Shown here: piece by piece, positions 1-49,244 of the stretch | Layout: each line of letters begins with the position of its first letter | How positions within the stretch are numbered: position 1 is the stretch's first letter | DNA from: a virus | Taxonomy: Duplodnaviria; Heunggongvirae; Uroviricota; Caudoviricetes | Virus record (IMG/VR): IMGVR_UViG_2526164598_000014 | Reading direction: 5' to 3' (one strand) | Length of the DNA stretch: 49,244 nucleotides | Notes under the pieces: generated by a model | Databases searched by the model: none | What the model saw: the letters and a program-made list of their open reading frames with translations, nothing else | What the model was told of the DNA's origin: nothing | Translations under genes and position numbers: made by a program

Positions 1-1284
1 TTACTTCTTCGCCTCTGCAACCACTTTACTACCCACGCCGCGGTTATTGTATTCCCACATGCGGTTGTAGTTAGTGTCATTCAGATTGCGCTGTATTTCG
101 TCGTTATCATCTACGCTGCCGGTATTACCCGCAAACGGACGATTAGAGATCACCGCATCGGCCCACGGTTTAGCCGTGTTAAAACCTTCGTTGATGGCGC
201 TATCACGGATCACCACCTGACCGTTGGTATTGGCATCAACATCCAGCGAGCGGCCCAGTTGCGCCACACCATCACCGAAAGCATTGAAACGGCTGTTTAC
301 GGCGAGGAAACCGTAGTAAATGTTGGACAGCGTAGCCGGTGCAAACACATACGCTTCTTGCTGAGTACGTGAGTTCACCACGCGGAATTCGGTGTTATCG
401 AACACCACTGCGCCGCGACCAGAAACGATATCCACATCCCCTTCAATGTAGCTGTTGGTCACCAGCGTACGCGGCTGACGGTTGGTTTCCAGACGGTTCT
501 GCACACCGCTGTTGGTGACAAAGAAGGTGTTCTGACGACCGAGAATGTTAACGTTGTTAATCTGCACCAGGTCACCATCAGTACGCAGTGCCACCGCCGG
601 ATGGTTACCTGCATCTACGCTATCGCCCAGCGTGTTTTCGATGGTCAGATTTTGCAGTTGCAGGCCATTGTTTTGTGACCAGAAGACCGCAGAGCAGAGA
701 ACACCGATACTGTCGCTGCGTTTGCTCTGGCAGCTATCGTACATATACCACGCTGGTTTACCTGGCATATATTTGCCGCGCGGGTTGACGTCGTGACGCC
801 AGTCGGCAGGGCTCATGCCACCATCAAGGGAAAGCCCAATCTTCACATCAATCGGTTTTTCACCTGTACCGTACAGAGTAATTCCACCCGGAGCGGCAGG
901 GACATATACCGTTCCCTGATACTCACCAGGCATCACGGCAATATACTGGCGCTTGTTGGTACGCTTGATAATTGCCGCATCTACCGCCGCCTGAATCGTG
1001 GTATGCGTTACACCTTGAGTGCCCGCCGGGCCGACAACAAAGTCAGGTTGCGCAGGCAGGGTAATCGGGGAAGGATTCCACGCTGCAGCACCTGGTGTCA
1101 GGGATGCAAAATAGTGTTGAGCATCGAAATTCTGCGCTTCTTTTGCCGACAGAATCGGGCGAGAAGAGGTACCAGGCGCGGTTTGATCAGAAGGACGTTG
1201 ATCGGGCGGGGTTGAGCTACAGGCGGTCAGCGTCACGCCAAAAGCCAATGCCAGCGCCAGACGGGAAACTGAAAATGTGTTCAC
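1..1284 (-). CDS. ybhC: YbhC-like outer-membrane lipoprotein (pectinesterase-fold acyl-CoA thioesterase), chromosomal gene flanking attB-lambda
   Basis: 427-aa ORF with lipoprotein signal (LTLTAC lipobox) matching E. coli YbhC as recalled; lies immediately left of the att core. Confidence 0.8.
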   Translation of the reverse strand: MNTFSVSRLALALAFGVTLTACSSTPPDQRPSDQTAPGTSSRPILSAKEAQNFDAQHYFASLTPGAAAWNPSPITLPAQPDFVVGPAGTQGVTHTTIQAAVDAAIIKRTNKRQYIAVMPGEYQGTVYVPAAPGGITLYGTGEKPIDVKIGLSLDGGMSPADWRHDVNPRGKYMPGKPAWYMYDSCQSKRSDSIGVLCSAVFWSQNNGLQLQNLTIENTLGDSVDAGNHPAVALRTDGDLVQINNVNILGRQNTFFVTNSGVQNRLETNRQPRTLVTNSYIEGDVDIVSGRGAVVFDNTEFRVVNSRTQQEAYVFAPATLSNIYYGFLAVNSRFNAFGDGVAQLGRSLDVDANTNGQVVIRDSAINEGFNTAKPWADAVISNRPFAGNTGSVDDNDEIQRNLNDTNYNRMWEYNNRGVGSKVVAEAKK

Positions 1285-1330
1285 AGGTTGCTCCGGGCTA
1301 TGAAATAGAAAAATGAATCCGTTGAAGCCT

Positions 1331-1430
1331 GCTTTTTTATACTAAGTTGGCATTATAAAAAAGCATTGCTTATCAATTTGTTGCAACGAACAGGTCACTA
1401 TCAGTCAAAATAAAATCATTATTTGATTTC
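1331..1430. other. attL: attL: 15-bp lambda att core (1331-1345) plus phage P' arm
   Basis: Exact GCTTTTTTATACTAA core followed by recognisable lambda P' arm sequence (CATTATAAAAAAGCATTGCTTATCAATTTGTTGCAACGAACAGGTCACTATCAGTCAAAATAAAATCATTATTTGATTTC). Confidence 0.9.
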
Positions 1431-2489
1431 AATTTTGTCCCACTCCCTGCCTCTGTCATCACGATACTGTGATGCCATGGTGTCCGACTTATGCCCGAGA
1501 AGATGTTGAGCAAATTTATCGCTTATCTGCTTCTCATAGAGTCTTGCAGACAAACTGCGCAACTCGTGAAAGGTTGGCGGATCCCCTTCGAAGGAGAGAC
1601 CTGATGCTTTTCGTGCGCGCATAAAATACCTTGATACTGTGCCGGATGAAAGCGGTTCACGACGAGTAGATGCAATTATGGTTTCTCCGCCAAGAATCTT
1701 TTTGCATTTATCAAGTGTTTCCTTCATTGATATCCCGAGAGCATCAACATGCAATGTTGTTGGGATGGCAATTTTTACGCCTGTTTTGCTTTGCTCGACA
1801 TAAAGATATCCATCTACGATATCAGACCACTTCATTTCGCATAAATCACCAACTCGCTGCCCGGTAACAACAGCCAGTTCCATTGCAAGTCTAAGCCAAC
1901 ATGGTGATGATTCTGCTGCTTGATAAATTTTCAGGTATTCGTCAGCCGTAAGTCTTGATCTCCTTACCTCTGATTTTGCAGCGCGAGTGGCTGCGACCGG
2001 GTTTGTTGTTATATGGCCTTCAGCCATAGCCTCTCGGAATGCATCGCTCAGTGTTGATCTGATTAACTTGGCTGATGCCGCCTTTCCCTCGTCTATGTAT
2101 CCATTGAGCATTGCCGCAATTTCTTTTGTGGTGATGTCTTCAAGTGGAGCATCAGGCAGACCCCTCCTTATTGCTTTAATTTTGCTCATGTAATTTATGA
2201 GTGTCTTCTGCTTGATTCCTCTGCTGGCCAGGATTTTTTCGTAGCGATCAAGCCATGAATGTAACGTAACGGAATTATCACTGTTGATTCTCGCTGTCAG
2301 AGGCTTGTGTTTGTGTCCTGAAAATAACTCAATGTTGGCCTGTATAGCTTCAGTGATTGCGATTCGCCTGTCTCGGCCTAATCCAAACTCTTTACCCGTC
2401 CTTGGGTCCCTGTAGCAGTAATATCCATTGTTTCTTATATAAAGGTTAGGGGGTAAATCCCGGCGCTCATGACTTCGCCTTCTTCCCAT
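1419..2489 (-). CDS. int: Lambda integrase (tyrosine recombinase)
   Basis: 356-aa ORF matching lambda Int over full length as recalled (MGRRRSHERRDLPPNLYIRNNGYY...). Confidence 0.97.
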   Translation of the reverse strand: MGRRRSHERRDLPPNLYIRNNGYYCYRDPRTGKEFGLGRDRRIAITEAIQANIELFSGHKHKPLTARINSDNSVTLHSWLDRYEKILASRGIKQKTLINYMSKIKAIRRGLPDAPLEDITTKEIAAMLNGYIDEGKAASAKLIRSTLSDAFREAMAEGHITTNPVAATRAAKSEVRRSRLTADEYLKIYQAAESSPCWLRLAMELAVVTGQRVGDLCEMKWSDIVDGYLYVEQSKTGVKIAIPTTLHVDALGISMKETLDKCKKILGGETIIASTRREPLSSGTVSRYFMRARKASGLSFEGDPPTFHELRSLSARLYEKQISDKFAQHLLGHKSDTMASQYRDDRGREWDKIEIK

Positions 2490-2685
2490 TTCTGATCCTC
2501 TTCAAAAGGCTACCTGTTATTGGTCGATTTAAGTCAACCTTTACCGCTGATTCGTGGAACAGATATTCTCTTCCATCCTTAACCGGAGGAGGGAATATCT
2601 TGCATTCGCGCACCCATCGACGAACTGTTTCAAGGCTTCTTGGGCGTCGCTGGCGAGCGTTCCACTCCTGAAGTGTCAAGTACAT
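2467..2685 (-). CDS. xis: Lambda excisionase
   Basis: 72-aa ORF matching lambda Xis (MYLTLQEWNARQRRPRSLETVRRWVRECKIFPPPVKDGREYLFHESAVKVDLNRP...); overlaps int start. Confidence 0.95.
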   Translation of the reverse strand: MYLTLQEWNARQRRPRSLETVRRWVRECKIFPPPVKDGREYLFHESAVKVDLNRPITGSLLKRIRNGKKAKS

Positions 2686-2724
2686 CGCAAAGTCTCCGCA
2701 ATTACACGCAAGAAAAAACCGCCA

Positions 2725-2892
2725 TCAGGCGGCTTGGTGTTCTTTCAGTTCTTCAATTCGAATATTGGTTATGTCTGCATGTGCTATCTGCGCCCATATC
2801 ATCCAGTGGTCATAGCAGTCATTGATGTTCTCTGCTTCGATAACTCTGTTGAATGGTTCTCCATTCCATTCACCTGTGACTCGGAAGTGCAT
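2725..2892 (-). CDS. Small hypothetical protein (55 aa, MHFRVTGEWNGEPFNRVIEAENINDCYDHWMIWAQIAHADITNIRIEELKEHQAA)
   Basis: ATG-initiated ORF below the 60-aa cutoff of the ORF track, co-oriented with xis in the leftward operon; hand-translated from the reverse strand. Confidence 0.3.
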   Translation of the reverse strand: MHFRVTGEWNGEPFNRVIEAENINDCYDHWMIWAQIAHADITNIRIEELKEHQAA

Positions 2893-2974
2893 TTATCATC
2901 TCCATAAAACAAAACTCGCCGTAGCGAGTTCAGATATAATTTCCACCAAAGGCAGTAGTTGCTGATGCTAAGAA

Positions 2975-3403
2975 TTATTCAATATCTATTCCTGTAATAT
3001 CTTTTATCTTTTTCCTTGCAAAGCCTTTTGCTAGTGATTTTGAAACACTTATTAGTGTACTAATTCCCTCATCCTTAAAGTTTGTTTTTATAGTTTGCCA
3101 GACCTCCTTTTGACGCAAGTCAGCAATAAAATCATGCCCTCTTGCTGTCAACCTCAGTGGTACTTCGATCCAACTATATCCAACACCTTCCCCTAACTCG
3201 TTGGACATTATATGACCGAACCCAGGTTTTCCATCAACCCTGACTATTAATTCGTAGTCGCATAATAATCGCATATGGAAAATAAAATTTTGGTCATATC
3301 TATTAAAGCCATTATCCTCTAGTTCACTAAGCATCGTGTCAGGGCCATGAGTTTTTTCGAATGCGATAAGTAGATCTTTTAGATATTGCTGGTCTAATTT
3401 CAT
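2975..3403 (-). CDS. Hypothetical protein, 142 aa, AT-rich cargo gene
   Basis: ATG-initiated ORF (cat at 3401-3403) in AT-rich segment between xis and the ea/red region; no recognisable motif. Confidence 0.55.
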   Translation of the reverse strand: MKLDQQYLKDLLIAFEKTHGPDTMLSELEDNGFNRYDQNFIFHMRLLCDYELIVRVDGKPGFGHIMSNELGEGVGYSWIEVPLRLTARGHDFIADLRQKEVWQTIKTNFKDEGISTLISVSKSLAKGFARKKIKDITGIDIE

Positions 3404-3431
3404 TGCCGCCTCCGTGACATGTCACAGAGAT

Positions 3432-3770
3432 TTATATCATTAATTTTGTTTCGTGCCAGCCTTTGGTCACCCAGCATTGTGAGTCACCATTACACGGGCA
3501 TGAATTAACAGGAACTCTCTCGCCGCACTTACCGCAACGTTTTCTGCTGATCGATTTTATACGCCAGCGCACACGTGCATCATCCTGGCGGCTCAGTAAC
3601 GCGATGTACTCACCAAACTCGTAAGGCGCATGCCTGAAGCGGCGCGTGGCTCAGTTACGATCCAGCATTTCAATTTCCTGAGCATCAAGTACAAGCTCCA
3701 GCTTACGCATACCGGATGATGCTTGCTTGGCTCTCTGATCGACTTTGCGCTCTGCTGATGATTTAGCCAT
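3432..3770 (-). pseudogene. Zinc-ribbon-like ORF interrupted by an in-frame TGA (codon 40 of 112)
   Basis: ATG at 3768-3770, 39 codons, in-frame TGA at 3651-3653, then 72 further codons in the same frame ending TAA 3432-3434; C-terminal part has CGKCG...CPCN...C cysteine pattern. Confidence 0.4.
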
Positions 3771-3966
3771 TCTGCTTTTCCTGCATTAGGAGAAAGACAA
3801 TCATGGCGGCGCGGATACTTCCGGTATCTTTTTACTCGATATTACCCTTCAATGGCACATACAAGAAGAGAGCCATCAACAGGAGTGAGTGAGGAATCGA
3901 CAACCAGCAACGCTTAATTATCTATAGTGTCGTATTTGCTTCATAAAATATGGCGAATAACACAAA

Positions 3967-3996
3967 GCCCGCAGCAGCTCATTGTGCGGGCTTTTC
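3967..3996. terminator. Hairpin GCCCGCA-N11-TGCGGGC followed by TTTTCTT; putative intrinsic terminator
   Basis: Stem-loop 3967-3991 plus T-run read directly from sequence; lies downstream of the 204-aa gene. Confidence 0.4.
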
Positions 3997-4063
3997 TTAT
4001 ACATACTTCCTAGAGATAATTCTATGGAGGCATTAAATTAATACTGTCATTGGTAATATCATA

Positions 4064-4678
4064 TTATCTAAAAGTCTTTCCACTTTTAACGTCTAGGTAT
4101 ATTCTGTTCGACAACGTCATTCCTCCGCAATATGTGAAATAGATGTTTTTCCCCTTATTGCTTGATGCCATCCACCCTCCGATTTCCTTAAAGTCGCTTT
4201 CCGTGCAGACCCCTTCGTTTATTAACTTCCTAGCTGCCGAAGAAAACTCTTTTTTGTATATACGGTAGTCATCAGATCCTTTGATTAAAGTATCATCTCC
4301 GCTCGCATTTTCAGCAGGATCTGATGGCCTTTCACTGCTAAGATCACTAAGTTTAACCCATTCTGAAAACTTGCCATTGACGATTCCGTTTTTTCTTGTG
4401 CAGGATTTATTACCTTCTTTAATATATTCGCTTTCCCCTCCCACACATGAGGCTGAATATGGCTCAGTTATACGAACCCATTCACCTTTTTTTTCTAGAA
4501 AATCTACGCCTTCCCTGAAAAATAGTTTCCCAGCCACTCCGCATTTACTTGAAGGGCAGGTATGTCTTTCCGTTCGATCAACAACAACCCAAAGTCTTGA
4601 TTCATTTTTTGCCATTGCCGATGGTATTTGAGATGAGACAATTAACGTAAGCCCTAAAATTAGTATTGATTTTTTCAT
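4064..4678 (-). CDS. Secreted hypothetical protein, 204 aa, Sec signal peptide, multiple Cys
   Basis: N-terminus MKKSILILGLTLIVSSQIPSAMA is a typical signal peptide; mature part has 8 cysteines; AT-rich context. Confidence 0.6.
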   Translation of the reverse strand: MKKSILILGLTLIVSSQIPSAMAKNESRLWVVVDRTERHTCPSSKCGVAGKLFFREGVDFLEKKGEWVRITEPYSASCVGGESEYIKEGNKSCTRKNGIVNGKFSEWVKLSDLSSERPSDPAENASGDDTLIKGSDDYRIYKKEFSSAARKLINEGVCTESDFKEIGGWMASSNKGKNIYFTYCGGMTLSNRIYLDVKSGKTFR

Positions 4679-4976
4679 TGTAATTTCCTTTTACTTTTTA
4701 CAAAGCGTTTAATCATGGCTGATTATCTTTAAGCGTAGTAACAGCCTTGTGCGAAACATGTTACCAAATCGCCATTTCAGTGTATCCGCAGTTAGGCTGC
4801 CACTTCAAGGATTCCTAATTACATGGTACGTAAGCGTAAAATCCCGTTGGTTGTCGGGTAATAACTCTGATCAAATCTCCCTTGTCTTTTGCTCTTACGT
4901 ATGCAGCTCTTGTGTATTCAACCCAGGCCTCCAGTTCAGCAATACGCTTACTTCCATCCGAGATAACACCTTCTAC

Positions 4977-5228
4977 TCACGCTGCTCGTTGAGTTTTGAT
5001 TTTTGCTGTCTCCAGCTCAACACGCAGTTTCCTCACCGTTAGCGCAATATCCTCGTTCTCCTGGTCGCGGCGTTTGATGTACTGCTGGTTTCTTTCCCGT
5101 TCATCCAGCAGTGTCAGCACAATCGATGGTGTTACCAGCTCATGGAAAAGGTCCGCGTCAAATCCCCAGTTGTCATGCATTGCCTGCTCTGCCGCTTCAC
5201 GCAGTGCCTGAGAGTGAATTACGCTCAC
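4977..5228 (-). CDS. Hypothetical early-left (ea region) protein, 83 aa
   Basis: ORF in leftward pL operon, 4-nt overlap with upstream TraR-like gene. Confidence 0.55.
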   Translation of the reverse strand: MSVIHSQALREAAEQAMHDNWGFDADLFHELVTPSIVLTLLDERERNQQYIKRRDQENEDIALTVRKLRVELETAKIKTQRAA

Positions 5229-5446
5229 TTCGAACCTCTCTGTTTACTGATAAGTTCCAGATCCTCCTGGCAACTTGCACAAGTCCGACAACCCTGAACG
5301 GCCAGGCGTCTTCGTTCATCTATCGGATCGCCACACTCACAACAATGAGTGGCAGATATAGCCTGGTGGTTCAGGCGGCGCATTTTTATTGCTGTGTTGC
5401 GCTGTAATTCTTCAATTTCTGATGCTGAATCAATGATGTCTGCCAT
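5225..5446 (-). CDS. TraR/DksA-family C4 zinc-finger protein, 73 aa
   Basis: CxxC-N17-CxxC pattern (CCECGDPIDERRRLAVQGCRTCASC) typical of the phage TraR/DksA family. Confidence 0.7.
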   Translation of the reverse strand: MADIIDSASEIEELQRNTAIKMRRLNHQAISATHCCECGDPIDERRRLAVQGCRTCASCQEDLELISKQRGSK

Positions 5447-5544
5447 CTTTCATTAATCCCTGAATTGTTGGTTAATACGCTTGAGGGTGAATGCGAATAA
5501 TAAAAAAGGAGCCTGTAGCTCCCTGATGATTTTGCTTTTCATGT

Positions 5545-5760
5545 TCACCGTTCCTTAAAAACGCCGTTTAACATGCCGATTGCTAGGCTTAAATGAGTCG
5601 GTGTGAATCCCATCAGCGTTACCGTTTCGCGGTGCTTCTTCAGTACGCTACGGCAAATGTCATCGACGTTTTTATCCGGAAACTGCTGTCTGGCTTTTTT
5701 GATTTCAGAATTAGCCTGACGGGCAATGCTGCGAAGGGCGTTTTCCTGCTGAGGTGTCAC
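5545..5760 (-). CDS. Hypothetical protein, about 71 aa from GTG start (ORF track gives 5545-5826)
   Basis: GTG at 5758-5760 overlaps the TGA of the upstream 27-codon ORF (GTGA); the longer 93-aa reading from 5826 overlaps that ORF out of frame. Confidence 0.4.
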   Translation of the reverse strand: MTPQQENALRSIARQANSEIKKARQQFPDKNVDDICRSVLKKHRETVTLMGFTPTHLSLAIGMLNGVFKER

Positions 5761-5840
5761 TGAACAAGCCCCATGTCGGCAAGCATAAGCACACAGAATA
5801 TGAAGCCCGCTGCCAGAAAAATGCATTCAGTGGTTGTCAT
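5757..5840 (-). CDS. Small hydrophobic peptide, 27 aa (MTTTECIFLAAGFIFCVLMLADMGLVQ)
   Basis: ATG at 5838-5840 overlaps stop of upstream 63-aa gene (ATGA), stop overlaps GTG of downstream ORF; single predicted TM helix. Confidence 0.3.
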   Translation of the reverse strand: MTTTECIFLAAGFIFCVLMLADMGLVQ

Positions 5841-6028
5841 ACCTGGTCTCTCTCATCTGCTTCTGCTTTCGCCACCATCATTTCCAGTTTTTGTGAAAGG
5901 GATGTGGCTAACGTATGAAATTCTTCGTCTGTTTCTACTGGTATTGGCACAAACCTGATTCCAATTTGAGCAAGGCTATGTGCCATCTCGATACTCGTTC
6001 TTAACTCAACAGGAGATGCTTTGTGCAT
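5837..6028 (-). CDS. Small early-left protein, 63 aa (lambda orf63-like by position)
   Basis: ORF directly downstream of exo side in pL operon; assignment by position and size only. Confidence 0.5.
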   Translation of the reverse strand: MHKASPVELRTSIEMAHSLAQIGIRFVPIPVETDEEFHTLATSLSQKLEMMVAKAEADERDQV

Positions 6029-6189
6029 ACAGCCCCTCGTTTATTATTTATCTCCTCAGCCAGCCGCTGTGCTTTCAGTGGATTTCGGATAACAGAAAGG
6101 CCGGGAAATACCCAGCCTCGCTTTGTAACGGAGTAGACGAAAGTGATTGCGCCTACCCGGATATTATCGTGAGGATGCGTCATCGCCAT
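6001..6189 (-). CDS. Small early-left protein, 62 aa (lambda orf60a-like by position)
   Basis: ORF immediately downstream of exo, overlapping its stop; assignment by position and size only. Confidence 0.5.
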
Positions 6190-6860
6190 TGCTCCCCAAA
6201 TACAAAACCAATTTCAGCCAGTGCCTCGTCCATTTTTTCGATGAACTCCGGCACCATCTCGTCAAAACTCGCCATGTACTTTTCATCCCGCTCAACCACG
6301 ACATAATGCAGTCCTTCACGCTTCATACGCGGGTCATAGTTGGCAAAGTACCAGGCATCTTTACGTGTCACCCACATGCTGTACTGCACCTGGGCCATGT
6401 AAGCCGACTTTATGGCCTCGAAACCACCGAGCCGGAACTTCATGAAATCCCGGGAGGTAAACGGGCATTTCAGCTCAAGGCCATTGCCGTCACTGCATAA
6501 ACCATCGGGAGAGCAGGCGGTGCGCATACTTTCGTCGCGATAGATGATCGGGGATTCAGTAACATTCACGCCGGAAGTGAATTCAAACAGGGTTCTGGCG
6601 TCGTTCTCGTACTGTTTTCCCCAGGCCAGCGCCTTAGCATTAACTTCCGGAGCCACACCGGTGCAAACCTCAGCCAGCAGGGTGTGGAAGTAGGACATTT
6701 TCATGTCAGGCCACTTCTTTCCTGAGCGGGGCTTTGCTATCACGTTGTGAACTTCTGAAGCGGTGATGACGCCGAGCCGTAATTTGTGCCATGCATCATC
6801 CCCCTGTTCGACAGCTCTCACGTCGATCCCGGTACGCTGCAGGATAATGTCCGGTGTCAT
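6180..6860 (-). CDS. exo: Lambda exonuclease (Red alpha)
   Basis: 226-aa ORF matching lambda Exo as recalled. Confidence 0.96.
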
Positions 6861-7642
6861 GCTGCCACCTTCTGCTCAGTGGCTTTCTGTTTCAGGAATC
6901 CGAGAGCTTTCACTGCTTCGACCTGTGTCAGTTCTGACGATGCGCGAATGTCGCGGCGAAATATCTGGGAACAGAGCGGCAATAAGTCGTCATCCCATGT
7001 TTTATCCAGGGCAATCAGCAGAGTGTTAATCTCCTGCATGGTTTCATCGTTAACCGGAGTGATGTCGCGTTCCGGCTGACGTTCTGCAGTGTATGCGGTA
7101 TTTTCGACAATGCGCTCGGCTTCATCCTTGTCATAGATACCAGCAAATCCGAAGGCCAGACGGGCACACTGAATCATGGCTTTATGACGTAACATCCGTT
7201 TGGGATGCGACTGCCACGGCCCCGTGATTTCTCTGCCTTCGCGGGTTTTGAATGGTTCGCGGCGGCATTCATCCATCCACTCGGTAACGCAGATCGGATG
7301 ATTACGGTCCTTGCGGTAAATCCGGCATGTGCAGGATTCATTGTCCTGCTCAAAGTCCATGCCATCAAACTGCTGGTTTTCATTGATGATACGGGACCAG
7401 CCATCAACGCCCACCACCGGAACGATGCCGTTCTGCTTGTCAGGGAAGGCGTAAATTTCTTTCGTCCACGGATTAAGGCCGTACTGGTTGGCGACGATCA
7501 ACAATGCGATGAACTGCGCATCGCTGGCATCGCCTTTAAATGCCGTCTGGCGAAGAGTGGTGATCAGTTCCTGTGGGTCGACAGAATCCATGCCGACACG
7601 TTCAGCCAGCTTCCCAGCCAGCGTTGCGAGTGCTGTACTCAT
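6857..7642 (-). CDS. bet: Lambda Bet single-strand annealing protein (Red beta)
   Basis: 261-aa ORF matching lambda Bet as recalled ([48 protein letters not shown]...). Confidence 0.96.
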
Positions 7643-7647
7643 CCGTT

Positions 7648-8064
7648 TTATACCTCTGAATCAATATCAACCTGATGGTGAGCAATGGTTTCAACCATGT
7701 ACCGGATGTGTTCTGCCATGCGCTCCTGAAACTCAACATCGTCATCAAACGCACGGGTAATGGCTTTTTTGCTGGCCCCGTGGCGTTGCAAATGATCGAT
7801 GCATAGCGATTCAAACAGGTGCTGGGGCAGGCCTTTTTCCATGTCGTCTGCCAGTTCTGCCTCTTTCTCTTCACGGGCGATCTGCTGGTAGTGACGCGCC
7901 CAGCTCTGAGCCTCAAGACGATCCTGAATGTAATAAGCGTTCATGGCTGAACTCCTGAAATAGCTGTGAAAATATCGCCCGCGAAATGCCAGGCTGATTA
8001 GGAAAACAGGAAAGGGGGTTAGTGAATGCTTTTGCTTGATCTCAGTTTCAGCATTAATATCCAT
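7648..8064 (-). CDS. gam: Lambda Gam RecBCD inhibitor
   Basis: 138-aa ORF matching lambda Gam as recalled. Confidence 0.95.
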
Positions 8065-8162
8065 TTTTTATAAGCGTCGACGGCTTCACGAAACATCTTT
8101 TCATCGCCAATAAAAGTGGCGATAGTGAATTTAGTCTGGATAGCCATAAGTGTTTGATCCAT
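8019..8162 (-). CDS. kil: Lambda Kil host division inhibitor (47 aa)
   Basis: Internal ATG at 8160-8162 gives [47 protein letters not shown] matching lambda Kil. Confidence 0.85.
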
Positions 8163-8295
8163 TCTTTGGGACTCCTGGCTGATTAAGTATGTCGATAAGG
8201 CGTTTCCATCCGTCACGTAATTTACGGGTGATTCGTTCAAGTAAAGATTCGGAAGGGCAGCCAGCAACAGGCCACCCTGCAATGGCATATTGCAT
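8131..8295 (-). CDS. cIII: Lambda CIII (FtsH inhibitor, 54 aa)
   Basis: Hand translation from ATG 8293-8295: [54 protein letters not shown]; below ORF-track size cutoff. Confidence 0.9.
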   Translation of the reverse strand: MQYAIAGWPVAGCPSESLLERITRKLRDGWKRLIDILNQPGVPKNGSNTYGYPD

Positions 8296-8367
8296 GGTGT
8301 GCTCCTTATTTATACATAACGAAAAACGCCTCGAGTGAAGCGTTATTGGTATGCGGTAACGCAGCGC

Positions 8368-8736
8368 TCAGGCGGCTTTGATAGTCATATCATCTGAATC
8401 AAATATTCCTGATGTATCGATATCGGTAATTCTTATTCCTTCGCTACCATCCATTGGAGGCCATCCTTCCTGACCATTTCCATCATTCCAGTCGAACTCA
8501 CACACAACACCATATGCATTTAAGTCGCTTGAAATTGCTATAAGCAGAGCATGTTGCGCCAGCATGATTAATACAGCATTTAATACAGAGCCGTGTTTAT
8601 TGAGTCGGTATTCAGAGTCTGACCAGAAATTATTAATCTGGTGAAGTTTTTCCTCTGTCATCACGTCATGGTCAATTTCAATTTCTATTGATGCTTTCCA
8701 GTCGTAATCAATGATGTATTTTTTGATGTTTGACAT
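8368..8736 (-). CDS. ea10: Lambda Ea10 (Ssb-like early protein)
   Basis: 122-aa ORF in lambda position between cIII and ral; matches lambda Ea10 as recalled. Confidence 0.85.
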   Translation of the reverse strand: MSNIKKYIIDYDWKASIEIEIDHDVMTEEKLHQINNFWSDSEYRLNKHGSVLNAVLIMLAQHALLIAISSDLNAYGVVCEFDWNDGNGQEGWPPMDGSEGIRITDIDTSGIFDSDDMTIKAA

Positions 8737-8918
8737 CTATTCATATCCTCATAGATAAAAAATCGCCCTCACATTGGAGGGCAAAGAAGATTTCCAATAA
8801 TCAGAACAAGTCGGCTCCTGTTTAGTTACGAGCGACATTGCTCCGTGTATTCACTCGTTGGAATGAATACACAGTGCAGTGTTTATTCTGTTATTTATGC
8901 CAAAAATAAAGGCCACTA

Positions 8919-9119
8919 TCAGGCAGCTTTGTTGTTCTGTTTACCAAGTTCTCTGGCAATCATTGCCGTCGTTCGTATTGCCCATTTATCGACATATTTC
9001 CCATCTTCCATTACAGGAAACATTTCTTCAGGCTTAACCATGCATTCCGATTGCAGCTTGCATCCATTGCATCGCTTGAATTGTCCACACCATTGATTTT
9101 TATCAATAGTCGTAGTCAT
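8919..9119 (-). CDS. ral: Lambda Ral restriction alleviation protein
   Basis: 66-aa ORF matching lambda Ral (MTTTIDKNQWCGQFKRCNGCKLQSECMVKPEEMF...). Confidence 0.95.
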   Translation of the reverse strand: MTTTIDKNQWCGQFKRCNGCKLQSECMVKPEEMFPVMEDGKYVDKWAIRTTAMIARELGKQNNKAA

Positions 9120-9264
9120 ACGGATAGTCCTGGTATTGTTCCATCACATCCTGAGCATGCTCTTCGAACTCTTTAGACTGGCCCCCTGAATCTCCAGACA
9201 ACCAATATCACTTAAATAAGTGATAGTCTTAATACTAGTTTTTAGACTAGTCATTGGAGAGCAG

Positions 9265-9630
9265 ATGATTGATGTCTTAGGACCGGAGAAACGCAGACGG
9301 CGTACTACACAGGAAAAGATCGCTATTGTTCAGCAGAGTTTTGAACCGGGAATGACGGTCTCCCTTGTTGCCCGGCAACACGGTGTGGCAGCCAGCCAGT
9401 TATTTCTCTGGCGCAAGCAATACCAGGAGGGAAGTCTTACTGCTGTGGCCGCAGGAGAGCAGGTCGTTCCTGCCTCTGAACTTGCTGCTGCCATGAAGCA
9501 GATTAAAGAACTCCAGCGCCTGCTCGGCAAAAAAACGATGGAAAATGAACTCCTTAAAGAAGCCGTTGAATACGGGCGTGCAAAAAAGTGGATAGCGCAC
9601 GCGCCCTTATTGCCCGGGGATGGGGAGTAA
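9265..9630 (+). CDS. insC: IS2 InsC (orfA, HTH transposase N-terminal protein)
   Basis: [41 protein letters not shown]... matches IS2 InsC as recalled. Confidence 0.9.
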
Positions 9631-10493
9631 GCTTAGTCAGCCGTTGTCTCCGGGTGTCGCGTGCGCAGTTGCACGTAATTCTCAGACGAACCGATGACTG
9701 GAAAGATGGTCGCCGCAGCCGTCACTCAGATGATACGGATGTGCTTCTCCGTATACACCATGTTATCGGAGAGCTGCCCACGTATGGTTATCGTCGGGTA
9801 TGGGCGCTGCTTCGCAGACAGGCCGAACTTGATGGTATGCCTGCGATCAATGCCAAACGTGTTTACCGGATCATGCGCCAGAATGCGCTGTTGCTTGAGC
9901 GAAAAACCGCTGTACCGCCATCGAAACGGGCACATACTGGCAAAGTGGCCGTGAAAGAAAGCAATCAACGATGGTGCTCTGACGGGTTCGAGTTCCGCTG
10001 TGATAACGGAGAAAAACTGCGAGTCACGTTCGCGCTGGACTGCTGTGACCGTGAGGCACTGCACTGGGCAGTCACTACGGGCGGCTTCGACAGTGAAACA
10101 GTACAGGACGTAATGCTGGGAGCGGTGGAACGCCGCTTCGGCAACGAGCTTCCGGCGTCTCCAGTAGAGTGGCTGACGGATAATGGTTCATGCTACCGGG
10201 CTAATGAAACACGGCAGTTTGCCCGGATGTTGGGGCTTGAACCGAAGAACACGGCGGTGCGGAGTCCGGAGAGTAACGGCATAGCAGAGAGCTTCGTGAA
10301 AACGATAAAGCGTGACTACATCAGTATCATGCCTAAACCAGACGGGTTAACGGCAGCAAAGAACCTTGCAGAGGCGTTCGAGCATTATAACGAATGGCAT
10401 CCGCATAGTGCACTGGGTTATCGCTCGCCACGGGAATATCTGCGGCAGCAGGCCAGTAATGGGTTAAGTGATAACAGGTGTCTGGAAATATAG
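9588..10493 (+). CDS. insD: IS2 InsD (orfB, DDE transposase catalytic part)
   Basis: 301-aa ORF matching IS2 InsD as recalled; overlaps insC in -1 frame as expected for the fusion transposase. Confidence 0.9.
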
Positions 10494-10668
10494 GGGCAAA
10501 TCCACTCTTCAAATTCTTCTTCCATATATCACCTTAAATAGTGGATTGCGGTAGTAAAGATTGTGCCTGTCTTTTAACCACATCAGGCTCGGTGGTTCTC
10601 GTGTACCCCTACAGCGAGAAATCGGATAAACTCTATTCACCCCTACAGAGAGCAAAAGAGAAACGCCG

Positions 10669-11250
10669 ATGAACAACTCATGGTGGCAGGAACTAATGCA
10701 TTTTTTCCTGCAAGGAATGACACTTAAACAGTTGATTCATATGCTAATCATCCTGATCATATTGATTATTGTTATGCCGGTAAGCGTAAAAGAATGGATA
10801 AACCTGCATAATCCAGAAATCCTTCCTTATTATTGGATGTATTACATCCTGTTGTTCTGCGTTAGCTATGTGCTTAACGGTGTTGTTAATTCCGCTTATC
10901 ACGCTGTGACTGAAAGAATTGAGGTATCCGCTGCTCAGAAGCGCAAATCTAAAGAAGAAAAATATGTGCAAGATTTGTTTGATTCGTTAACTCTTGGAGA
11001 AAGAGCGTATTTGGCATTCGCTGTAGCCGCGAATAACCAGCTAAAGACAGAAAAGGGAAGCCCTGAAGCAATCTCATTGCTCGAAAAAGGGCTTCTTATT
11101 CGGATACCTTCTGCTACTGGATATCCTGAAATCGACCGTTTTGTTATCCCGGAACGCTATAGAAATGAGTGCTACATTCGGTTTGCCGGGAAGGCAGACA
11201 GCCTTATGGATGAACTTATCGCTCAGGATAAGCATGGCAAAAACAAGTAA
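10669..11250 (+). CDS. sieB: SieB-like superinfection exclusion membrane protein, 193 aa
   Basis: Rightward gene embedded antisense in pL operon between ral and N as in lambda; two hydrophobic segments; AT-rich. Confidence 0.6.
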   Translation: MNNSWWQELMHFFLQGMTLKQLIHMLIILIILIIVMPVSVKEWINLHNPEILPYYWMYYILLFCVSYVLNGVVNSAYHAVTERIEVSAAQKRKSKEEKYVQDLFDSLTLGERAYLAFAVAANNQLKTEKGSPEAISLLEKGLLIRIPSATGYPEIDRFVIPERYRNECYIRFAGKADSLMDELIAQDKHGKNK

Positions 11251-11266
11251 TTAGCAAATGAATTTA

Positions 11267-11539
11267 TCATCTCGCCGTCAGTTGTTTTGATTTCCGGTAG
11301 CCTGCCGCGTAAAGAGCTACGTTCGGAAGACAAGTTGAACCTTCATATTTTCTGGTCAACGTTGTCAGAGTTATCACTTCTGCTCTCATTGCTGGTTTGC
11401 GCTTGCATTGCAAGACCACTCGTGAAGGGGTTGGCCTGTGTAGCTTGTCGGAGCTGATCGCCTCCTGACTTTGCAGATTTGCGCGACGAGCTCTACGGCG
11501 AGAAGCTGCGGTGCCTTTAAATTCTGTTTTTCTGGACAT
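11267..11539 (-). CDS. N: N-type transcription antiterminator, non-lambda allele, 90 aa from ATG 11537-11539
   Basis: Arginine-rich motif near N-terminus (TAASRRRARRANLQ), strong RBS GGGAGG 5 nt upstream, position right of pL/nutL; longer 114-aa ORF in track lacks RBS. Confidence 0.7.
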   Translation of the reverse strand: MSRKTEFKGTAASRRRARRANLQSQEAISSDKLHRPTPSRVVLQCKRKPAMRAEVITLTTLTRKYEGSTCLPNVALYAAGYRKSKQLTAR

Positions 11540-11564
11540 GGATTCCTCCCGAATAAACTTTGGC

Positions 11565-11612
11565 GATGCAATCTCGAAGCTCCTCCTGAGACGATTGCTT
11601 CGGCATTGCATC
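11565..11612 (-). promoter_or_regulatory. Long inverted repeat in N leader (GATGCAAT...ATTGCATC with inner GCTTCG/CGAAGC)
   Basis: Perfect 8-bp outer stem and inner stem read from sequence, 26 nt upstream of N start; analogous in position to the lambda N-leader structure. Confidence 0.4.
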
Positions 11613-11637
11613 CCACAGCTTATGTGGTTGGGTGATC

Positions 11638-11684
11638 TGGCTTTTCAGCCACGTAGTCGAGAGTCGACGTTGTTTAAAGAGCCT
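11638..11684 (-). promoter_or_regulatory. nutL: Putative nutL (boxA-like GGCTCTTTA and boxB hairpin TGGCT-GAAA-AGCCA)
   Basis: On the reverse strand, boxA-like element followed about 25 nt later by a 5-bp stem with GAAA-type loop. Confidence 0.45.
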
Positions 11685-11945
11685 GCCAGTCTGTTCCATT
11701 TGGCTTCCAGCGTCCTGCTGACGGTTAAATAGTACGATATGTACTTTACAAGATCAATACAATTTGTTGTAAGTTGGCGTGGTTTTTTATAACGCTTTGT
11801 ATTTAATAGTGTTGTTTTTTAGCGTGGATGTATTGCCTCGGCGATGTAAGGAGAGATCAGAATTGCGTGGTTTAGTGGGTTGCATCTATTTATTTTTCAA
11901 TAAATACAATTGGTTATGTGTTTTTAGGTGGGGCGATCGTGAGGC

Positions 11946-11977
11946 AAAGAAAACCCGGCGCTGAGGCCGGGTTTTTC
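11946..11977. terminator. Bidirectional intrinsic terminator closing the cI-proximal operon (tImm-like)
   Basis: Hairpin CCCGGC-GCTGAG-GCCGGG at 11954-11971 flanked by A-run and T-run; directly after stop of 258-aa gene. Confidence 0.65.
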
Positions 11978-12753
11978 TAGGCTACCAGAGACTCAATCCA
12001 AGAGTCTCTGGTATGGAATGGCAACACTCGTGCGGTATCATTAAATAGTAGTGATAGTTGCTGTAGCTCAGGTGTTAACCCATCGCTGTCAACTATTACA
12101 AATCTATTGTTTATGTCAGGAACGACCTGACTTAAGTCAACAATCTTCCCAACTGTTGAGTGGGCAGTATTCCATCCCTTACTGCTGGCAAGGCTTACCG
12201 TAAACCCGCGTTTTGGTGGTATTAGTCGAGACTCATTCCTTAGCGTTAACGGAACAGTAATGTTATGCCCACTAATACCTTTCACTTTTTCCTTTAAGGC
12301 TAGTCGCTTCCCAAGCCCTGCTGATTTTAAGTAACTGATTACACATTTTTCGAACTTATCGTCTTTGACCTCAGCATACCAATCAGCAGTTTGGGCGGAT
12401 GCAAGAATCCCACCACGAATAACATTTGCAGTTACCTGTCCAACGGACGACTCATCTGCCCACGCAGATATCTCTCCAGAATCATTTAATGAAATTCCTT
12501 GCGAAGCGAGTGATGACCTAATCAGATCAATTTTCTTTTTAGTCAGGTGGATGCCGCGTGATTCAATATTCATCAATGTATCGCAGTAGTCTGTAACCCT
12601 ATACTGACCACTCATCTCTTGAACGAATACACTTATCTGCTCACAATCATCGTAGTATGTGAAGGGACTAATAACGCGCAGCAACGTGTCGCTCATTGGG
12701 TGGCATTCAAACCCGAGCTTAGATATGACTGTTGAACACGTTACATTTCCCAT
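11977..12753 (-). CDS. Hypothetical protein, 258 aa, second gene of operon in the rexAB slot
   Basis: ATG at 12751-12753; overlaps upstream 180-aa gene by 13 nt; AT-rich; no motif I can recognise. Confidence 0.7.
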   Translation of the reverse strand: MGNVTCSTVISKLGFECHPMSDTLLRVISPFTYYDDCEQISVFVQEMSGQYRVTDYCDTLMNIESRGIHLTKKKIDLIRSSLASQGISLNDSGEISAWADESSVGQVTANVIRGGILASAQTADWYAEVKDDKFEKCVISYLKSAGLGKRLALKEKVKGISGHNITVPLTLRNESRLIPPKRGFTVSLASSKGWNTAHSTVGKIVDLSQVVPDINNRFVIVDSDGLTPELQQLSLLFNDTARVLPFHTRDSWIESLVA

Positions 12754-13283
12754 GATAGCTGACCTGATTTATCTTGATTAGGTAAAGGTGGGCTGCCTTC
12801 ATATATGATATTAAGCGCCTCGCAAAAATAATTCCAGTAGCCAAAAAAATCATCTGGCTTGATGTTCGTTTCAAGCTTAAGTGCAATTTCTTCCCCAGCT
12901 GATTCGAAGTACATGTGATAGTGAGGACCTCGAGCCACCTCAACAAAATCTGGATGGTTCACTATAGATTTATTACGGTGTGGCTTGTTATCCGCAGGGT
13001 ACGGGTCAAGCGCGTAAATGCGCCTGTCATGAAGAAACATCACAAATGAAATCTTCACTATATCCACCCCTTCAACGATAGGAGGACGCCAGTGAAGCAT
13101 AAATCTTATGCCTGTGATTGGGTTGCCAATTTCATCAAAAGCTTTGAGATCCAATTTAAACCAGATTGGGGTTCGTCCCTCACTTCCGGTCCATGTAACT
13201 CCGCTAAAAGTTACTTTTTTCAAGCGAGTAATAGCTTGGTCAACCTCTTTCTGGGTAGGCTTAAAGTCGCCTTTTTTAGCCAC
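12741..13283 (-). CDS. Hypothetical protein, 180 aa, first gene of operon in the rexAB slot
   Basis: GTG at 13281-13283 (first in-frame ATG only at codon 62); 46 bp downstream of cI stop; no motif I can recognise. Confidence 0.6.
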   Translation of the reverse strand: MAKKGDFKPTQKEVDQAITRLKKVTFSGVTWTGSEGRTPIWFKLDLKAFDEIGNPITGIRFMLHWRPPIVEGVDIVKISFVMFLHDRRIYALDPYPADNKPHRNKSIVNHPDFVEVARGPHYHMYFESAGEEIALKLETNIKPDDFFGYWNYFCEALNIIYEGSPPLPNQDKSGQLSWEM

Positions 13284-13329
13284 TGATTCGTATCACCATG
13301 AAAGTTATTGTTAATACCTGTGCTTCTTG

Positions 13330-13983
13330 TCACCCAAACGTCTCTTCAGGCCACTGACTAGCGATAACTTTCCCCACAACGGAACAACTCTCATTGCATG
13401 GGATCATTGGGTATTGTGGGTTTAGTGGCTGTAGAAACACCTGACCGCTATCCCTGATCAGTTTCTTGAAGGTAAACTCATCACCACCAAGTCTGGCTAT
13501 ACAGAAATCGCCTGGCTCAACAGCCTGCTCAGGGTCAACCAGAATTAACATCCCGTCAGGAAAGCTGGGCTTGGAACCTGTTGGTGCGGTCATTGAGTTA
13601 CCTTCAACCTCAAGCCAGAATGCAGAGTCACTGGCTTTTTTGGTTGTGCTTACCAATCTCTCCGCATCGCCTTTGGTAAAGGTTCTGAGTTCTGGAGAGA
13701 ACATCCCAGCCTGAACATGAGAAAAAACAGGGTACTCATATTGTTTTTTAACTGGGGCCGATGAGTATTCGCCAACAGGTGAAAATGTCCCGTCGTGGTT
13801 GAATGATATGTTATCAATACCAAGGTATTTAAACACCACACCAATATCACTAAGAGATGGATGACGAGATCCGCGCAACCAGTGTCCAATCCCACCCTGC
13901 GTCATACCTAGCTCTTCGGCTAACTTCTCTTGAGTTATGCCGAGCTCTTTCATTCTGGATCTAGCCAGTTCATACCATTTCAT
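13330..13983 (-). CDS. cI: CI-type repressor (N-terminal HTH, C-terminal LexA-like S24 autopeptidase domain)
   Basis: HTH segment ([20 protein letters not shown]) and C-terminal domain with GNSM and K motifs; divergent from cro across an operator region; start taken at MKWYEL (ATG 13981-13983) with AAGGA 7 nt upstream, alternative ATG at 13987-13989. Confidence 0.85.
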
Positions 13984-13989
13984 TTTCAT

Positions 13990-14099
13990 GTCCTTATTAT
14001 TACGCTTTGTACTGGAACCATCCATGCACAATGTGTATTTTTACTTGTATTCGTAAAGTACATATTGTATTTTTTATTCGTGTTTACTATGGAGGGCAT
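13990..14099. promoter_or_regulatory. OR region: divergent pRM/pR promoters and operators between cI and cro
   Basis: 110-bp AT-rich spacer with repeated TACA-N3-TGTA / TACAA-N-TTGTA palindromes (e.g. GTAAAGTACATATTGTA). Confidence 0.55.
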
Positions 14100-14315
14100 A
14101 TGAGCAACCTACGAAAATATCGAGAGTCACTGAATATCTCTCAAACAACACTTGCTAAGGCAGTTGGATGCACACAGGGAGCTATCGGACATTGGGAATC
14201 TGGTCGTCGCTTCCCAGACCTTAAAACATGCCGTGCTCTTGTTGCGTGCCTAAACAAGTTAGGCGCAAAAGTCAGTCTTGATGACGTGTTCCCGCCGGAA
14301 CACAAAGCCGCTTAA
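14100..14315 (+). CDS. cro: Cro-type HTH repressor, 71 aa
   Basis: ATG at 14100 preceded by GGAGGG; HTH (ISQTTLAKAVGCTQGAIGHWESG); longer TTG-start ORF in track is an artefact. Confidence 0.8.
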   Translation: MSNLRKYRESLNISQTTLAKAVGCTQGAIGHWESGRRFPDLKTCRALVACLNKLGAKVSLDDVFPPEHKAA

Positions 14316-14325
14316 TAAGCGGATC

Positions 14326-14371
14326 CGCTCTTTGTAACAACGGACATTCGTCCTACGTCGCTGAAAAGCGA
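14326..14371 (+). promoter_or_regulatory. nutR: Putative nutR (boxA CGCTCTTT and boxB hairpin TCGCT-GAAA-AGCGA)
   Basis: boxA-like octamer at 14326-14333 and GAAA-loop hairpin at 14358-14371, between cro and cII. Confidence 0.5.
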
Positions 14372-14456
14372 GTTCCAAGATATCTGACCAACTAAGGCCA
14401 TATGCGTTTCCACGCATACCTTTCAACTAACTATTCACTATTGGAAATCTTAAGAA

Positions 14457-14753
14457 ATGGAAAGAACAAGTTACAGCAAACTATCACAGCGTGACGTTGA
14501 TCGCGCAGAAACAGATTTACTTATCAATCTGTCAGCTATTACCCAGCGCGGTCTGGCAAAGATGATTGGCTGTCATGAATCGAAGATAAGCAGAACGGAC
14601 TGGAGATTTATTGCTTCGGTCTTGTGTGCTTTCGGAATGGCATCAGACATCAGTCCGATTAGCAGGGCTTTTAAGTATGCGCTTGATGGACTCACCAATA
14701 AAAAACGCCCGGCGGCAACCGAGCGTTCTGAACAAATCCAGATGGAGTTCTGA
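14457..14753 (+). CDS. cII: CII transcriptional activator
   Basis: 98-aa ORF; C-terminal half matches lambda CII as recalled (…LTNKKRPAATERSEQIQMEF). Confidence 0.9.
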   Translation: MERTSYSKLSQRDVDRAETDLLINLSAITQRGLAKMIGCHESKISRTDWRFIASVLCAFGMASDISPISRAFKYALDGLTNKKRPAATERSEQIQMEF

Positions 14754-14775
14754 GGTCATTACTGGATCTATCAAC
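14697..14775 (-). ncRNA. oop: oop antisense RNA
   Basis: Reverse strand matches lambda oop (GTTGATAGATCCAGTAATGACCTCAGAACTCCATCTGGATTTGTTCAGAACGCTCGGTTGCCGCCGGGCGTTTTTTATT) including its terminator. Confidence 0.8.
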
Positions 14776-14785
14776 AGGAGTCATT

Positions 14786-15684
14786 ATGACAAATACAGCA
14801 AAAATACTCAACTTCGGCAGAGGTAACTTTGCCGGACAGGAGCGTAATGTGGCAGATCTCGATGATGGTTACGCCAGACTATCAAATATGCTGCTTGAGG
14901 CTTATTCGGGCGCAGATCTGACCAAGCGACAGTTTAAAGTGCTGCTTGCCATTCTGCGTAAAACCTATGGGTGGAATAAACCAATGGACAGAATCACCGA
15001 TTCTCAACTTAGCGAGATTACAAAGTTACCTGTCAAACGGTGCAATGAAGCCAAGTTAGAACTCGTCAGAATGAATATTATCAAGCAGCAAGGCGGCATG
15101 TTTGGACCAAATAAAAACATCTCAGAATGGTGTATCCCTCAAAACGAGGGAAAATCCCCTAAAACGAGGGATAAAACATCCCTCAAATTGGGGGATTGCT
15201 ATCCCTCAAAACAGGGGGACACAAAAGACACTATTACAAAAGAAAAAGAAAAGATTATTCGTCCGAGAATTCTGGCGAATCCTCTGACCAGCCAGAAAAC
15301 GACCTTTCTGTGGTGAAACCGGATGCTGCAATTCAGAGCGGCAGCAAGTGGGGGACAGCAGAAGACCTGACCGCCGCAGAGTGGATGTTTGACATGGTGA
15401 AGACCATCGCGCCATCAGCCAGAAAACCGAATTTTGCAGGGTGGGCTAACGATATCCGCCTGATGCGTGAACGTGACGGACGTAACCACCGCGACATGTG
15501 CGTGCTGTTCCGCTGGGCATGCCAGGACAACTTCTGGTCCGGTAACGTGCTTAGCCCGGCCAAACTCCGCGACAAGTGGACCCAGCTCGAAATCAACCGT
15601 AACAAGCAACAGGCAGTCGTGACAGCCAGCAAACCAAAACTCGACCTGACAAACACAGACTGGATTTACGGGGTGGATCTATGA
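14786..15684 (+). pseudogene. O: Lambda O replication initiator, frameshifted (1-nt deletion in A-tract around 15238-15253)
   Basis: N-terminal 150 aa in frame 1 (ends 15316) and lambda-O C-terminal 140 aa in the next frame (to 15684); total span 899 nt, one short of 900. Confidence 0.85.
15134..15219. repeat. ori: ori-lambda iterons (four ~18-bp O-binding repeats ATCCCTCAAAACGAGGGA and variants)
   Basis: Four tandem near-palindromic repeats inside O, followed by the AT-rich tract. Confidence 0.85.
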
Positions 15685-16382
15685 AAAACATCGCCGCACA
15701 GATGGTTAACTTTGACCGTGAGCAGATGCGTCGGATCGCCAACAACATGCCGGAACAGTACGACGAAAAGCCGCAGGTACAGCAGGTAGCGCAGATCATC
15801 AACGGTGTGTTCAGCCAGTTACTGGCAACTTTCCCGGCGAGTCTGGCTAACCGTGACCAGAACGAACTGAACGAAATCCGCCGCCAGTGGGTTCTGGCTT
15901 TCCGGGAAAACGGGATCACCACAATGGAACAGGTTAACGCAGGAATGCGCGTAGCCCGTCGGCAGAATCGACCATTTCTGCCATCACCCGGGCAGTTTGT
16001 TGCATGGTGCCGGGAAGAAGCATCCGTTATCGCCGGACTGCCAAACGTCAGCGAGCTGGTTGATATGGTTTACGAGTATTGCCGGAAGCGAGGCCTGTAT
16101 CCGGATGCGGAGTCTTATCCGTGGAAATCAAACGCGCACTACTGGCTGGTTACCAACCTGTATCAGAACATGCGGGCCAATGCGCTTACTGATGCGGAAT
16201 TACGCCGTAAGGCCGCAGATGAGCTTGTCCATATGACTGCGAGAATTAACCGTGGTGAGGCGATCCCTGAACCAGTAAAACAACTTCCTGTCATGGGCGG
16301 TAGACCTCTAAATCGTGCACAGGCTCTGGCGAAGATCGCAGAAATCAAAGCTAAGTTCGGACTGAAAGGAGCAAGTGTATGA
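15681..16382 (+). CDS. P: Lambda P replication protein (helicase loader)
   Basis: 233-aa ORF matching lambda P as recalled. Confidence 0.95.
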   Translation: MKNIAAQMVNFDREQMRRIANNMPEQYDEKPQVQQVAQIINGVFSQLLATFPASLANRDQNELNEIRRQWVLAFRENGITTMEQVNAGMRVARRQNRPFLPSPGQFVAWCREEASVIAGLPNVSELVDMVYEYCRKRGLYPDAESYPWKSNAHYWLVTNLYQNMRANALTDAELRRKAADELVHMTARINRGEAIPEPVKQLPVMGGRPLNRAQALAKIAEIKAKFGLKGASV

Positions 16383-16669
16383 CGGGCAAAGAGGCAATTA
16401 TTCATTACCTGGGGACGCATAATAGCTTCTGTGCGCCGGACGTTGCCGCGCTAACAGGCGCAACAGTAACCAGCATAAATCAGGCCGCGGCTAAAATGGC
16501 ACGGGCAGGTCTTCTGGTTATCGAAGGTAAGGTCTGGCGAACGGTGTATTACCGGTTTGCTACCAGGGAAGAACGGGAAGGAAAGATGAGCACGAACCTG
16601 ATTTTTAAGGAGTGTCGCCAGAGTGCCGCGATGAAACGGGTATTGGCGGTATATGGAGTTAAAAGATGA
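16379..16669 (+). CDS. ren: Lambda Ren
   Basis: 96-aa ORF matching lambda Ren as recalled. Confidence 0.9.
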   Translation: MTGKEAIIHYLGTHNSFCAPDVAALTGATVTSINQAAAKMARAGLLVIEGKVWRTVYYRFATREEREGKMSTNLIFKECRQSAAMKRVLAVYGVKR

Positions 16670-16742
16670 CCATCTACATCACTGAGCTAATAACAGGCCT
16701 GCTGGTAATCGCAGGCCTTTTTATTTGGGGGAGAGGGAAGTC

Positions 16743-17183
16743 ATGAAAAAACTAACCTTTGAAATTCGATCTCCAGCACATCAGCAAAACGCTATTCACG
16801 CAGTACAGCAAATTCTTCCAGACCCAACCAAACCAATCGTAGTAACCATTCAGGAACGCAACCGCAGCTTAGACCAAAACCGAAAGCTTTGGGCTTGCCT
16901 TGGTGACGTTTCGCGTCAGGTTGAATGGCATGGTCGCTGGCTGGATGCAGAAAGCTGGAAGTGTGTGTTTACCGCAGCATTAAAGCAGCAGGACGTTGTT
17001 CCTAACCTTGCCGGGAATGGCTTTGTGGTAATAGGACAGTCAACCAGCAGGATGCGTGTAAGCGAATTTGCGGAGCTATTAGAGCTTATACAGGCATTCG
17101 GTACAGAACGTGGCGTTAAGTGGTCAGACGAAGCGCAACTGGCTCTCGAATGGAAAGCGCGATGGGGAGATCGGGCTGCATGA
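16743..17183 (+). CDS. ninB: NinB (Orf) recombination mediator, 146 aa
   Basis: Starts MKKLTFEIRSPAHQQNAIHAVQQILPDPTKP as lambda NinB. Confidence 0.9.
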   Translation: MKKLTFEIRSPAHQQNAIHAVQQILPDPTKPIVVTIQERNRSLDQNRKLWACLGDVSRQVEWHGRWLDAESWKCVFTAALKQQDVVPNLAGNGFVVIGQSTSRMRVSEFAELLELIQAFGTERGVKWSDEAQLALEWKARWGDRAA

Positions 17184-17707
17184 CTATCAAATCAAATACG
17201 CCAGCACACGACAAGGACTGCTGGCAAACTCCGCTTTGGCTTTTTGATGCACTGGATATTGAGTTTGGATTCTGGCTGGATTCGGCAGCGAGCGACAAAA
17301 ATGCTCTGTGCGCTCACTGGCTAACTGAGGCCGACGACGCGCTCAATTCTGAGTGGGTAAGCCAGGGTGCAATCTGGAATAACCCACCGTACAGCAATAT
17401 CAGGCCGTGGGTGGAAAAAGCCGCTGAGCAGTGCATACAACAGCGACAGACGGTAGTGATGCTTGTGCCAGAGGATATGTCTGTCGGATGGTTCAGCAAG
17501 GCTCTGGAGAGTGTTGACGAAGTTCGTATTATCACTGATGGACGGATTAATTTTATCGAACCATCGACAGGGCTGGAGAAGAAGGGAAACAGCAAAGGTT
17601 CCATGCTGCTGATTTGGCGACCGTTCATCAGTCCTCGACGGATGTTTACTACCGTATCCAAAGCGGCATTGATGGCGATCGGGCAGGGCGTCAGGAGGGC
17701 TGCATGA
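17180..17707 (+). CDS. Phage DNA N6-adenine methyltransferase (Dam-like), 175 aa
   Basis: NPPY catalytic motif ([10 protein letters not shown]); ATG overlaps ninB stop (ATGA); occupies the ninC/ninD slot. Confidence 0.75.
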
Positions 17708-17880
17708 GACGACAGCGGCGAAGTTTCACCGACATCATCTGCGAAAACTGCAAATACCTTCCAACGAAACGCTCCAGAAATAAACGCAAGCCAATCCCAA
17801 AAGAATCTGACGTAAAAACCTTCAACTACACGGCTCACCTGTGGGATATCCGGTGGCTAAGACATCGTGCGAGGAAATGA
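17704..17880 (+). CDS. ninE: NinE, 58 aa
   Basis: [51 protein letters not shown] matches NinE as recalled; ATG overlaps dam stop. Confidence 0.85.
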
Positions 17881-18224
17881 CAATGGATTATTCACAGTTA
17901 AGTGATTTTGAAATTAACCGAATGGTAGGAGACATAATTTTTAAAGGCCTTTGGGCATGTAAGCCTGAAACATCAGGGAATAACACCAACAAATGGTATT
18001 ACGGAAATGCCGATGTAAGTCTTGAGCCATTAAACCCTTTGCCTGACTACTGCAATGATCCGAGCGCTTCATGGCCGATTATTGAGAAATACAGGATTTC
18101 TATCTTAGACCAGTTAACTGAATGGTGTGTGGATGCAAAAGGCGTAAGCCCAATATTTGATACCAGACCTCTCCGCGCCGCCATGATTGTCTTTCTCCTG
18201 ATGCAGGAGGCCAATAATGCTTAG
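17877..18224 (+). CDS. Hypothetical nin-region protein, about 115 aa
   Basis: ATG at 17877 overlaps ninE stop (ATGA); no motif recognised. Confidence 0.5.
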
Positions 18225-18434
18225 CCCATCTCAATCCCTTCAATACCTGAAAGGAAGCATAGAGCGGGCTTCAATGTGCACAGAGTGGATTCTATCTAGG
18301 TTTAGCGCATACAGAAGATTGCCGGTAAAGGGCATGCCAAGCAAGTCGATGCTGCATATGCAAAAGAATGCGCGCTGGAAGGTATGGCGAGAACACAGGT
18401 TATCTGGCTGAAAGAGGGGGTTATTAAGGCGTGA
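18217..18434 (+). pseudogene. ninF-like 5' end joined out of frame to the 3' end of another gene (remnant)
   Basis: First 10 residues as lambda NinF ([10 protein letters not shown]) then divergence; a different frame (18306-18434) carries a plausible C-terminus ...[26 protein letters not shown] whose TGA overlaps the rusA GTG. Confidence 0.35.
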
Positions 18435-18793
18435 ATACCTACAGCATCACATTACCCTGGCCTCCGAGCAATAATCGCTATTACCGCCATAATCGCGGGC
18501 GCACGCACGTCAGCGCAGAGGGGCAGGCATACCGCGATAACGTCGCCCGAATCATTAAAAACGCAATGCTGGATATCGGCCTGGCTATGCCTGTGAAAAT
18601 CCGCATTGAGTGCCACATGCCGGATCGCCGTCGCCGTGACCTGGATAATCTGCAAAAAGCCGCTTTTGACGCACTCACTAAAGCAGGTTTCTGGCTGGAT
18701 GATGCTCAGGTCGTTGATTACCGCGTTGTGAAGATGCCTGTTACCAAAGGTGGGAGGCTGGAACTGACCATCACCGAAATGGAGAATGAATGA
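18431..18793 (+). CDS. rusA: RusA Holliday junction resolvase
   Basis: 120-aa ORF (GTG start) matching RusA of lambdoid prophages as recalled ([18 protein letters not shown]...). Confidence 0.9.
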
Positions 18794-18930
18794 TGTTTGA
18801 GTTTAATATGGCAGAACTTCTTCGCCACCGCTGGGGGCGTCTGCGCTTATATCGTTTCCCCGGTTCTGTTTTGACCGATTACCGAATACTGAAGAATTAC
18901 GCCAAAACCCTGACAGGAGCAGGAGTATGA
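18790..18930 (+). CDS. ylcG: YlcG-like small protein, 46 aa ([46 protein letters not shown])
   Basis: ATG overlaps rusA stop; matches the DLP12 ylcG product as recalled; below ORF-track cutoff. Confidence 0.6.
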
Positions 18931-19015
18931 AGTCAGAGATAACAATCAACTAATACTGTTTTGTTGATTTTTGCTTGTAATTGGCGTTCTGGTCTGATTT
19001 TTGTGGAGTAAGTTG

Positions 19016-19399
19016 ATGCGTGATATTCAGATGGTTCTTGAGCGTTGGGGAGCGTGGGCGGCTAATAATCATGAAGATGTGACCTGGTCGTCCATTGCCG
19101 CCGGTTTTAAGGGATTAATTACTTCAAAAGTAAAATCTCGCCCGCAATGTTGTGACGATGACGCGATGATTATTTGCGGGTGCATGGCCCGTCTGAAAAA
19201 GAACAACAGCGATTTGCACGATTTATTAGTAGATTATTATGTAGTCGGTATGACATTCATGTCACTGGCAGGTAAGCATTGCTGCTCTGATGGTTATATC
19301 GGGAAAAGGTTACAGAAGGCTGAGGGCATAATTGAAGGGATGTTAATGGCATTAGATATCCGGTTAGAGATGGATATCGTTGTTAATAACTCTAATTAA
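19016..19399 (+). CDS. Q: Q-type late antiterminator of the phage 82 / DLP12 QuuD type, 127 aa
   Basis: [34 protein letters not shown]... matches the phage-82-type Q as recalled; not lambda Q. Confidence 0.8.
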
Positions 19400-19419
19400 T
19401 ATGCCAATTGTTTACTAAA

Positions 19420-19451
19420 AATTATTAAAAATGGGGCGTTGCAACGCCCCC
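19420..19451 (-). terminator. Putative terminator downstream of the porin gene
   Basis: Hairpin GGGGCG-TTGCAA-CGCCCC at 19433-19450 followed on the reverse strand by a T-rich run. Confidence 0.35.
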
Positions 19452-19587
19452 AAAAATAAAGGGTAATATATAACAGAAGATTTATATAGTTAGAAGCAAG
19501 GTTGTGCTCCTAAAGGAAGTGGCTTGAGGGAGCCACTTATATGTTGGGGAGGCAAAGCCTCCCGCAACATATCTTTTAGTAATCAAA

Positions 19588-20670
19588 TTAGAACTGGTAA
19601 ACCATACCTACAGCAACGATATCATCGGTAGCAACGCCAGATGCTTTCGTGAAATCGCTCTTATCAATCAGGTTGATTTTGTAATCAACAAAAGTGGACA
19701 TATTTTTGTTGAAGTAATAGGTTGCACCTACATCAATATATTCAACCAGGTCCTGATCACCCCACGCACCCAAGTCTTTTCCTTTAGATTGCAGGTAAGC
19801 AACGGACGGACGCAGACCGAAGTCGAACTGATATTGTGCAACTACTTCGAAGTTTTGTGCTTTGTTGGCAATATGGTTATTACCAAAAACAGTCATGTTC
19901 TGGGTTTCAGAATAGGTGGTAGCCAGATAGATGTTGTTCGCATCATATTTCAGACCAGCTGCCCATACTTCAGCATTTTGACCAGATGCATTCAGGCTGT
20001 TGTTACCGTAGATAACCTGATTATTAGTGCGGTCAGATTTAGCATAGGTTGCACCTACACCGAATCCTTCATACTCATAAGTAGTGGAGAAACCGAAACC
20101 ATCACCATTAGCTTCAGTTACGTCAGTGCGGTCATTTTTACCCTGATACTGAGCAGCAAAGTTCAGACCATCAACCAGACCAAAGAAGTCGTTGTTACGA
20201 TAAGTTGCAACACCAGTGGTGCGACCAGTCATGAACACATCTGTTTGGGTCCAGGTATCGCCACCGAATTCTGGCAGAACGTCAGTCCACGCACCGATGT
20301 CGTATGCTACACCGTAGTTACGGCCGTAATCGATTGAGCCGTAGTCACCGAATTTCAGGCCTGCAAATGCAAGACGGGTTTTGTCTTTGGAGGAACCTTG
20401 AGATTCAGCGCGGTTGCCTTTGAATTCATATTCCCACTGACCGAAACCAGTCAGTTGATCGTTGATTTGGGTTTCACCTTTGAAGCCAAGACGGGCATAA
20501 GTAGTATCACCATCATCTGCATCATTAGAGGAGAAGTAGTGCTTAGCATTAACTTTCCCGTACAGATCCAGCTTGTTACTGTCTTTATTATAAATTTCAG
20601 CTGCCTGAGCAGACATCGCCATCAGTACTGATGCAGCTACAGCAGAAATTGCCACTGTTAATTTTTTCAT
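19588..20670 (-). CDS. nmpC: Phage-borne general porin of the OmpC/OmpF/NmpC family, 360 aa
   Basis: Signal peptide plus C-terminal ...VGMVYQF porin signature; sits between Q and holin on the opposite strand as nmpC does in DLP12. Confidence 0.85.
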
Positions 20671-21098
20671 CGTGAGCCCTTTTTTTTGAACTATTATTAA
20701 AAAATGATGTCACTGCGCGATAAATATTCATCTAATCAATGTGATTATTTCAAGATGTAAGTTTTGGTTTCTCGTTTGATTTGTGAAGTAGATCTCTATT
20801 TTTATCTGAACTTTTTTCTATCGAATCCTATTCATAGCTCTTGTCTGAATAAAAATAAATCTACTAGCCAATTTATATTAACGGCTGTTATTTATAAGTG
20901 CTCTATAATTTGAAGGTTCAATTTAAATCGGCTAAAAATAACACTGGAAATTATTTGTTGGTTATTTGTTGAGATTTGCTTATGTATTTGTAGTGGTGTT
21001 TTCAATACTCGGTAGCATTCTCGCAAATATCATTTAGTGGTTTACGTACGTAAAAAATTGGTTATGCTGTTAAGAGTGGTTACTTCGTCACACAGCTT

Positions 21099-21122
21099 AA
21101 ACCCGCCGTCGAGCGGGTTTTT
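21099..21122 (+). terminator. Intrinsic terminator upstream of holin (tR'-like)
   Basis: AAACCCGC-CGTCGA-GCGGGTTTTT hairpin plus T-run, about 120 nt upstream of the holin start. Confidence 0.45.
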
Positions 21123-21243
21123 CCATTTTTTGAGTCTCGATATTAGCTGATAACCCAATACCTGAGTTATTCACTGACTCCGAGTCTGTTACGTTTCGTA
21201 GTATTCCCTCAATTTACACCCGCTTTGTCTGCGAGGTGGGGTT

Positions 21244-21459
21244 ATGAAATCCATGGATAAGTTAACAACGGGTGTCGCCTATGGCACCTCAGCAGGTAGT
21301 GCCGGTTACTGGTTTTTACAGCTGCTCGATAAAGTCACGCCCTCACAGTGGGCAGCAATAGGTGTGCAGGGTAGCCTGGTATTTGGCCTGCTGACGTACC
21401 TGACAAACCTTTATTTCAAGATTAAAGAAGATAAGCGCAAGGCTGCGAGAGGTGAATAA
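21244..21459 (+). CDS. S: Class II pinholin of phage 21 S type, 71 aa, dual-start motif MKSM
   Basis: [58 protein letters not shown]... two TM segments, Met1 and Met4. Confidence 0.9.
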
Positions 21460-21796
21460 TGCCTCCATCATTACGAAAAGCCGTTGCTGCTGCTATTGGT
21501 GGCGGAGCAATTGCTATAGCATCAGTGTTAATCACTGGCCCAAGTGGTAACGATGGTCTGGAAGGTGTCAGCTACATACCATACAAAGATATTGTTGGTG
21601 TATGGACTGTATGTCACGGGCATACAGGAAAAGACATCATGCTCGGTAAAACGTATACCAAAGCAGAATGCAAAGCCCTCCTGAATAAAGACCTTGCCAC
21701 GGTCGCCAGACAAATTAACCCGTACATCAAAGTCGATATTGTCAACGCCAAGATTATTGGCCGTTTTTCGCCATTTTTAATGTCCGCTATTGGTCA

Positions 21797-23763
<1,967 letters not shown>

Positions 23764-24081
23764 GAGTGTTCCCTTTGTGGTGTAGGAACCTTAAGGAAAC
23801 AACATGTTGGGTGGAGCGGACAATCCAAATGGTGAATTACTGTCTTATATCATTGGCGCTGACAATATACCGGAAACAATGCGCGGCGCTCTTTACTCAT
23901 TCGTTTACAACGTGGGTGCTGGCAATTTCAGAACATCGACGCTTCTTCGCAAAATAAACCAGGGCGATATCAAAGGCGCATGTGATCAGCTACGTCGCTG
24001 GACATATGCTGGCGGTAAGCAATGGAAAGGTCTCATGACTCGTCGTGAGATTGAGCGTGAAATCTGTTTGTGGGGTCAGCA

Positions 24082-24540
24082 ATGAACAGAGTAACCGCGA
24101 TTATCTCCGCTCTGGTTATCTGCATCATCGTCGGCCTGTCATGGGCTGTTAATCATTACCGTGATAACGCCATTACCTACAAAGCCCAGCGCGACAAAAA
24201 TGCCAGAGAACTGAAGCTGGCGAACGTGGCAATTACTGACATGCAGATGCGTCAGCGTGATGTTGCTGCGCTCGATGCAAGATACACAAAGGAGCTTGCT
24301 GATGCTAACGCGACTATCGAAAGTCTCCGTGCTGATGTTTCTGCTGGGCGTAAGCGCCTGCAAGTCGCCGCCACCTGTGCAAAGTCAACGACCGGAGCCA
24401 GCGGCATGGGCGATGGAGAAAGCCCAGGACTTACAGCAGATGCTGAACTCAATTATTACCGTCTCCGAAGTGGAATCGACAAGATAACCGCGCAGGTTAA
24501 CTACCTGCAGGAATACATCAGGACGCAATGCCTGAAATAA
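24082..24540 (+). CDS. Rz: Rz inner-membrane spanin
   Basis: N-terminal TM segment, coiled-coil body; ATG at 24082 overlaps endolysin stop. Confidence 0.85.
24302..24487 (+). CDS. Rz1: Rz1 outer-membrane lipoprotein spanin, embedded in +1 frame of Rz
   Basis: ATG at 24302 preceded by AAGGAG; lipoprotein signal [20 protein letters not shown] followed by proline-rich segment. Confidence 0.65.
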
Positions 24541-24741
24541 TTTTTTTGCAAATCACAAAGTCCATTTAATGAGCCTCGCGATGCGGGGCTTTTTGCAATA
24601 AATGCGTACCGCAACGCATGTTTTTTACACCGAACCTGCCCCTTTGGAATGGGCCTTTGAGGATACCAGTTAGTGCTGGCGAGCCTCGGTGGGCTGGTTT
24701 CCTGTGCGGCAAAGGTTCATTTCAAAGAGTAGGTACACGCT

Positions 24742-25239
24742 ATGAAATCATTAACCCTCTTCAATCAACCAATTCGTATCGGTGAAGATGGCATGATCTG
24801 CCTCACTGATATGTGGAAAGCCAGTGGTAAAAGTGAATCTGAATCGCCTTACCACTACCTGCGAAACAAGCAGACCAAAGAGTTCTTAGCCGAGCTGGAG
24901 AAAAACCACGAATCTGTGGTTTTTACTGAGCGCGGTGTACACGGTGGAACATATGGCGGGAAGTTTGTTGCTTACGATTATGCGGCTTGGTTAAACCCCG
25001 GGTTCAAGTACGCGGCCTATAAAGTCCTCGATGACTACTTCACCGGAGAACTTCAGCATCGCAACAGCTTAAGTGCGCAGCTCAACATGAAATGTCATGA
25101 GTTTGACCAGAAGAAAGACATGGCGAGCTTCTGCGGACAAGGGCTGGCAGCATGGCGCTATACGAAGCCAGTGTTGGTCGCTGAGATTAACTCCCTGGCT
25201 AACCAGCTGCAGATTACGATCCCCGGGCTTCCGGGATGA
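24742..25239 (+). CDS. Hypothetical protein, 165 aa, possible KilA-N/Bro-N-like N-terminal domain
   Basis: N-terminus FNQPIRIGEDGMICLTDMWKASGK resembles the KilA-N fold signature; weak call. Confidence 0.45.
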   Translation: MKSLTLFNQPIRIGEDGMICLTDMWKASGKSESESPYHYLRNKQTKEFLAELEKNHESVVFTERGVHGGTYGGKFVAYDYAAWLNPGFKYAAYKVLDDYFTGELQHRNSLSAQLNMKCHEFDQKKDMASFCGQGLAAWRYTKPVLVAEINSLANQLQITIPGLPG

Positions 25240-25499
25240 GTGATCGTGTTATTGAATGCGCCTCCAGAGCGGGGCGCGACTTCTCAGAGTTCATGAAAGG
25301 CGAGAAGGGCATGATGGAAGCATTGGCCTCGGTGGATGAGTTTGGCGAGCAGCTGCGCCTCAACGGCTGTGTCAATCATCACTTTGTTAGCTACATGATG
25401 CGGAACTCGATCATGCAGGCATTCATAGACATGGCAAAAGCCGAGAGGAAAGAAGAGCGCCGGCGTAAGCGAGCGGAAGCAAAAGCAAAAGTGAAGTAG
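25236..25499 (+). CDS. Hypothetical protein, 87 aa, lysine/arginine-rich C-terminus
   Basis: ORF overlaps upstream gene stop by 4 nt. Confidence 0.45.
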   Translation: MSDRVIECASRAGRDFSEFMKGEKGMMEALASVDEFGEQLRLNGCVNHHFVSYMMRNSIMQAFIDMAKAERKEERRRKRAEAKAKVK

Positions 25500-26087
25500 C
25501 CATTACAAAGCCCATTTACGGGTGGGCTTGATAATGAAACCGGAATTTATTCTGGGCCACCAGTTAACGGCAGTACCACGAAACAACCCAAGCCAGTAAG
25601 TGGGGAAATAACACCGGCAGCCACTGAAAGATGAACCTCCTGCCTTATGGCAAAAAAGATTCTTTGTGGTGGCGGACTGATGGAAAGACATCCTAATTTC
25701 AGCCAAACATTGAAGGAGTTGTTATGTCAGCAGAAGGTTTCAATAACCCATCAAAATTCCGGGATGAGTGGGATAGCAGCGTAAAGAGTAAGTGATGCCA
25801 TCACAAAAGCCATTCCCTACAGAGTGGCTTTGATAATGGCTTATACCCTACACGGGATAACTTAACTGATATCCCTTTTAAAGGATAAAGGTATTCAAGC
25901 CTGACACATCATGCGCTGTATCGTCGCCGTATTCCCGTATTAACAGAGACCGTAGCCCGACGGGGAACTCCTTCTGCGCGAGTGTGCGGGAATAATCAAA
26001 AACGATGCACACCGGGGTTACCGGGTACACATATTTCATCATGCCAGCGAGTCCGGTTCTGGCACGGAAGAAACCGGACGTTATGAT

Positions 26088-26498
26088 TTAGTGCGGAAAT
26101 ATTTGTGTAGAGTTCTGAATGTTCTCAGTAAAGAGTAATGAATTATCAAAGGTATAGTAATACCTTTTGTTTTCGTGGATATTTGTAATCCATCTGAAAA
26201 CCCCTGCTGTAGCAAGATTTTTCCTGTATTCGTAAAATGATAACTCTCCTGATTTGAATCCTTTTAAGGTGGCTTCTATAAGGCATTTATTTTTTGAAAA
26301 TCTTACATTTACAACCTTACCCTGTCCTTTTATTAAAACCGTATTATCGTTTTCAAGAACAAGATGAATATTCTCTGTGGCTAAATAGTAAATGTAATGT
26401 GAGACATTGTGACGTTTTAGTTCAGAATAAAACCAGTGATAGTTTAAATTATTTCGCACTTTATCGAATATTTGTTTAAAAATGGCAACCTGAGCCAT
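26088..26498 (-). CDS. Hypothetical protein, 136 aa from ATG 26496-26498 (DLP12 YbcV-like by size and position)
   Basis: GGAAGG RBS 9 nt upstream of the internal ATG (MAQVAIF...); very AT-rich. Confidence 0.5.
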
Positions 26499-26555
26499 TG
26501 TAGTACCTTCCATGTGATATGAGGGGGCGTAGTCTGCACGATTATCTAAATTGCT

Positions 26556-26789
26556 TCAATCTGGTCTAACCTGTTTTCTGAGCAATTCAGTAATGTCACT
26601 CTTTTCTTTGTTTGCTTCAGGCGAAACTCTTTTTTCTGAGCACAGTCTCCGGCGGCAGGCTTCAATGACCCAGGCTGAGAAATTCCCGGACCCTTTTTGA
26701 ACAAGAGCGATGTTAATTTGTTCAATCATTTGGTTAGGAAAGCGGATGTTGCGGGTTGTTGTTCTGCGGGTTCTGTTCTTCGTTGACAT
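26556..26789 (-). CDS. Small basic protein, 77 aa, possible ribbon-helix-helix DNA binder
   Basis: Arg-rich N-terminus followed by IRFPNQMIEQINIALVQKGSGNFSAWVIEACRRRL; 42 bp upstream of the 136-aa gene on the same strand. Confidence 0.45.
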   Translation of the reverse strand: MSTKNRTRRTTTRNIRFPNQMIEQINIALVQKGSGNFSAWVIEACRRRLCSEKRVSPEANKEKSDITELLRKQVRPD

Positions 26790-26988
26790 GAGGTTGCCCT
26801 GTATTCAGTGTCGCTGATTTGTATTGTCTGAAGTTGTTTTTACGTTAAGTTGATGCAGATCAATTAATACGATACCTGCGTCATAATTGATTATTTGACG
26901 TGGTTTGATGGCGTAGATGCACGTTGTGACATGTAGATGATAATTATTATCATTTTGCGGGTCCTTTCCGGCGATCCGACAGGTTACG

Positions 26989-27000
26989 GGGCGGCGACCT
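26989..27000. other. cos: cosN: 12-nt lambda cohesive end GGGCGGCGACCT
   Basis: Exact lambda left-end sequence GGGCGGCGACCTCGCGGGTTTTCGCTATTTATGAAAATTTTCCGG follows; cosB/Nu1 sites continue to 27177. Confidence 0.9.
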
Positions 27001-27177
27001 CGCGGGTTTTCGCTATTTATGAAAATTTTCCGGTTTAAGGCGTTTCCGTTCTTCTTCGTCATAACTTAATGTTTTTATTTAAAATACCCTCTGAAAAGAA
27101 AGGAAACGACAGGTGCTGAAAGCGAGCTTTTTGGCCTCTGTCGTTTCCTTTCTCTGTTTTTGTCCGTGGAATGAACA

Positions 27178-27697
27178 ATGGAAGTCAACAAAAAGCAGCT
27201 GGCTGACATTTTCGGTGCGAGTATCCGTACCATTCAGAACTGGCAGGAACAGGGAATGCCCGTTCTGCGAGGCGGTGGCAAGGGTAATGAGGTGCTTTAT
27301 GACTCTGCCGCCGTCATAAAATGGTATGCCGAAAGGGATGCTGAAATTGAGAACGAAAAGCTGCGCCGGGAAGTTGAAGAACTGCGGCAGGCCAGCGAGA
27401 CAGATCTCCAGCCAGGGACTATTGAGTACGAACGCCATCGACTTACGCGTGCGCAGGCCGACGCACAGGAGCTGAAAAATGCCAGAGACTCCGCTGAAGT
27501 GGTGGAAACCGCATTCTGTACTTTCGTGCTGTCGCGGATCGCAGGTGAAATTGCCAGTATTCTCGACGGGATCCCCCTGTCGGTGCAGCGGCGTTTTCCG
27601 GAACTGGAAAACCGACATGTTGATTTCCTGAAACGGGATATCATCAAAGCCATGAACAAAGCAGCCGCGCTGGATGAACTGATACCGGGGTTGCTGA

Positions 27698-27723
<26 letters not shown>
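27178..27723 (+). CDS. nu1: Terminase small subunit Nu1
   Basis: 181-aa ORF matching lambda Nu1 as recalled. Confidence 0.96.
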
Positions 27724-31404
<3,681 letters not shown>

Positions 31405-31424
<20 letters not shown>

Positions 31425-32724
31425 TCTCCCGCATATTGCCAGTATGGCCTTTAATGATCCGCTGATGCTTGAACCCGCCTATGCGCGGGTTTTCTTTTGT
31501 GCGCTTGCAGGCCAGCTTGGGATCAGCCGCCTGACGGATGCGGTGTCCGGCGACAGCCTGACTGCCCAGGAGGCACTCGCGACGCTGGCGTTATCCGGTG
31601 ATGATGACGGACCACGACAGGCCCGCAGTTATCAGGTCATGAACGGCATCGCCGTGCTGCCGGTGTCCGGCACGCTGGTCAGCCGGACGCGGGCGCTGCA
31701 GCCGTACTCGGGGATGACCGGTTACAACGGCATTATCGCCCGTCTGCAACAGGCTGCCAGCGATCCGATGGTGGACGGCATTCTGCTCGATATGGACACG
31801 CCCGGCGGGATGGTGGCGGGGGCATTTGACTGCGCTGACATCATCGCCCGTGTGCGTGACATAAAACCGGTATGGGCGCTTGCCAACGACATGAACTGCA
31901 GTGCAGGTCAGTTGCTTGCCAGTGCCGCCTCCCGGCGTCTGGTCACGCAGACCGCCCGGACAGGCTCCATCGGCGTCATGATGGCTCACAGTAATTACGG
32001 TGCTGCGCTGGAGAAACAGGGTGTGGAAATCACGCTGATTTACAGCGGCAGCCATAAGGTGGATGGCAACCCCTACAGCCATCTTCCGGATGACGTCCGG
32101 GAGACACTGCAGTCCCGGATGGACGCAACCCGCCAGATGTTTGCGCAGAAGGTGTCGGCATATACCGGCCTGTCCGTGCAGGCTGTGCTGGATACCGAGG
32201 CTGCAGTGTACAGCGGTCAGGAGGCCATTGATGCCGGACTGGCTGATGAACTTGTTAACAGCACCGATGCGATCACCGTCATGCGTGATGCACTGGATGC
32301 ACGTAAATCCCGTCTCTCAGGAGGGCGAATGACCAAAGAGACTCAATCAACAACTGTTTCAGCCACTGCTTCGCAGGCTGACGTTACTGACGTGGTGCCA
32401 GCGACGGAGGGCGAAAACGCCAGCGCGGCGCAGCCGGACGTGAACGCGCAGATCACCGCAGCGGTTGCGGCAGAAAACAGCCGCATTATGGGGATCCTCA
32501 ACTGTGAGGAGGCTCACGGACGCGAAGAACAGGCACGCGTGCTGGCAGAAACCCCCGGTATGACCGTGAAAACGGCCCGCCGCATTCTGGCCGCAGCACC
32601 ACAGAGTGCACAGGCGCGCAGTGACACTGCGCTGGATCGTCTGATGCAGGGGGCACCGGCACCGCTGGCTGCAGGTAACCCGGCATCTGATGCCGTTAAC
32701 GATTTGCTGAACACACCAGTGTAA
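31405..32724 (+). CDS. C: Capsid assembly protease C
   Basis: GTG at 31405 gives (M)TAELRNLPHIASMAFNDPLMLEPAYARVFF... as lambda gpC; overlaps B end. Confidence 0.9.
32329..32724 (+). CDS. nu3: Scaffold protein Nu3 (in-frame internal start within C)
   Basis: Internal ATG at 32329 gives MTKETQSTTVSATASQ... as lambda Nu3. Confidence 0.85.
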   Translation: MTKETQSTTVSATASQADVTDVVPATEGENASAAQPDVNAQITAAVAAENSRIMGILNCEEAHGREEQARVLAETPGMTVKTARRILAAAPQSAQARSDTALDRLMQGAPAPLAAGNPASDAVNDLLNTPV

Positions 32725-32733
32725 GGGATGTTT

Positions 32734-33066
32734 ATGACGAGCAAAGAAACCTTTACCCATTACCAGCCGCAGGGCAACAGTGACCCGGCTCATACCGCAA
32801 CCGCGCCCGGCGGATTGAGTGCGAAAGCGCCTGCAATGACCCCGCTGATGCTGGACACCTCCAGCCGTAAGCTGGTTGCGTGGGATGGCACCACCGACGG
32901 TGCTGCCGTTGGCATTCTTGCGGTTGCTGCTGACCAGACCAGCACCACGCTGACATTCTACAAGTCCGGCACGTTCCGTTATGAGGATGTGCTCTGGCCG
33001 GAGGCTGCCAGCGACGAGACGAAAAAACGGACCGCGTTTGCCGGAACGGCAATCAGCATCGTTTAA
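32734..33066 (+). CDS. D: Head decoration protein D
   Basis: [27 protein letters not shown]... as lambda gpD. Confidence 0.95.
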
Positions 33067-33083
33067 CTTTACCCTTCATCACT

Positions 33084-33108
33084 AAAGGCCGCCTGTGCGG
33101 CTTTTTTT
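33084..33108 (+). terminator. Hairpin GGCCGC-CTGT-GCGGC plus T7 run between D and E
   Basis: Stem-loop and T-run read directly; could act as attenuator or RNA stabiliser in the late operon. Confidence 0.35.
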
Positions 33109-33121
33109 ACGGGATTTTTTT

Positions 33122-34147
33122 ATGTCGATGTACACAACCGCCCAGCTGCTGGCGGCAAATGAGCAGAAATTTAAGTTTGATCCGCTGTTTCTGCGTCTCT
33201 TTTTCCGTGAGAGCTATCCCTTCACCACGGAGAAAGTCTATCTCTCACAAATTCCGGGACTGGTAAACATGGCGCTGTACGTTTCGCCGATTGTTTCCGG
33301 TGAGGTTATCCGTTCCCGTGGCGGCTCCACCTCTGAATTTACGCCGGGATATGTCAAGCCGAAGCATGAAGTGAATCCGCAGATGACCCTGCGTCGCCTG
33401 CCGGATGAAGATCCGCAGAATCTGGCGGACCCGGCTTACCGCCGCCGTCGCATCATCATGCAGAACATGCGTGACGAAGAGCTGGCCATTGCTCAGGTCG
33501 AAGAGATGCAGGCAGTTTCTGCCGTGCTCAAGGGCAAATACACCATGACCGGTGAAGCCTTCGATCCGGTTGAGGTGGATATGGGCCGCAGTGCGGCGAA
33601 CAACATCACGCAGTCCGGCGGCACGGAGTGGAGCAAGCGTGACAAGTCCACGTATGACCCGACCGACGATATCGAAGCCTACGCGCTGAACGCCAGCGGC
33701 GTGGTGAATATCATCGTGTTTGACCCGAAAGGCTGGGCGCTGTTCCGTTCCTTCAAAGCCGTCAGGGAGAAGCTGGATACCCGTCGCGGCTCTCATTCCG
33801 AACTGGAGACAGCGGTAAAAGACCTGGGCAAAGCGGTGTCTTATAAGGGAATGTATGGCGATGTGGCCATCGTCGTGTATTCCGGACAGTACGTGGAAAA
33901 CGGCGTCAAAAAGAACTTCCTGCCGGACAACACGATGGTGCTGGGTAACACTCATGCACGCGGTCTGCGCACCTATGGCTGTATTCAGGATGCAGATGCA
34001 TTGAGTGAGGGTATTAATGCGTCTCCCCGTTATCCGAAAAACTGGAAGACATCCGGCGATCCGGCGCGAGAGTTCACCATGATTCAGTCAGCACCGCTGA
34101 TGCTGCTGGCTGATCCTGATGAGTTCGTGTCCGTTCAACTGGCGTAA
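33122..34147 (+). CDS. E: Major capsid protein E
   Basis: MSMYTTAQLLAANEQKFKFDPLFLRLFFRESYPF... as lambda gpE. Confidence 0.96.
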   Translation: MSMYTTAQLLAANEQKFKFDPLFLRLFFRESYPFTTEKVYLSQIPGLVNMALYVSPIVSGEVIRSRGGSTSEFTPGYVKPKHEVNPQMTLRRLPDEDPQNLADPAYRRRRIIMQNMRDEELAIAQVEEMQAVSAVLKGKYTMTGEAFDPVEVDMGRSAANNITQSGGTEWSKRDKSTYDPTDDIEAYALNASGVVNIIVFDPKGWALFRSFKAVREKLDTRRGSHSELETAVKDLGKAVSYKGMYGDVAIVVYSGQYVENGVKKNFLPDNTMVLGNTHARGLRTYGCIQDADALSEGINASPRYPKNWKTSGDPAREFTMIQSAPLMLLADPDEFVSVQLA

Positions 34148-34188
34148 TCATGGCCCTTCGGGGCCATTTTCTCTCTGTGGAGGAGTCC

Positions 34189-34584
34189 ATGACGAAAGAT
34201 GAACTGATTGCCCGTCTCCGTTCGCTGGGTGAGCAACTGAACCGTGATGTCAGCCTGACGGGGACGAAAGAAGAACTGGCGCTCCGTGTGGCAGAGCTGG
34301 AAGAGGAGCTTGATGACACGGATGACGCAGCCGGTCAGGACACGTCTGTCAGCCCGGAAAATGTGCTGACCGTGCATGAAAATGAGGTGGTATCAGCGCA
34401 GCCGGATACCGTGACTGATACGGCTGAACTGGTCACGGTCGTGGCACTGGTGACGCTGCATACTGATGCACTTCACGCCACGCGGGATGAACCTGTGGCA
34501 TTTGTGCTGCCGGGAACGGCGTTTCGTGTCTCTGCCGGTATGGCAGCCGAAATGACAGAGCGCGGCCTGGCCAGAATGCAATAA
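34189..34584 (+). CDS. FI: DNA packaging protein FI
   Basis: ATG at 34189 after GGAGG; MTKDELIARLRSLGEQLNRDVSLTGTKEELALRVAEL... as lambda gpFI. Confidence 0.9.
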   Translation: MTKDELIARLRSLGEQLNRDVSLTGTKEELALRVAELEEELDDTDDAAGQDTSVSPENVLTVHENEVVSAQPDTVTDTAELVTVVALVTLHTDALHATRDEPVAFVLPGTAFRVSAGMAAEMTERGLARMQ

Positions 34585-34595
34585 CGGGAGGCGCT

Positions 34596-34949
34596 GTGGC
34601 TGATTTCGATAACCTGTTCGATGCTGCCATTGCCTGCGCCGATGAAACGATACGCGGGTACATGGGAACGTCAGCCACCATGACATCCGGTGAGCAGTCC
34701 GGTGCTGTGATACGTGGTGTTTTTGATGACCCTGAAAATATCAGCTATGCCGGACAGGGCGTGCGCGTTGAAGGCTCCAGCCCGTCCCTGTTTGTCCGGA
34801 CTGATGATGTGCGGCAGCTGCGGCGCGGCGACACGCTGACCATCGGTGAGGAAAACTTCTGGATAGACCGGATTTCGCCGGATGATGGCGGAAGCTGTCA
34901 TCTCTGGCTTGGGCGGGGCGTACCGCCTGCCGTTAACCGTCGCCGCTGA
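34596..34949 (+). CDS. FII: Head-tail joining protein FII
   Basis: 117-aa ORF (GTG start) matching lambda gpFII. Confidence 0.93.
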   Translation: MADFDNLFDAAIACADETIRGYMGTSATMTSGEQSGAVIRGVFDDPENISYAGQGVRVEGSSPSLFVRTDDVRQLRRGDTLTIGEENFWIDRISPDDGGSCHLWLGRGVPPAVNRRR

Positions 34950-34960
34950 AAGGGGGATGT

Positions 34961-35539
34961 ATGGCCATAAAAGGTCTTGAGCAGGCCGTTGAAAACCTCA
35001 GCCGTATCAGCAGAACGGCGGTGCCCGGTGCCGCCGCAATGGCCATTAACCGCGTTGCTTCATCCGCGATATCGCAGTCGGTGTCACAGGTTGCCCGTGA
35101 GACAAAGGTACGCCGGAAACTGGTAAAGGAAAGGGCCAGGCTGAAAAGGGCCACGGTCAAAAATCCGCAGGCCAGAATCAAGGTTAACCGGGGGGATTTG
35201 CCCGTAATCAAGCTGGGTAATGCGCGGGTTGTCCTTTCGCGCCGCAGGCGTCGTAAAAAGGGGCAGCGTTCATCCCTGAAAGGTGGCGGCAGCGTGCTTG
35301 TGGTGGGTAACCGTCGTATTCCCGGCGCGTTTATTCAGCAACTGAAAAATGGCCGGTGGCATGTCATGCAGCGTGTGGCCGGGAAAAACCGTTACCCCAT
35401 TGATGTGGTGAAAATCCCGATGGCGGTGCCGCTGACCACGGCGTTTAAACAAAATATTGAGCGGATACGGCGTGAACGTCTTCCGAAAGAGCTGGGCTAT
35501 GCGCTGCAGCATCAACTGAGGATGGTAATAAAGCGATGA
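34961..35539 (+). CDS. Z: Tail completion protein Z
   Basis: 192-aa ORF matching lambda gpZ. Confidence 0.95.
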   Translation: MAIKGLEQAVENLSRISRTAVPGAAAMAINRVASSAISQSVSQVARETKVRRKLVKERARLKRATVKNPQARIKVNRGDLPVIKLGNARVVLSRRRRRKKGQRSSLKGGGSVLVVGNRRIPGAFIQQLKNGRWHVMQRVAGKNRYPIDVVKIPMAVPLTTAFKQNIERIRRERLPKELGYALQHQLRMVIKR

Positions 35540-35931
35540 AACATACTGAATTCCGTGCAGCCGTACTGGATGCACTGGAGAAGCATGACACCGGGGCGAC
35601 GTTTTTTGATGGTCGCCCCGCTGTTTTTGATGAGGCGGATTTTCCGGCAGTTGCCGTTTATCTCACCGGCGCTGAATACACGGGCGAAGAGCTGGACAGC
35701 GATACCTGGCAGGCGGAGCTGCATATCGAAGTTTTCCTGCCTGCTCAGGTGCCGGATTCAGAGCTGGATGCGTGGATGGAGTCCCGGATTTATCCGGTGA
35801 TGAGCGATATCCCGGCACTGTCAGATTTGATCACCAGTATGGTGGCCAGCGGCTATGACTACCGGCGCGACGATGATGCGGGCCTGTGGAGTTCAGCCGA
35901 TCTGACTTATGTCATTACCTATGAAATGTGA
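35536..35931 (+). CDS. U: Tail terminator protein U
   Basis: 131-aa ORF matching lambda gpU. Confidence 0.95.
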
Positions 35932-35938
35932 GGACGCT

Positions 35939-36679
35939 ATGCCTGTACCAAATCCTACAATGCCGGTGAAAGGTGCCGGGACCACCCTGTGGGTTTATAA
36001 GGGGAGCGGTGACCCTTATGCGAATCCGCTTTCAGACGTTGACTGGTCGCGTCTGGCAAAAGTTAAAGACCTGACGCCCGGCGAACTGACCGCTGAGTCC
36101 TATGACGACAGCTATCTCGATGATGAAGATGCAGACTGGACTGCGACCGGGCAGGGGCAGAAATCTGCCGGAGATACCAGCTTCACGCTGGCGTGGATGC
36201 CCGGAGAGCAGGGGCAGCAGGCGCTGCTGGCGTGGTTTAATGAAGGCGATACCCGTGCCTATAAAATCCGCTTCCCGAACGGCACGGTCGATGTGTTCCG
36301 TGGCTGGGTCAGCAGTATCGGTAAGGCGGTGACGGCGAAGGAAGTGATCACCCGCACGGTGAAAGTCACCAATGTGGGACGTCCGTCGATGGCAGAAGAT
36401 CGCAGCATGGTAACAGCGGCAACCGGCATGACCGTGACGCCTGCCAGCACCTCGGTGGTGAAAGGGCAGAGCACCACGCTGACCGTGGCCTTCCAGCCGG
36501 AGGGCGTAACCGACAAGAGCTTTCGTGCGGTGTCTGCGGATAAAACAAAAGCCACCGTGTCGGTCAGTGGTATGACCATCACCGTGAACGGCGTTGCTGC
36601 AGGCAAGGTCAACATTCCGGTTGTATCCGGTAATGGTGAGTTTGCTGCGGTTGCAGAAATTACCGTCACCGCCAGTTAA
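35939..36679 (+). CDS. V: Major tail tube protein V
   Basis: [36 protein letters not shown]... as lambda gpV. Confidence 0.95.
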
Positions 36680-36694
36680 TCCGGAGAGTCAGCG

Positions 36695-37117
36695 ATGTTC
36701 CTGAAAACCGAATCATTTGAACATAACGGTGTGACCGTCACGCTTTCTGAACTGTCAGCCCTGCAGCGCATTGAGCATCTCGCCCTGATGAAACGGCAGG
36801 CAGAACAGGCGGAGTCAGACAGCAACCGGAAGTTTACTGTGGAAGACGCCATCAGAACCGGCGCGTTTCTGGTGGCGATGTCCCTGTGGCATAACCATCC
36901 GCAGAAGACGCAGATGCCGTCCATGAATGAAGCCGTTAAACAGATTGAGCAGGAAGTGCTTACCACCTGGCCCACGGAGGCAATTTCTCATGCTGAAAAC
37001 GTGGTGTACCGGCTGTCTGGTATGTATGAGTTTGTGGTGAATAATGCCCCTGAACAGACAGAGGACGCCGGGCCCGCAGAGCCTGTTTCTGCGGGAAAGT
37101 GTTCGACGGTGAGCTGA
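36695..37117 (+). CDS. G: Tail assembly chaperone G
   Basis: 140-aa ORF matching lambda gpG. Confidence 0.95.
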   Translation: MFLKTESFEHNGVTVTLSELSALQRIEHLALMKRQAEQAESDSNRKFTVEDAIRTGAFLVAMSLWHNHPQKTQMPSMNEAVKQIEQEVLTTWPTEAISHAENVVYRLSGMYEFVVNNAPEQTEDAGPAEPVSAGKCSTVS

Positions 37118-37533
37118 GTTTTGCCCTGAAACTGGCGCGTGAGATGGGGCGACCCGACTGGCGTGCCATGCTTGCCGGGATGTCATCCACGGAGTATGCC
37201 GACTGGCACCGCTTTTACAGTACCCATTATTTTCATGATGTTCTGCTGGATATGCACTTTTCCGGGCTGACGTACACCGTGCTCAGCCTGTTTTTCAGCG
37301 ATCCGGATATGCATCCGCTGGATTTCAGTCTGCTGAACCGGCGCGAGGCTGACGAAGAGCCTGAAGATGATGTGCTGATGCAGAAAGCGGCAGGGCTTGC
37401 CGGAGGTGTCCGCTTTGGCCCGGACGGGAATGAAGTTATCCCCGCTTCCCCGGATGTGGCGGACATGACGGAGGATGACGTAATGCTGATGACAGTATCA
37501 GAAGGGATCGCAGGAGGAGTCCGGTATGGCTGA
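36695..37533 (+). CDS. T: Tail assembly chaperone G-T fusion (via -1 frameshift)
   Basis: T-frame ORF 37099-37533 lacks own start and matches lambda gpT region as recalled. Confidence 0.85.
37093..37099 (+). other. Programmed -1 ribosomal frameshift slippery heptamer GGGAAAG (G to G-T fusion)
   Basis: Heptamer sits 6 codons before the G stop; downstream T frame opens in -1 frame. Confidence 0.85.
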
Positions 37534-40087
37534 ACCGGTAGGCGATCTGGTCGTTGATTTGAGTCTGGATGCGGCCAGATTTGACGAGCAGATGGCCAGA
37601 GTCAGGCGTCATTTTTCCGGTACGGAAAGTGATGCGAAAAAAACAGCGGCAGTCGTTGAACAGTCGCTGAGCCGACAGGCGCTGGCTGCACAGAAAGCGG
37701 GGATTTCCGTCGGGCAGTATAAAGCCGCCATGCGTATGCTGCCTGCACAGTTCACCGACGTGGCCACGCAGCTTGCAGGCGGGCAAAGTCCGTGGCTGAT
37801 CCTGCTGCAACAGGGGGGGCAGGTGAAGGACTCCTTCGGCGGGATGATCCCCATGTTCAGGGGGCTTGCCGGTGCGATCACCCTGCCGATGGTGGGGGCC
37901 ACCTCGCTGGCGGTGGCGACCGGTGCGCTGGCGTATGCCTGGTATCAGGGCAACTCAACCCTGTCCGATTTCAACAAAACGCTGGTCCTTTCCGGCAATC
38001 AGGCGGGACTGACGGCAGATCGTATGCTGGTCCTGTCCAGAGCCGGGCAGGCGGCAGGGCTGACGTTTAACCAGACCAGCGAGTCACTCAGCGCACTGGT
38101 TAAGGCGGGGGTAAGCGGTGAGGCTCAGATTGCGTCCATCAGCCAGAGTGTGGCGCGTTTCTCCTCTGCATCCGGCGTGGAGGTGGACAAGGTCGCTGAA
38201 GCCTTCGGGAAGCTGACCACAGACCCGACGTCGGGGCTGACGGCGATGGCACGCCAGTTCCATAACGTGACGGCGGAGCAGATTGCGTATGTTGCTCAGT
38301 TGCAGCGTTCCGGCGATGAAGCCGGGGCATTGCAGGCGGCGAACGAGGCCGCAACGAAAGGGTTTGATGACCAGACCCGCCGCCTGAAAGAGAACATGGG
38401 CACGCTGGAGACCTGGGCAGACAGGACAGCACGGGCATTCAAATCCATGTGGGATGCGGTGCTGGATATTGGTCGTCCTGATACCGCGCAGGAGATGCTG
38501 ATTAAGGCAGAGGCTGCGTTTAAGAAAGCAGACGACATCTGGAATCTGCGCAAGGATGATTATTTTGTTAACGATGAAGCGCGGGCGCGTTACTGGGATG
38601 ATCGTGAAAAGGCCCGTCTTGCGCTTGAAGCCGCCCGAAAGAAGGCTGAGCAGCAGACTCAACAGGACAAAAATGCGCAGCAGCAGAGCGATACCGAAGC
38701 GTCACGGCTGAAATATACCGAAGAGGCGCAGAAGGCTTACGAACGGCTGCAGACGCCGCTGGAGAAATATACCGCCCGTCAGGAAGAACTGAACAAGGCA
38801 CTGAAAGACGGGAAAATCCTGCAGGCGGATTACAACACGCTGATGGCGGCGGCGAAAAAGGATTATGAAGCGACGCTGAAAAAGCCGAAACAGTCCGGCG
38901 TGAAGGTGTCTGCGGGCGATCGTCAGGAAGACAGTGCTCATGCTGCCCTGCTGACGCTTCAGGCAGAACTCCGGACGCTGGAGAAGCATGCCGGAGCAAA
39001 TGAGAAAATCAGCCAGCAGCGCCGGGATTTGTGGAAGGCGGAGAGTCAGTTCGCGGTACTGGAGGAGGCGGCGCAACGTCGCCAGCTGTCTGCACAGGAG
39101 AAATCCCTGCTGGCGCATAAAGATGAGACGCTGGAGTACAAACGCCAGCTGGCTGCACTTGGCGACAAGGTTACGTATCAGGAGCGCCTGAACGCGCTGG
39201 CGCAGCAGGCGGATAAATTCGCACAGCAGCAACGGGCAAAACGGGCCGCCATTGATGCAAAAAACCGGGGGCTGACTGACCGGCAGGCAGCGCGGGAAGC
39301 CACGGAACAGCGCCTGAAGGAACAGTATGGCGATAATCCTCTGGCGCTGAATAACGTCATGTCAGAGCAGAAAAAGACCTGGGCGGCTGAAGACCAGCTT
39401 TGCGGGAGCTGGATGGCAGGCCTGAAGTCCGGCTGGAGTGAGTGGGAAGAGAGCGCCACGGACAGTATGTCGCAGGTAAAAAGTGCAGCCACGCAGACCT
39501 TTGATGGTATTGCACAGAATATGGCGGCGATGCTGACCGGCAGTGAGCAGAACTGGCGCAGCTTCACCCGTTCCGTGCTGTCCATGATGACAGAAATTCT
39601 GCTTAAGCAGGCAATGGTGGGGATTGTCGGGAGTATCGGCAGCGCCATTGGCGGGGCTGTTGGTGGCGGCGCATCCGCGTCAGGCGGTACAGCCATTCAG
39701 GCCGCTGCGGCGAAATTCCATTTTGCAACCGGAGGATTTACGGGAACCGGCGGCAAATATGAGCCAGCGGGGATTGTTCACCGTGGTGAATTTGTCTTCA
39801 CGAAGGAGGCAACCAGCCGGATTGGCGTAGGAAATCTTTACCGGCTGATGCGCGGCTATGCCACCGGCGGTTATGTCGGTACACCGGGCAGCATGGCGGA
39901 CAGCCGGTCGCAGGCGTCCGGGACGTTTGAGCAGAATAACCATGTGGTGATTAACAACGACGGCACGAACGGTCAGATAGGGCCACAGGCACTGAAGGCG
40001 GTTTATGACGTAGCCCGTAAGGCGGCAATGGATGTTGTGACCGGGCAGATGCGCGATGGTGGTCTGTTCTCCGGAGGTGGACGATGA
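37526..40087 (+). CDS. H: Tape measure protein H
   Basis: 853-aa ORF matching lambda gpH. Confidence 0.96.
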   Translation: MAEPVGDLVVDLSLDAARFDEQMARVRRHFSGTESDAKKTAAVVEQSLSRQALAAQKAGISVGQYKAAMRMLPAQFTDVATQLAGGQSPWLILLQQGGQVKDSFGGMIPMFRGLAGAITLPMVGATSLAVATGALAYAWYQGNSTLSDFNKTLVLSGNQAGLTADRMLVLSRAGQAAGLTFNQTSESLSALVKAGVSGEAQIASISQSVARFSSASGVEVDKVAEAFGKLTTDPTSGLTAMARQFHNVTAEQIAYVAQLQRSGDEAGALQAANEAATKGFDDQTRRLKENMGTLETWADRTARAFKSMWDAVLDIGRPDTAQEMLIKAEAAFKKADDIWNLRKDDYFVNDEARARYWDDREKARLALEAARKKAEQQTQQDKNAQQQSDTEASRLKYTEEAQKAYERLQTPLEKYTARQEELNKALKDGKILQADYNTLMAAAKKDYEATLKKPKQSGVKVSAGDRQEDSAHAALLTLQAELRTLEKHAGANEKISQQRRDLWKAESQFAVLEEAAQRRQLSAQEKSLLAHKDETLEYKRQLAALGDKVTYQERLNALAQQADKFAQQQRAKRAAIDAKNRGLTDRQAAREATEQRLKEQYGDNPLALNNVMSEQKKTWAAEDQLCGSWMAGLKSGWSEWEESATDSMSQVKSAATQTFDGIAQNMAAMLTGSEQNWRSFTRSVLSMMTEILLKQAMVGIVGSIGSAIGGAVGGGASASGGTAIQAAAAKFHFATGGFTGTGGKYEPAGIVHRGEFVFTKEATSRIGVGNLYRLMRGYATGGYVGTPGSMADSRSQASGTFEQNNHVVINNDGTNGQIGPQALKAVYDVARKAAMDVVTGQMRDGGLFSGGGR

Positions 40088-40413
40088 AAACCTTCCGCTG
40101 GAAAGTGAAACCCGGTATGGATGTGGCTTCGGCCCCTTCTGTAAGAAAGGTGCGCTTTGGTGATGGCTATTCCCAGCGAGCGCCTGCCGGGCTGAATGCC
40201 AACCTGAAAACGTACAGCGTGACGCTTTCTGTTCCCCGTTGGGAGGCCACGGTACTGGAGTCGTTTCTGGAAGAGCACGGGGGCTGGAAGGCCTTTCTGT
40301 GGACGCCGCCTTATGAGTGGCGGCAGATAAAGGTGACCTGCGCAAAATGGTCGTCGCGGGTCAGTATGCTGCGTGTTGAGTTCAGCGCAGAGTTTGAACA
40401 GGTGGTGAACTGA
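40084..40413 (+). CDS. M: Tail tip protein M
   Basis: 109-aa ORF matching lambda gpM. Confidence 0.95.
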   Translation: MKTFRWKVKPGMDVASAPSVRKVRFGDGYSQRAPAGLNANLKTYSVTLSVPRWEATVLESFLEEHGGWKAFLWTPPYEWRQIKVTCAKWSSRVSMLRVEFSAEFEQVVN

Positions 40414-41111
40414 TGCAGGATATCCGGCAGGAAACACTGAATGAATGCACCCGTGCGGAGCAGTCGGCCAGCGTGGTGCTCTGGGAAATCGACCTGACAG
40501 AGGTCGGTGGAGAACGTTATTTTTTCTGTAATGAGCAGAACGAAAAAGGTGAGCCGGTCACCTGGCAGGGGCGACAGTATCAGCCGTATCCCATTCAGGG
40601 GAGCGGTTTTGAACTGAATGGCAAAGGCACCAGTACGCGCCCCACGCTGACGGTTTCTAACCTGTACGGTATGGTCACCGGGATGGCGGCAGATATGCAG
40701 AGTCTGGTCGGCGGAACGGTGGTCCGGCGTAAGGTTTACGCCCGTTTTCTGGATGCGGTGAACTTCGTCAACGGAAACAGTTACGCCGATCCGGAGCAGG
40801 AGGTGATCAGCCGCTGGCGCATTGAGCAGTGCAGCGAACTGAGCGCGGTGAGTGCCTCCTTTGTACTGTCCACGCCGACGGAAACGGATGGCGCTGTTTT
40901 TCCGGGACGTATCATGCTGGCCAACACCTGCACCTGGACCTATCGCGGTGACGAGTGCGGTTATAGCGGTCCGGCTGTCGCGGATGAATATGACCAGCCA
41001 ACGTCCGATATCACGAAGGATAAATGCAGCAAATGCCTGAGCGGTTGTAAGTTCCGCAATAACGTCGGCAACTTTGGCGGCTTCCTTTCCATTAACAAAC
41101 TTTCGCAGTAA
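40413..41111 (+). CDS. L: Tail tip protein L
   Basis: 232-aa ORF matching lambda gpL. Confidence 0.95.
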   Translation: MQDIRQETLNECTRAEQSASVVLWEIDLTEVGGERYFFCNEQNEKGEPVTWQGRQYQPYPIQGSGFELNGKGTSTRPTLTVSNLYGMVTGMAADMQSLVGGTVVRRKVYARFLDAVNFVNGNSYADPEQEVISRWRIEQCSELSAVSASFVLSTPTETDGAVFPGRIMLANTCTWTYRGDECGYSGPAVADEYDQPTSDITKDKCSKCLSGCKFRNNVGNFGGFLSINKLSQ

Positions 41112-41116
41112 ATCCC

Positions 41117-41860
41117 ATGACACAGACAGAATCAGCGATTCTGGCGCACGCCCGGCGATGTGCGCCAGCGGAGTCGTGCGGCTTCGTGGTAAGCACGCCG
41201 GAGGGGGAAAGATATTTCCCCTGCGTGAATATCTCCGGTGAGCCGGAGGCGTATTTCCGTATGTCGCCGGAAGACTGGCTGCAGGCAGAAATGCAGGGTG
41301 AGATTGTGGCGCTGGTCCACAGCCACCCCGGTGGTCTGCCCTGGCTGAGTGAGGCCGACCGGCGGCTGCAGGTGCAGAGTGATTTGCCGTGGTGGCTGGT
41401 CTGCCGGGGGACGATTCATAAGTTCCGCTGTGTGCCGCATCTCACCGGGCGGCGCTTTGAGCACGGTGTGACGGACTGTTACACACTGTTCCGGGATGCT
41501 TATCATCTGGCGGGGATTGAGATGCCGGACTTTCATCGTGAGGATGACTGGTGGCGTAACGGCCAGAATCTCTATCTGGATAATCTGGAGGCGACGGGGC
41601 TGTATCAGGTGCCGTTGTCAGCGGCACAGCCGGGCGATGTGCTGCTGTGCTGTTTTGGTTCATCGGTGCCGAATCACGCCGCAATTTACTGCGGCGACGG
41701 CGAGCTGCTGCACCATATTCCTGAACAACTGAGCAAACGAGAGAGGTACACCGACAAATGGCAGCGACGCACACACTCCCTCTGGCGTCACCGGGCATGG
41801 CGCGCATCTGCCTTTACGGGGATTTACAACGATTTGGTCGCCGCATCGACCTTCGTGTGA
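41117..41860 (+). CDS. K: Tail tip assembly protein K
   Basis: ORF starting MTQTESAILAHARRCAPAESCGFVV... as lambda gpK; overlaps I. Confidence 0.9.
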   Translation: MTQTESAILAHARRCAPAESCGFVVSTPEGERYFPCVNISGEPEAYFRMSPEDWLQAEMQGEIVALVHSHPGGLPWLSEADRRLQVQSDLPWWLVCRGTIHKFRCVPHLTGRRFEHGVTDCYTLFRDAYHLAGIEMPDFHREDDWWRNGQNLYLDNLEATGLYQVPLSAAQPGDVLLCCFGSSVPNHAAIYCGDGELLHHIPEQLSKRERYTDKWQRRTHSLWRHRAWRASAFTGIYNDLVAASTFV

Positions 41861-42429
41861 AAACGGGGGCTGAAGCCATTCGGGCGCTGGCCACACAGCT
41901 CCCGGCGTTTCGTCAGAAACTGAGCGACGGCTGGTATCAGGTACGGATTGCCGGGCAGGATGTCAGCACGTCCGGATTAACGGCGCAGTTATATGAGACT
42001 CTGCCTGATGGCGCTGTGATTCATATTGTTCCCAGAGTCGCCGGGGCCAAGTCAGGTGGCGTATTCCAGATTGTCCTGGGGGCTGCCGCCATTGCCGGAT
42101 CATTCTTTACCGCCGGGGCCACCCTTGCAGCATGGGGGGCAGCCATTGGGGCCGGTGGTATGACCGGCATCCTGTTTTCTCTCGGTGCCAGTATGGTGCT
42201 CGGTGGTGTGGCGCAGATGCTGGCACCGAAAGCCAGAACTCCCCGTACACAGACAACGGATAACGGCAAACAGAACACCTATTTCTCCTCACTGGATAAC
42301 ATGGTTGCCCAGGGCAATGTTCTGCCGGTTCTGTACGGTGAAATGCGCGTGGGGTCGCGGGTGGTCTCTCAGGAGATCAGCACGGCAGACGAAGGGGATG
42401 GTGGTCAGGTTGTGGTGATTGGTCGCTGA
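41758..42429 (+). CDS. I: Tail tip assembly protein I
   Basis: 223-aa ORF matching lambda gpI. Confidence 0.95.
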   Translation: MAATHTLPLASPGMARICLYGDLQRFGRRIDLRVKTGAEAIRALATQLPAFRQKLSDGWYQVRIAGQDVSTSGLTAQLYETLPDGAVIHIVPRVAGAKSGGVFQIVLGAAAIAGSFFTAGATLAAWGAAIGAGGMTGILFSLGASMVLGGVAQMLAPKARTPRTQTTDNGKQNTYFSSLDNMVAQGNVLPVLYGEMRVGSRVVSQEISTADEGDGGQVVVIGR

Positions 42430-45251
42430 TGAAAAACGTTTATGTGAAACCGCCTCCGGGCGGTTTTGTCGTTTATGGAGCGTGAGGAATGGGTAAAGGC
42501 AGCAGTAAGGGGCATACTCCGCGCGAAGCGAAGGACAACCTGAAGTCCACGCAGTTGCTGAGTGTGATCGATGCCATCAGCGAAGGGCCGGTTGAAGGTC
42601 CGGTGGATGGATTAAAAAGCGTGCTGCTGAACAGTACGCCAGTGCTGGACAGTGAGGGGAATACCAATATCTCCGGCGTCACGGTGGTGTTCCGGGCCGG
42701 TGAGCAGGAGCAGACACCGCCGGAGGGATTTGAATCCTCCGGCTCCGAGACGGTGCTGGGTACGGAAGTGAAATACGACACGCCGATCACCCGGACCATC
42801 ACGTCGGCAAACATTGACCGACTGCGTTTTACCTTCGGCGTGCAGGCACTGGTGGAAACCACCTCAAAGGGGGACAGGAATCCGTCGGAAGTCCGCCTGC
42901 TGGTTCAGATCCAGCGTAATGGTGGCTGGGTGACGGAAAAAGACATCACCATTAAGGGCAAAACCACCTCGCAGTATCTGGCCTCGGTGGTGGTGGGTAA
43001 CCTGCCGCCGCGCCCGTTCAATATACGGATGCGCAGGATGACGCCGGACAGCACCACAGACCAGCTGCAGAACAAAACGCTCTGGTCGTCATACACCGAA
43101 ATCATCGATGTGAAACAGGGCTACCCGAACACGGCACTGGTCGGCGTGCAGGTGGATTCGGAGCAGTTCGGCAGCCAGCAGGTGAGCCGTAATTATCATC
43201 TGCGCGGGCGCATTCTGCAGGTGCCGTCGAACTATAGCCCGCAGACGCGGCAATACAGCGGTATCTGGGACGGAACGTTTAAACCGGCATACAGCAACAA
43301 CATGGCCTGGTGTCTGTGGGATATGCTGACCCATCCGCGCTACGGCATGGGGAAACGTCTTGGTGCGGCGGATGTGGACAAATGGGCGCTGTATGTCATC
43401 GGCCAGTACTGCGACCAGTCAGTGCCGGACGGCTTTGGCGGCACGGAGCCGCGCATCACCTGTAATGCGTACCTGACCACACAGCGCAAGGCGTGGGATG
43501 TGCTCAGTGATTTCTGCTCGGCGATGCGCTGTATGCCGGTATGGAACGGGCAGACGCTGACGTTCGTGCAGGACCGACCATCAGATAAGGTGTGGACCTA
43601 TAACCGCAGTAATGTGGTGATGCCGGATGATGGCGCGCCGTTCCGCTACAGCTTCAGCGCCCTGAAGGACCGCCATAATGCCGTTGAGGTGAACTGGATT
43701 GACCCGGATAACGGCTGGGAGACGGCGACAGAGCTTGTGGAGGACACGCAGGCCATTGCCCGTTACGGTCGTAACGTCACGAAGATGGATGCCTTTGGCT
43801 GTACCAGCCGGGGCAGGCACATCGCGCCGGGCTGTGGCTGATTAAAACAGAACTGCTGGAAACGCAGACCGTGGACTTCAGCGTGGGCGCAGAAGGGCTT
43901 CGCCATGTGCCGGGCGATGTCATTGAAATCTGTGATGATGACTATGCCGGTATCAGCATCGGCGGGCGCGTGCTGGCGGTAAACAGCCAGACCCGGACGC
44001 TGACGCTCGACCGTGAAATCACGCTGCCATTCTCCGGTACCACGCTGATAAGCCTGGTTGACGGAAGTGGCAATCCGGTCAGCGTGGAGGTTCAGTCCGT
44101 CACCGACGGCGTGAAGGTGAAAGTGAGCCGTGTTCCTGACGGCGTTGCTGAATACAGCGTGTGGGGGCTGAAGCTGCCGACGCTGCGCCAGCGCCTGTTC
44201 CGCTGCGTGAGTATCCGTGAGAACGACGACGGCACATATGCCATCACCGCCGTGCAGCATGTACCGGAAAAAGAAGCCATCGTGGATAACGGGGCGCACT
44301 TTGACGGCGACCAGAGCGGCACGGTGAATGGTGTCACGCCGCCAGCGGTGCAGCACCTGACTGCCGAAGTCACCGCAGACAGCGGGGAATATCAGGTGCT
44401 GGCGCGCTGGGACACGCCGAAGGTGGTGAAGGGCGTGAGCTTCCTGCTCCGTCTGACCGTAACAGCGGATGACGGCAGTGAGCGGCTGGTCAGCACGGCC
44501 CGGACGACGGAAACCACTTACCGCTTCACACAACTGGCGCTGGGGAACTACAGGCTGACAGTCCGGGCAGTAAATGCGTGGGGGCAGCAGGGCGATCCGG
44601 CGTCGGTATCGTTCCGGATTGCCGCACCGGCAGCGCCGTCGCGGATTGAGCTGACGCCGGGCTATTTTCAGATAACCGCCACGCCGCATCTTGCGGTTTA
44701 TGATCCGACGGTACAGTTTGAGTTCTGGTTCTCGGAAAAGCGGATTGCGGATATCAGGCAGGTTGAAACCACAGCACGCTATCTTGGCACGGCGCTGTAC
44801 TGGATAGCCGCCAGTATCAATATCAAACCGGGCCATGATTATTACTTTTATATCCGCAGTGTGAACACCGTTGGCAAATCGGCATTCGTGGAGGCTGTTG
44901 GTCAGCCGAGTGATGATGCATCCGGTTATCTGGATTTTTTCAAAGGCGAGATAGGGAAAACCCATCTGGCTCAGGAGCTGTGGACGCAGATTGATAACGG
45001 TCAGCTTGCGCCTGACCTGGCTGAAATCAGGACGTCCATTACGGATGTCAGCAATGAAATCACGCAGACCGTCAATAAGAAACTGGAAAACCAGAGTGCG
45101 GCAATTCAGCAGATACAGAAGGTTCAGGTTGATACAAATAATAACCTGAACAGCATGTGGGCTGTGAAGCTGCAGCAGATGCAGGACGGACGCCTTTATA
45201 TCGCGGGTATTGGTGCCGGTAGTAAGCGGCTCGTCAGAACCGTATTGATAT

Positions 45252-49244: not shown

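Follow-up and report, generated by a model that had tools for sequence, protein, structure and literature searches.

Mosaic cargo in the ea region of a lambda-family prophage, with a gene for a probably periplasmic, wall-associated protein

In the virus record IMGVR_UViG_2526164598_000014, the place that lambda gives to ea8.5 and ea22, downstream of xis, is filled with other DNA. What is this DNA, how was it put together, and does any of its genes show signs of being kept for a function? An original prediction, made from the letters of the window (the whole stretch of 49,244 nucleotides that was analysed), saw there an AT-rich cargo island with a secreted, cysteine-rich protein of 204 aa. The answer reached here, which is somewhat more likely right than wrong, is that the locus carries mosaic ea-region cargo, in which the one gene under selection encodes a periplasmic, wall-associated protein that stands alone.

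Replacement of the lambda ea region

The prophage belongs to the lambda family and lies at the ybhC attachment site. Its left end and the surroundings of the cargo are composed as follows.

1-1284: ybhC, adjoining attL
1331-1345, plus strand: lambda att core (attL), the left end of the prophage, an exact match to GCTTTTTTATACTAA, where lambda homology begins
1419-2685, minus strand: backbone genes int (1419-2489) and xis (2467-2685), about 98% identical to lambda 27812-29078
2725-2892, minus strand: orf55, 55 aa, backbone, lambda 29118-29285 (phrog_676, E 2e-39)
2941-4929, minus strand: substituted block of low GC, a gap in the blastn alignment, replacing lambda 29334-30093 (ea8.5 and the 3′ part of ea22)
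4815-5228, minus strand: Ead/Ea22-like pseudogene whose 5′ part is that of lambda ea22, with one additional A and a 4-bp deletion

In identical copies, int and xis carry the RefSeq annotations integrase and excisionase. By blastn against lambda, positions 1331-2940 correspond to lambda 27724-29333 and positions 4930-9173 to lambda 30094-34341, both at about 98% identity, and no DNA homology to lambda was found for 2941-4929. From the two matching flanks it follows that 1,989 bp stand in for 760 bp of lambda.

The four minus-strand ORFs named in the original prediction (2725-2892, 2975-3403, 3432-3572, and 4064-4678) all exist, the region is as AT-rich as it said (GC 0.41 for 2725-4678, 0.36 for the 142-aa and 0.39 for the 204-aa gene, against 0.51 in the window), and the lambda alignment bears out that foreign cargo fills the ea slot of the leftward operon. 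Its limits have to be moved: the foreign block spans 2941-4929 instead of 2725-4678, and the 55-aa ORF counted as cargo is lambda's own orf55, situated in the backbone outside the replaced DNA and also found in lambda, HK630, DE3, and others. Plus-strand ORFs overlapping the region (e.g., 4281-4631 and 4749-5042) have no RefSeq annotation and were set aside as antisense artefacts.

The block shares its slot, its strand, and flanks of about 98% identity with the lambda ea region and with the variable accessory region that lambdoid phages have between xis and exo, and its right junction falls in an Ea22-like gene, but none of its proteins is related to Ea8.5 or the Ea22 C-terminus, and its content has at least three other sources. 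No cargo protein is homologous to Ea8.5 or Ea22; the only Ead_Ea22 match (Pfam, E 9e-20) is in the flanking pseudogene at 4977-5228. This pseudogene is 92% identical to Ea22 residues 1-78 and then has a different C-terminal coding tail, from about 4929 to a TAG at 4815-4817, which ends in ...YVPCN before the stop. Its indels and the end of ea22 homology are visible in the DNA alignment to lambda, and RefSeq describes the gene as “frameshifted; incomplete.” The position of the junction inside an Ea22-like gene suggests a recombination exchange between related ea22 genes of two lambdoid phages. Positions 2941-4929 are best read as an alternative allele of the variable ea region in a lambda-family prophage.

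Other lambda relatives, such as phage 2B8, hold different small genes in this slot. Lambdoid phages are known to collect accessory genes in their ea region, so little is learned from the architecture as such. As accessory cargo the block is nothing unusual, and many E. coli with sequenced genomes already have it: 131 of the 5,426 complete E. coli genomes searched carry 80% or more of it, and the same arrangement occurs in the isolated phage Chlobot, with 97.7% identity over the block. E. coli ATCC 8739 has a copy at 99.9-100% identity. IS1 or IS4 insertions hit the block region in several genomes.

The three modules of the block

The description as an AT-rich cargo island holds for the replacement of the ea slot and fails for a single inserted island. 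The block is a mosaic of three modules instead, and sequence comparison indicates that these come from different origins. The following features are found in it.

2975-3403, minus strand: DUF2513 gene, 142 aa (Pfam PF10711 and phrog_585)
3432-3770, minus strand: phrog_536 regulator-like pseudogene with a Cys-rich C-terminal end, interrupted by TGA at 3651-3653 (codon 40)
3808-3910, minus strand: internal relic of an S24/UmuD-like peptidase gene, non-functional (RefSeq “DNA repair protein, incomplete”)
3957-3995, minus strand: terminator-like hairpin and U-rich tract downstream of the 204-aa gene, AAAAGCCCGCA...TGCGGGCTTTGTGTT
4064-4678, minus strand: gene for the 204-aa exported protein (signal peptide, SH3b domain, RPxDP linker, and alpha+beta domain)
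4679-4822, minus strand: upstream region moving with the 204-aa gene, with a candidate promoter TTGAAG-N18-TACACT at 4779-4808

The first module is the DUF2513 gene. The second is the phrog_536 gene, killed by a TGT-to-TGA change, followed by the S24/UmuD-like relic, and the third a cassette of about 760 bp consisting of the upstream region and the 204-aa gene, after which comes the putative hairpin terminator. GC contents are 0.36, 0.47, and 0.39, respectively (36-47% across the block against 51% in the whole window).

None of the proteins had been recognized at first, and two of them can now be assigned. The 142-aa protein matches PF10711 over model positions 1-100 of 100 (E 7e-11; 42.9 bits against a gathering cut-off of 29.6) and phrog_585 (E 2e-34). 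Its 113 relatives, 46-99% identical, come from Citrobacter, Serratia, Yersinia, Pantoea, and Cronobacter, and it is a common Enterobacterales prophage gene. Neither sequence nor profile search gave a PDB relative of this protein, and a literature search on DUF2513 yielded nothing relevant. Of three close comparisons, two give its gene a dN/dS of 0.7-0.8, each from no more than about 11 substitutions.

The second assignment concerns the ORF rightly described as interrupted: the 46-aa ORF represents the end of a gene of 112 codons that a single TGA breaks. With the stop read as Cys, it matches phrog_536 (labelled “transcriptional regulator”) at E 7e-49. These scores place the 142-aa protein in DUF2513 and the interrupted ORF in PHROG 536, and the PHROG 536 copy found here is a pseudogene. 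A single TGT-to-TGA change accounts for the interruption; the Chlobot and plasmid copies keep TGT, RefSeq flags an “internal stop,” and among 120 IMG/VR contigs the codon is TGT in 102 and TGA in 18. Selenocysteine insertion or read-through at this codon was rejected: the fold downstream of the TGA is no better than shuffled sequence (z +0.24), TGA is confined to the island lineage (those 18 contigs), and one TGA allele also has a Cys-to-Tyr change in the Cys cluster. The neighbouring S24 relic has 73.5% nucleotide identity to an intact S24 gene of a P1-like plasmid, and its Chlobot translation appears to resemble the middle of UmuD. TL-2011b and phiV10-type phages match only this middle module, at about 90%.

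Likewise, the 204-aa cassette alone matches a P1-like phage-plasmid, with 85% nucleotide identity limited to window positions 4062-4820. The homology starts just upstream of the candidate -35 element and stops at the stop codon of the 204-aa gene. The candidate promoter, which agrees with the consensus at 8 of 12 positions, is kept in both the prophage and the P1-like copy, and a stricter promoter scan returned none on the minus strand. The hairpin (predicted RNA fold of -23.3 kcal/mol, z -2.8) lies outside the homology common to the P1-like copy. A LexA box was sought by eye upstream of the gene, and only CTG-N9-CTG was seen, which is not a LexA box.

The 204-aa protein and its family

As originally predicted, the 204-aa protein begins with a Sec signal peptide, judged by inspection and by the family-wide pattern. 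It corresponds to codons 1-23 (nt 4610-4678; the protein starts MKKSILILGLTLIVSSQIPSAMA, then K) and is laid out as MKK, SILILGLTLIVSS, and QIPSAMA before K, that is, a basic n-region, a hydrophobic core of 12-13 residues, and A-x-A at -3/-1. The AlphaFold model (pLDDT 90.3) has low confidence for residues 1-23, where it is disordered, and high confidence after them, and a signal peptide, lipobox, or transmembrane anchor is present in 139 of 151 full-length relatives (92%). The cysteines, first counted as eight, are six (41, 46, 78, 93, 158, and 184), and they co-vary as three pairs, 41/46, 78/93, and 158/184, present or absent together, which fits an extracytoplasmic location. The signal peptide, the confidence pattern of the model, the cysteine pairs, and the signals of the relatives make the product very probably an exported one, and cleavage of a Sec-type signal peptide after AMA is strongly indicated.

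Beyond the signal peptide, the protein has an SH3b domain with a Cys-stabilized insert (about residues 27-110) and an alpha+beta domain of 85 residues (about 125-204), the latter defining the family. The SH3-like beta-barrel fold is present in the protein, whose SH3_3 (PF08239) score is 16.1 bits (E 0.013), below the gathering threshold of 27; some relatives carry precomputed PF08239 or reach 24-27 bits. A fold search of the BFVD viral library gave weak SH3b matches only. SH3b is a fold used by cell-wall hydrolases for peptidoglycan binding, and such binding is assumed here from the modelled fold. Unlike the SH3b wall binders such as lysostaphin, phage endolysins, and NlpC/P60 enzymes, the 204-aa protein has no catalytic domain and belongs to a Gram-negative periplasm, and its SH3b domain, which scores below the Pfam threshold, has a 20-residue insert with two extra disulfides. 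For the C-terminal domain, with its motifs SDD, GGW, YFTYCGG, and NRIYLD, no Pfam model and no structural relative were found. Sequence matches of the family and of this domain in the PDB were only designed TIM barrels, repeat artefacts that were rejected because no single stretch was significant.

The dN/dS of the 204-aa gene is 0.09 against Chlobot and again 0.09 against the P1-like copy (dS 0.69, 87 substitutions), and its reading frame has stayed whole in prophage remnants with heavy deletions and in plasmid-captured fragments. It is the only part of the block with clear evidence of selection. The outcome is one defined cargo gene, for an exported SH3b protein with a domain lacking a Pfam model and a structural relative, under strong purifying selection.

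The protein is not an ordinary lambda ea protein, being encoded in only 1 of 50,697 phage records. Its family has 1,576 representatives (E < 1e-3, 50%-clustered library), and the Cys-rich subfamily, of which the 204-aa protein is a member, shows 62-69% identity across Escherichia, Pseudomonas, and Aeromonas. On a 5.3-kb ColE1-type plasmid, a homologue of 64% identity is all the cargo that is evident, others adjoin integrases in small Pseudomonas islands, and one occupies a moron-like position in an Aeromonas prophage. As a single-gene cassette, the gene moves among phages of the lambda and P1 types, small plasmids, and genomic islands across several genera. Many relatives in Vibrio, Rhodobacterales, and related Alphaproteobacteria are single chromosomal genes without mobile context. 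Single chromosomal copies among housekeeping genes occur, e.g., adjoining pheST and in syntenic Vibrio loci. The C-domain is also found by itself, as a lipoprotein of some 85 residues, or following other periplasmic N-terminal or coiled-coil extensions, ankyrin repeats, and zinc-ribbon/transmembrane anchors.

Domain fusions in the longer relatives gave no clue to function, nor did Pfam, PHROGs, and PADLOC for the Pseudomonas island proteins. No conserved partner gene was found in 77 genome loci, and across 69 loci no neighbours are kept outside genus-level synteny. The four proteins searched had no match to the PADLOC-DB v2 defence models at E up to 0.1. Neither result lends support to the lysogenic-conversion or exclusion role that the original prediction thought plausible. 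Literature searches on WP_000748284 and on SH3b, periplasmic location, or exclusion turned up nothing relevant.

Possible roles of the exported protein

There is good support for the 204-aa product as a periplasmic cargo protein that probably binds the wall. It would be placed in the periplasm on peptidoglycan, presenting its C-terminal domain, and would act with no partner gene, its expression probably being driven by a promoter of its own. As a single low-GC gene for an envelope protein, present or absent among close relatives and followed by a hairpin terminator, it is like morons such as bor and lom; presence/absence, deviant GC (0.39 vs. 0.51), and a terminator-like hairpin were all found here. 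Lambda bor and lom are late-region genes whose expression in the lysogen is documented, whereas the 204-aa gene lies in the pL operon with a weak candidate promoter.

As for its role, the likeliest guess, a tentative one, is interference with something attacking or crossing the cell wall. Candidate targets would be the step in which a superinfecting phage degrades the wall, or a peptidoglycan-degrading toxin that comes in from outside. T4 Spackle, a periplasmic inhibitor of the gp5 tail lysozyme, and the periplasmic lysozyme inhibitors Ivy, PliC/MliC, and PliG work in this manner. Like them, the 204-aa protein is small, stand-alone, exported, and disulfide-containing, and its family, like PliC/MliC, has soluble and lipoprotein forms; no sequence or fold similarity to Ivy, PliC/MliC, PliG, PliI, or T4 Spackle was found. 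A farther-reaching idea, which is improbable as it stands, is that the C-domain represents a family, so far undescribed, of effector or inhibitor domains of the periplasm, tethered to peptidoglycan by SH3b in the phage-borne form and blocking the wall-directed step of phages or toxins, i.e., a mobile single-gene envelope-defence factor. Its carriers would be phages like lambda and P1, small plasmids, and Pseudomonas islands. If the protein does protect the wall against phages or toxins, the host benefits encoded by prophages would include one more mechanism, a simple one acting in the periplasm.

The same observations admit other explanations. Perhaps the 204-aa protein is a general envelope protein, e.g., one organizing or sensing peptidoglycan, which mobile elements picked up and which has a non-specific fitness effect such as envelope robustness and no role in exclusion or toxin defence. 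This is a doubtful though serious possibility: the family is as broad as its 1,576 representatives, its chromosomal members are single genes amid housekeeping genes (pheST, the syntenic Vibrio loci), and its C-domain exists alone as a lipoprotein or in other anchored architectures. Since many relatives are such single genes without mobile context, a housekeeping envelope role fits as well as a protective one. It accords less with the repeated presence of the Cys-rich subfamily on mobile DNA (lambda-type and Aeromonas prophages, the P1-like phage-plasmid, Pseudomonas integrase islands, and the ColE1-type plasmid), and the 62-69% identity across three genera is typical of horizontally traded accessory traits. 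A point against the favoured reading is the orientation of the 204-aa gene, that of the pL operon, which means that it may be made only after induction. It could be an early lytic function, expressed from pL under N antitermination, silent in the lysogen, and acting on the wall of the infected cell, with protection from superinfection or from lysis from without, or wall preparation for lysis, as example roles. Its strand and position match those of the genes that lambda has in its pL operon from exo to xis, the minus strand shows no strong sigma-70 promoter, terminator-like hairpins in this operon would be read through under N, as is established for lambda, and the arrangement occurs in an isolated phage, Chlobot. 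Nevertheless, an early lytic role is rather unlikely, as the cassette is kept with its upstream 145 nt in a P1-like plasmid outside any lambda operon, a homologue makes up the whole cargo of a small plasmid, and the ORF is intact in prophage remnants no longer capable of lytic growth.

Lastly, the whole block might be decaying, functionless junk hitch-hiking with int-xis, which is hardly credible for the block as a whole. The nonsense-mutated regulator gene, the S24 relic, and the frameshifted Ea22-like gene speak for decay, as do the high dN/dS of the DUF2513 gene, on its few substitutions, and the IS1/IS4 insertions in several genomes. The 204-aa gene is a different matter: comparison with the P1-like copy gives it a dN/dS of 0.09 from 87 substitutions, its family is conserved and has invariant motifs, and its fold is modelled with confidence. 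From the selection analysis, the junk reading is contradicted for this gene and holds for the three pseudogenes. The rest of the block is mundane, comprising a common DUF2513 prophage gene, one pseudogene, and an S24/UmuD-like relic.

The substituted block in its lambda backbone

At the left end of the window, a prophage of the lambda family adjoins an E. coli gene:

1-1284, minus strand: ybhC of E. coli, left end of the window
1331-1345: lambda att core, between ybhC and the lambda-family prophage
1419-2489: int, ~98% identical to lambda
2467-2685: xis, ~98% identical to lambda

In a direct blastn comparison with J02459, the first long block aligns 1331-2940 with lambda 27724-29333 and the second aligns 4930-9173 with lambda 30094-34341, so that 1,989 bp (2941-4929) occupy the place of the 760 bp of lambda in which ea8.5 and the 3′ end portion of ea22 lie. 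The original prediction described an AT-rich cargo island here (2725-4678); all ORFs it listed are present, and GC content is indeed 0.36 in the 142-aa gene and 0.39 in the 204-aa gene versus 0.51 in the window. The 55-aa ORF that it counted as replacement DNA (2725-2892) is, by contrast, lambda's own orf55, inside the lambda-homologous block. Two terminator-like hairpins flank orf55 (2912-2931 and 2716-2735, minus strand), both in the homologous backbone. Further on, 9174-10503 and 10649-11850, the region matching ral-N-immunity, have no lambda homology, and the immunity or early-regulation module of the prophage appears to differ from that of lambda. The sole Rfam match in the window is an expected lambda feature, the cIII thermoregulator element Lambda_thermo (8250-8308, minus strand, 88.5 bits).

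The features of the block, ordered along the minus strand as the leftward operon runs, are as follows:

5228 to 4815, minus strand: Ead/Ea22-like gene, right edge of the block
4064-4678, minus strand: 204-aa gene
3957-3995, minus strand: hairpin with U-rich tract, RNA fold z -2.8
about 100 nt, minus strand: non-intact relic of the central part of an S24/UmuD-like gene
3770-3432, minus strand: phrog_536 gene, with TGA at codon 40 (3651-3653)
3403-2975, minus strand: DUF2513 gene (142 aa)

Judged by alignment, the block is a three-part mosaic rather than a single island, because the resemblance to TL-2011b and phiV10-type podophages (~90% identity) is confined to the middle module. The first 78 codons of the Ead/Ea22-like gene are 92% identical to lambda Ea22. 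An insertion of one A is followed 30 nt on by a 4-bp deletion; the net change of -3 restores the frame, yet a stop (4977-4979) sits between the two indels. Lambda homology ends at ~4929 and is followed by a lambda-unrelated C-terminal coding tail up to a TAG at 4815-4817, so that the right junction lies inside an Ea22-family gene; this suggests that two lambdoid phages may have exchanged DNA by recombination within such a gene.

The 142-aa protein and the interrupted ORF, both described at first as unrecognizable, are identified by profile matches: the former falls in phrog_585 and in Pfam DUF2513, with 42.9 bits against a cut-off of 29.6, and the latter is phrog_536, labelled "transcriptional regulator". 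Codon 40 of phrog_536 is TGA in the window and TGT (Cys) in the isolated phage Chlobot (PP925838.1) and in plasmid-borne copies. The gene segment occurs in 120 IMG/VR contigs, with TGT in 102 and TGA in 18; for 17 of the TGA contigs, the stretch covered at the locus also includes the 204-aa gene, the DUF2513 gene or both. The TGA is common to two alleles differing at 9 other positions. Recoding at this codon is rejected, since SECIS-like stability was sought in the RNA downstream of the TGA and is absent, the codon is polymorphic, and the Cys cluster of one TGA allele is additionally changed from Cys to Tyr. The gene in the window is a pseudogene, and the TGA appears to be a long-standing nonsense mutation that is spreading within one prophage lineage. 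In the Chlobot record (4734-5212), the intact 112-codon gene is annotated merely as a 46-aa "transcriptional regulator", overlapped by an out-of-frame 105-aa "UmuD-like protein"; this annotation looks like an error.

Distribution of the 204-aa cassette and its relatives

The 204-aa sequence is already known as RefSeq WP_000748284.1 and PHROGs phrog_8310, both without a function label, and the feature is accessory cargo of the lambdoid ea region, an already known kind of element. The full arrangement is found in 131 of 5,426 complete E. coli genomes at 96-100% identity, invariably behind lambda int-xis-orf55, and in Chlobot at 97.7% identity, the only one of 50,697 GenBank phage records to encode the 204-aa protein. 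Furthermore, pieces of this prophage that include the block have ended up on large plasmids of Citrobacter and, probably, of Klebsiella and Enterobacter; large plasmids of the latter two genera encode the protein at 98.5-99% identity. In pA18-1 of C. freundii, the one plasmid whose surroundings were read (IncA replicon; NZ_CP022274.1, 4514-7704), the fragment extends from DUF1317 through the DUF2513 gene with phrog_536 intact, and adjoins trkG, IS5, Tn5403 and an ars operon.

The Cys-rich subfamily recurs on mobile DNA. The cassette (4062-4820) has 85% DNA identity to part of an 88-kb circular P1-like plasmid of E. fergusonii. Besides a P1/P7-type C1 repressor with a tyrosine recombinase beside it, that plasmid has a homologue of theta (hot) and a humD-like S24 gene. 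Homology runs from ~145 nt upstream of the ATG up to the stop codon. Both copies keep a candidate promoter, TTGAAG-N18-TACACT (4779-4808), which agrees with the consensus at just 8 of 12 positions and is absent from the output of a stricter promoter scan. In a Citrobacter braakii ColE1-type plasmid (NZ_CP115736.1, 5,310 bp), a 64%-identical homologue at 2914-3528 is the only evident cargo, implying a gene that is expressed and functions by itself. In an Aeromonas prophage, a homologue follows an antiterminator-like gene at a distance of a few genes and precedes the holin, and in Pseudomonas the homologue sits immediately behind a large integrase, within an island of about 5-6 kb that recurs. 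This island (L003, 6402-12411; also L004 and L010-L013) consists of the large tyrosine integrase, the SH3b-family homologue and 4-5 further proteins; the latter have no Pfam, PHROGs or PADLOC match, with one being regulator-like (phrog_129). Across 69 usable loci of different species, no conserved neighbour is found, except for genus-level synteny in Vibrio.

Selection, fold and predicted export of the 204-aa protein

The dN/dS of the 204-aa gene is 0.09 against both the Chlobot copy (12 substitutions) and the P1-like copy (87 substitutions, dS 0.69), and on these ratios it is a real gene under selection. Its family has 82 close clusters in a 90%-clustered collection, among them proteins of Pseudomonas and Aeromonas that are 62-69% identical, and 1,576 representatives at E < 1e-3 in a 50%-clustered library.

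An AlphaFold model built with 36 relatives has a pLDDT of 90.3, with disorder limited to residues 1-23. Residues ~27-110 form an SH3b domain; the viral library BFVD gives the same picture with weak matches, and the Pfam SH3_3 score is under threshold. Residues ~125-204 form a small alpha+beta domain, two helices on a three-stranded sheet, modelled by itself with confidence equal to that of the full-length model and matching no Pfam model. We take this C-terminal domain to be the family core, and SH3b a targeting module, because the former holds the most conserved motifs (SDD, GGW, YFTYCGG and NRIYLD) and occurs behind other anchors or alone; in the latter form it is a ~85-residue lipoprotein, or a periplasmic protein with an anchor, of bacteria such as Marinobacter and Rhizobium (L072, L083, L085, L076).

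The protein begins with a predicted signal peptide, MKK-SILILGLTLIVSS-QIPSAMA|K. A signal peptide, lipobox or transmembrane anchor is present in 139 of 151 full-length relatives, and most of the others look like truncated or mis-started calls. Cysteines, six in number and not eight as first counted, are present or absent pairwise (41/46, 78/93, 158/184), and some relatives have cytoplasmic zinc ribbons fused, followed by a transmembrane segment. The signal peptide, the family-wide pattern, the paired cysteines and these fusions support a predicted location outside the cytoplasm, and with it the proposal of a secreted cargo protein.

Possible roles

What is shown or strongly indicated is a single-gene cassette for a periplasmic protein that has disulfide bonds and a domain of the type that binds peptidoglycan. 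After the corrections the originally reported observation stands; its interpretation is supported in the half that proposes a secreted cargo protein, the conversion or exclusion factor being a hypothesis. The protein would bind the sacculus and act alone, via its C-terminal domain. By analogy with T4 Spackle and the PliC/MliC lysozyme inhibitors, its role may, rather tentatively, be to interfere with wall-directed attack, either the wall-degrading step of a superinfecting phage or an incoming peptidoglycan hydrolase. PliC/MliC inhibitors occur as soluble and lipoprotein forms, as does the 204-aa family; the protein belongs to none of the known lysozyme-inhibitor families, and PADLOC defence models give no match. 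A general envelope role with no defence meaning is a similarly tentative reading, and more distant family members are ordinary chromosomal genes. An early lytic-cycle function, with expression from pL only, is improbable. Interest in the protein would grow if its C-terminal domain were a new periplasmic protective module. A reading as junk is ruled out for the 204-aa gene by the selection data; it is true of the three pseudogenes around it.

What the first reader, a model, noticed from the sequence alone, without database searches (positions are those of the whole stretch)
3432..3770. Zinc-ribbon ORF split by a single in-frame TGA
A 112-codon reading frame has one in-frame opal codon at 3651-3653; both halves look like protein, and the C-terminal half has a CGKCG...CPCN...C metal-binding pattern. 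This is either a recent nonsense mutation (consistent with the general decay of this prophage) or, less likely, a recoded stop.
Basis: seen in the sequence. Interest (0 to 1): 0.4.

Follow-up and report, generated by a model that had tools for sequence, protein, structure and literature searches.

The report
Phage regulator gene killed by nonsense mutation
This is an ordinary dead gene: a small prophage gene for a putative DNA-binding, zinc-binding regulator in which a conserved cysteine codon (TGT) mutated to a stop codon (TGA), an allele shared by many E. coli strains and already flagged as a pseudogene in public annotation.

Summary
The frame belongs to a 112-aa phage protein family (PHROG 536 "transcriptional regulator"; epsilon15 gp49, phiV10 p55). 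All 39 close homologs are uninterrupted and have Cys (TGT) at codon 40. So the stop is a single TGT>TGA change.

It is not a recoded stop. There is no SECIS-like hairpin and no Rfam hit. Among TGA-bearing alleles, 12 changes are nonsynonymous or nonsense and 4 are synonymous. These include a second stop (W69*) and hits at family-conserved positions (C99Y, G80R/D, R66H). That fits neutral decay; intact phage copies show dN/dS of 0.09-0.14.

It is not private to this prophage. The TGA-type segment is in 64 of 5,426 complete E. coli genomes, including prophages that keep immunity and replication genes. NCBI's annotation pipeline (PGAP) marks it "internal stop" in all ten genomes I opened.

The window's own prophage is defective (tail gene J frameshifted and split by an IS66 element).

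Verdict: an ordinary pseudogene, already known, of low interest.

The parts
3432..3770 (-). Whole pseudogene: 112-codon frame (39 codons + TGA + 72 codons) plus the terminal TAA. It is homologous to phage epsilon15 gp49, phiV10 p55 and TL-2011b gp20 (PHROG 536).
   Evidence: The identical sequence in ATCC 8739 is annotated by PGAP as a pseudogene, 'hypothetical protein, internal stop'.
3651..3653 (-). In-frame opal codon 40 (TGA). It replaces the TGT (Cys) found in relatives through a single third-position T>A change.
   Evidence: DNA alignment. Cys in 39 of 39 close homologs. Allele table.
3654..3770 (-). The 39-codon N-terminal remnant, the only part expected to be translated. In the model of the intact homolog P0005 (85% identical), the corresponding residues cover helix 5-19, an extended segment 21-29 and most of helix 30-42. 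The remnant lacks the equivalents of helix 52-74 and the Cys cluster.
   Evidence: Gene callers report this exact 39-aa product on at least 804 contigs.
3432..3650 (-). The 72 codons downstream of the stop plus TAA. They are untranslated unless the stop is read through. In sister alleles this part carries W69*, R66H, G80R, G80D, C99Y, R47H and A48S.
3474..3536 (-). Cys cluster, codons 79-99 (CGKCG-x8-CPC-x5-C), the putative zinc-binding knuckle of the intact protein.
   Evidence: C79 and C82 are invariant and C99 is present in 56 of 57 family members. Metal binding is inferred, not shown.
3432..3572 (-). Mechanical 46-codon GTG ORF (MRWRIKSISRKRCGKCG...) inside the downstream part. It is called as a separate 'transcriptional regulator' in phage Chlobot even though Chlobot's full 112-codon frame is intact.
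   Evidence: There is no evidence that it is an independent gene.
3779..3828 (-). Scar of the 3' end of a ninX (DUF2591) gene directly upstream of the ATG. In phage TL-2011b an intact ninX overlaps the start of the intact regulator gene.
   Evidence: Positions 3-52 of the query match annotated NinX genes at 90% identity. Alignment. TL-2011b annotation.
3845..3910 (-). Fragment of an S24-peptidase / UmuD-like gene (LLVVDSSLTPVDGSLLVCAIEG*), another gene remnant in this mosaic junction.
   Evidence: PGAP labels it 'DNA repair protein, incomplete' in ATCC 8739. An 82-codon version exists in strain 97.3. Window translation.

Best explanation
The interval is a pseudogene. Its ancestor encoded a 112-aa phage protein of the epsilon15 gp49 / phiV10 p55 family (PHROG 536, annotated 'transcriptional regulator'). 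In the structure model this protein has an N-terminal helical part whose best fold matches are ribbon-helix-helix proteins, followed by a C-terminal Cys-rich knuckle. A copy of this gene, together with the tail of the neighbouring ninX gene, was recombined into the int-xis-proximal, non-essential part of the early leftward region of a lambda-like phage. There, constraint on the gene appears relaxed (inferred from small counts). A single T>A change turned Cys codon 40 (TGT) into TGA. Translation should now stop after 39 residues, inside the second helix, so the product lacks the third helix and the whole Cys cluster and is most likely inactive (inferred). The allele has since spread with the prophage, by descent and by recombination, through many E. 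coli strains. Both halves have been accumulating substitutions at a neutral rate. Shown here: the homology, the TGT>TGA change, the allele's distribution, the neutral substitution pattern and the absence of a recoding signal. Inferred: loss of function of the truncated product, DNA binding and zinc binding by the intact protein, and the order of the recombination events.
For: (1) TGA aligns with TGT in Chlobot, TL-2011b and phiV10 and with Cys in 39 of 39 close homologs. The homologs are almost all exactly 112 aa, and in phages the gene is one uninterrupted CDS. (2) Intact copies evolve under purifying selection, with pairwise dN/dS of 0.09-0.14. Among TGA alleles there are 11 nonsynonymous or nonsense changes against 4 synonymous, plus G80D in L023. 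These include a second stop (W69*) and hits at family-conserved positions (K3R, R66H, G80R, C99Y). For 11 or more of 15, P = 2e-4 to 2e-3 under omega 0.10-0.14 and 0.79 under omega 1. (3) The RNA downstream of the UGA folds no better than shuffled sequence (z = +0.57), and the permissive Rfam scan returned only two chance-level snoRNA hits, on the opposite strand. (4) The TGA-type 55-nt segment is in 64 of 5,426 complete genomes. All ten such genomes opened have the stop and the PGAP note 'internal stop'. The exact 39-aa fragment is on at least 804 contigs. (5) The AlphaFold2 model of the intact homolog (pLDDT 91.3) puts residue 40 inside helix 30-42, with helix 52-74 and the Cys cluster after it. 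(6) The neighbourhood is a junkyard of gene fragments: a umuD-like piece and a ninX tail. The window's prophage has a broken J gene.
Against: The allele is common and old enough to have diversified, which would also be expected if the truncated form were tolerated or useful. The substitution counts are small (about 16 events from roughly 18 sampled genomes), some may have moved between alleles by recombination, and polarity rests on two outgroups. No expression data were available. E. coli has the selenocysteine machinery (general knowledge, not tested here), and UGA is the leakiest stop codon (also general knowledge), so trace read-through cannot be excluded by sequence alone.
Confidence: 0.93

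Rival explanations
1. Recoded stop. The UGA is decoded as selenocysteine (it replaces a conserved Cys), or read through as Trp by near-cognate tRNA, giving a functional full-length 112-aa protein.
For: UGA sits exactly at a Cys position that is conserved in all 39 close homologs, which is the classic Sec/Cys pattern. The downstream frame is still open in the window.
Against: There is no hairpin beyond the shuffle expectation after the UGA (z = +0.57). The apical loop of the best fold lies about 33-39 nt from the UGA, and the flanking sequence is essentially the same as in TGT alleles, so nothing has evolved to serve recoding. There is no Rfam match on the gene strand. Sister TGA alleles carry W69*, C99Y, G80R/D and R66H downstream, and the N:S ratio is neutral. 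Cys40 is not universal in the wider family (37 of 57).
Confidence: 0.02
2. Gene fission into two functional small genes: a 39-aa N-terminal peptide and a 46-aa zinc-knuckle peptide re-initiated at GTG 3572.
For: Both pieces are called as genes by automatic pipelines. A separate 40-position PHROG (34005) matches residues 1-40. An AGGA lies 10 nt upstream of the GTG (read directly from the sequence). The 39-aa sequence is identical in many genomes.
Against: No intact relative is organised as two genes. The stop cuts inside a helix of the predicted fold, so neither piece is a complete domain. Both pieces accumulate nonsynonymous changes: 5 nonsynonymous and 0 synonymous upstream, 7 nonsynonymous or nonsense and 4 synonymous downstream. 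The downstream changes include loss of the near-invariant C99 and a stop at W69, only two codons into the putative 46-aa ORF. The GTG and the AGGA belong to conserved coding sequence (QDDARV), not to a newly evolved start site.
Confidence: 0.03
3. Sequencing or assembly error in the window.
For: None.
Against: The identical 339 nt occur in 25 independent complete genome records made with different technologies, and the same TGA is in diverged sub-alleles.
Confidence: 0

Closest known systems
epsilon15 gp49 / phiV10 p55 / TL-2011b gp20 (PHROG 536, 'transcriptional regulator'; RefSeq YP_512310.1, NP_848257.1, YP_007001971.1)
   Same: Same length and co-linear over all 112 positions. The window differs from phiV10 at 36 of 339 nt, and homolog P0005, 85% identical to the repaired window protein, is identical to phiV10 p55. 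The Cys cluster and the N-terminal basic helix are the same.
   Different: The window copy has TGA at codon 40. It sits in the int-xis-proximal early region of a lambda-like prophage, whereas in uetakeviruses and TL-2011b the gene is the last early gene before the terminase. The function of the family has not been tested experimentally as far as I could find.
Intact lambdoid-context alleles (phage Chlobot; E. coli WAT WP_001129736.1)
   Same: Same genomic context (umuD-like fragment, this gene, DUF2513, xis, int) and 97% nucleotide identity.
   Different: These have TGT at codon 40 and are therefore a full ORF. They carry their own nonsynonymous changes at conserved positions (A6T, R8H, Y50C).
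Ribbon-helix-helix (CopG/Arc/MetJ) DNA-binding proteins, including E. coli YbfE (NCBIfam NF008671)
DksA/TraR C4 zinc-finger proteins (TraR, YbiI)
   Same: A long helix followed by a Cys-rich metal knuckle. There are marginal profile hits to YbiI and TraR over positions 48-111 (E = 0.037-0.05).
   Different: There is no hit to Pfam PF01258. The Cys spacing CxxC-x8-CxC-x5-C differs from the CxxC-x17-CxxC that I recall for TraR, a figure from memory that was not checked here.
Bacterial selenoprotein genes (E. coli fdhF type)
   Same: An in-frame UGA at a position that is Cys in homologs.
   Different: There is no SECIS hairpin at the required distance, and the sequence downstream of the UGA is not under constraint.

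Membership tests
PHROG 536 / epsilon15 gp49 family | End-to-end match to the family profile | tested here: met
   E = 6.7e-49, residues 1-111 on profile positions 2-114 of 115, with codon 40 read as Cys. There are 299 homologs, mostly 112 aa.
PHROG 536 / epsilon15 gp49 family | Uninterrupted reading frame of about 112 codons (a functional member) | tested here: not met
   In-frame TGA at codon 40. It belongs to the family by descent only, as a pseudogene.
PHROG 536 / epsilon15 gp49 family | Conserved Cys cluster (C79, C82, C99) | tested here: met
   The codons are present in the window downstream of the stop. C79 and C82 are invariant and C99 is present in 56 of 57 family members.
Pseudogene (nonsense-inactivated) | The stop replaces a sense codon that is conserved in relatives | tested here: met
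   TGT in three aligned phages. Cys in 39 of 39 close homologs.
Pseudogene (nonsense-inactivated) | Relaxed selection after the lesion, with further disabling lesions in sister copies | tested here: met
   12 nonsynonymous or nonsense changes against 4 synonymous, including W69*, C99Y, G80R/D and R66H. Intact copies show dN/dS of 0.09-0.14. The counts are small.
Pseudogene (nonsense-inactivated) | No full-length product is made | not testable with these tools
   This needs proteomics or a reporter fusion.
Bacterial selenoprotein gene | UGA at a Cys-homologous position | tested here: met
Bacterial selenoprotein gene | SECIS hairpin immediately 3' of the UGA | tested here: not met
   The minimum free energy is -18.9 kcal/mol against a shuffle mean of -20.5 (z = +0.57). 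The TGT allele folds equally unremarkably. The only Rfam matches up to E = 10 are two chance-level snoRNA hits on the opposite strand.
Bacterial selenoprotein gene | Purifying selection on codons downstream of the UGA | tested here: not met
   Downstream of the UGA, sister alleles show 7 nonsynonymous or nonsense changes against 4 synonymous, including a second stop and loss of C99.
Ribbon-helix-helix (CopG/Arc/MetJ) superfamily (for the intact protein) | Strand-helix-helix fold recognised by sequence or structure | tested here: inconclusive
DksA/TraR C4 zinc finger (PF01258) | Match to the family model and its Cys spacing | tested here: not met
   There is no PF01258 hit. Only marginal PDB profile hits to TraR and YbiI were found, at E of about 0.04.

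The most novel reading that the evidence does not exclude
The truncation is not simply neutral. Either the 39-aa N-terminal peptide (basic helix plus half of the putative RHH-like part) has been kept as a small functional product, for example one that interferes with the intact regulator of superinfecting phages. Or low-level UGA read-through supplies a trickle of full-length protein. This would be consistent with the allele's wide spread: 64 complete genomes and more than 800 contigs.
Probability: 0.03. Interest if true: 0.35.

Novelty: already known. Interest (0 to 1): 0.06.

Why it matters
It matters very little biologically. This is one more inactivated accessory gene in a defective lambda-like prophage, and RefSeq already labels the identical sequence 'internal stop'.

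There are two small practical points. First, the two halves are called as separate 'genes' by many pipelines and have entered protein databases. One example is a 39-aa 'phage protein' seen on at least 804 contigs. Another, probably, is PHROG 34005. A third is a 46-aa 'transcriptional regulator' or 'ubiquitin-binding zinc finger protein'. Users of those databases should read these entries as pseudogene fragments. Second, the intact family (epsilon15 gp49 / phiV10 p55) is widespread in enterobacterial phages, gives a confident structure model, and is still uncharacterised experimentally as far as I could find.

Tried and rejected
(a) I first assumed the window was E. coli ATCC 8739, because the 451 nt around the finding are 100% identical, and I used that genome's annotation for the whole window. 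A direct BLAST showed that only window 1-8328 is co-linear with it. No complete genome in the collection covers more than 75% of window 1-25000. The table therefore describes ATCC 8739, not the window beyond position 8328.

(b) An exact-match scan of the species-representative genomes for the TGA allele found nothing.

(c) Pfam gave no hit for the whole protein or for either half. A PDB sequence search with one protein found nothing.

(d) A literature search for epsilon15 gp49 and phiV10 found no paper on this protein. The vB_EcoP_ZX5 paper (PMC9782041) concerns ORF4, ORF12 and ORF21, described as anti-repressor, integrase and repressor, which gives no sign that it concerns this gene. I read only its abstract and outline.

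(e) Foldseek against the PDB gave no significant match.

(f) Selenocysteine recoding, gene fission and sequencing error were considered and rejected, as set out under the rival explanations.

(g) I did not obtain model coordinates, so I could not check whether Cys40 lies near the Cys cluster.

Full report
**1. What is in the sequence**

The finding is on the minus strand.
- Reverse-complement translation of window 3432-3770 gives ATG (3770), 39 sense codons, TGA (3653-3651), 72 sense codons and TAA (3434-3432).
- The plus strand of the interval is full of stops.
C91-P-C93 ... C99.

**2. It is a real gene relic, not a chance frame**

- With codon 40 read as Cys, the product matches PHROG 536 ('transcriptional regulator') end to end (E = 6.7e-49).
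- It also matches 299 database proteins, nearly all exactly 112 aa.
- Annotated phage members are phiV10 p55, epsilon15 gp49 and TL-2011b gp20, each a single uninterrupted 339-nt CDS. The same holds in a Klebsiella phage and in Salmonella phage PAT1.
- Neither the whole protein nor either half has a Pfam family.

**3. Nature of the stop**

- In a DNA alignment with phages Chlobot, TL-2011b and phiV10, the window's TGA aligns with TGT in all three.
- In a 40-sequence protein alignment, the position is Cys in all 39 homologs.
- In a wider 57-member alignment reaching about 30% identity, it is Cys in 37 of 57. C79 and C82 are invariant and C99 is present in 56 of 57.
- The lesion is therefore a single third-position change, TGT>TGA, at a conserved sense codon.

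**4. Distribution**

- The 339-nt allele is 100% identical in 25 complete E. coli genome records from unrelated sources: ATCC 8739 (three assemblies), five NCTC strains, and isolates from goose, opossum, cattle, pig, chicken and humans.
- A 55-nt probe that can seed only on TGA-type alleles hits 64 of 5,426 complete genomes.
- Ten of these genomes were opened. All have the TGA at codon 40 and carry the PGAP note 'internal stop' (sequences).
- The exact 39-aa N-terminal product is recorded on at least 804 contigs and in 1,453 index blocks of public assemblies.
- Carriers range from the 9-kb remnant in ATCC 8739 to prophages that still have cI, cro, O and P (AH62; L023 and L026).
  - One carrier is a 43-kb circular lambdoid element in strain SZQ1.
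  - One prophage lies next to RND-efflux genes instead of ybhC (L026).
- The mutation therefore predates the decay of any single prophage and is not a sequencing error.

**5. Is the stop recoded?**

- The 72 nt from the UGA onward fold to -18.9 kcal/mol against a mean of -20.5 for shuffled sequences (z = +0.57). The TGT allele of Chlobot is equally unremarkable.
- A permissive Rfam scan of 3300-3950 returned only two chance-level snoRNA hits, on the other strand.
- The sequence flanking the UGA differs from TGT alleles at only a few scattered positions, so nothing has evolved there to serve recoding.
- The most telling evidence is the substitution pattern, polarised with phiV10 and TL-2011b as outgroups.
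  - Changes confined to TGA alleles are A2T, K3R, A5S, A10V, E37D, R47H, A48S, R66H, W69*, G80R and C99Y, against four synonymous sites. G80D in L023 adds one more nonsynonymous change.
  - Several of these hit positions that are invariant or nearly invariant in the family.
  - One allele (FDAARGOS_1248) has acquired a second stop.
  - The probability of 11 or more nonsynonymous among 15 changes is 2e-4 to 2e-3 under the omega of intact copies. It is 0.79 under neutrality.
  - Pairwise dN/dS among intact phage copies is 0.09-0.14.
- Both halves look unconstrained: 5 nonsynonymous and 0 synonymous changes upstream of the stop, and 7 nonsynonymous or nonsense against 4 synonymous downstream.
- This argues against selenocysteine or Trp read-through producing a useful protein. 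It also argues against two functional daughter genes.

**6. What the intact protein probably is**

- AlphaFold2 on a 57-sequence alignment gives a confident model of the intact homolog P0005, which is identical to phiV10 p55 (mean pLDDT 91.3).
  - It has a helix at 5-19, an extended segment at 21-29, helices at 30-42 and 52-74, and then a Cys-rich knuckle.
- Foldseek finds nothing significant.
- There are sub-threshold sequence hints to YbfE, a protein I recall as CopG-like (E = 0.04), and to Pfam RHH_5 and RepB-RCR_reg in 2 of 57 members each.
- Helix 3 plus the Cys region shows marginal profile hits to TraR and YbiI (E of about 0.04).
- I therefore describe the intact protein as a small, probably DNA-binding and probably zinc-binding regulator. 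Membership of the RHH or TraR families is not established.
- Residue 40 lies inside helix 30-42. The 39-residue product lacks helix 3 and the metal site and is most likely inactive (inference).

**7. Surroundings**

- The gene sits in the leftward early region of a lambda-like prophage integrated next to ybhC.
  - On the minus strand the order is bet (6857-7642), exo (6180-6860), several small genes, a 204-aa ORF (4064-4678), this pseudogene, a DUF2513 gene (2975-3403), a 55-aa ORF, xis (2467-2685) and int (1419-2489) (for ORFs from 1419 to about 5550; for the bet and exo ORFs; names by correspondence).
- Immediately upstream lie two other relics.
  - One is the last roughly 50 nt of a ninX gene at 3779-3828. 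It is 90% identical to annotated ninX genes. In TL-2011b, ninX overlaps the start of the intact regulator.
  - The other is a 22-codon piece of an S24/UmuD-like gene at 3845-3910. It is longer in strain 97.3.
- The regulator gene evidently arrived here as part of a recombination patch, away from its usual place just before the terminase genes.
- Even the intact alleles in this lambdoid context carry changes at conserved positions (A6T, R8H, Y50C), which suggests constraint was already relaxed.
- The window's prophage is itself defective.
  - The tail-tip gene J is split by a frameshift (42489-43841 and 43871-45331).
  - J is also interrupted by an IS66-family element at about 45252-47867.
  - The receptor-binding end of J resumes at 47829-48692.

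**8. Provenance correction**

I initially took the window for ATCC 8739. Only window 1-8328 is co-linear with that genome, and no complete genome in the collection covers the window. Conclusions about the finding do not depend on this. The ATCC 8739 annotation is used only for the region that is identical.

**9. Verdict**

- The recoding alternative is rejected as far as sequence evidence can reject it.
- The feature is an ordinary pseudogene that RefSeq already annotates as such.
- The only mildly useful by-products are two. First, the two halves circulate in databases as if they were genes. Second, the parent family remains uncharacterised despite giving a confident structure model.
- Interest is low.

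Noticed in passing
window 3845-3910 (-), extending to about 4048 in relatives (L007 23-268): Remnant of an S24-peptidase / UmuD-like gene. The window keeps 22 codons ending in TAA. Strain 97.3 keeps 82 codons resembling the UmuD N-terminus and core. In phage Chlobot the fragment is open for 105 codons and is annotated 'UmuD-like protein', but most of that ORF is an out-of-frame read through the regulator gene, so the annotation is probably spurious.
   Followed up: partly
window 3779-3828 (-): The 3' end of a ninX (DUF2591) gene is fused directly upstream of the pseudogene's ATG. It looks like a recombination scar showing that the regulator gene was imported together with the tail of its usual upstream neighbour (compare TL-2011b gp19/gp20).
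   Followed up: partly
window 42489-48692: The tail-tip gene J is broken. There is a frameshift between ORFs 42489-43841 and 43871-45331. An IS66-family element is inserted (transposase 45252-46823, TnpB-like 46843-47190 and an HTH ORF 47190-47867, all on the minus strand). The J receptor-binding C-terminus resumes at 47829-48692. The prophage is therefore defective.
   Followed up: partly
window 3654-3770 (-) and PHROG 34005: A separate 40-position PHROG of unknown function matches residues 1-40 (E = 2e-28). This family is probably built from the truncated N-terminal fragments of this very pseudogene allele. The members of the PHROG were not inspected.
   Followed up: no
L011 8783-8950 (AH62), homolog of window 2725-2892 (-): In strain AH62 the neighbouring 55-aa gene between DUF2513 and xis also carries an internal stop according to PGAP. 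This is another sign that this int-proximal block is dispensable.
   Followed up: no
L016 (NZ_CP174001.1, whole record): The 'plasmid' pOHT76-1_1 of strain SZQ1 is a 43-kb circular lambdoid phage genome with terminase, portal, tail, lysis, O/P and Q genes. It carries the TGA allele and has no annotated cI or cro; only a truncated YdaT-like gene lies at that position.
   Followed up: partly
L026 (GCA_964049715.1), 10001-12356 and flanks: The identical TGA allele sits in a prophage whose integrase (357 aa) abuts RND-efflux genes rather than ybhC. The surrounding roughly 7.5 kb is only 95% identical to the window. The allele has therefore moved between prophage backgrounds or insertion sites.
   Followed up: no
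window 1-8328 versus ATCC 8739 (L005): ATCC 8739 carries a 9-kb remnant of the same prophage (int to cIII) with two IS1 copies and everything rightward deleted. The window lacks the IS1 between the Ea22-like fragment and the 204-aa ORF; in its place are about 9 nt (window 4736-4744) that did not align.
   Followed up: partly
window 19588-20670 (-): A 360-aa ORF corresponds to a prophage-borne porin gene (Porin_1, OmpC/Lc-like) in related loci. It lies between the Q antiterminator and the lysis genes, a typical lambdoid moron. The assignment rests on 98% DNA identity to L020 and was not scanned directly.
   Followed up: no
P0005 model, residues 48-111: The long helix plus Cys knuckle of the intact family gives marginal profile hits to TraR and YbiI (DksA/TraR-type zinc-finger proteins; TraR, as I recall, binds RNA polymerase) at E of about 0.04. 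This hints at an alternative mode of action for the family, acting on RNA polymerase rather than on DNA.
   Followed up: no

What the first reader, a model, noticed from the sequence alone, without database searches (positions are those of the whole stretch)
5757..6028. Translationally coupled chain including a 27-aa hydrophobic peptide
Three consecutive leftward ORFs are linked by overlapping stop/start tetranucleotides: the 63-aa gene stop overlaps the ATG of a 27-codon ORF (ATGA at 5837-5840), whose stop overlaps the GTG of the next ORF (GTGA at 5757-5760). The 27-aa product is a single predicted membrane helix with a short polar N-terminus, the architecture of small membrane toxins and modulators. 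The ORF track misses it because of its size.
Basis: seen in the sequence. Interest (0 to 1): 0.35.

Follow-up and report, generated by a model that had tools for sequence, protein, structure and literature searches.

The report
Overlooked 27-codon gene in lambda's exo-xis block
Between two small early genes of a lambda-type prophage lies an unannotated 27-codon gene for a very hydrophobic peptide; it is conserved at the protein level, is present in phage lambda itself, and means that lambda's published "orf61" was read in the wrong frame.

Summary
A 27-codon ORF (5757-5840, minus strand) starts on the stop of orf63 (ATGA) and ends on the start of the next gene (GTGA).

The window is the exo-xis block of a lambdoid prophage, about 98.5% identical to phage lambda. 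It matches E. coli ATCC 8739 exactly over the 201 bases compared.

Across 104 distinct haplotypes, older variants in the small ORF are 11 synonymous to 3 non-synonymous in its own frame (P=5e-5). The signal is as strong as in neighbouring orf61 and orf73, and absent in the other two sense frames.

The ATGA overlap survives replacement of the upstream gene, and that junction then carries a GGAGG ribosome-binding site.

The downstream gene starts at the 71-aa position, not the published 93-aa or lambda 61-aa reading. Those readings run out of frame across the small ORF.

Curated phage and RefSeq records leave a 76-nt gap here. A few GenBank genomes list the peptide as "hypothetical protein".

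Membrane insertion rests on hydropathy alone: a 16-residue core and no basic residue. Toxin or modulator activity is untested, and type I toxin architecture is absent.

Published "orf61" mutations hit this ORF. I judge it a new member of a known kind, of moderate interest.

The parts
5837..6028 (-). orf63 (63 aa, DUF1382), the upstream gene of the chain
   Evidence: Pfam PF07131, E=3e-31. It equals lambda orf63.
5837..5840 (-). ATGA overlap: the orf63 stop TGA shares bases with the small-ORF start ATG
   Evidence: Read directly in the sequence. The overlap is kept in all 27 distinct orf63-type upstream variants, in the methyltransferase context and in the E1V33 context.
5757..5840 (-). 27-codon small ORF encoding MTTTECIFLAAGFIFCVLMLADMGLVQ (in lambda: complement 30925..31008)
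   Evidence: Synonymous to non-synonymous is 11:3 in its own frame, P=5e-5. It is intact in 260 of 263 loci. The exact sequence is in public protein collections only as 'hypothetical protein'.
5778..5825 (-). Codons 6-21: the uninterrupted apolar core CIFLAAGFIFCVLMLA
   Evidence: Hydropathy calculation.
5757..5760 (-). GTGA overlap: the small-ORF stop shares bases with the orf61 start. GTG here is the minor allele; most relatives have ATG.
   Evidence: Allele counts are A 243 and G 20. The change is synonymous (Q27) in the small ORF.
5545..5760 (-). orf61 in its 71-aa form, a three-helix protein and the downstream gene of the chain
   Evidence: RefSeq and CPT annotate this form. In a context without the small ORF it starts at the same codon (MTIEHNN...) behind a GAGG. 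AlphaFold model pLDDT is 87.8. Synonymous to non-synonymous is 17:9.
5761..5826 (-). The 22-codon 'N-terminal extension' of the published 93-aa reading, out of frame over the small ORF; not a conserved coding frame
   Evidence: In this frame the counts are 2-3 synonymous to 7-9 non-synonymous. The extension is absent in context C. No purine-rich Shine-Dalgarno motif is seen before this ATG when the sequence is read directly.
5695..5700 (-). A6 run; laboratory lambda has A7 here, which frameshifts the true orf61
   Evidence: Alignment. The insertion occurs in lambda, its hybrids and lambda-contaminant contigs, plus 3 further viral-contig loci whose origin was not checked. RefSeq labels such a copy 'frameshifted'.
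5453..5548 (-). 31-codon ORF that starts by GTGA on the orf61 stop; the next link of the chain
   Evidence: CPT annotates a 29-aa version. A review reports a 31-aa peptide from ribosome profiling in this block. Amino-acid constraint is not significant.

Best explanation
The 27-codon ORF is a genuine, overlooked early gene of lambda-type phages.

Expression. It lies in the leftward early operon downstream of exo. In the common arrangement it has no good ribosome-binding site of its own. It is most likely translated by ribosomes that terminate at the orf63 UGA and restart on the overlapping AUG (AUGA). Ribosomes terminating at its own UGA then restart on the overlapping AUG/GUG of the 71-aa orf61.

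Product. The peptide has a short polar head (MTTTE) followed by a 16-residue apolar helix. I infer that it partitions into the inner membrane and acts as a small accessory peptide on a host or phage membrane component, biasing development towards lysis. I do not think it acts as a lytic toxin.

Shown here: the ORF and its overlaps; frame-specific purifying selection; co-inheritance with orf61; the true start of orf61.

Inferred: that it is translated, by reinitiation; that it inserts in the membrane; what its target is.
For: (1) Purifying selection. Among alleles seen on at least 2 distinct haplotypes, the small ORF has 11 synonymous and 3 non-synonymous changes in its own frame (expected synonymous fraction 0.25; P=5e-5; omega about 0.09). 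The other two sense frames give 2:11 each. Ten of the 13 variable sites are third codon positions (P=0.0016). Controls run the same way give orf61 17:9 and orf73 20:10 (20:8 for alleles in 3 or more loci), with no excess in their off-frames.

(2) Mosaic junction. In 22-26 loci orf63 is replaced by a 185-aa N6-adenine methyltransferase. Homology resumes at the small ORF's ATG, the ATGA overlap is rebuilt, and GGGAGG lies 4 nt upstream. A third upstream gene (Escherichia sp. E1V33) ends in the same GGAGGCGGC-ATGACAA.

(3) The ATGA overlap is kept although the last codons of orf63 vary.

(4) The overlapping readings are not conserved. A TGA interrupts lambda's orf61 frame in 98 of 266 loci. The 93-aa extension has 2-3 synonymous to 7-9 non-synonymous changes. 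orf61 starts at the 71-aa codon, behind its own GAGG, where the small ORF is absent.

(5) The mRNA here is less folded than shuffled controls (z=+1.8) and matches no Rfam family.

(6) Published genetics. The lambda 'orf61' frameshift mutant deletes the C of GTG[C]TT, which is codon 18 of the small ORF, and it delayed phage development after induction (PMC4195576). The delta-orf61 deletions also remove the small ORF (PMC6213356, with coordinates).

(7) In laboratory lambda the 71-aa gene is already frameshifted. The small ORF is therefore the only evolutionarily conserved intact reading frame hit by those lambda mutations.
Against: I could not reach any direct evidence of translation; the lambda ribosome-profiling paper is not held. 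A review citing it lists only 7-aa and 31-aa new peptides in this block.

Divergence is low (at least 92% nucleotide identity), so the selection test rests on 14 alleles. The family is confined to Escherichia prophages, and no distant homologue was found.

orf61 exists without the peptide in 12-13 loci. One genome destroys the small ORF by a 14-nt deletion. The peptide is therefore dispensable.

The apolar core is short for a membrane span, and there are no basic flanking residues.

In the orf63 context the Shine-Dalgarno match is poor. The region is non-essential for plaque formation.
Confidence: 0.65

Rival explanations
1. Coupling bridge only. The small ORF is translated, but its sole role is to carry ribosomes from the orf63 stop to the orf61 start; the peptide itself has no function.
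For: There are stop/start overlaps at both ends. orf61 has only a weak GGG(G/A) about 10 nt upstream of its start. Where the small ORF is absent, orf61 has its own GAGG. The whole operon is built from such overlaps.
Against: A pure spacer should tolerate amino-acid change. Instead, the variable sites are spread along the whole ORF and are synonymous 11:3. The extreme hydrophobicity (2 of 410 short ORFs match it) would be unexplained. A bridge could be far shorter than 27 codons.
Confidence: 0.17
2. The published long readings are the real genes (93-aa Orf61 of phi24B/933W, or 61-aa lambda orf61), and the 27-codon ORF is an untranslated by-product in another frame.
For: This is the annotation used in the literature and in PHROG 303 and 26061. 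In Escherichia sp. E1V33 an ATGA-coupled ATG runs straight into a 93-aa frame.
Against: The extension frame shows no synonymous excess (2-3:7-9). Lambda's start lies upstream of a TGA in 37% of loci. orf61 begins at the 71-aa codon in an independent context. RefSeq and CPT choose the 71-aa form. The 71-aa protein folds confidently on its own, and published models had to discard residues 1-23. The E1V33 case is the small ORF's own ATG fused to orf61 by a 14-nt deletion.
Confidence: 0.05
3. The peptide is a type I-like membrane toxin (in the manner of Ibs, ShoB or DinQ) that damages the host membrane when expressed.
For: Its size and hydrophobicity resemble those toxins (the comparison is from general knowledge). 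Overexpression of 'orf61' constructs was reported as problematic, giving insoluble aggregates (PMC6213356).
Against: It is embedded in a polycistronic operon by overlapping codons and is not a separate unit. No promoter-like site on the opposite strand overlaps it, and there is no Rfam antitoxin or sRNA match. It lacks the basic residues typical of those toxins. It sits in more than half of complete E. coli genomes within repressed prophages.
Confidence: 0.1
4. The third-position periodicity comes from a gene on the opposite strand: the 61-aa ORF at 5773-5958 (+), whose third codon positions coincide with those of the small ORF.
For: Inside the small-ORF region that antisense frame also shows a synonymous excess (9:5, P=0.0017).
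Against: Outside the small ORF the same antisense frame has 2 synonymous to 10 non-synonymous changes. Its ATG is lost by the C66T allele, which is carried on at least 3 haplotypes. It is cut by the mosaic junction in the methyltransferase context. No plus-strand promoter-like site lies upstream of it.
Confidence: 0.02

Closest known systems
Small single-helix inner-membrane proteins of E. coli (e.g. AcrZ, MgtS, KdpF, CydX, PmrR) that modulate larger membrane proteins (general knowledge; not tested here)
   Same: Under 50 residues, dominated by one apolar helix, routinely missed by gene callers, and conserved at the amino-acid level.
   Different: There is no sequence similarity to any Pfam, NCBIfam or PHROG family. 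The peptide has no Lys or Arg and a net charge of -2, with an apolar core of only 16 residues. It is phage-borne, and its translation is tied to its neighbours by overlapping stop/start codons. Membrane location and target are unknown.
Type I toxin peptides (IbsC 19 aa, ShoB 26 aa, DinQ 27 aa, TisB 29 aa; general knowledge)
   Same: Similar length and hydrophobic character.
   Different: No antisense RNA partner, no promoter or leader of its own, and no basic residues. It lies inside an operon.
Other small host-directed products of the lambda pL operon (Kil, 47 aa; CIII, 54 aa; general knowledge, listed)
   Same: Small, non-essential early pL genes that tune the lysis-lysogeny outcome.
   Different: Those are soluble or amphipathic and experimentally characterised. 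This peptide is almost wholly apolar, uncharacterised, and absent from the curated lambda gene list.
Lambda orf61 / phi24B vb_24B_7c as published (PMC6213356, PMC8614690)
   Same: Same DNA. The published ORFs overlap 70-84 nt of the small ORF.
   Different: They use a different reading frame over this stretch. Lambda's 61-aa product is a chimera: an out-of-frame stretch, then 22 true Orf61 residues, then a 7-residue frameshift tail. The conserved units are the 27-aa peptide plus a 71-aa protein.

Membership tests
Small single-pass membrane proteins (50 aa or fewer) | Short ORF with conserved start, stop and length | tested here: met
   An ATG start and 27 codons are kept in 260 of 263 loci.
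Small single-pass membrane proteins (50 aa or fewer) | Amino-acid sequence under purifying selection | tested here: met
   Synonymous to non-synonymous is 11:3, P=5e-5, and only in this frame.
Small single-pass membrane proteins (50 aa or fewer) | Apolar segment long enough to span a bilayer (about 18-21 residues) | tested here: inconclusive
   The uninterrupted core is 16 residues, with a summed insertion free energy of -3.5 kcal/mol over 15 residues. Windows of 19-21 residues come out near 0 because of D22. No dedicated transmembrane predictor was available.
Small single-pass membrane proteins (50 aa or fewer) | Basic residues flanking the helix (positive-inside rule) | tested here: not met
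   There is no Lys or Arg; E5 and D22 flank the core.
Small single-pass membrane proteins (50 aa or fewer) | Demonstrated translation and membrane localisation | not testable with these tools
   The ribosome-profiling paper is not held, and the peptide sequence appears in no searchable paper.
Type I toxin-antitoxin | Antisense or overlapping RNA antitoxin with its own promoter | tested here: not met
   No plus-strand promoter-like site overlaps 5757-5840 and there is no Rfam match. The consensus scan is weak evidence.
Type I toxin-antitoxin | Independent transcription unit with its own leader | tested here: not met
   The start and stop overlap the neighbouring genes' stop and start in every context examined.
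Type I toxin-antitoxin | Toxicity on expression | not testable with these tools
   This needs an experiment.
Translationally coupled (termination-reinitiation) gene pairs | Overlapping stop and start (NUGA) at the junctions, conserved across variants | tested here: met
   ATGA is present in all upstream variants and in three different upstream genes. (A/G)TGA at the downstream junction varies only A/G at its first base; the TGA is unchanged in all clean assemblies.
Translationally coupled (termination-reinitiation) gene pairs | Downstream translation depends on upstream translation | not testable with these tools
   This needs reporter fusions with upstream nonsense mutations.
Published Orf61 (93-aa or 61-aa reading; PHROG 303 / 26061) | The N-terminal extension is a conserved coding frame present wherever orf61 occurs | tested here: not met
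   The extension frame has 2-3 synonymous to 7-9 non-synonymous changes. The extension is absent in context C. A TGA lies upstream of the 93-aa ATG in 37% of loci.
ZapA (NCBI's name for the downstream 71-aa gene) | Match to the ZapA profile above threshold, or a ZapA-like fold | tested here: not met
   Pfam ZapA scores 16.2 bits against a cut-off of 23.8. There is no NCBIfam hit. No ZapA appears among the PDB fold matches, and none has E below 1.

The most novel reading that the evidence does not exclude
The 27-residue peptide, rather than 'Orf61', may cause the pro-lytic phenotypes assigned to lambda orf61: delayed induction when frameshifted, and more lysogens and survivors when deleted. It would act from the inner membrane on a host factor of the lysis-lysogeny decision. 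The FtsH/HflKC protease system that controls CII and CIII is the obvious candidate. That would add a new, membrane-embedded player to the best-studied genetic switch in biology.
Probability: 0.15. Interest if true: 0.75.

Novelty: new member of a known kind. Interest (0 to 1): 0.5.

Why it matters
Lambda is the reference temperate phage, and the exo-xis block influences induction of Shiga-toxin prophages.

If the conserved units here are a 27-aa apolar peptide plus a 71-aa protein, several published results were obtained on a mis-framed ORF and need re-reading. These include the orf61 deletions, the 1-bp frameshift mutant, the two-hybrid interactions, the insoluble overexpression products and the structure models.

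In laboratory lambda the 71-aa gene is broken, so the peptide is the only conserved intact ORF hit by those mutations.

The module sits in about 59% of complete E. coli genomes. The peptide is therefore one of the commonest unannotated small genes in that species, and it is easy to test.

Tried and rejected
I used tblastn against phage records and an exact-sequence look-up instead.
- The lambda ribosome-profiling paper and a lambda review are not held, so no direct translation data could be read.
- The apparently divergent Orf61 hits (51-52% identity: P0069, P0075) turned out to be indel-ridden assemblies, not real divergence.
- P0036 has an insertion between orf63 and orf61, and P0023 is a prophage remnant next to host genes. 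Neither is informative.
- More divergent orf63 homologues (75-80% identity) are followed directly by ea22-type genes, with no peptide or orf61. They therefore give no test.
- The scan of one genome per species returned mostly lambda contamination in unrelated taxa.
- Rfam and RNA folding gave nothing.
- The fold search for the 71-aa neighbour gave no significant match.
- I considered an antisense-gene explanation for the codon periodicity and rejected it.
- I considered a holin role and dropped it, because the gene is in the early recombination/exo-xis block and not in a lysis cassette.

Full report
**Observation.** On the minus strand the 63-aa gene ends ...CAG GTA TGA. The A of GTA plus the TG of TGA form the ATG of a 27-codon ORF (5840 down to 5757), so the two genes share ATGA at 5840-5837. 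The small ORF ends ...GTT CAG TGA, and GTG overlaps that stop (GTGA at 5760-5757). That GTG opens a 71-codon frame ending at 5545. The same frame also has an ATG at 5826, which gives a 93-aa reading.

**What the region is.** The neighbours are a 226-aa exonuclease and a 261-aa Bet protein, followed by DUF1317, DUF1382, a TraR/DksA zinc-finger protein and an Ea22-like protein. The stretch is 98.5% identical to phage lambda's exo-xis block (orf60a, orf63, orf61, orf73, ea22). A 201-nt query around the ORF matches E. coli ATCC 8739 exactly and occurs in 3,211 of 5,426 complete E. coli genomes.

**How the stretch has been annotated.**
- Lambda's reference lists orf61 as 61 aa (30839..31024), starting inside orf63.
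- Phi24B lists a 93-aa vb_24B_7c, and the exo-xis literature uses these two readings.
- RefSeq's pipeline and the CPT annotations of phages 21 and 434 instead call a 71-aa gene, leaving 76 nt unannotated between it and orf63.
- The alignment with lambda shows why the readings differ. Lambda has A7 where the window has A6 (5695-5700), which frameshifts the gene. Lambda's '61-aa' product is therefore an out-of-frame stretch, then 22 residues of the real protein, then a 7-residue tail.
- RefSeq labels one such copy 'frameshifted'. In my sample the extra A occurs in lambda, its laboratory hybrids and lambda contaminant contigs, plus 3 further viral-contig loci whose origin I did not check.
- The 27-aa ORF is present and identical in lambda (complement 30925..31008).

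**Where orf61 starts.** In 12-13 viral contigs the gene follows a different 250-aa gene, with no small ORF in between. There it begins MTIEHNNALRSIARQ..., at exactly the codon that overlaps the small ORF's stop elsewhere, and it is preceded by GAGG. The start codon is ATG in 243 loci and GTG in 20; the change is silent in the small ORF. The 22-codon 'extension' of the 93-aa reading has 2-3 synonymous to 7-9 non-synonymous variants in its own frame. A TGA lies just before its ATG in 98 of 266 loci, which rules out lambda's upstream start there. The 71-aa form folds as a confident three-helix unit (pLDDT 87.8). Published models had to discard residues 1-23. The downstream gene is therefore the 71-aa form.

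**Whether the small ORF is a gene.** I collected 297 related loci and reduced them to 104 distinct haplotypes.
- Counting each allele once, and only if carried by at least 2 haplotypes, the small ORF has 11 synonymous and 3 non-synonymous changes in its own frame. The expected synonymous fraction is 0.25, giving P=5e-5 and omega about 0.09. The other two sense frames give 2:11 each.
- Ten of the 13 variable sites are third codon positions (P=0.0016).
- The same procedure gives 17:9 for orf61 and 20:10 for orf73 (20:8 for alleles in 3 or more loci), which serve as positive controls, and no excess in their off-frames.
- One antisense frame necessarily shares third positions with the small ORF and shows 9:5 inside it. 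The 61-aa antisense ORF in that frame shows 2:10 outside the small ORF, and a common allele removes its ATG. It is not a gene.

**Mosaic evidence.** In 22-26 loci orf63 is replaced by a 185-aa N6-adenine methyltransferase. Homology to the window resumes at the small ORF's ATG. The methyltransferase stop again forms ATGA with it, and the junction reads GGGAGGCTGC-ATGA, which places a good Shine-Dalgarno motif in front of the small ORF. A third upstream gene, in Escherichia sp. E1V33, ends CGGAGGCGGC-ATGACAA. There a 14-nt deletion just after the start fuses that ATG to the orf61 frame and destroys the peptide. Within the orf63 context the last codons of orf63 vary, but ATGA is always kept. The small ORF was never seen without orf61; the apparent exceptions lie at contig ends. 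The peptide and orf61 therefore travel as one module. The peptide is dispensable, however, since orf61 occurs without it and one lineage has lost it.

**The peptide.** It has a polar head (MTTTE), an uninterrupted apolar core C6-A21, then D22 and MGLVQ. GRAVY is 1.62. It has two acidic residues, no basic residue and two conserved cysteines. Only 2 of 410 short ORFs in the window are as hydrophobic. A simple insertion-energy sum favours membrane partitioning for the 15-residue core and is about neutral for 19-21 residues. It matches no Pfam, PHROG or NCBIfam family. tblastn finds only relatives at 92% identity or more in E. coli phages. The exact sequence is in public collections as 'hypothetical protein' from a few GenBank genomes and one UniRef entry, on about 981 contigs. 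It appears in no searchable paper.

**Other readings tested.** No Rfam family matches, and the RNA folds less well than shuffled controls. No promoter-like site on the opposite strand overlaps the ORF. Together with the overlapping stop/start codons, this argues against a type I toxin-antitoxin unit.

**Link to published genetics.** The 'orf61 frameshift' used on the multicopy lambda exo-xis plasmid deletes the C in CTGTGTG[C]TTATGC, which is codon L18 of the small ORF. It delayed phage development after mitomycin C or peroxide induction (PMC4195576). The delta-orf61 deletions of lambda and phi24B replace the annotated ORFs (PMC6213356). From the annotated coordinates, they remove the whole small ORF in lambda and all but its first 14 nt in phi24B. 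Because lambda's 71-aa gene is already broken, the peptide is the only conserved intact ORF affected by the lambda mutations. Polar or coupling effects on downstream genes cannot be excluded.

**Most likely mechanism.** The gene is transcribed early from pL as part of a chain of overlapping genes: exo/orf60a, orf63/peptide, peptide/orf61, orf61/31-aa ORF and orf73/ea22. The peptide is translated by termination-reinitiation at AUGA, or from the GGAGG site where a different gene lies upstream. Ribosomes are then handed on to orf61 at (A/G)UGA. The peptide would partition into the inner membrane as a single short helix and act as an accessory, pro-lytic modulator. Only the gene structure, the selection and the linkage are shown here. 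Translation, location and target are inferred.

**Verdict.** This is a real and previously overlooked small gene, a new member of the known class of small hydrophobic phage and bacterial peptides. It also corrects the reading of lambda orf61. Interest is moderate: it is not a new kind of system, but it lies in the most studied phage, it changes how a body of published work should be read, and it is directly testable.

Noticed in passing
window 5695-5700 (lambda about 30866-30872): Laboratory lambda and its derivatives (DE3, HK630, imm21/imm434 hybrids) carry A7 where this window and wild prophages carry A6. This frameshifts the true 71-aa orf61. The curated lambda 'orf61' is therefore a frameshift chimera.
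   Followed up: yes
window 5453-5548 (-): A 31-codon ORF starts by GTGA on the orf61 stop and contains a terminator-like hairpin (5506-5524). A review says ribosome profiling found a 31-aa peptide in this block. Amino-acid constraint is not significant (4 synonymous to 6 non-synonymous).
   Followed up: partly
window 5837-6028 (-), orf63: orf63 shows no excess of synonymous variation (8:15 to 15:34), although Orf63 is an experimentally studied protein with an NMR structure. Selection may be relaxed or diversifying, or recombination between alleles may blur the signal.
   Followed up: no
proteins P0078, P0081, P0085, P0087, P0089, P0097 (junction at window 5837-5860): Rare 89-aa database proteins are in-frame fusions of Orf63 to the 27-aa peptide, created by small deletions in or near the GAGAGAGA tract just before the ATGA. 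They may be sequencing errors or natural variants that tail-anchor Orf63.
   Followed up: no
L082 367-924; L299 347-904: In some prophages orf63 is replaced by a 185-aa DNA N6-adenine methyltransferase whose stop overlaps the peptide's start. In others a 250-aa gene (beginning MIHFHGGPITPD...) directly precedes orf61, with no peptide.
   Followed up: partly
L102-L115 (genome contigs): Lambda-identical contigs, some about 48 kb, sit inside assemblies labelled Shewanella, Pseudomonas, Bradyrhizobium, Kitasatospora, Oceanobacillus and others. A GenBank 'Campylobacter phage CJLB-4' record is also essentially lambda. These look like laboratory lambda DNA contamination.
   Followed up: no
window 5545-5760 (-): NCBI names the 71-aa protein 'cell division protein ZapA'. 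The Pfam ZapA score is below threshold (16.2 against 23.8 bits), and the confident three-helix model has no significant PDB fold match. The name appears unsupported.
   Followed up: yes
window 4977-5228 (-): The Ea22-like gene here is only 83 aa, and RefSeq marks the matching ATCC 8739 copy as frameshifted and partial. The prophage is probably decayed to the left of orf73.
   Followed up: no

Follow-up and report, generated by a model that had tools for sequence, protein, structure and literature searches.

The window analysed here, 49,244 nucleotides of viral DNA (IMGVR_UViG_2526164598_000014), carries a copy of IS2 in the early leftward (pL) operon of a lambda-like prophage, with the genes of the element pointing against pL transcription. 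In the older nomenclature, IS2 antiparallel to transcription would be 'orientation I', the strongly polar one. That the antiterminator N can relieve IS polarity is textbook knowledge and a founding observation of the field. The locus raises two questions: which gene, if any, the insertion has broken, and how much of the operon beyond it could still be expressed from pL. An initial annotation, made from the sequence alone, had placed the element in an intergenic region and expected it to be polar on ral, ea10, cIII, kil, gam, bet, exo, xis and int.

The IS2 element and its insertion site

The host gene ybhC occupies the left end of the window, and after it come the lambda att core (1331-1345) and int and xis of lambda type. 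The window thus holds a lambda-like prophage that is integrated at attB-lambda, beside ybhC, in a chromosome of the E. coli type. Read along the minus strand, the operon runs from the pL region through nutL, N, the antisense of sieB, IS2, ral, a terminator, ea10, cIII, kil, gam, bet, exo and xis to int. The motif GTAAAGTACATAT occurs both in the pL operator/promoter region, near 11.73-11.76 kb, and between cI and cro. Within this layout, IS2 hits the promoter-proximal unit, pL - nutL - N - orf28 - ral - terminator. Gene order bore out the placement of the element between sieB/N and ral that the initial annotation had given. Its orientation was likewise correctly described: the transposase genes lie on the plus strand and the genes of the pL operon on the minus strand, so that the two are antiparallel.

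The element spans positions 9174-10504 (plus strand) and is a complete, 1331-bp IS2 of the IS3 family, exactly to the base as first proposed. Its left end, at 9174, reads TAGACTGGCCCCC, the start of the left inverted repeat IRL (also given as TAGACTGG...), and its right end, at 10504, closes in GGGGCAAATCCA, which belongs to the right inverted repeat IRR (...AAATCCA). Both repeats are imperfect. IRL, of 42 bp (9174-9215, plus strand), starts with TA and contains the inverted-repeat arm 9183-9215; IRR, of 41 bp (10464-10504, plus strand), ends in CA and contains the arm 10464-10496. These lengths and their asymmetry follow Lewis et al. (2012; PMC3299598), in which 42- and 41-bp ends, a CA-3' right end and an A6G frameshift define IS2.

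Between the ends lie the two expected genes. orfA (9265-9630, plus strand; 121 aa), which encodes the DNA-binding regulator and the N-terminal part of the transposase, matched Pfam HTH_Tnp_1 and aligned over residues 1-121 of 121 with NCBIfam NF006928, 'IS2 repressor TnpA' (276 bits; cutoff 229). orfB (9588-10493, plus strand; 301 aa), which encodes the DDE catalytic part, matched Pfam rve and rve_3 and aligned over residues 1-301 of 301 with NCBIfam NF006918, 'IS2 transposase TnpB' (706 bits; cutoff 597). The A6G slippery window AAAAAAG is present at 9582-9588 (plus strand), where a -1 frameshift would yield the OrfAB transposase, the role that it has in Lewis et al. (PMC3299598).

IS2 copies from several chromosomes and plasmids of E. 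coli agreed with the element at every base (1331/1331). Such copies are common: near-full IS2 was present in 4060 of 5426 complete E. coli genomes, at a median of 4 places per IS2-bearing genome. In its size and ends, in its orfA and orfB with the A6G window and the rve domain, in its 5-bp duplication and in its near-identity, the element agrees with catalogued E. coli IS2 (e.g., the insC/insD copies), from which it differs in location alone. To judge from its sequence, this IS2 retains every feature of an intact element.

The flanks provided evidence of how the element arrived. A copy of CTCTT lies on each side (9169-9173 and 10505-10509, neither assigned to a strand), read directly from the window; the initial annotation had described this perfect 5-bp direct repeat and had named comparison with uninterrupted related prophages as one way to check the insertion. 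We rebuilt the empty site by joining the two flanks with one copy of CTCTT, which gave an 800-bp query. This rebuilt site matched prophages in 291 complete E. coli genomes, the best of them at 99.9% identity as one ungapped piece, and it also matched the phages HK140 (99.0%) and ev207 (about 99%). The uninterrupted relatives, 99.9%-identical empty sites included, carry CTCTT once, and in the alignment with the prophage of E. coli F5 the single copy falls precisely at the join. Because the rejoined flanks match uninterrupted relatives, the CTCTT repeat is more than a 1-in-1024 coincidence. The 3 kb on each side of IS2 were colinear with the F5 prophage (5945/6000 matches, no internal gaps), which indicates a simple insertion without accompanying deletion or rearrangement. 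An A precedes both copies of CTCTT, so that 6 bases are in fact repeated and the boundary carries a small ambiguity; given the canonical ...CA-3' end of IS2, we assigned the ambiguous A to the element.

Searches for the same insertion elsewhere were negative. BLAST of the left junction against the 5426 complete E. coli genomes returned no place covering at least 80% of it, and the right junction had no match in the phage collection. Exact junction scans of GTDB contigs (one genome per species, scanned with the invariant right junction), metagenome contigs and viral contigs likewise returned no match. Among 80 viral loci, the 25 that spanned both sides of the ral-sieB interval contained no other insertion there, and we saw no sign of an insertion hot spot in this interval. 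The insertion looks private, recent and probably neutral.

orf28, the gene interrupted by IS2

The site is not intergenic, as had been supposed: IS2 falls inside a homolog of lambda orf28 (lambdap47), after codon 7. In lambda, orf28 is annotated as a gene of 28 codons whose start precedes ral and whose last 17 nt lie within it. Translation and the lambda annotation placed the 5' fragment of the homolog at 10505-10525 (minus strand; ATG at 10525-10523, codons 1-7). The 3' fragment, which holds the remaining codons and the stop, was identified by reconstruction; it lies at 9103-9173 (minus strand) and overlaps the first 17 nt of ral. The gene of the rebuilt empty site encodes MEEEFEEFEEHAQDVMEQYQDYPYDYDY, a highly acidic product that matches the family phrog_16060 and shares 27 of its 28 residues with that of lambda orf28; a strong Shine-Dalgarno sequence, AAGGTGA, stands ahead of the rebuilt ORF. 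The homolog in the window agrees with lambda orf28 in position, in its Shine-Dalgarno sequence and in overlapping ral by 17 nt; it differs in being interrupted and in carrying a single substitution, P12A. The insertion destroys orf28. Its 5' stub runs for 28 more codons into antisense IS2, and the resulting fusion ORF stops after 35 codons.

The integrity and variation of orf28 in other phages bear on whether this small ORF is a gene. It was intact in 65/65 analysable viral contigs with a lambda-type ral. P22, SE10 and Sf6 encode the identical peptide, and ST64T and vB_ST415_1NRH keep the ORF although their Ral proteins have diverged to 74-80% identity. Upstream of orf28, the sequences of Sf6, ST64T and vB_ST415_1NRH are unrelated, with N or another gene in place of sieB, and homology restarts just before the orf28 Shine-Dalgarno sequence; mosaic joints at this position indicate that orf28 and ral travel as one block. 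In the part of orf28 that does not overlap ral, variable sites among 15 distinct nucleotide versions numbered 2, 2 and 13 at codon positions 1, 2 and 3, respectively (Fisher p = 2.9e-5). Variation that falls mostly at third codon positions points to selection on the protein. By these comparative measures, orf28 reads as a conserved coding gene that is linked to ral and under purifying selection. A literature search for evidence of orf28 function or translation gave only strain lists and a CRISPRi table, in which knockdown of lambda orf28 caused no plaque defect and the gene was scored non-essential (PMC10695390).

The genes on either side of IS2 are intact. ral (8919-9119, minus strand), the restriction alleviation gene, encodes 66 aa that are 100% identical to lambda Ral (phrog_1055, 1.7e-49). 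It starts 55 bp from the left end of IS2. A ribosome-binding site of its own, AGGA at 8 nt ahead of the ATG, is retained, whereas translational coupling to orf28, if there was any, is lost. Between ral and ea10, the terminator scan found an intrinsic terminator at 8753-8784 (minus strand), a hairpin of GCCCTC...GAGGGC followed by a T-run, with a folding energy of -14.5 kcal/mol. It is nearly identical to lambda 33925-33950, and we take its position to be that of tL1 on the lambda map. The only Rfam match near the site was the cIII thermoregulator (Lambda_thermo, 8250-8308).

On the other side, the superinfection exclusion gene sieB (10669-11250, plus strand; 193 aa; phrog_1301, 1.5e-122; annotated in relatives) starts 165 bp beyond the right end of the element and is codirectional with the IS2 genes. 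With its native 165 bp of upstream sequence retained, sieB is probably unaffected. A sigma-70 consensus scan for outward or hybrid promoters, reading from IRR into sieB or from IRL into ral, found none near either end of IS2. By eye, a TGGAAA hexamer at IRR is followed after 17 nt by TCTTCA, which offers no usable -10 element, and this candidate for a hybrid promoter into sieB was rejected.

The comparative pattern allows a further proposal, which we regard as evenly balanced: orf28 may encode a functional acidic microprotein of 28 residues that forms a two-gene module with ral in lambda-like and P22-like phages, perhaps with translational coupling between the two. The IS2 insertion would then be a natural orf28 knockout that also turned ral from an immediate-early gene, independent of N, into an N-dependent one.

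Transcription from pL across the insertion

Whether pL transcription survives passage through 1.3 kb of antisense IS2 depends on what lies upstream. The N gene (11267-11539, minus strand) is intact and precedes IS2 in the direction of pL transcription. Its 90-aa product matched Pfam PF25694, N_peptide (111 bits; cut-off 27.9), and phrog_271, contains the arginine-rich motif ...AASRRRARRAN... and is identical to the N proteins of phage PhiR11_1 and of the F5 prophage. A candidate nutL lies at 11639-11682 (minus strand) and consists of a boxA-like GCTCTTTAA, a spacer hairpin, TACGT and the boxB hairpin GGCUGAAAAGCC with a GAAAA loop; the pattern occurs once in the window, with 0 occurrences expected by chance. 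Downstream of cro, at about 14326-14372 (plus strand), nutR has the same layout. The two sites share boxA, the spacer hairpin, TACGT and a boxB with a GAAAA loop, and compensatory changes are found in both stems. An arginine-rich N as the first gene of the pL operon, together with paired nutL and nutR, makes up the parts of a lambdoid N/nut antitermination module; N and its sites are here of a non-lambda immunity type and specificity. N and the stretch that contains pL and nutL (11600-11780) are base-for-base identical to those of PhiR11_1, a plaque-forming relative whose record gives E. coli K-12 MG1655 as host. N lies about 0.8 kb and nutL about 1.1 kb upstream of IS2.

For the minus strand, which is the pL-sense strand, the terminator scan predicted no intrinsic terminator within IS2, so that any polarity should be Rho-dependent, the kind that N overcomes. 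Rho-dependent terminators have been shown in IS2 at galEP3 (PMC3737525). In the window, the antisense RNA of the element is C-rich (C 389, G 314) and contains several rut-like windows by a crude C/G heuristic. The polarity expected in the initial annotation holds in one respect: IS2 does sit between the pL promoter and the downstream genes of one transcription unit. A strong block, however, is doubtful, with N and nutL intact upstream. Transcription entering the element after induction is not expected to be sensitive to terminators, since polymerase would by then be N-modified.

Two published systems bear on how well N-modified polymerase passes an IS. In galEP3 (gal3), IS2 lies at the start of the gal operon, in an orientation that may differ from the present one, and exerts Rho-dependent polarity on the downstream genes (PMC3737525). 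Suppression of IS polarity by N-modified polymerase is the subject announced in the title of Adhya, Gottesman and de Crombrugghe (1974), as cited in PMC2147009, and it was classically in galEP3 that polarity was so released, by N-modified transcription from a lambda prophage. The gal operon has no resident antitermination system, whereas in the window the insertion closely follows an N and a nutL that belong to the operon itself.

Lambda r32, whose insertion we take to be IS2, and lambda r14 resemble the present case in that an IS separates the delayed-early genes from an early promoter and its nut site, and N-modified polymerase must pass the added terminators. Both phages 'carry insertion elements enhancing termination', yet they plate on wild-type hosts; on nusA1 and delta-nusB hosts their defect exceeds that of wild-type lambda (PMC4807359). 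The comparison has bounds on two sides. The r32 and r14 insertions precede the essential genes O and P in the pR operon, which is transcribed rightward, whereas IS2 is here in the leftward pL operon, all genes of which except N are dispensable for plaque formation (PMC10695390). N and nut in the window are also of non-lambda specificity and may differ in their efficiency at IS2 terminators.

Reporter assays give a measure of what might be lost. For N of the lambdoid phage H-19B, read-through was 34% with one Rho terminator and 32% with two in series (PMC3526286), which suggests that extra terminators cost little once the complex has been modified. Read-through is nonetheless incomplete, at about 30-50% in reporter assays (PMC3526286), and some loss is to be expected across an extra 1.3 kb of untranslated RNA.

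IS2 inserted into CTCTT within orf28, by copy-and-paste in our reading, and left 1.3 kb of antisense IS2 between N and ral, presumably untranslated past the 35-codon fusion ORF. We infer the following chain of events from this arrangement. In cells lacking N, Rho would end inside IS2 those transcripts that otherwise reach ral, and expression of ral would thereby shift from N-independent to N-dependent. As the N gene lies upstream of IS2, N should still be made after induction; it would load at nutL and carry polymerase through IS2 to ea10, cIII, kil, gam, bet, exo, xis and int. Most polymerases that can pass the terminator beyond ral with the help of N would be able to pass IS2 as well, so that polarity on ea10 through int should be partial, and severe solely where N or Nus function is limiting. 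Strong polarity would be expected only without N, under which condition transcription ends at the terminator just beyond ral anyway. Given the position of N and nutL upstream of IS2, operon-wide polarity is probably weak, and strong polarity on ral through int appears unlikely.

The insertion in a damaged prophage

IS2 is one of three insertion elements in the prophage, which together add 6155 bp. An IS21-family element (21740-23864), flanked by the duplication ATAT and with istA and istB confirmed, splits the endolysin gene R at codon 93. An IS66-family element (45222-47920), flanked by the duplication TGCCGGTA, splits the tail-tip gene J near residue 882; its tnpA and tnpC were confirmed, and a 115-codon ORF stands at the tnpB position. 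In addition, single bases are missing from a G-run of J near 43812 and from an A-run of the replication gene O near 15243, directly behind the origin iterons. These homopolymer changes in O and J could be sequencing errors; the IS insertions are not. The genes int, xis, exo, cI, cro, P, Q and S are intact. The prophage is defective, and lysis-competent, infectious particles are not possible. With R, J and possibly O broken, effects of IS2 on phage yield are moot; the host-relevant functions that might remain are excision, Red function, Kil toxicity and Ral.

For these functions it matters whether IS2 is instead a strong polar block, which would leave ral through int essentially unexpressed from pL after induction and the prophage excision-less and Red-deficient. 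We consider this unlikely. The element is antiparallel and stands between pL and every gene concerned, it carries Rho-dependent terminators (PMC3737525), its C-rich antisense RNA is presumably untranslated beyond the fusion ORF, and N read-through is incomplete in reporter assays (PMC3526286); all of this would fit a block. Against it stand an N and a nutL that are intact, upstream of IS2 and identical to those of a plaque-forming phage, the failure of the terminator scan to predict an intrinsic terminator within IS2 in the pL direction, the growth on wild-type hosts of lambda with insertion elements in the N-dependent pR operon (PMC4807359), and the classical suppression of IS polarity by N (Adhya et al. 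1974, as cited in PMC2147009).

The same read-through would blunt any protection that the insertion gives the host, and so also weighs on the improbable idea that it was selected in the course of prophage domestication, weaker kil, xis and int expression or the loss of orf28 or ral making induction less lethal and locking the prophage in place. The loss of R (lysis) and J (tail) to other IS elements would fit a trajectory toward a harmless resident, as would the intact sieB and the intact accessory genes at the rex position, but neutral decay in an IS-rich host explains the three elements equally well. Presence of the insertion in no other genome searched gives no sign of spread or recurrence, and no other IS was found in the interval among the 25 spanning loci. 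Placement of IS2 here by repeat mis-assembly is the least probable account, very improbable in our estimate. IS2 is a multicopy element, at the median of 4 places noted above, and error-prone long reads might be the source of the two homopolymer frameshifts, of one base each, in O and J; mis-assembly, however, does not produce target-site duplications, and a perfect 5-bp duplication of a single-copy target, with precise termini and colinear flanks, is the signature of real transposition.

The account that we favour, and hold to be probably correct, is a recent and private IS2 insertion in a lambda-like prophage, by which orf28 was lost, ral would have become N-dependent and downstream expression would be reduced in part; it would represent neutral decay rather than a regulatory device. 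Insertion of IS2 into a prophage is an already known, routine kind of event, and the case has little import beyond correct annotation in a prophage that already lacks lysis and tail functions. Its real inactivating lesions lie elsewhere, in R, J and perhaps O. For annotation and for the prediction of inducibility, the locus illustrates that silencing of the remaining operon should not be assumed by default when an IS lies downstream of N and nutL. The sole mildly new point came as a by-product, the likely standing of orf28 as a conserved coding gene linked to ral. For lambda biology, this draws attention to an unstudied gene that bears a signature of selection at the protein level and is always found alongside ral; the source strain, if available, would offer a ready-made disruption of it.

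Disruptions in the lysis and tail-tip genes, and a possible one in O

Two further insertion elements interrupt phage genes in the window. The endolysin gene R is broken at codon 93 by an IS21-family element of 2125 bp (21740-23864), flanked by an ATAT duplication (21736-21739 and 23865-23868) and carrying istA (22591-23763) and istB (21797-22594) on the minus strand; 21459-21740 encodes R residues 1-94, and 23864-24082 encodes residues 93-165. The tail-tip gene J is interrupted near residue 882 by an IS66-family element of 2699 bp (45222-47920), bounded by a TGCCGGTA duplication (45214-45221 and 47921-47928). Its minus-strand genes are tnpA (47190-47867), tnpC (45252-46823) and a 115-codon ORF (46843-47190) that sits where tnpB is expected and is assigned by location only.

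One-base homopolymer deletions shift the reading frame in each of the essential genes J and O. The deletion in J lies at ~43812 (GGGG versus GGGGG in a relative), and that in O at ~15243, in an A-run directly 3' of the origin iterons. From the sequence alone, both deletions may reflect genuine decay or, alternatively, indel errors in long reads.

Separately, a moron consisting of an OmpD/NmpC-type porin gene (19588-20670, minus strand) separates Q from the lysis genes. The ECOR phages PhiR11_1 and PhiR49_1 likewise carry a porin moron at this position.

The early control region

Between cI and pL, at the position of rexA/rexB, lie two minus-strand genes (11977-13283). One encodes a 180-aa product with a weak match to DUF6978, the other a 258-aa DUF1828 protein, and the pair weakly matches A and B of the PADLOC candidate defence system PDC-M24 (E = 4e-4 and 5e-7). 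The pair may constitute an uncharacterised exclusion cassette.

nutL (11639-11682, minus strand) and nutR (about 14326-14372, plus strand) share an uncommon layout in which boxA is followed by a hairpin in the spacer, then TACGT, then a boxB with a GAAAA loop. Compensatory changes separate the two sites in both hairpins, with GTCGA/TCGAC versus GGAC/GTCC in one, and GGCU/AGCC versus CGCU/AGCG in the other.

We also observed two direct copies of CCCCTACAG(C/A)GAG, spaced by about 33 bp (about 10607-10650, plus strand), directly 5' of the sieB start codon, where they are possibly an operator or promoter element.

A putative orf28-ral module

The lambda orf28 peptide is strongly acidic and 28 residues long, and its ORF overlaps the start of ral. 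In the window, pieces of the orf28 homolog lie at 9103-9173 and 10510-10525 on the minus strand. Variation in orf28 is biased to the third codon position (2/2/13 by position), with no change in the peptide between lambda and P22. Mosaic joints are located immediately 5' of the orf28 Shine-Dalgarno sequence; therefore, orf28 and ral behave like a single module.

What the first reader, a model, noticed from the sequence alone, without database searches (positions are those of the whole stretch)
11267..11732. Non-lambda N allele with its own nutL and a long leader hairpin
The antiterminator between sieB and the rex-slot operon is not lambda N but an arginine-rich 90-aa protein. Upstream on the same strand are a boxA-like element, a boxB-like hairpin with a GAAA loop (11638-11651), and a long inverted repeat (11565-11612) just 5' of the start codon. 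nutR between cro and cII has a matching boxB type (TCGCT-GAAA-AGCGA). The immunity and antitermination specificity have therefore been swapped as one module into the lambda backbone.
Basis: partly seen in the sequence, partly recalled or inferred. Interest (0 to 1): 0.35.

Follow-up and report, generated by a model that had tools for sequence, protein, structure and literature searches.

The report
VT2-Sakai-type N antiterminator and nut sites
This is the well-known N antiterminator allele of Shiga-toxin phages such as VT2-Sakai, with its matching RNA recognition sites and the usual structured leader, sitting in a largely lambda-like prophage; it is real but ordinary and already annotated in public records.

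Summary
Window 11267-11539(-) encodes a 90-aa N-family protein (Pfam N_peptide, E 3e-32). It is 100% identical to N of VT2-Sakai and many Stx phages, and N plus leader occurs in 759 of 5426 complete E. coli genomes.

A composite boxA-spacer-boxB motif occurs exactly twice (0 expected by chance): after pL (11683-11638, -) and after cro (14326-14371, +). Both boxB hairpins have a GAAA tetraloop.

The long inverted repeat (11565-11612) is not special to this allele. It is the N-leader stem shared by all lambdoid N genes examined, including lambda, with compensatory changes across nine alleles. In lambda this structured leader modulates N translation through RNase III.

The "one swapped module" reading is only partly right. 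The same N, nutL and nutR boxB occur with at least five different immunity regions. Homology breaks at the pL transcript start (~11721) and at nutR boxA (14325).

Verdict: already known, low interest. One minor open point is that this N class uses a true GNRA tetraloop boxB, not the pentaloop of lambda, P22 and H-19B. I found no experimental study of this.

The parts
11267..11539 (-). N gene (90 aa plus stop), VT2-Sakai-type antiterminator. [quoted passage not shown]
   Evidence: PF25694, E 3.4e-32; 100% aa identity to VT2-Sakai, YYZ-2008, 2851, 1717 and the PA series
11545..11550 (-). Shine-Dalgarno GGGAGG, 5 nt before the N AUG
   Evidence: It is conserved in all 34 distinct leader sequences.
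11558..11618 (-). Long N-leader hairpin. The perfect core is 11565-11612. The base is CUGUGG/CCAAAG with a bulged G at 11564. It is homologous to the lambda N-leader stem.
   Evidence: -28.4 kcal/mol, z -4.4; covariation across 9 N alleles: 95.8% paired, 5 compensatory pairs
11613..11627 (-). Small hairpin CCACA-uaagc-UGUGG. It shares its 3' arm with the base of the long stem, so the two pairings are alternatives.
   Evidence: An equivalent hairpin is present in all 10 alleles folded.
11638..11651 (-). nutL boxB, UGGCU-GAAA-AGCCA (5-bp stem, GNRA tetraloop)
   Evidence: It is invariant in all 80 IMG/VR loci with this N.
11656..11668 (-). nutL spacer hairpin GUCGA-cuc-UCGAC (H-19B-type spacer dyad). 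It is followed by the UACG linker.
   Evidence: (stem kept, loop varies CUC/ACUC/ACAC/AUC)
11670..11683 (-). nutL boxA, GGCUCUUUAAACAA (rrn-like CUUUA core)
   Evidence: The boxA consensus is taken from PMC2724277.
11729..11757 (-). pL: -35 TTGATC, 17-nt spacer, -10 TACTAT. The transcript start is inferred at about 11722.
   Evidence: Mapped from the VT2-Sakai annotation and from alignment with the lambda pL start. The simple promoter scan did not find it.
14326..14340 (+). nutR boxA, CGCUCUUUGUAACAA
14342..14353 (+). nutR spacer hairpin GGAC-auuc-GUCC, identical to that of H-19B nutR
14358..14371 (+). nutR boxB, UCGCU-GAAA-AGCGA. Its stem differs from nutL by a compensatory G-C to C-G change.

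Best explanation
The region is the N-antitermination module of the VT2-Sakai class of lambdoid phages, carried in a mostly lambda-like prophage.

Proposed mechanism:
1. Transcription from pL (start about 11722) first makes NUTL RNA: boxA, a small spacer hairpin, and a boxB hairpin with a GAAA tetraloop. Transcription from pR makes the equivalent NUTR just after cro.
2. [quoted passage not shown]
3. N then recruits NusA, and through boxA probably NusB/S10.
4. Through its C-terminal segment N converts RNA polymerase to a termination-resistant form. The polymerase then reads through tR1 and the leftward terminators.
5. The long hairpin between nutL and the ribosome-binding site is the N-leader stem common to all lambdoid N genes. 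By analogy with lambda, it is the structured element through which RNase III processing modulates N translation and its autorepression from nutL.

Shown here: the identity of the protein, the positions and conservation of the RNA elements, co-variation of the boxB loop with the N arginine-rich motif, and covariation in the leader stem.

Inferred, not shown: binding, host-factor use, antitermination activity and RNase III cleavage.
For: Protein:
- Pfam N_peptide E 3.4e-32, above the curated cut-off.
- 100% identical to annotated N of VT2-Sakai and many Stx phages.
- 57-58% identical to H-19B and 933W N, with an identical C-terminal 21 residues.
- Weak but detectable relation to lambda N, covering the arginine-rich motif and the following region.

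Public annotation and spread:
- The VT2-Sakai record AP000422 annotates putative nutL, nutR, pL and tR1 at the homologous positions.
- The leader differs from VT2-Sakai by one base.
- N plus leader covers at least 80% of the query in 759 of 5426 complete E. coli genomes. PGAP names it "transcriptional antitermination N peptide".

nut sites:
- The composite motif occurs twice, with 0 expected.
- nutL and nutR boxB stems differ by a compensatory pair.
- All 80 IMG/VR loci with this N keep GAAA in both sites. Their spacer hairpins vary only in the loop.
- The boxB loop tracks the arginine-rich motif. It is GAAA with GTAASRRRARRA (window) and GSAAGRRRERRA (g341c). It is GCAA (nutL) and GAAA (nutR) in phiSTEC1589. 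It is GACAA with the H-19B, 933W and P22-type motifs, and GAAGA in lambda nutL.
- H-19B nutR has two hairpins, and NusA and Rho bind its spacer (PMC3526286).

Leader stem:
- z = -4.4.
- Across 9 alleles including lambda and a Vibrio phage: 95.8% of cells paired against 82% in shuffles (0 of 500 reach it), 5 pairs with double changes, and a covariation score of 0.306 against at most 0.109 when partners are slid.
- Lambda precedent: N and Nus factors bound at NutL repress N translation, and the intervening leader is highly structured (PMC5725501 and its refs 28 and 29).
Against: - No experiment on the VT2-Sakai-type N or its nut sites was found in the searchable literature. Function is therefore inferred from homology.
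- The boxB loop is a 4-nt GNRA tetraloop, not the pentaloop through which lambda and P22 N are described as recognising boxB (PMC9074901). Details of the N-NusA-boxB assembly may therefore differ.
- For the window's nutL alone, the thermodynamic optimum pairs boxA with the 3' half of boxB (-14.1 against -11.4 kcal/mol). This alternative vanishes in close relatives with a different first boxA base.
- In this allele the stem base CUGUGG/CCAAAG has a G-A mismatch, and CUGUGG pairs better with an upstream CCACA. The exact base of the functional stem is therefore uncertain.
- RNase III cleavage is untested.
- The simple promoter scan did not report pL.
Confidence: 0.85

Rival explanations
1. One reading: N, nutL, the immunity region (oL/pL, cI, cro) and nutR arrived together as one indivisible specificity cassette replacing the lambda one.
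For: In the window, all of these parts resemble VT2-Sakai. 11267-11973 is 93% identical and 13332-14793 is 96% identical. The same pairing is the commonest one, found in 51 of 83 pL classes and 53 of 78 cro classes.
Against: - The same N, leader and GAAA nutR occur with six pL/operator classes and five cro classes.
- Homology breaks sharply at about 11721 and 14325.
- Lambda-like patches lie inside the substituted region.
- The rex-slot genes differ from VT2-Sakai and 2G7b. They occur 100% identical next to another immunity region in L067.
Confidence: 0.2
2. The long leader hairpin is an attenuator, a terminator or a protein-binding site specific to this allele, and not the homologue of the lambda RNase III-sensitive leader stem.
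For: The hairpin is strong (-28.4 kcal/mol) and lies directly 5' of the ribosome-binding site. RNase III cleavage has not been tested for this allele.
Against: - No U-run follows it, and the terminator scan does not report it.
- It sits at the same distance from the AUG (17-23 nt) and has the same CUUUGG...CCAAAG flanks and bulged purine as in lambda, H-19B, P22-type, g341c, mEpX2 and a Vibrio phage.
- The upper stem covaries across these alleles.
Confidence: 0.1
3. The leader is coding. It would encode either the 60-aa ORF 11517-11699(-) or an N-terminally extended 114-aa N starting at 11611.
For: Both ORFs exist. RefSeq genomes often annotate a second "hypothetical protein" here.
Against: - Neither start has a Shine-Dalgarno sequence comparable with GGGAGG at 11550-11545.
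- Curated phage records call the 90-aa N.
- A natural leader variant with a 1-nt deletion in the hairpin loop (the 189-nt leader in L022 and L051) would break the 114-aa frame.
- The sequence is explained by conserved RNA elements.
Confidence: 0.03

Closest known systems
N, nutL and nutR of prophage VT2-Sakai (Sp5) and related Stx phages (AP000422, AP005153, NC_011356 and others)
   Same: The N protein is 100% identical. The leader from nutL to the Shine-Dalgarno sequence differs by one base. nutR has the same boxA, spacer hairpin and GAAA boxB. The pL/operator and cI/cro type is the same (93-96% identical).
   Different: Here the module sits in a lambda-type head, tail and replication backbone, not in a short-tailed Stx phage. 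It lies next to sieB and different rex-slot genes.
N and nut sites of phage H-19B (and 933W), the experimentally studied Stx-phage N system
   Same: Both have the N-family fold-less basic protein with an identical C-terminal 21 aa and a shared LHRPT.SR motif. The nut architecture is the same: spacer hairpin, UACG linker, then a 5-bp boxB. The nutR spacer hairpin GGACAUUCGUCC is identical. PMC3526286 documents two hairpins in H-19B nutR.
   Different: H-19B N is 127 aa, with a 29-aa central insert and a different arginine-rich-motif tail (RLKAKALANG). Its boxB loops are GACAA pentaloops. Its nutL has no good boxA, whereas this nutL has an rrn-like boxA.
Lambda N, nutL/nutR and the RNase III-modulated N leader
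   Same: Gene order is the same: pL, nutL, structured leader, N, and cro, nutR, tR1, cII. Both have boxA plus a boxB with a GNRA-type loop. The leader stem is homologous, with a CUUUGG/CCAAAG base and a bulged purine. The lambda autoregulation model is taken from PMC5725501.
   Different: The proteins are only 35% identical over 63 aa. Lambda boxB is a pentaloop (GAAGA or GAAAA) with a different stem (GCCCU/AGGGC). Lambda nut sites have no spacer hairpin. The lambda leader stem is about twice as long (119 against 61 nt).
P22 gp24 and its boxB
   Same: The C-terminal LP.VALYAAGYRKSKQ.TAR segment, the Pfam family, and the leader architecture are shared.
   Different: The arginine-rich motif is different (GNAKTRRHERRRKLAIE). 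The boxB loop is a GACAA pentaloop. There is no spacer hairpin.

Membership tests
Lambdoid N antiterminator (Pfam PF25694 N_peptide; P22 gp24 / H-19B N family) | Sequence match to the family profile above the curated threshold | tested here: met
   111.3 bits against a cut-off of 27.9, E 3.4e-32, covering residues 1-90
Lambdoid N antiterminator (Pfam PF25694 N_peptide; P22 gp24 / H-19B N family) | N-terminal arginine-rich RNA-binding motif | tested here: met
   Residues 9-22, GTAASRRRARRANL, align with the arginine-rich motifs of H-19B, P22-type and lambda N.
Lambdoid N antiterminator (Pfam PF25694 N_peptide; P22 gp24 / H-19B N family) | C-terminal RNA-polymerase-interacting segment | tested here: met
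   CLPNVALYAAGYRKSKQLTAR is identical to H-19B N. The H-19B N C-terminal domain is the RNAP-binding domain (PMC4499122). This is conservation only; binding was not tested.
Lambdoid N antiterminator (Pfam PF25694 N_peptide; P22 gp24 / H-19B N family) | First gene of the pL operon, preceded by nutL | tested here: met
   Synteny with lambda, VT2-Sakai, 933W and H-19B
Lambdoid N antiterminator (Pfam PF25694 N_peptide; P22 gp24 / H-19B N family) | nut-dependent antitermination activity | not testable with these tools
   Requires reporter or in vitro transcription assays.
nut site (boxA, spacer, boxB) | boxA close to CGCUCUUUA(ACAA) | tested here: met
   nutL is GGCUCUUUAAACAA and nutR is CGCUCUUUGUAACAA. 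The consensus is from PMC2724277.
nut site (boxA, spacer, boxB) | boxB hairpin with a GNRA-like loop shortly downstream of boxA | tested here: met
   Both have 5-bp stems with a GAAA loop. The stem pair covaries between nutL and nutR. Caveat: the loop is a tetraloop, not the pentaloop of lambda and P22.
nut site (boxA, spacer, boxB) | Two copies, one early in each of the pL and pR transcripts, both in sense orientation | tested here: met
   Exactly two hits, at 11640-11682(-) and 14327-14369(+), with 0 expected
nut site (boxA, spacer, boxB) | boxB type matched to the N allele | tested here: met
   GAAA or GCAA with the VT2-Sakai and g341c arginine-rich motifs. GACAA with the H-19B and P22 motifs. 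GAAGA with lambda.
H-19B-type nut (dyad symmetry in the spacer) | Small hairpin between boxA and boxB | tested here: met
   GUCGAcucUCGAC in nutL and GGACauucGUCC in nutR. The stems are conserved and the loops vary in relatives. The functional role described for H-19B (Neely and Friedman 2000) is recalled from memory and was not retrieved.
Lambda-type N leader with RNase III-sensitive stem | Long stem between nutL and the N ribosome-binding site, homologous to lambda's | tested here: met
   Same flanks and distance to the AUG. Covariation across 9 alleles including lambda.
Lambda-type N leader with RNase III-sensitive stem | Cleavage by RNase III and an effect on N translation | not testable with these tools
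   Known for lambda (Wilson et al. 1997 and 2002, as cited in PMC5725501). No data for this allele.
Lambda N allele proper | Close sequence identity to lambda N and a lambda-type boxB (GCCCUGAARAAGGGC) | tested here: not met
   35% identity over 63 aa. The boxB stem and loop are different.

The most novel reading that the evidence does not exclude
Two details may not have been described.

(1) The VT2-Sakai and g341c class of N proteins naturally uses a true GNRA tetraloop boxB (GAAA, and GCAA in phiSTEC1589 nutL). The lambda, P22 and H-19B systems use a pentaloop with one extruded base. N-NusA assembly on boxB may therefore differ in this very common class.

(2) In all lambdoid N leaders examined, from lambda to a Vibrio phage, the segment CUUUGG can pair with either of two CCAAAG copies. 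Pairing with the upstream copy gives a small hairpin. Pairing with the invariant downstream copy, next to the ribosome-binding site, closes the long stem. Compensatory changes are seen only for the upstream pairing. This suggests a conserved structural switch in N translational control.
Probability: 0.2. Interest if true: 0.4.

Novelty: already known. Interest (0 to 1): 0.14.

Why it matters
The finding mainly serves correct annotation. It identifies which N/nut specificity class this prophage carries, and so which other lambdoid phages could trans-activate it or be trans-activated by it. This class is shared with major Stx2 and Stx1 phages, where N-dependent read-through leads to Q and toxin expression.

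It also gives a clean illustration that N/nut and immunity are separate exchange units, with junctions at the pL transcript start and at nutR boxA.

The tetraloop boxB of this abundant class could be a simple natural test case for how much of N-NusA-boxB recognition depends on the extruded loop base.

Tried and rejected
- Rfam scan of 9000-17000 at E up to 1: only chance-level hits, and no family for nut sites or the N leader.
- PDB sequence search with N: no hit even at E 10.
- Genome-contig scan for relatives: only 4 loci, of little use.
- Idea that boxA pairs with the 3' half of boxB as a conserved alternative NUT structure. It is the MFE for the window's nutL and marginally for nutR. It disappears in close relatives with UGCU or AGCU boxA or a GCAA loop. 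Rejected as incidental.
- Covariation within the closely related set of 34 distinct leaders. There was too little variation in the long stem to be informative, so I compared distant N alleles instead.
- MAFFT alignment of the small upstream hairpin. The 5' arms were not in register because loop lengths differ, so the evidence for that hairpin rests on per-sequence folds only.
- Literature: searches for VT2-Sakai-type N, for nut characterisation and for natural tetraloop boxB found nothing relevant. Wilson et al. 2002 (PMC126142) is not held. The Neely and Friedman papers on H-19B nut were not retrievable and are cited from memory only.
- The simple promoter scan did not report pL. The terminator scan did not report the terminator at 11945-11975 that VT2-Sakai annotates.

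Full report
**1. What is in the sequence**

- **N gene.** On the minus strand, 11539-11267 is a 90-aa ORF (MSRKTEFKGTAASRRRARRANLQ...CLPNVALYAAGYRKSKQLTAR). A GGGAGG Shine-Dalgarno sequence lies at 11550-11545.
- **Neighbours.** The ORF lies between a convergent sieB (10669-11250, Pfam SieB) and a leftward promoter region. Beyond that region are a two-gene "rex-slot" operon, cI, cro and cII.
- **Elements upstream of N on the same strand:**
  - boxA GGCUCUUUAAACAA (11683-11670)
  - a small hairpin GUCGAcucUCGAC (11668-11656)
  - a UACG linker
  - boxB UGGCU-GAAA-AGCCA (11651-11638)
  - a small hairpin CCACAuaagcUGUGG (11627-11613)
  - a long hairpin, with core arms 11612-11597 and 11580-11565 and extended limits 11618-11558
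- **Fold energies.** The 61-nt hairpin folds at -28.4 kcal/mol, z = -4.4. The whole 193-nt leader folds at -69.7 kcal/mol, z = -4.1.
- **nutR.** Between cro and cII lie boxA CGCUCUUUGUAACAA (14326-14340), hairpin GGACauucGUCC (14342-14353), UACG, and boxB UCGCU-GAAA-AGCGA (14358-14371).
- **Chance.** The composite motif occurs twice in 49 kb, at these two places and in the sense orientation of pL and pR. None is expected in shuffles.
- **Hairpin support within the phage.** The two boxB stems differ by a compensatory G-C to C-G pair.

**2. What the protein is**

- Pfam N_peptide (PF25694) matches over the full length at E 3.4e-32.
- tblastn against phage records shows 100% amino-acid identity to the annotated N of VT2-Sakai, the Stx1-converting phage AP005153/NC_004913, YYZ-2008, 2851, 1717, the PA series and lambda-like phages such as 2G7b.
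- The VT2-Sakai record has carried "N; similar to 933W L0080 and H-19B N", "putative N-utilization leftward", "putative N-utilization rightward", pL and tR1 features at the homologous positions since its deposition.
- The window's leader differs from VT2-Sakai's by one base, in the apical loop of the long hairpin.
- N plus leader is present at 80% or more coverage in 759 of 5426 complete E. coli genomes. PGAP names it "transcriptional antitermination N peptide".
- H-19B and 933W N (127 aa) are 57-58% identical over the aligned part. They share the last 21 residues exactly and carry a 29-aa central insert.
- Lambda N is only distantly related, at 35% over 63 aa covering the arginine-rich motif and the following region.

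**3. nut specificity**

- All 80 IMG/VR loci that encode this N have UGGCUGAAAAGCCA in nutL. Where the flank reaches that far, they have UCGCUGAAAAGCGA in nutR.
- The nutL spacer hairpin keeps its stem. Its loop varies (CUC, ACUC, ACAC, AUC), and one variant extends the stem.
- Across N alleles the boxB loop follows the arginine-rich motif:

| N allele | boxB loop |
|---|---|
| Window type and Salmonella phage g341c (GSAAGRRRERRAALQ) | GAAA |
| phiSTEC1589 (N 86% identical) | GCAA in nutL, GAAA in nutR |
| H-19B, 933W, mEp234, and P22-type phages | GACAA |
| Lambda (nutL) | GAAGA |

- This class therefore uses a genuine GNRA tetraloop. Lambda and P22 N are described as recognising a pentaloop (PMC9074901).
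- The two-hairpin layout (spacer hairpin, UACG, boxB) is that of H-19B. The nutR spacer hairpin is identical to H-19B's.
- The H-19B nutR is documented to contain two hairpins, with NusA and Rho binding the spacer (PMC3526286).
- My recollection that Neely and Friedman (2000) called the spacer hairpin a "reducer", and found H-19B N independent of boxA, NusB and S10, could not be checked in the held library.
- Unlike H-19B nutL, this nutL has a good, rrn-like boxA (CUUUA core; consensus from PMC2724277).

**4. The leader hairpin**

- I compared N leaders of nine alleles that are not alignable in their apical parts. They were the window, phiSTEC1589, H-19B, ST104 (P22 type), g341c, mEpX2, lambda, mEp234 and Vibrio phage IKEMa6-1.
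- All nine have a stem with the same features:
  - The 5' base is CUUUGG (CUGUGG here).
  - The 3' base is an invariant CCAAAG, 17-23 nt before the AUG.
  - A bulged purine follows the sixth pair.
  - The upper helix covaries: GAUGCAAU/AUUGCAUC here, GGUGUGUG/CACACACC in lambda, and GGUGAAUGCA/UGUAUUCACC in H-19B.
- On the MAFFT alignment, 95.8% of cells pair, against 82% in shuffles (0 of 500 reach the observed value) and 38-53% when partners are slid.
- Five pairs show double changes. The covariation score is 0.306, against 0.083 shuffled and at most 0.109 slid.
- The hairpin is therefore the family-wide N-leader stem, not a feature of this allele.
- In lambda, N and Nus factors bound at NutL repress N translation, and the highly structured intervening leader is the subject of the RNase III work of Wilson et al. 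1997 and 2002 (as summarised in PMC5725501).
- That the stem here is an RNase III substrate is an inference by homology.

**5. Module structure**

- The window is a prophage in integrated order. Lambda att (27724) corresponds to window 1331, and the cos join is at 26988/26989.
- 28.7 of 49.2 kb aligns to lambda at about 98%. This includes head, tail, recombination and O-P genes.
- Relative to lambda, the substituted stretch runs from 10649 to 14690. It contains lambda-like patches at 11851-11978 (the end of the rex region and its terminator) and 13330-13740 (the cI C-terminal domain).
- In the 80 related loci, homology to the window often stops at about 11721 (the pL transcript start, where the leader begins with the conserved CAGCAGGA) and resumes at 14325 (nutR boxA).
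- Clustering the 150 nt upstream of the leader gives six pL/operator classes of 51, 12, 7, 5, 4 and 4 loci. Clustering the 3' part of cro gives five classes of 53, 12, 6, 4 and 3 loci. All are joined to the same N, nutL and GAAA nutR.
- The window's combination is the commonest one and is the VT2-Sakai type.
- N/nut and immunity are therefore neighbouring but separately exchangeable units.

**6. Things considered and set aside**

- Rfam has no matching family, and the PDB has no sequence relative.
- A thermodynamically favoured pairing of boxA with the 3' half of boxB in the window's nutL is not conserved in close relatives.
- The 60-aa and 114-aa ORFs over the leader are best explained as non-coding. 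A natural 1-nt deletion variant in the hairpin loop would break the longer frame.

**7. Verdict**

The feature is real and correctly located, and its main interpretation (a non-lambda N with cognate nutL and nutR) is right. It is already known and annotated, and it is very common. Two points remain mildly interesting:
- This class uses a natural GNRA-tetraloop boxB, for which I found no experimental study.
- The CUUUGG segment of all N leaders can pair with either of two CCAAAG copies, and compensatory changes are seen only for the upstream pairing.

Noticed in passing
window 9174-10503: An IS2 element (InsC and InsD ORFs at 9220-9630 and 9588-10493) is inserted with a 5-bp target duplication, CTCTT (9169-9173 and 10504-10508). 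The site is the lambda orf28 / ral-sieB interval (lambda 34336-34341).
   Followed up: partly
window 14786-15684: The replication gene O is about 98% identical to lambda O. It has a 1-nt deletion in an A-run near 15242, which splits it into two overlapping ORFs (176 and 162 aa). This is either a pseudogene in a decaying prophage or a homopolymer sequencing error.
   Followed up: partly
window 11977-13283 (-): A two-gene operon lies in the rex slot downstream of cI. It encodes a DUF6978-like protein (180 aa) and a DUF1828 protein (258 aa). They hit the PADLOC candidate defence system PDC-M24A (E 4e-4) and PDC-M24B (E 5e-7) weakly, in A-B order. The same genes are 100% identical in locus L067, next to a different immunity region. 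This is probably a mobile defence cargo.
   Followed up: partly
window 11613-11627 and 11558-11563; also lambda L090:35382-35518 and other N leaders: In all 10 N leaders folded, the CUUUGG at the 5' base of the long stem can also pair with an upstream CCAAAG-like copy to form a small hairpin. Where CUUUGG has changed (CUGUGG here, GUUUGG in ST104 and E. albertii), the upstream copy carries the compensating change. The downstream CCAAAG next to the Shine-Dalgarno sequence stays invariant and mismatched. This may be a conserved alternative pairing.
   Followed up: partly
window 11517-11699 (-): A 60-aa ORF lies over nutL boxB and the leader hairpin. It is probably what many RefSeq genomes annotate as a hypothetical protein beside N, and it is likely a spurious call.
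   Followed up: no
L095 (phage HK140) 508-782: The HK140 N leader carries what looks like a duplicated or interrupted leader. A complete mEpX2-type stem is followed by about 200 nt containing a small annotated ORF, and a second CCAAAG then precedes N.
   Followed up: no
window 13330-13740 and 11851-11978: The cI C-terminal (S24 peptidase) half is 95% identical to lambda, and the terminator region after the rex slot is 91% identical. The cI N-terminal DNA-binding half and the operators are not lambda-like. These conserved linkers probably serve as recombination joints.
   Followed up: no

What the first reader, a model, noticed from the sequence alone, without database searches (positions are those of the whole stretch)
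15230..15260. Replication initiator O inactivated by a 1-nt deletion in an A-tract next to the ori iterons
The O reading frame spans 899 nt instead of 900, with the N-terminal and C-terminal halves in adjacent frames that meet in the sequence ACAAAAGAAAAAGAAAAG just after the four ori iterons. Either this is a real homopolymer slip that leaves the prophage unable to replicate, or a sequencing error at a homopolymer.
Basis: seen in the sequence. Interest (0 to 1): 0.45.

Follow-up and report, generated by a model that had tools for sequence, protein, structure and literature searches.

The report
Frameshifted lambda O gene in prophage
A lambda-like prophage sitting at the lambda attachment site of an E. 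coli draft genome has lost one A from the six-A run in the middle of its replication-initiator gene O, which turns O into an ordinary pseudogene in a prophage that is already broken by three insertion sequences.

Summary
O (14786-15684) is 899 nt. The run at 15243-15247 is A5, against A6 in phage lambda and in about 1,300 complete E. coli genomes. Adding one A restores a 299-aa O.

The product keeps 154 native residues, including the Pfam Phage_rep_O DNA-binding domain. It then gains 22 aberrant residues and stops at 15314-15316, so the P-binding C-terminal half is lost. Published lambda O nonsense mutants leaving 160, 205 or 294 residues are null, so this allele should be null too.

The lost base lies in the AT-rich unwinding tract of ori, 24 nt after iteron 4, inside the classical r96 ori- deletion.

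Real mutation or sequencing error is not settled without reads. I lean to real (about 0.6):
- A separate re-assembly of a public read set is identical.
- The same 176-aa product occurs in two other isolates.
- A5 is replicated in three O157:H7 assemblies.

Against this, the draft shows other homopolymer contractions, including a G5-to-G4 frameshift in J.

The prophage is defective regardless: an IS21-family element sits in the lysozyme gene and ISCro1 in J. NCBI annotation already flags the same A5 allele as "frameshifted" in five complete genomes. The finding is ordinary and of low interest. The one mildly notable point is that A6-to-A5 recurs on at least ten O sequences, while A7 was never seen.

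The parts
14786..15684 (+). Lambda-type replication initiator gene O, 899 nt instead of 900 (pseudogene as assembled)
   Evidence: It is 98.8% identical to lambda O. It is 99.9% identical (the gap only) to intact 900-nt O genes in five complete E. coli genomes.
14786..15316 (+). Translatable N-terminal ORF of 176 aa: native residues 1-154, then 22 out-of-frame residues, stop TGA at 15314-15316
   Evidence: Pfam Phage_rep_O (PF04492) covers residues 22-115, E = 1.4e-36, and is intact.
15247..15684 (+). Remainder of O (native codons 155-299) in the -1 frame. This is the linker and the P-interacting C-terminal half, no longer joined to the N-terminus.
   Evidence: frame-2 translation matches lambda O from RKDYSSENSG onward. 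Domain roles are from PMC6022878.
15243..15247 (+). The A5 run. It is A6 in lambda (39143-39148) and in nearly all relatives. This is the site of the 1-nt loss.
15134..15218 (+). The four ori iterons (15134-15151, 15154-15171, 15178-15195, 15201-15218)
   Evidence: Lambda annotation transferred through the alignment. The sequences are identical to lambda's.
15219..15260 (+). AT-rich unwinding tract of ori, which contains the A-run. It corresponds to the lambda segment removed by the ori- deletion r96 (39139-39153).
   Evidence: PMC6022878 and PMC7466680. The right-hand boundary is approximate.
15681..16382 (+). Replication gene P, intact at 233 aa. Its ATG overlaps the native O stop (ATGA). 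It now lies 365 nt downstream of the premature O stop.
   Evidence: The identical P protein is very widespread.
21740..23864 (-). IS21-family element (istA 22591..23763, istB 21797..22594) inserted in the prophage lysozyme gene
   Evidence: the alignment to strain F5 breaks at 21739/23865 with a 4-bp overlap. IstB_IS21 and rve domains, with the lysozyme split into 113-aa and 93-aa pieces.
45222..47920 (-). ISCro1 (IS66 family) inserted in the tail-tip gene J, with an 8-bp target duplication
43806..43813 (+). Second homopolymer frameshift in the window: a G4 run in J, against G5 in five relatives. It splits J into 42489..43841 and 43871..45331.

Best explanation
A slipped-strand loss of one A from the A6 run in the middle of lambda-type gene O has made O a pseudogene. 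The run lies in the AT-rich tract of ori.

**What is shown.**
- The ribosome reads 154 native codons, which cover the whole iteron-binding domain.
- It then reads 22 wrong codons and stops 365 nt before P.

**What is inferred.**
- The product may still bind the iterons. It lacks the linker and the C-terminal half that recruits P-DnaB, so no helicase can be loaded at ori and the prophage cannot start theta replication after derepression.
- P translation, normally coupled to O through the overlapping ATGA, is probably reduced as well.

**Context.** The lesion is one of several in a decaying prophage integrated next to ybhC, at the lambda attachment site. The other lesions are an IS21-family element in the lysozyme gene, ISCro1 plus a frameshift in J, and an IS2-like element between ral and sieB.

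**Possible selection (inferred).** Loss of O would be neutral, or mildly favoured, because it removes 'replicative killing' of the host by a prophage that can no longer complete a lytic cycle.
For: **The deletion and its consequence.**
- A5 against A6, and repair by one A.
- DNA-binding domain intact.
- N-terminal DNA-binding domain, flexible linker and C-terminal P-binding domain; Oam317 (160 aa), Oam8 (205 aa), Oam205 (294 aa) and a 35-codon C-terminal truncation are all null: PMC6022878.
- O binds the iterons through its N-terminal half: PMC4488673.

**Evidence that the allele is real.**
- The window is 100% identical to GCA_000250355.2 AIHH01000020.1 over 20.5 kb.
- It is also 100% identical to a Logan re-assembly of SRR096911 over 11.3 kb, A5 included.
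- The identical 176-aa product is encoded in GCA_000831715.2 and in a Logan assembly of DRR275243. These two isolates differ from each other by 3 SNPs, one G-run and one IS insertion. They differ from the window by 8 SNPs in the C-terminal half of O.
- In O157:H7, A5 together with a unique 23-bp iteron duplication is identical in two complete genomes from different laboratories and in one draft.
- No free-phage record carries A5 (0 of 142). This fits a lethal allele that survives only in prophages.

**Other lesions in the window:**

**Selection idea.** Survivors of replicative killing are O/P mutants with small indels (PMC6022878).
Against: **Signs of homopolymer error in the draft.**
- Between 13330 and 15782 the window differs from strains WI2 and F5 by no substitution at all. 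The only differences are two homopolymer contractions, T7-to-T6 at 14070 and A6-to-A5. That pattern is typical of homopolymer miscalls.
- J carries a further unique G5-to-G4 contraction. Its 450-aa product was found in no assembly other than the NCBI one.

**Signs of error in other A5 contigs.**
- All 7 IMG/VR contigs with A5 come from early draft genomes, with IMG ids 2526-2537.
- A5-bearing contigs carry other homopolymer indels about four times more often than A6 controls: 7 in 27 kb against 35 in 515 kb.
- One of them (L017) has two extra contractions that are absent from the finished genomes of the same lineage.

**Limits of the replication argument.** I could not learn the sequencing platform of SRR096911 or DRR275243. 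A re-assembly of the same reads cannot exclude a systematic undercall.
Confidence: 0.6

Rival explanations
1. Sequencing or assembly artefact. The strain really has A6 and an intact 299-aa O, and the draft consensus undercalled the homopolymer in the difficult context A4-G-A6-G-A4.
For: - Two homopolymer contractions and no substitutions across 2.4 kb against the nearest relatives.
- A third unique contraction in J, seen only in the NCBI assembly.
- A5 contigs in IMG/VR all come from early drafts and are enriched for other homopolymer indels.
- L017 demonstrably contains such errors.
- The contig spans three multi-copy IS elements, which suggests long-read or paired-end technology of the 454 era. 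This last point is inference only.
Against: - An independent re-assembly of a public run gives the same A5, T6 and G5.
- The same truncated protein is present in two further isolates, sequenced separately.
- A5 is replicated in three O157:H7 assemblies, two of them finished.
- IMG genomes with neighbouring ids carry A6, so the site is not miscalled systematically in that batch.
- The prophage has unambiguous structural lesions (IS insertions with target duplications), so relaxed selection on O is expected.
Confidence: 0.33
2. The A5 allele is still functional. A -1 slip of tRNA-Lys on GAA_AAA_G re-reads one A and yields exactly wild-type O, so the frameshift is tolerated or even programmed.
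For: - By sequence logic, a -1 slip at the AAA codon gives T-K-E-K-R-K-D-Y, identical to native O.
- A hairpin, the ori inverted repeat, begins 4-9 nt downstream.
- The allele recurs on many O backgrounds.
Against: - There is no X_XXY_YYZ heptamer in the zero frame. Only single-tRNA slippage on four As is possible, which from general knowledge is typically 1% or less.
- The downstream fold is not exceptional (z = -1.69).
- There is no Shine-Dalgarno-like element at a stimulatory distance.
- None of 142 phage records that match the probe carries A5.
- NCBI annotation calls the allele a frameshifted pseudogene.
- A5 is rare: 5 of 1,741 places.
Confidence: 0.03

Closest known systems
Lambda O nonsense mutants (Oam317, Oam8, Oam205) and RK- ilr mutants with small indels in O
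   Same: All are truncations of O downstream of the N-terminal iteron-binding domain, and all are replication-null. Oam317 stops at residue 160, six codons from this frameshift. The ilr survivors of replicative killing carry small insertions or deletions in O (PMC6022878).
   Different: Those are laboratory alleles of lambda itself. This one is a -1 homopolymer frameshift in a natural prophage, with a 22-residue aberrant tail. Its phenotype has not been tested.
Lambda ori- deletions r96 and r95 in the High-AT-rich region
   Same: The location matches: r96 removes lambda 39139-39153, which contains the A6 run at 39143-39148.
   Different: r95 and r96 are in-frame deletions of 12 and 15 bp. They destroy ori in cis but leave an O protein that still complements. 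Here 1 bp is lost, so the protein is destroyed, and any effect on ori itself is unknown.
O pseudogenes annotated 'replication protein, frameshifted' in E. coli RM8426, ATCC 43888, Z1816, MLI104K2 and 2313
   Same: They have exactly the same A5 sequence over the 70-nt probe, and NCBI annotation flags each as a pseudogene.
   Different: They sit on other O alleles (312-aa six-iteron Stx-phage type, or a 23-bp iteron duplication), with different immunity regions and different host lineages.
Defective (cryptic) lambdoid prophages of E. coli
   Same: A prophage at a standard attachment site that accumulates IS insertions and frameshifts in replication, lysis and tail genes.
   Different: Nothing of substance. 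This is a typical member. That such decay is common in E. coli lambdoid prophages is general knowledge and was not tested here.

Membership tests
Lambda-type replication initiator O with internal ori | N-terminal Phage_rep_O DNA-binding domain | tested here: met
   PF04492 covers residues 22-115, 125 bits against a cut-off of 28.7.
Lambda-type replication initiator O with internal ori | Four (or six) 18-bp iterons followed by an AT-rich tract inside the gene | tested here: met
   The four iterons are identical to lambda's at 15134-15218, and the AT-rich tract follows.
Lambda-type replication initiator O with internal ori | Partner gene P immediately downstream, with overlapping stop and start | tested here: met
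   P is at 15681..16382, 233 aa, with Pfam Phage_lambda_P and an ATGA overlap.
Lambda-type replication initiator O with internal ori | Uninterrupted ORF of 299-312 aa joining the DNA-binding and P-binding halves | tested here: not met
   The gene is 899 nt, with a frameshift after codon 154 and a stop at 15314-15316. It is therefore filed as a pseudogene of this family, not a functional member.
Programmed -1 ribosomal frameshift site | Slippery heptamer X_XXY_YYZ in the zero frame | tested here: not met
   The zero frame reads GAA_AAA_GAA, which allows only single-tRNA slippage.
Programmed -1 ribosomal frameshift site | Stable downstream stimulatory structure | tested here: inconclusive
   A hairpin formed by the ori inverted repeat is present. 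The fold of 15236-15310 is -14.2 kcal/mol, with z = -1.69 against shuffles.
Programmed -1 ribosomal frameshift site | Conservation of the shifted arrangement in functional phages | tested here: not met
   0 of 142 phage records have A5. 95 of 96 evaluable A6 loci have an intact O.
Homopolymer sequencing artefact | Not reproduced in independent data from the same or closely related strains | tested here: inconclusive
   It is reproduced in the Logan assembly of SRR096911 and in other isolates. Platforms are unknown, and the draft shows other unique contractions.

The most novel reading that the evidence does not exclude
The A6 run inside ori's AT-rich tract is a recurrent, deletion-biased weak point of lambda-type replication modules. 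On this reading, A6-to-A5 arises again and again on unrelated O alleles. It could be the commonest single way that E. coli silences, perhaps reversibly, the replication of resident lambdoid prophages, favoured because it abolishes replicative killing.

**Supporting counts.**
- At least 10 distinct O sequences carry A5, and in 8 of them it is the only lesion.
- A7 was never seen.
- Among A6 copies, only 1 of 96 O genes is broken elsewhere.
Probability: 0.12. Interest if true: 0.4.

Novelty: already known. Interest (0 to 1): 0.12.

Why it matters
It matters little. The result mainly tells an annotator to call 14786-15684 a frameshifted O pseudogene and to treat this prophage as defective. It should not be expected to replicate or to yield infectious particles on induction.

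It is also a caution. Homopolymer frameshifts in old draft assemblies cannot be read as biology without the reads.

The only wider point is small. The longest homopolymer of O lies in the origin's unwinding tract and seems to be where O most often breaks. That could be followed up cheaply across the many thousands of available E. coli genomes.

Tried and rejected
**Programmed or tolerated -1 frameshifting.** Rejected. There is no heptamer, the downstream fold is unremarkable, and A5 is absent from all phage records.

**Solved structure of O, to fix domain borders.** The Protein Data Bank search gave no match. I used Pfam and the literature instead.

**Sequencing platform of the source assembly.**
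- Searches for the WGS accessions found nothing.
- The paper on the diarrheagenic E. coli collection is not held. Whether the source belongs to that collection was only my guess from the accession prefix, and I make no such claim.

**Finding clone-mates through neighbouring proteins.**
- The P allele is too common to help: it is listed in 20,427 blocks.
- The same is true of the 180-aa neighbour of cI.
- The tail gene I look-up did not bring up the SRR096911 assembly.

**A7 alleles, as a test of symmetry.** None were found in IMG/VR. None were found with full-length identity in complete E. coli genomes. Both real slippage and long-read or flow-based errors are biased towards deletion, so this does not tell the two explanations apart.

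**Promoter scan of the cI-cro spacer around the T6 run.** It gave nothing usable.

Full report
**1. The observation**

Window 14786-15684 is a lambda-type O gene of 899 nt. The ORF list shows an N-terminal ORF at 14786..15316 (176 aa) and a C-terminal ORF at 15196..15684 in the adjacent frame.

A three-way alignment with lambda NC_001416 and E. coli strain G5 shows a single gap. The window has A5 at 15243-15247, where both others have A6 (lambda 39143-39148). Over the whole gene, G5 and four other complete genomes differ from the window by that gap alone (99.9%). Inserting one A gives an open 299-aa O.

The lambda annotation places the four iterons at 15134-15151, 15154-15171, 15178-15195 and 15201-15218. 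The run therefore begins 24 nt after iteron 4, inside the AT-rich tract.

**2. What the protein becomes**

Native residues 1-154 (ending ...TITKEK) are followed by 22 aberrant residues and a TGA at 15314-15316. The Pfam Phage_rep_O domain (residues 22-115) is intact in the truncated product. No solved structure of O exists to refine the domain borders.

The literature gives the domain roles:
- O binds the iterons through its N-terminal half (PMC4488673).
- The C-terminal region is the proposed P-binding domain, and a flexible linker joins the two (PMC6022878).
- O alleles that leave 160 (Oam317), 205 (Oam8) or 294 (Oam205) residues are null, as is one lacking the last 35 codons.

A product ending at native residue 154 should therefore be null for replication. 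This is an inference from those alleles, not a test.

P (15681..16382) is intact and normally overlaps the O stop (ATGA). It now lies 365 nt past the premature stop, so coupling and polarity effects on P are plausible. This too is inference.

**3. Position within ori**

The classical ori- deletion r96 removes lambda 39139-39153 and therefore includes this A-run. That in-frame deletion kills ori in cis, yet leaves an O protein that still complements. So these codons are dispensable for the protein, while the DNA matters for the origin.

Whether losing a single base pair affects unwinding is unknown. The AT-rich tract is not needed for O binding (PMC7466680).

**4. The surroundings**

The window begins in chromosomal ybhC, followed by int and xis, so this is a prophage at the lambda attachment site. 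Its source is GCA_000250355.2, contig AIHH01000020.1, which is 100% identical over 20.5 kb.

The prophage carries clear structural damage:
- An IS21-family element at 21740-23864 splits the lysozyme gene, with a 4-bp overlap at the junction.
- ISCro1 at 45222-47920 splits J, with an 8-bp duplication.
- An IS2-like element sits at about 9174-10503, between ral and sieB.
- J also has a G5-to-G4 frameshift at 43810, which is unique among five relatives.

The large head and tail genes otherwise have lambda-like lengths. The prophage is thus defective irrespective of O.

**5. Real or artefact?**

*Evidence for a real mutation*
- A Logan re-assembly of run SRR096911 is 100% identical to the window over 11.3 kb, including A5.
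- The exact 176-aa product is also encoded in GCA_000831715.2 and in a Logan assembly of DRR275243. These two isolates differ from each other by 3 SNPs, one G-run and one IS insertion.
- Those two isolates differ from the window by 8 SNPs in the C-terminal half of O. Upstream of 15405 they are identical to the window apart from the T-run at 14070. A5 therefore sits on at least two haplotypes, either by descent plus recombination or by recurrence.
- In O157:H7, two finished genomes from different laboratories and one draft share an identical O carrying both A5 and a 23-bp iteron duplication.
- IMG genomes with ids close to the source genome's carry A6, so the site is not systematically miscalled in that batch.

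*Evidence for an artefact*
- From 13330 to 15782 the window shows no substitution against strains WI2 and F5. The only differences are two homopolymer contractions, T7-to-T6 at 14070 and A6-to-A5.
- The J contraction was found only in the NCBI assembly.
- All seven A5 contigs in IMG/VR come from early drafts.
- A5 contigs have about four times as many other homopolymer indels as A6 controls: 7 in 27 kb against 35 in 515 kb.
- One of them (L017) has two contractions that the finished genomes of its lineage lack.

I could not determine the platforms of the runs. My estimate is about 0.6 real, 0.33 artefact.

**6. Recurrence**

| Collection | A5 | A6 | A7 |
|---|---|---|---|
| Complete E. coli genomes | 5 genomes with an exact match, out of 1,741 matching places in 1,311 genomes | nearly all the rest | 0 |
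| Phage records | 0 of 142 | not counted | not tested |

NCBI annotation flags all five A5 copies in complete genomes as "frameshifted".

At least ten different O nucleotide sequences carry A5. In eight of them it is the only lesion, and repair gives 299 or 312 aa. Among A6 loci, 95 of 96 evaluable O genes are intact. This run is the longest homopolymer in O, and the counts suggest it is the place where O most often breaks. How much of that is biology and how much is sequencing error remains open.

**7. Alternative reading: leaky frameshifting**

A -1 slip at GAA_AAA_G would give exactly native O. The case against it is strong:
- There is no canonical slippery heptamer.
- The downstream hairpin (the ori inverted repeat) is unexceptional.
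- No plaque-forming phage carries A5.

I give this about 0.03.

**8. Verdict**

This is a frameshifted pseudogene of a very well known gene, in a decaying prophage. The same allele is already flagged by standard annotation in other genomes. The kind is already known and interest is low (0.12).

The most novel reading not excluded is a recurrent, possibly selected and reversible inactivation hotspot in the origin's A-run. It is linked to escape from replicative killing (PMC6022878). I put its probability at about 0.12.

Noticed in passing
window 14064-14076 (T-run at about 14070): The window has T6 where all six compared relatives have T7 (G5, WI2, F5, L011, L013 and others). The run lies in the divergent cI-cro regulatory spacer, between the cI ATG at 14025 and the cro-like ATG at 14100. 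A 1-bp spacing change here could alter operator or promoter geometry, or it could be another homopolymer miscall. The Logan re-assembly also has T6.
   Followed up: partly
window 43806-43813 (J) and 42489-45331: Tail-tip gene J is frameshifted by G5-to-G4 at 43810, which is unique among five relatives with an intact J of 1159-1165 aa. The resulting 450-aa fragment is on record only in the NCBI assembly.
   Followed up: partly
window 21740-23864; 45222-47920; about 9174-10503: There are three insertion sequences inside the prophage. An IS21-family element lies in the lysozyme gene, with a 4-bp junction overlap. ISCro1 (IS66 family) lies in J, with an 8-bp duplication. An IS2-like element (121-aa and 301-aa ORFs) lies between ral and sieB. 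Related prophages L011 and L013 lack these or carry an IS elsewhere, so the insertions are specific to each lineage.
   Followed up: partly
window 18411-18420 (G-run just upstream of rusA at 18431): The G-run length varies among close relatives: G4 in L013, G5 in the window and L011, G6 in WI2 and F5. The tract is either hypervariable or error-prone.
   Followed up: no
window 11977-13283 (minus strand): A two-gene cassette lies between N and cI, in the position lambda uses for rexAB. It encodes a DUF1828 protein (258 aa) and a 180-aa protein with no Pfam hit. The cassette is widespread (listed in 4,551 blocks) and is combined with many different immunity and replication modules. L011 and L013 carry a different pair (126 aa and 33 aa) at the same place. 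It is a candidate exclusion or defence cassette. No defence-system library search was run.
   Followed up: no
window 19588-20670 (minus strand): The prophage encodes an OmpC-like porin (360 aa; Porin_1 and Porin_4 domains) between the Q antiterminator and the lysis genes. It is intact here and interrupted by an IS in strain WI2.
   Followed up: no
L004/L006/L017 (E. coli O157:H7 ATCC 43888, Z1816 and an IMG draft): The O157:H7 prophage remnant carries both A5 and a 23-bp duplication of an iteron unit in O. It has a truncated P fused next to tail-fibre genes. One A6 locus (L139), otherwise identical over about 5 kb, lacks both changes.
   Followed up: partly
L161 (GCA_900448535.1) and L094 (IMG/VR): Other truncated O genes (242 aa and 225 aa) occur with an A6 run, so O is occasionally broken at other positions too.
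   Followed up: no

Follow-up and report, generated by a model that had tools for sequence, protein, structure and literature searches.

An intact nmpC/lc-type porin cassette between the antiterminator gene Q and the predicted late promoter of a defective lambda-like prophage

The DNA considered here, referred to below as the window, is the whole stretch of 49,244 nucleotides of the IMG/VR record IMGVR_UViG_2526164598_000014 (Caudoviricetes), which is a lambda-like prophage with an integrase, red genes, a cIII thermoregulator, a nin region, Q, lysis genes, terminase, and head and tail genes. The cIII thermoregulator was matched by the Rfam model Lambda_thermo at 8250-8308 on the minus strand with 88.5 bits, which confirms a lambda-type early left operon. 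In the late region, a minus-strand ORF encodes a complete general porin precursor of 360 aa, flanked by the late antiterminator gene Q on one side and the holin gene on the other (Table 1). The gene order rusA-ylcG-quuD-porin-essD-rrrD is common to the window, to the DLP12 prophage of E. coli K-12 and to many genomes and phages. Genomes that are 99.7% identical over the Q region annotate quuD, and the Q protein is 78% identical to that of phage 933W. No NCBIfam model matched Q or the holin, and both were assigned by Pfam. Regarding base composition, the porin coding sequence has 44.0% GC and the DNA directly upstream of it much less, against 51.3% for the window, Q itself reaching only 42.7%. 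From the ATG of the porin to the ATG of the holin gene there are 573 bp, in keeping with the roughly 570 bp of very AT-rich upstream DNA of the original prediction as far as the length is concerned; the composition of this interval is uneven, only 20671-21039 being strongly AT-rich and the last 200 bp or so consisting of a late-promoter module and the holin leader (41.7% GC for 21040-21135).

Table 1. Features at and around the porin locus, with positions in the window and the basis of each assignment
Feature	Position	Strand	Basis and remarks
Late antiterminator gene Q, quuD type, 127 aa	19016..19399	+	Pfam Phage_antitermQ PF06530, E = 4e-53
Structured porin 3' UTR, predicted counterpart of the 167-nt IpeX of DLP12	19421..19587	-	inferred ends
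Predicted intrinsic terminator of the porin/IpeX transcript	19424..19450	-	hairpin 19450-19433, then T-run; terminator scan
Porin gene, nmpC/lc allele, 360 aa	19588..20670	-	ORF, Pfam, NCBIfam, alignments to Lc, NmpC and solved porins
CAGUGGC, codons 5-7 of the porin mRNA	20651..20657	-	read directly
Predicted porin promoter region (PnmpC equivalent, -1 to -199)	20671..20869	-	near-identity to K-12
CRP site	20779-20799		within porin promoter region; annotated in PA-2 record J02580, sequence identical here
AT-rich divergent control region, 29.3% GC	20671..21039		between porin gene and late promoter
Candidate late promoter pR'	21041..21068	+	-35 TTTACG 21041-21046, 16-bp spacer, -10 TATGCT 21063-21068
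Initial transcribed region and putative qut	21069..21098	+	alignment; qut annotation in NC_000924
Candidate tR' terminator: AAACCCGCCGTCGAGCGGGTTT, then T-rich tail	21099..21133	+	terminator scan; homologous to 933W terminator directly after qut
Holin gene, essD / S21 (P21) type, 71 aa	21244..21459	+	Pfam PF04971, E = 3.5e-34; essD in close relatives
Endolysin gene rrrD, split at 21739/23869 by IS	21459..24085	+	junctions vs intact rrrD of E. coli F95
IS21-like element, ISEc62 family, 2125 bp	21740-23864		istB 21797-22594 and istA 22591-23763, minus strand
IS66-family element in J	transposase 45252-46823, tnpB 46843-47190, tnpA 47190-47867	-

In the profile search, the porin covers the Pfam family Porin_1 (PF00267) over positions 1-337 of 337 (E = 3e-153). 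It scores above the cutoff of the NCBIfam OmpC subfamily model (518 against 484 bits). With the PhoE and OmpF models, its scores of 506 and 484 bits stay under the equivalog cutoffs of 599 and 583 bits, respectively. The solved porins OmpK37, OmpC, PhoE and OmpF align with it from end to end (E from 1e-137 to 1e-120), its residues 24-360 corresponding to the whole chains of OmpC, OmpK36, PhoE and OmpF, all of them solved 16-strand porins. The signal peptide of 23 aa, encoded by 20670-20602, is the one annotated for Lc of phage PA-2; the motif PEFGG of the constriction loop L3 is present, and the C-terminus reads VYQF, with the aromatic Phe as last residue. Compared with the 365-aa Lc and NmpC (for the latter, the K-12 protein after computational removal of IS5/IS5B), the precursor is collinear except for in-frame gaps of 3 and 2 aa, shares its first 148 residues with both and has 90.1% aa identity to each. 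Proteins 100% identical to it are WP_000737275.1 (RefSeq, strain F95) and the porins of phages PhiR34_1 and PhiR68_2. From the full family match, the collinearity with Lc and NmpC, the signal peptide, PEFGG and the terminal YQF, it follows that the gene is complete and not truncated; the original description had likewise been of a complete OmpC/NmpC-family porin, encoded on the opposite strand and flanked by Q and the holin.

As a member of this class, the product would form a trimeric, water-filled outer-membrane channel. Pore formation has been demonstrated for NmpC of K-12, according to the account of Hindahl 1984 given in PMC8144880; for the window allele, which departs from these characterised porins (Lc and NmpC) at about 10% of residues, such a pore is predicted. 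Salmonella OmpD and the enterobacterial OmpC, OmpF and PhoE likewise belong to Porin_1 over their full length, and phage annotators name the gene OmpD. Whereas all of these are encoded by core chromosomal genes, the window porin travels with phages and carries a 3' UTR of the IpeX type, as judged by homology.

The closest relatives of the cassette are found in DLP12 (qsr') and in phage PA-2. Besides the same gene order with the porin gene on the minus strand, DLP12 shares with the window 96% nucleotide identity over Q, 95.8% over the 3' UTR/IpeX region, 98.1% over the AT-rich upstream region and 100% over the pR' module. The nmpC gene of K-12 is broken by IS5B after codon 346, whereas the window copy is intact and encodes 360 instead of 365 aa; conversely, it is the endolysin gene that carries an IS in the window, the porin gene in DLP12. 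The lc gene of PA-2 ('protein 2', J02580) belongs to a cassette that is 91.6% identical as a whole, including promoter region, CRP site and 3' UTR, and the upstream region taken by itself reaches 95.9%. What sets Lc apart from the window porin are the regions of loops L4, L5 and L6 together with the C-terminal third, and PA-2 is a viable phage whereas the window prophage is defective. The porins of PhiR34_1 and PhiR68_2 lie in the same Q-porin-holin context, and their records are complete genomes with ECOR13 or K-12 as host.

Within this conserved setting, the coding sequence stands out, as it is only 87.6% identical to that of K-12 against 96-100% for the flanks. Over codons 1-150, a single nucleotide separates the window from PA-2 lc; beginning with codon 151, every 30 codons hold 8-31 differing nucleotides, and many of these changes are synonymous, so that the 3' two-thirds (codons 151-360) are some 10-15% divergent at the nucleotide level. 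Near-identity followed by divergence marks the gene as a recombination mosaic of two allelic lineages, with a breakpoint inside it. Indels and the densest replacements are found near residues 181-235 and 263-270, which are indel-prone positions in the OmpK37 alignment. From general porin topology, we take these stretches to be the surface loops L4-L6.

The predicted promoter region of the porin gene differs from its K-12 counterpart at four positions in 199 bp, the only difference from -1 to -165 being one extra homopolymer base at -10. In K-12, the PnmpC promoter and its start site have been mapped; CRP is reported as its activator, OmpR, IHF and MprA as its repressors, and its strength is such that most IS5 transposase mRNA originates from it (PMC11677980). 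Messenger RNA and ribosome footprints of nmpC are easily measured in K-12 and drop 64-fold at pH 4.4 together with genes of the CRP regulon (PMC10746267), and the K-12 strain NCM3722, where nmpC is intact, devotes about 2% of its proteome to NmpC when carbon is limiting (PMC8144880). Given this literature and the near-identity to K-12 and PA-2, the porin is probably expressed, and under CRP control, in the lysogen at hand. In the porin upstream region and at pR', a consensus scan found no sigma-70 hexamer pair, and both promoters are therefore assigned by homology only; within the window, visual inspection of the sequence around the CRP site gave no single choice for the hexamers and start site of PnmpC. 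The AT-rich upstream DNA could also be subject to H-NS silencing in some backgrounds.

At the post-transcriptional level, the heptamer at codons 5-7 of the porin mRNA is complementary to the 5' seed of the small RNA RybB, which makes it a putative pairing site. Among the reported targets of RybB is the mRNA of nmpC (PMC3333887).

Downstream of the porin gene, the Q-porin intergenic region (19400-19587), which holds the 3' UTR, is 95.8% identical to its counterparts in both K-12 and PA-2. The 3' UTR is strongly structured, with a folding energy of -63.2 kcal/mol (z = -8.7 against shuffled sequences), and the last hairpin of its fold is the predicted terminator, with seven pairs, six of them G-C, and the tail ATTTTTAATA. 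Processing of the phage porin transcript gives rise to IpeX, an RNA of 167 nt that acts as a repressor of ompC and ompF (PMC12197685; PMC5069750), and the 3' UTR in the window appears to correspond to it, its function being proposed from the near-identity to K-12 and PA-2 combined with this literature. At gathering thresholds, Rfam matched only the lambda cIII thermoregulator in the whole window, and neither the 3' UTR nor the pR' leader was hit by any of its covariance models. In NCM3722, OmpC is more than 10-fold below its level in MG1655 (PMC8144880). The original prediction had been silent on the IpeX region, as well as on the break of the adjacent endolysin gene by an IS.

On the other side of the cassette, the upstream region was compared with other phages in a sensitive DNA search, and 21040-21122 was the only part of it common to hundreds of Stx phages, this segment being 77% identical to the pR'-qut-terminator segment of 933W and the whole pR' module 100% identical to that of DLP12. 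The annotated pR' of 933W consists of TTTACG, a 16-bp spacer and TATCAT, and starts inside the last codons of Q (NC_000924). The window shares with the late module of 933W and H-19B the -35 hexamer TTTACG, the 16-bp spacer, the block TAAGAGTGGTTAC and the terminator hairpin; this initial transcribed block is invariant across the window, 933W, SfII, K-12 and PA-2. The pair TTTACG/TATGCT agrees with the consensus at eight of 12 positions, the threshold of the scan being nine. The assignments of pR', qut and tR' are putative: they are made by homology, and the reference features carry the label putative in their own annotation.

From the homology of 21041-21133 to the 933W late module, it follows that Q and its target promoter are set apart by the cassette, whereas the late operon itself would be uninterrupted. 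The cassette amounts to 1.64 kb of extra DNA between Q and pR', outside the late transcript and divergent from pR'. The pR' of 933W overlaps the end of Q and has its cargo (tRNAs, stx) on its downstream side, whereas in the window the 1.64-kb cargo lies upstream of it and on the opposite strand. The layout agrees with that of the SRRz operon of DLP12, where the regulatory region sits just upstream of essD and is controlled by a Q-type antiterminator (PMC7918800). The cassette had been said to separate Q from the lysis genes; Q is indeed set apart, whereas the predicted late promoter stays beside the holin gene, not beside Q, and the lysis genes are not cut off. In Stx phages, the main pR' transcript is about 258 nt long (PMC7547250), and the first hairpin, i.e. 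the tR' candidate, may therefore not terminate fully efficiently. An equivalence of the pR' leader with the Stx-phage small RNA StxS is not claimed, as StxS comes from the 258-nt pR' transcript (PMC7547250) and only some 170 nt lie between pR' and the holin here. As for the second 'CRP site' of the 1986 GenBank record of PA-2, it corresponds to 21075-21095, inside the conserved late leader.

Taken together, these elements are very probably best explained as an intact nmpC/lc porin cassette, that is a classical lambdoid moron, inserted between Q and pR' in a late region of the DLP12/PA-2 type. The usual definition of a moron (Hendrix/Juhala), with its variable slot, its own promoter and terminator and its deviant composition, is supported as far as can be judged from sequence: there is extra DNA between elements that are adjacent in 933W, it appears as an autonomous unit, with a terminator that is predicted and a promoter assigned by homology, and its GC content differs. 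The original prediction of a moron thus finds support in the predicted promoter region and terminator, in the lower G+C content and in the variability of the slot among phages. Regarding expression from the repressed prophage, which also counts among the moron criteria, the evidence comes from the literature on NCM3722 (PMC8144880) and on PnmpC of K-12 (PMC11677980).

Gene integrity, synteny, the homology of every element and prevalence were computed here. In the mechanism proposed on this basis, the cassette would act as a self-contained minus-strand unit, made of a CRP-activated sigma-70 promoter in AT-rich DNA, the porin gene, a 3' UTR of about 167 nt and an intrinsic terminator. The lysogen would transcribe the porin independently of the phage late genes, chiefly at high cAMP-CRP, i.e. 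under carbon limitation, and the product would enter the outer membrane as a trimeric 16-strand general-diffusion porin. Processing of the 3' UTR to IpeX would lower OmpC and OmpF of the host, the net effect being a swap of the cell's porins along with the phage and colicin receptors that they present. Late transcription would begin downstream of the cassette at pR' and stop at tR' unless Q acts; with such a start, the lysis operon would be uninterrupted.

Phage-borne porins alter the access of solutes, antibiotics, colicins and phages to the cell. Where K-12 strains have an intact nmpC, carbon limitation makes NmpC one of the major proteins of the outer membrane, and OmpC and OmpF are lowered by a small RNA derived from its transcript. 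In practice, the lysogen is to be treated as NmpC-positive.

The prophage around the cassette is defective and decaying, with rrrD and J broken and the porin cassette intact. The IS21-like insertion in rrrD is flanked by a 4-bp target duplication, ATAT, and phage lysis should be lost through it. The rrrD/IS junction recurs in one of 5426 complete E. coli genomes, that of the O166:H15 strain JNE070796, where the insertion is annotated. The tail-tip gene J (42489-48692) is in three pieces, which cover positions 1-443, 463-910 and 906-1163 of the TipJ profile. Two lesions break it, a frameshift near 43841-43871 and, at about 45.3-47.9 kb, an IS66-family element, for which an inverted-repeat search resolved no exact ends. 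In spite of its intact cargo gene, such a prophage would be unable to lyse its host or to assemble a normal tail tip.

One could consider that the cassette is kept mainly for phage defence or superinfection exclusion, IpeX removing the OmpC and OmpF receptors and the phage porin keeping the membrane permeable, with uptake as a secondary matter. We regard this as unlikely, if worth serious consideration: it fits the repression of ompC and ompF by IpeX (PMC5069750; PMC12197685) and the more than 10-fold lower OmpC level with intact nmpC (PMC8144880), and receptor-driven selection predicts that differences from Lc and NmpC cluster at indel-prone surface-loop positions, as they do; that the cassette stayed intact while lysis and tail genes broke also speaks for it. 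However, NmpC expression tracks carbon limitation, as would befit nutrient scavenging (PMC8144880), NmpC is reported to increase the sensitivity to some colicins and phages (PMC11677980), and the many synonymous changes in the 3' two-thirds argue for recombination between alleles, positive selection not being demonstrated.

Much less probable is an intact but quiescent gene, i.e. a dormant reserve porin with no normal effect, the AT-rich upstream DNA being silenced (e.g. by H-NS) or strain regulators keeping the gene off. The 369 bp upstream with 29% GC and the lack of a strong sigma-70 promoter in the consensus scan would be compatible with such silencing. In the known cases, that of E. coli B included, quiescence comes from IS insertions, whereas the window copy carries none. 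For E. coli B, nmpC has been called a 'quiescent porin gene' (Prilipov 1998, in the wording quoted by PMC3333887 and PMC5745476). Yet the K-12 promoter, with its four differences in 199 bp, drives transcription of the IS5 transposase (PMC11677980), nmpC mRNA and footprints are measurable in K-12 (PMC10746267), and an intact copy yields about 2% of the proteome (PMC8144880). Thus, a silent and truncated gene, the outcome named beforehand as contradicting the moron prediction, is not what is found: the ORF is full-length, and its K-12 counterpart combines an active promoter (PMC11677980) with an abundant product (PMC8144880).

The 2.6-kb stretch from Q through the porin gene to the holin gene has matches in 5014 E. 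coli records, and at least 80% of it is covered at a single place in 2394 of the 5426 complete E. coli genomes (about 44%) and also in 36 phage records. The best genome matches have 99.7% identity and are annotated ylcG, quuD, 'porin OmpC', essD and rrrD. A host chromosomal porin gene lying beside prophage remnants is practically untenable: the PGAP name is simply 'porin OmpC' and the related ompD is the major porin gene of Salmonella (PMC3333887), but the gene, flanked by Q and the holin, is part of an unbroken run of lambda-like prophage DNA, and the same arrangement in the 36 phage records, including PA-2 and the phages with an identical protein, refutes such an origin through their packaged genomes.

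The nmpC/lc locus is already known, having been sequenced, annotated and functionally studied, and the gene in the window is an intact and ordinary copy of this long-known phage-borne porin gene, probably expressed. Promoter mapping, outer-membrane proteomics and the comparison with DLP12, proposed along with the original prediction as checks, are already in the literature for this locus. None of the practical messages that the window offers is new biology. Three points are added here, namely the placement of the late promoter downstream of the cassette, the likely identity of the 3' UTR with the IpeX region and the mosaic nature of the coding sequence.

Regarding the slot between Q and pR', its content varies among phages. 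In 933W, Q and pR' adjoin and the slot is empty. In Lambda_2E9, a minus-strand gene for a Blc lipocalin (L008 3035-3559) occupies it, just downstream of a rusA-ylcG-Q block with a related Q gene, and in SfII (L006 1-1443) two minus-strand genes of unknown function lie just upstream of a pR'-like segment, the Q gene being not located there. Building on this, a bolder and rather improbable proposal would be that the Q-pR' junction of the quuD/933W type is a recurrent slot favouring minus-strand envelope genes, and that the 360-aa allele, with its shortened L4/L5 and its recombinant 3' two-thirds, is a receptor-escape variant kept by the host after IS inactivation of the prophage.

Altogether, a porin homologue is encoded in 42 phage records, including PA-2 (lc), a phage 434 stock (an IS5-broken copy) and P7 (nmpC). 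Their tblastn matches are of at least three lengths (1080, 1095 and about 1110 nt), and proteins of 360 and 365 aa were confirmed by translation. In the phage 434 stock (OL657227.1), nmpC is interrupted by IS5 after codon 346, as in DLP12 of K-12, and the record marks the area of this broken nmpC as the approximate region of 434 nonhomology.
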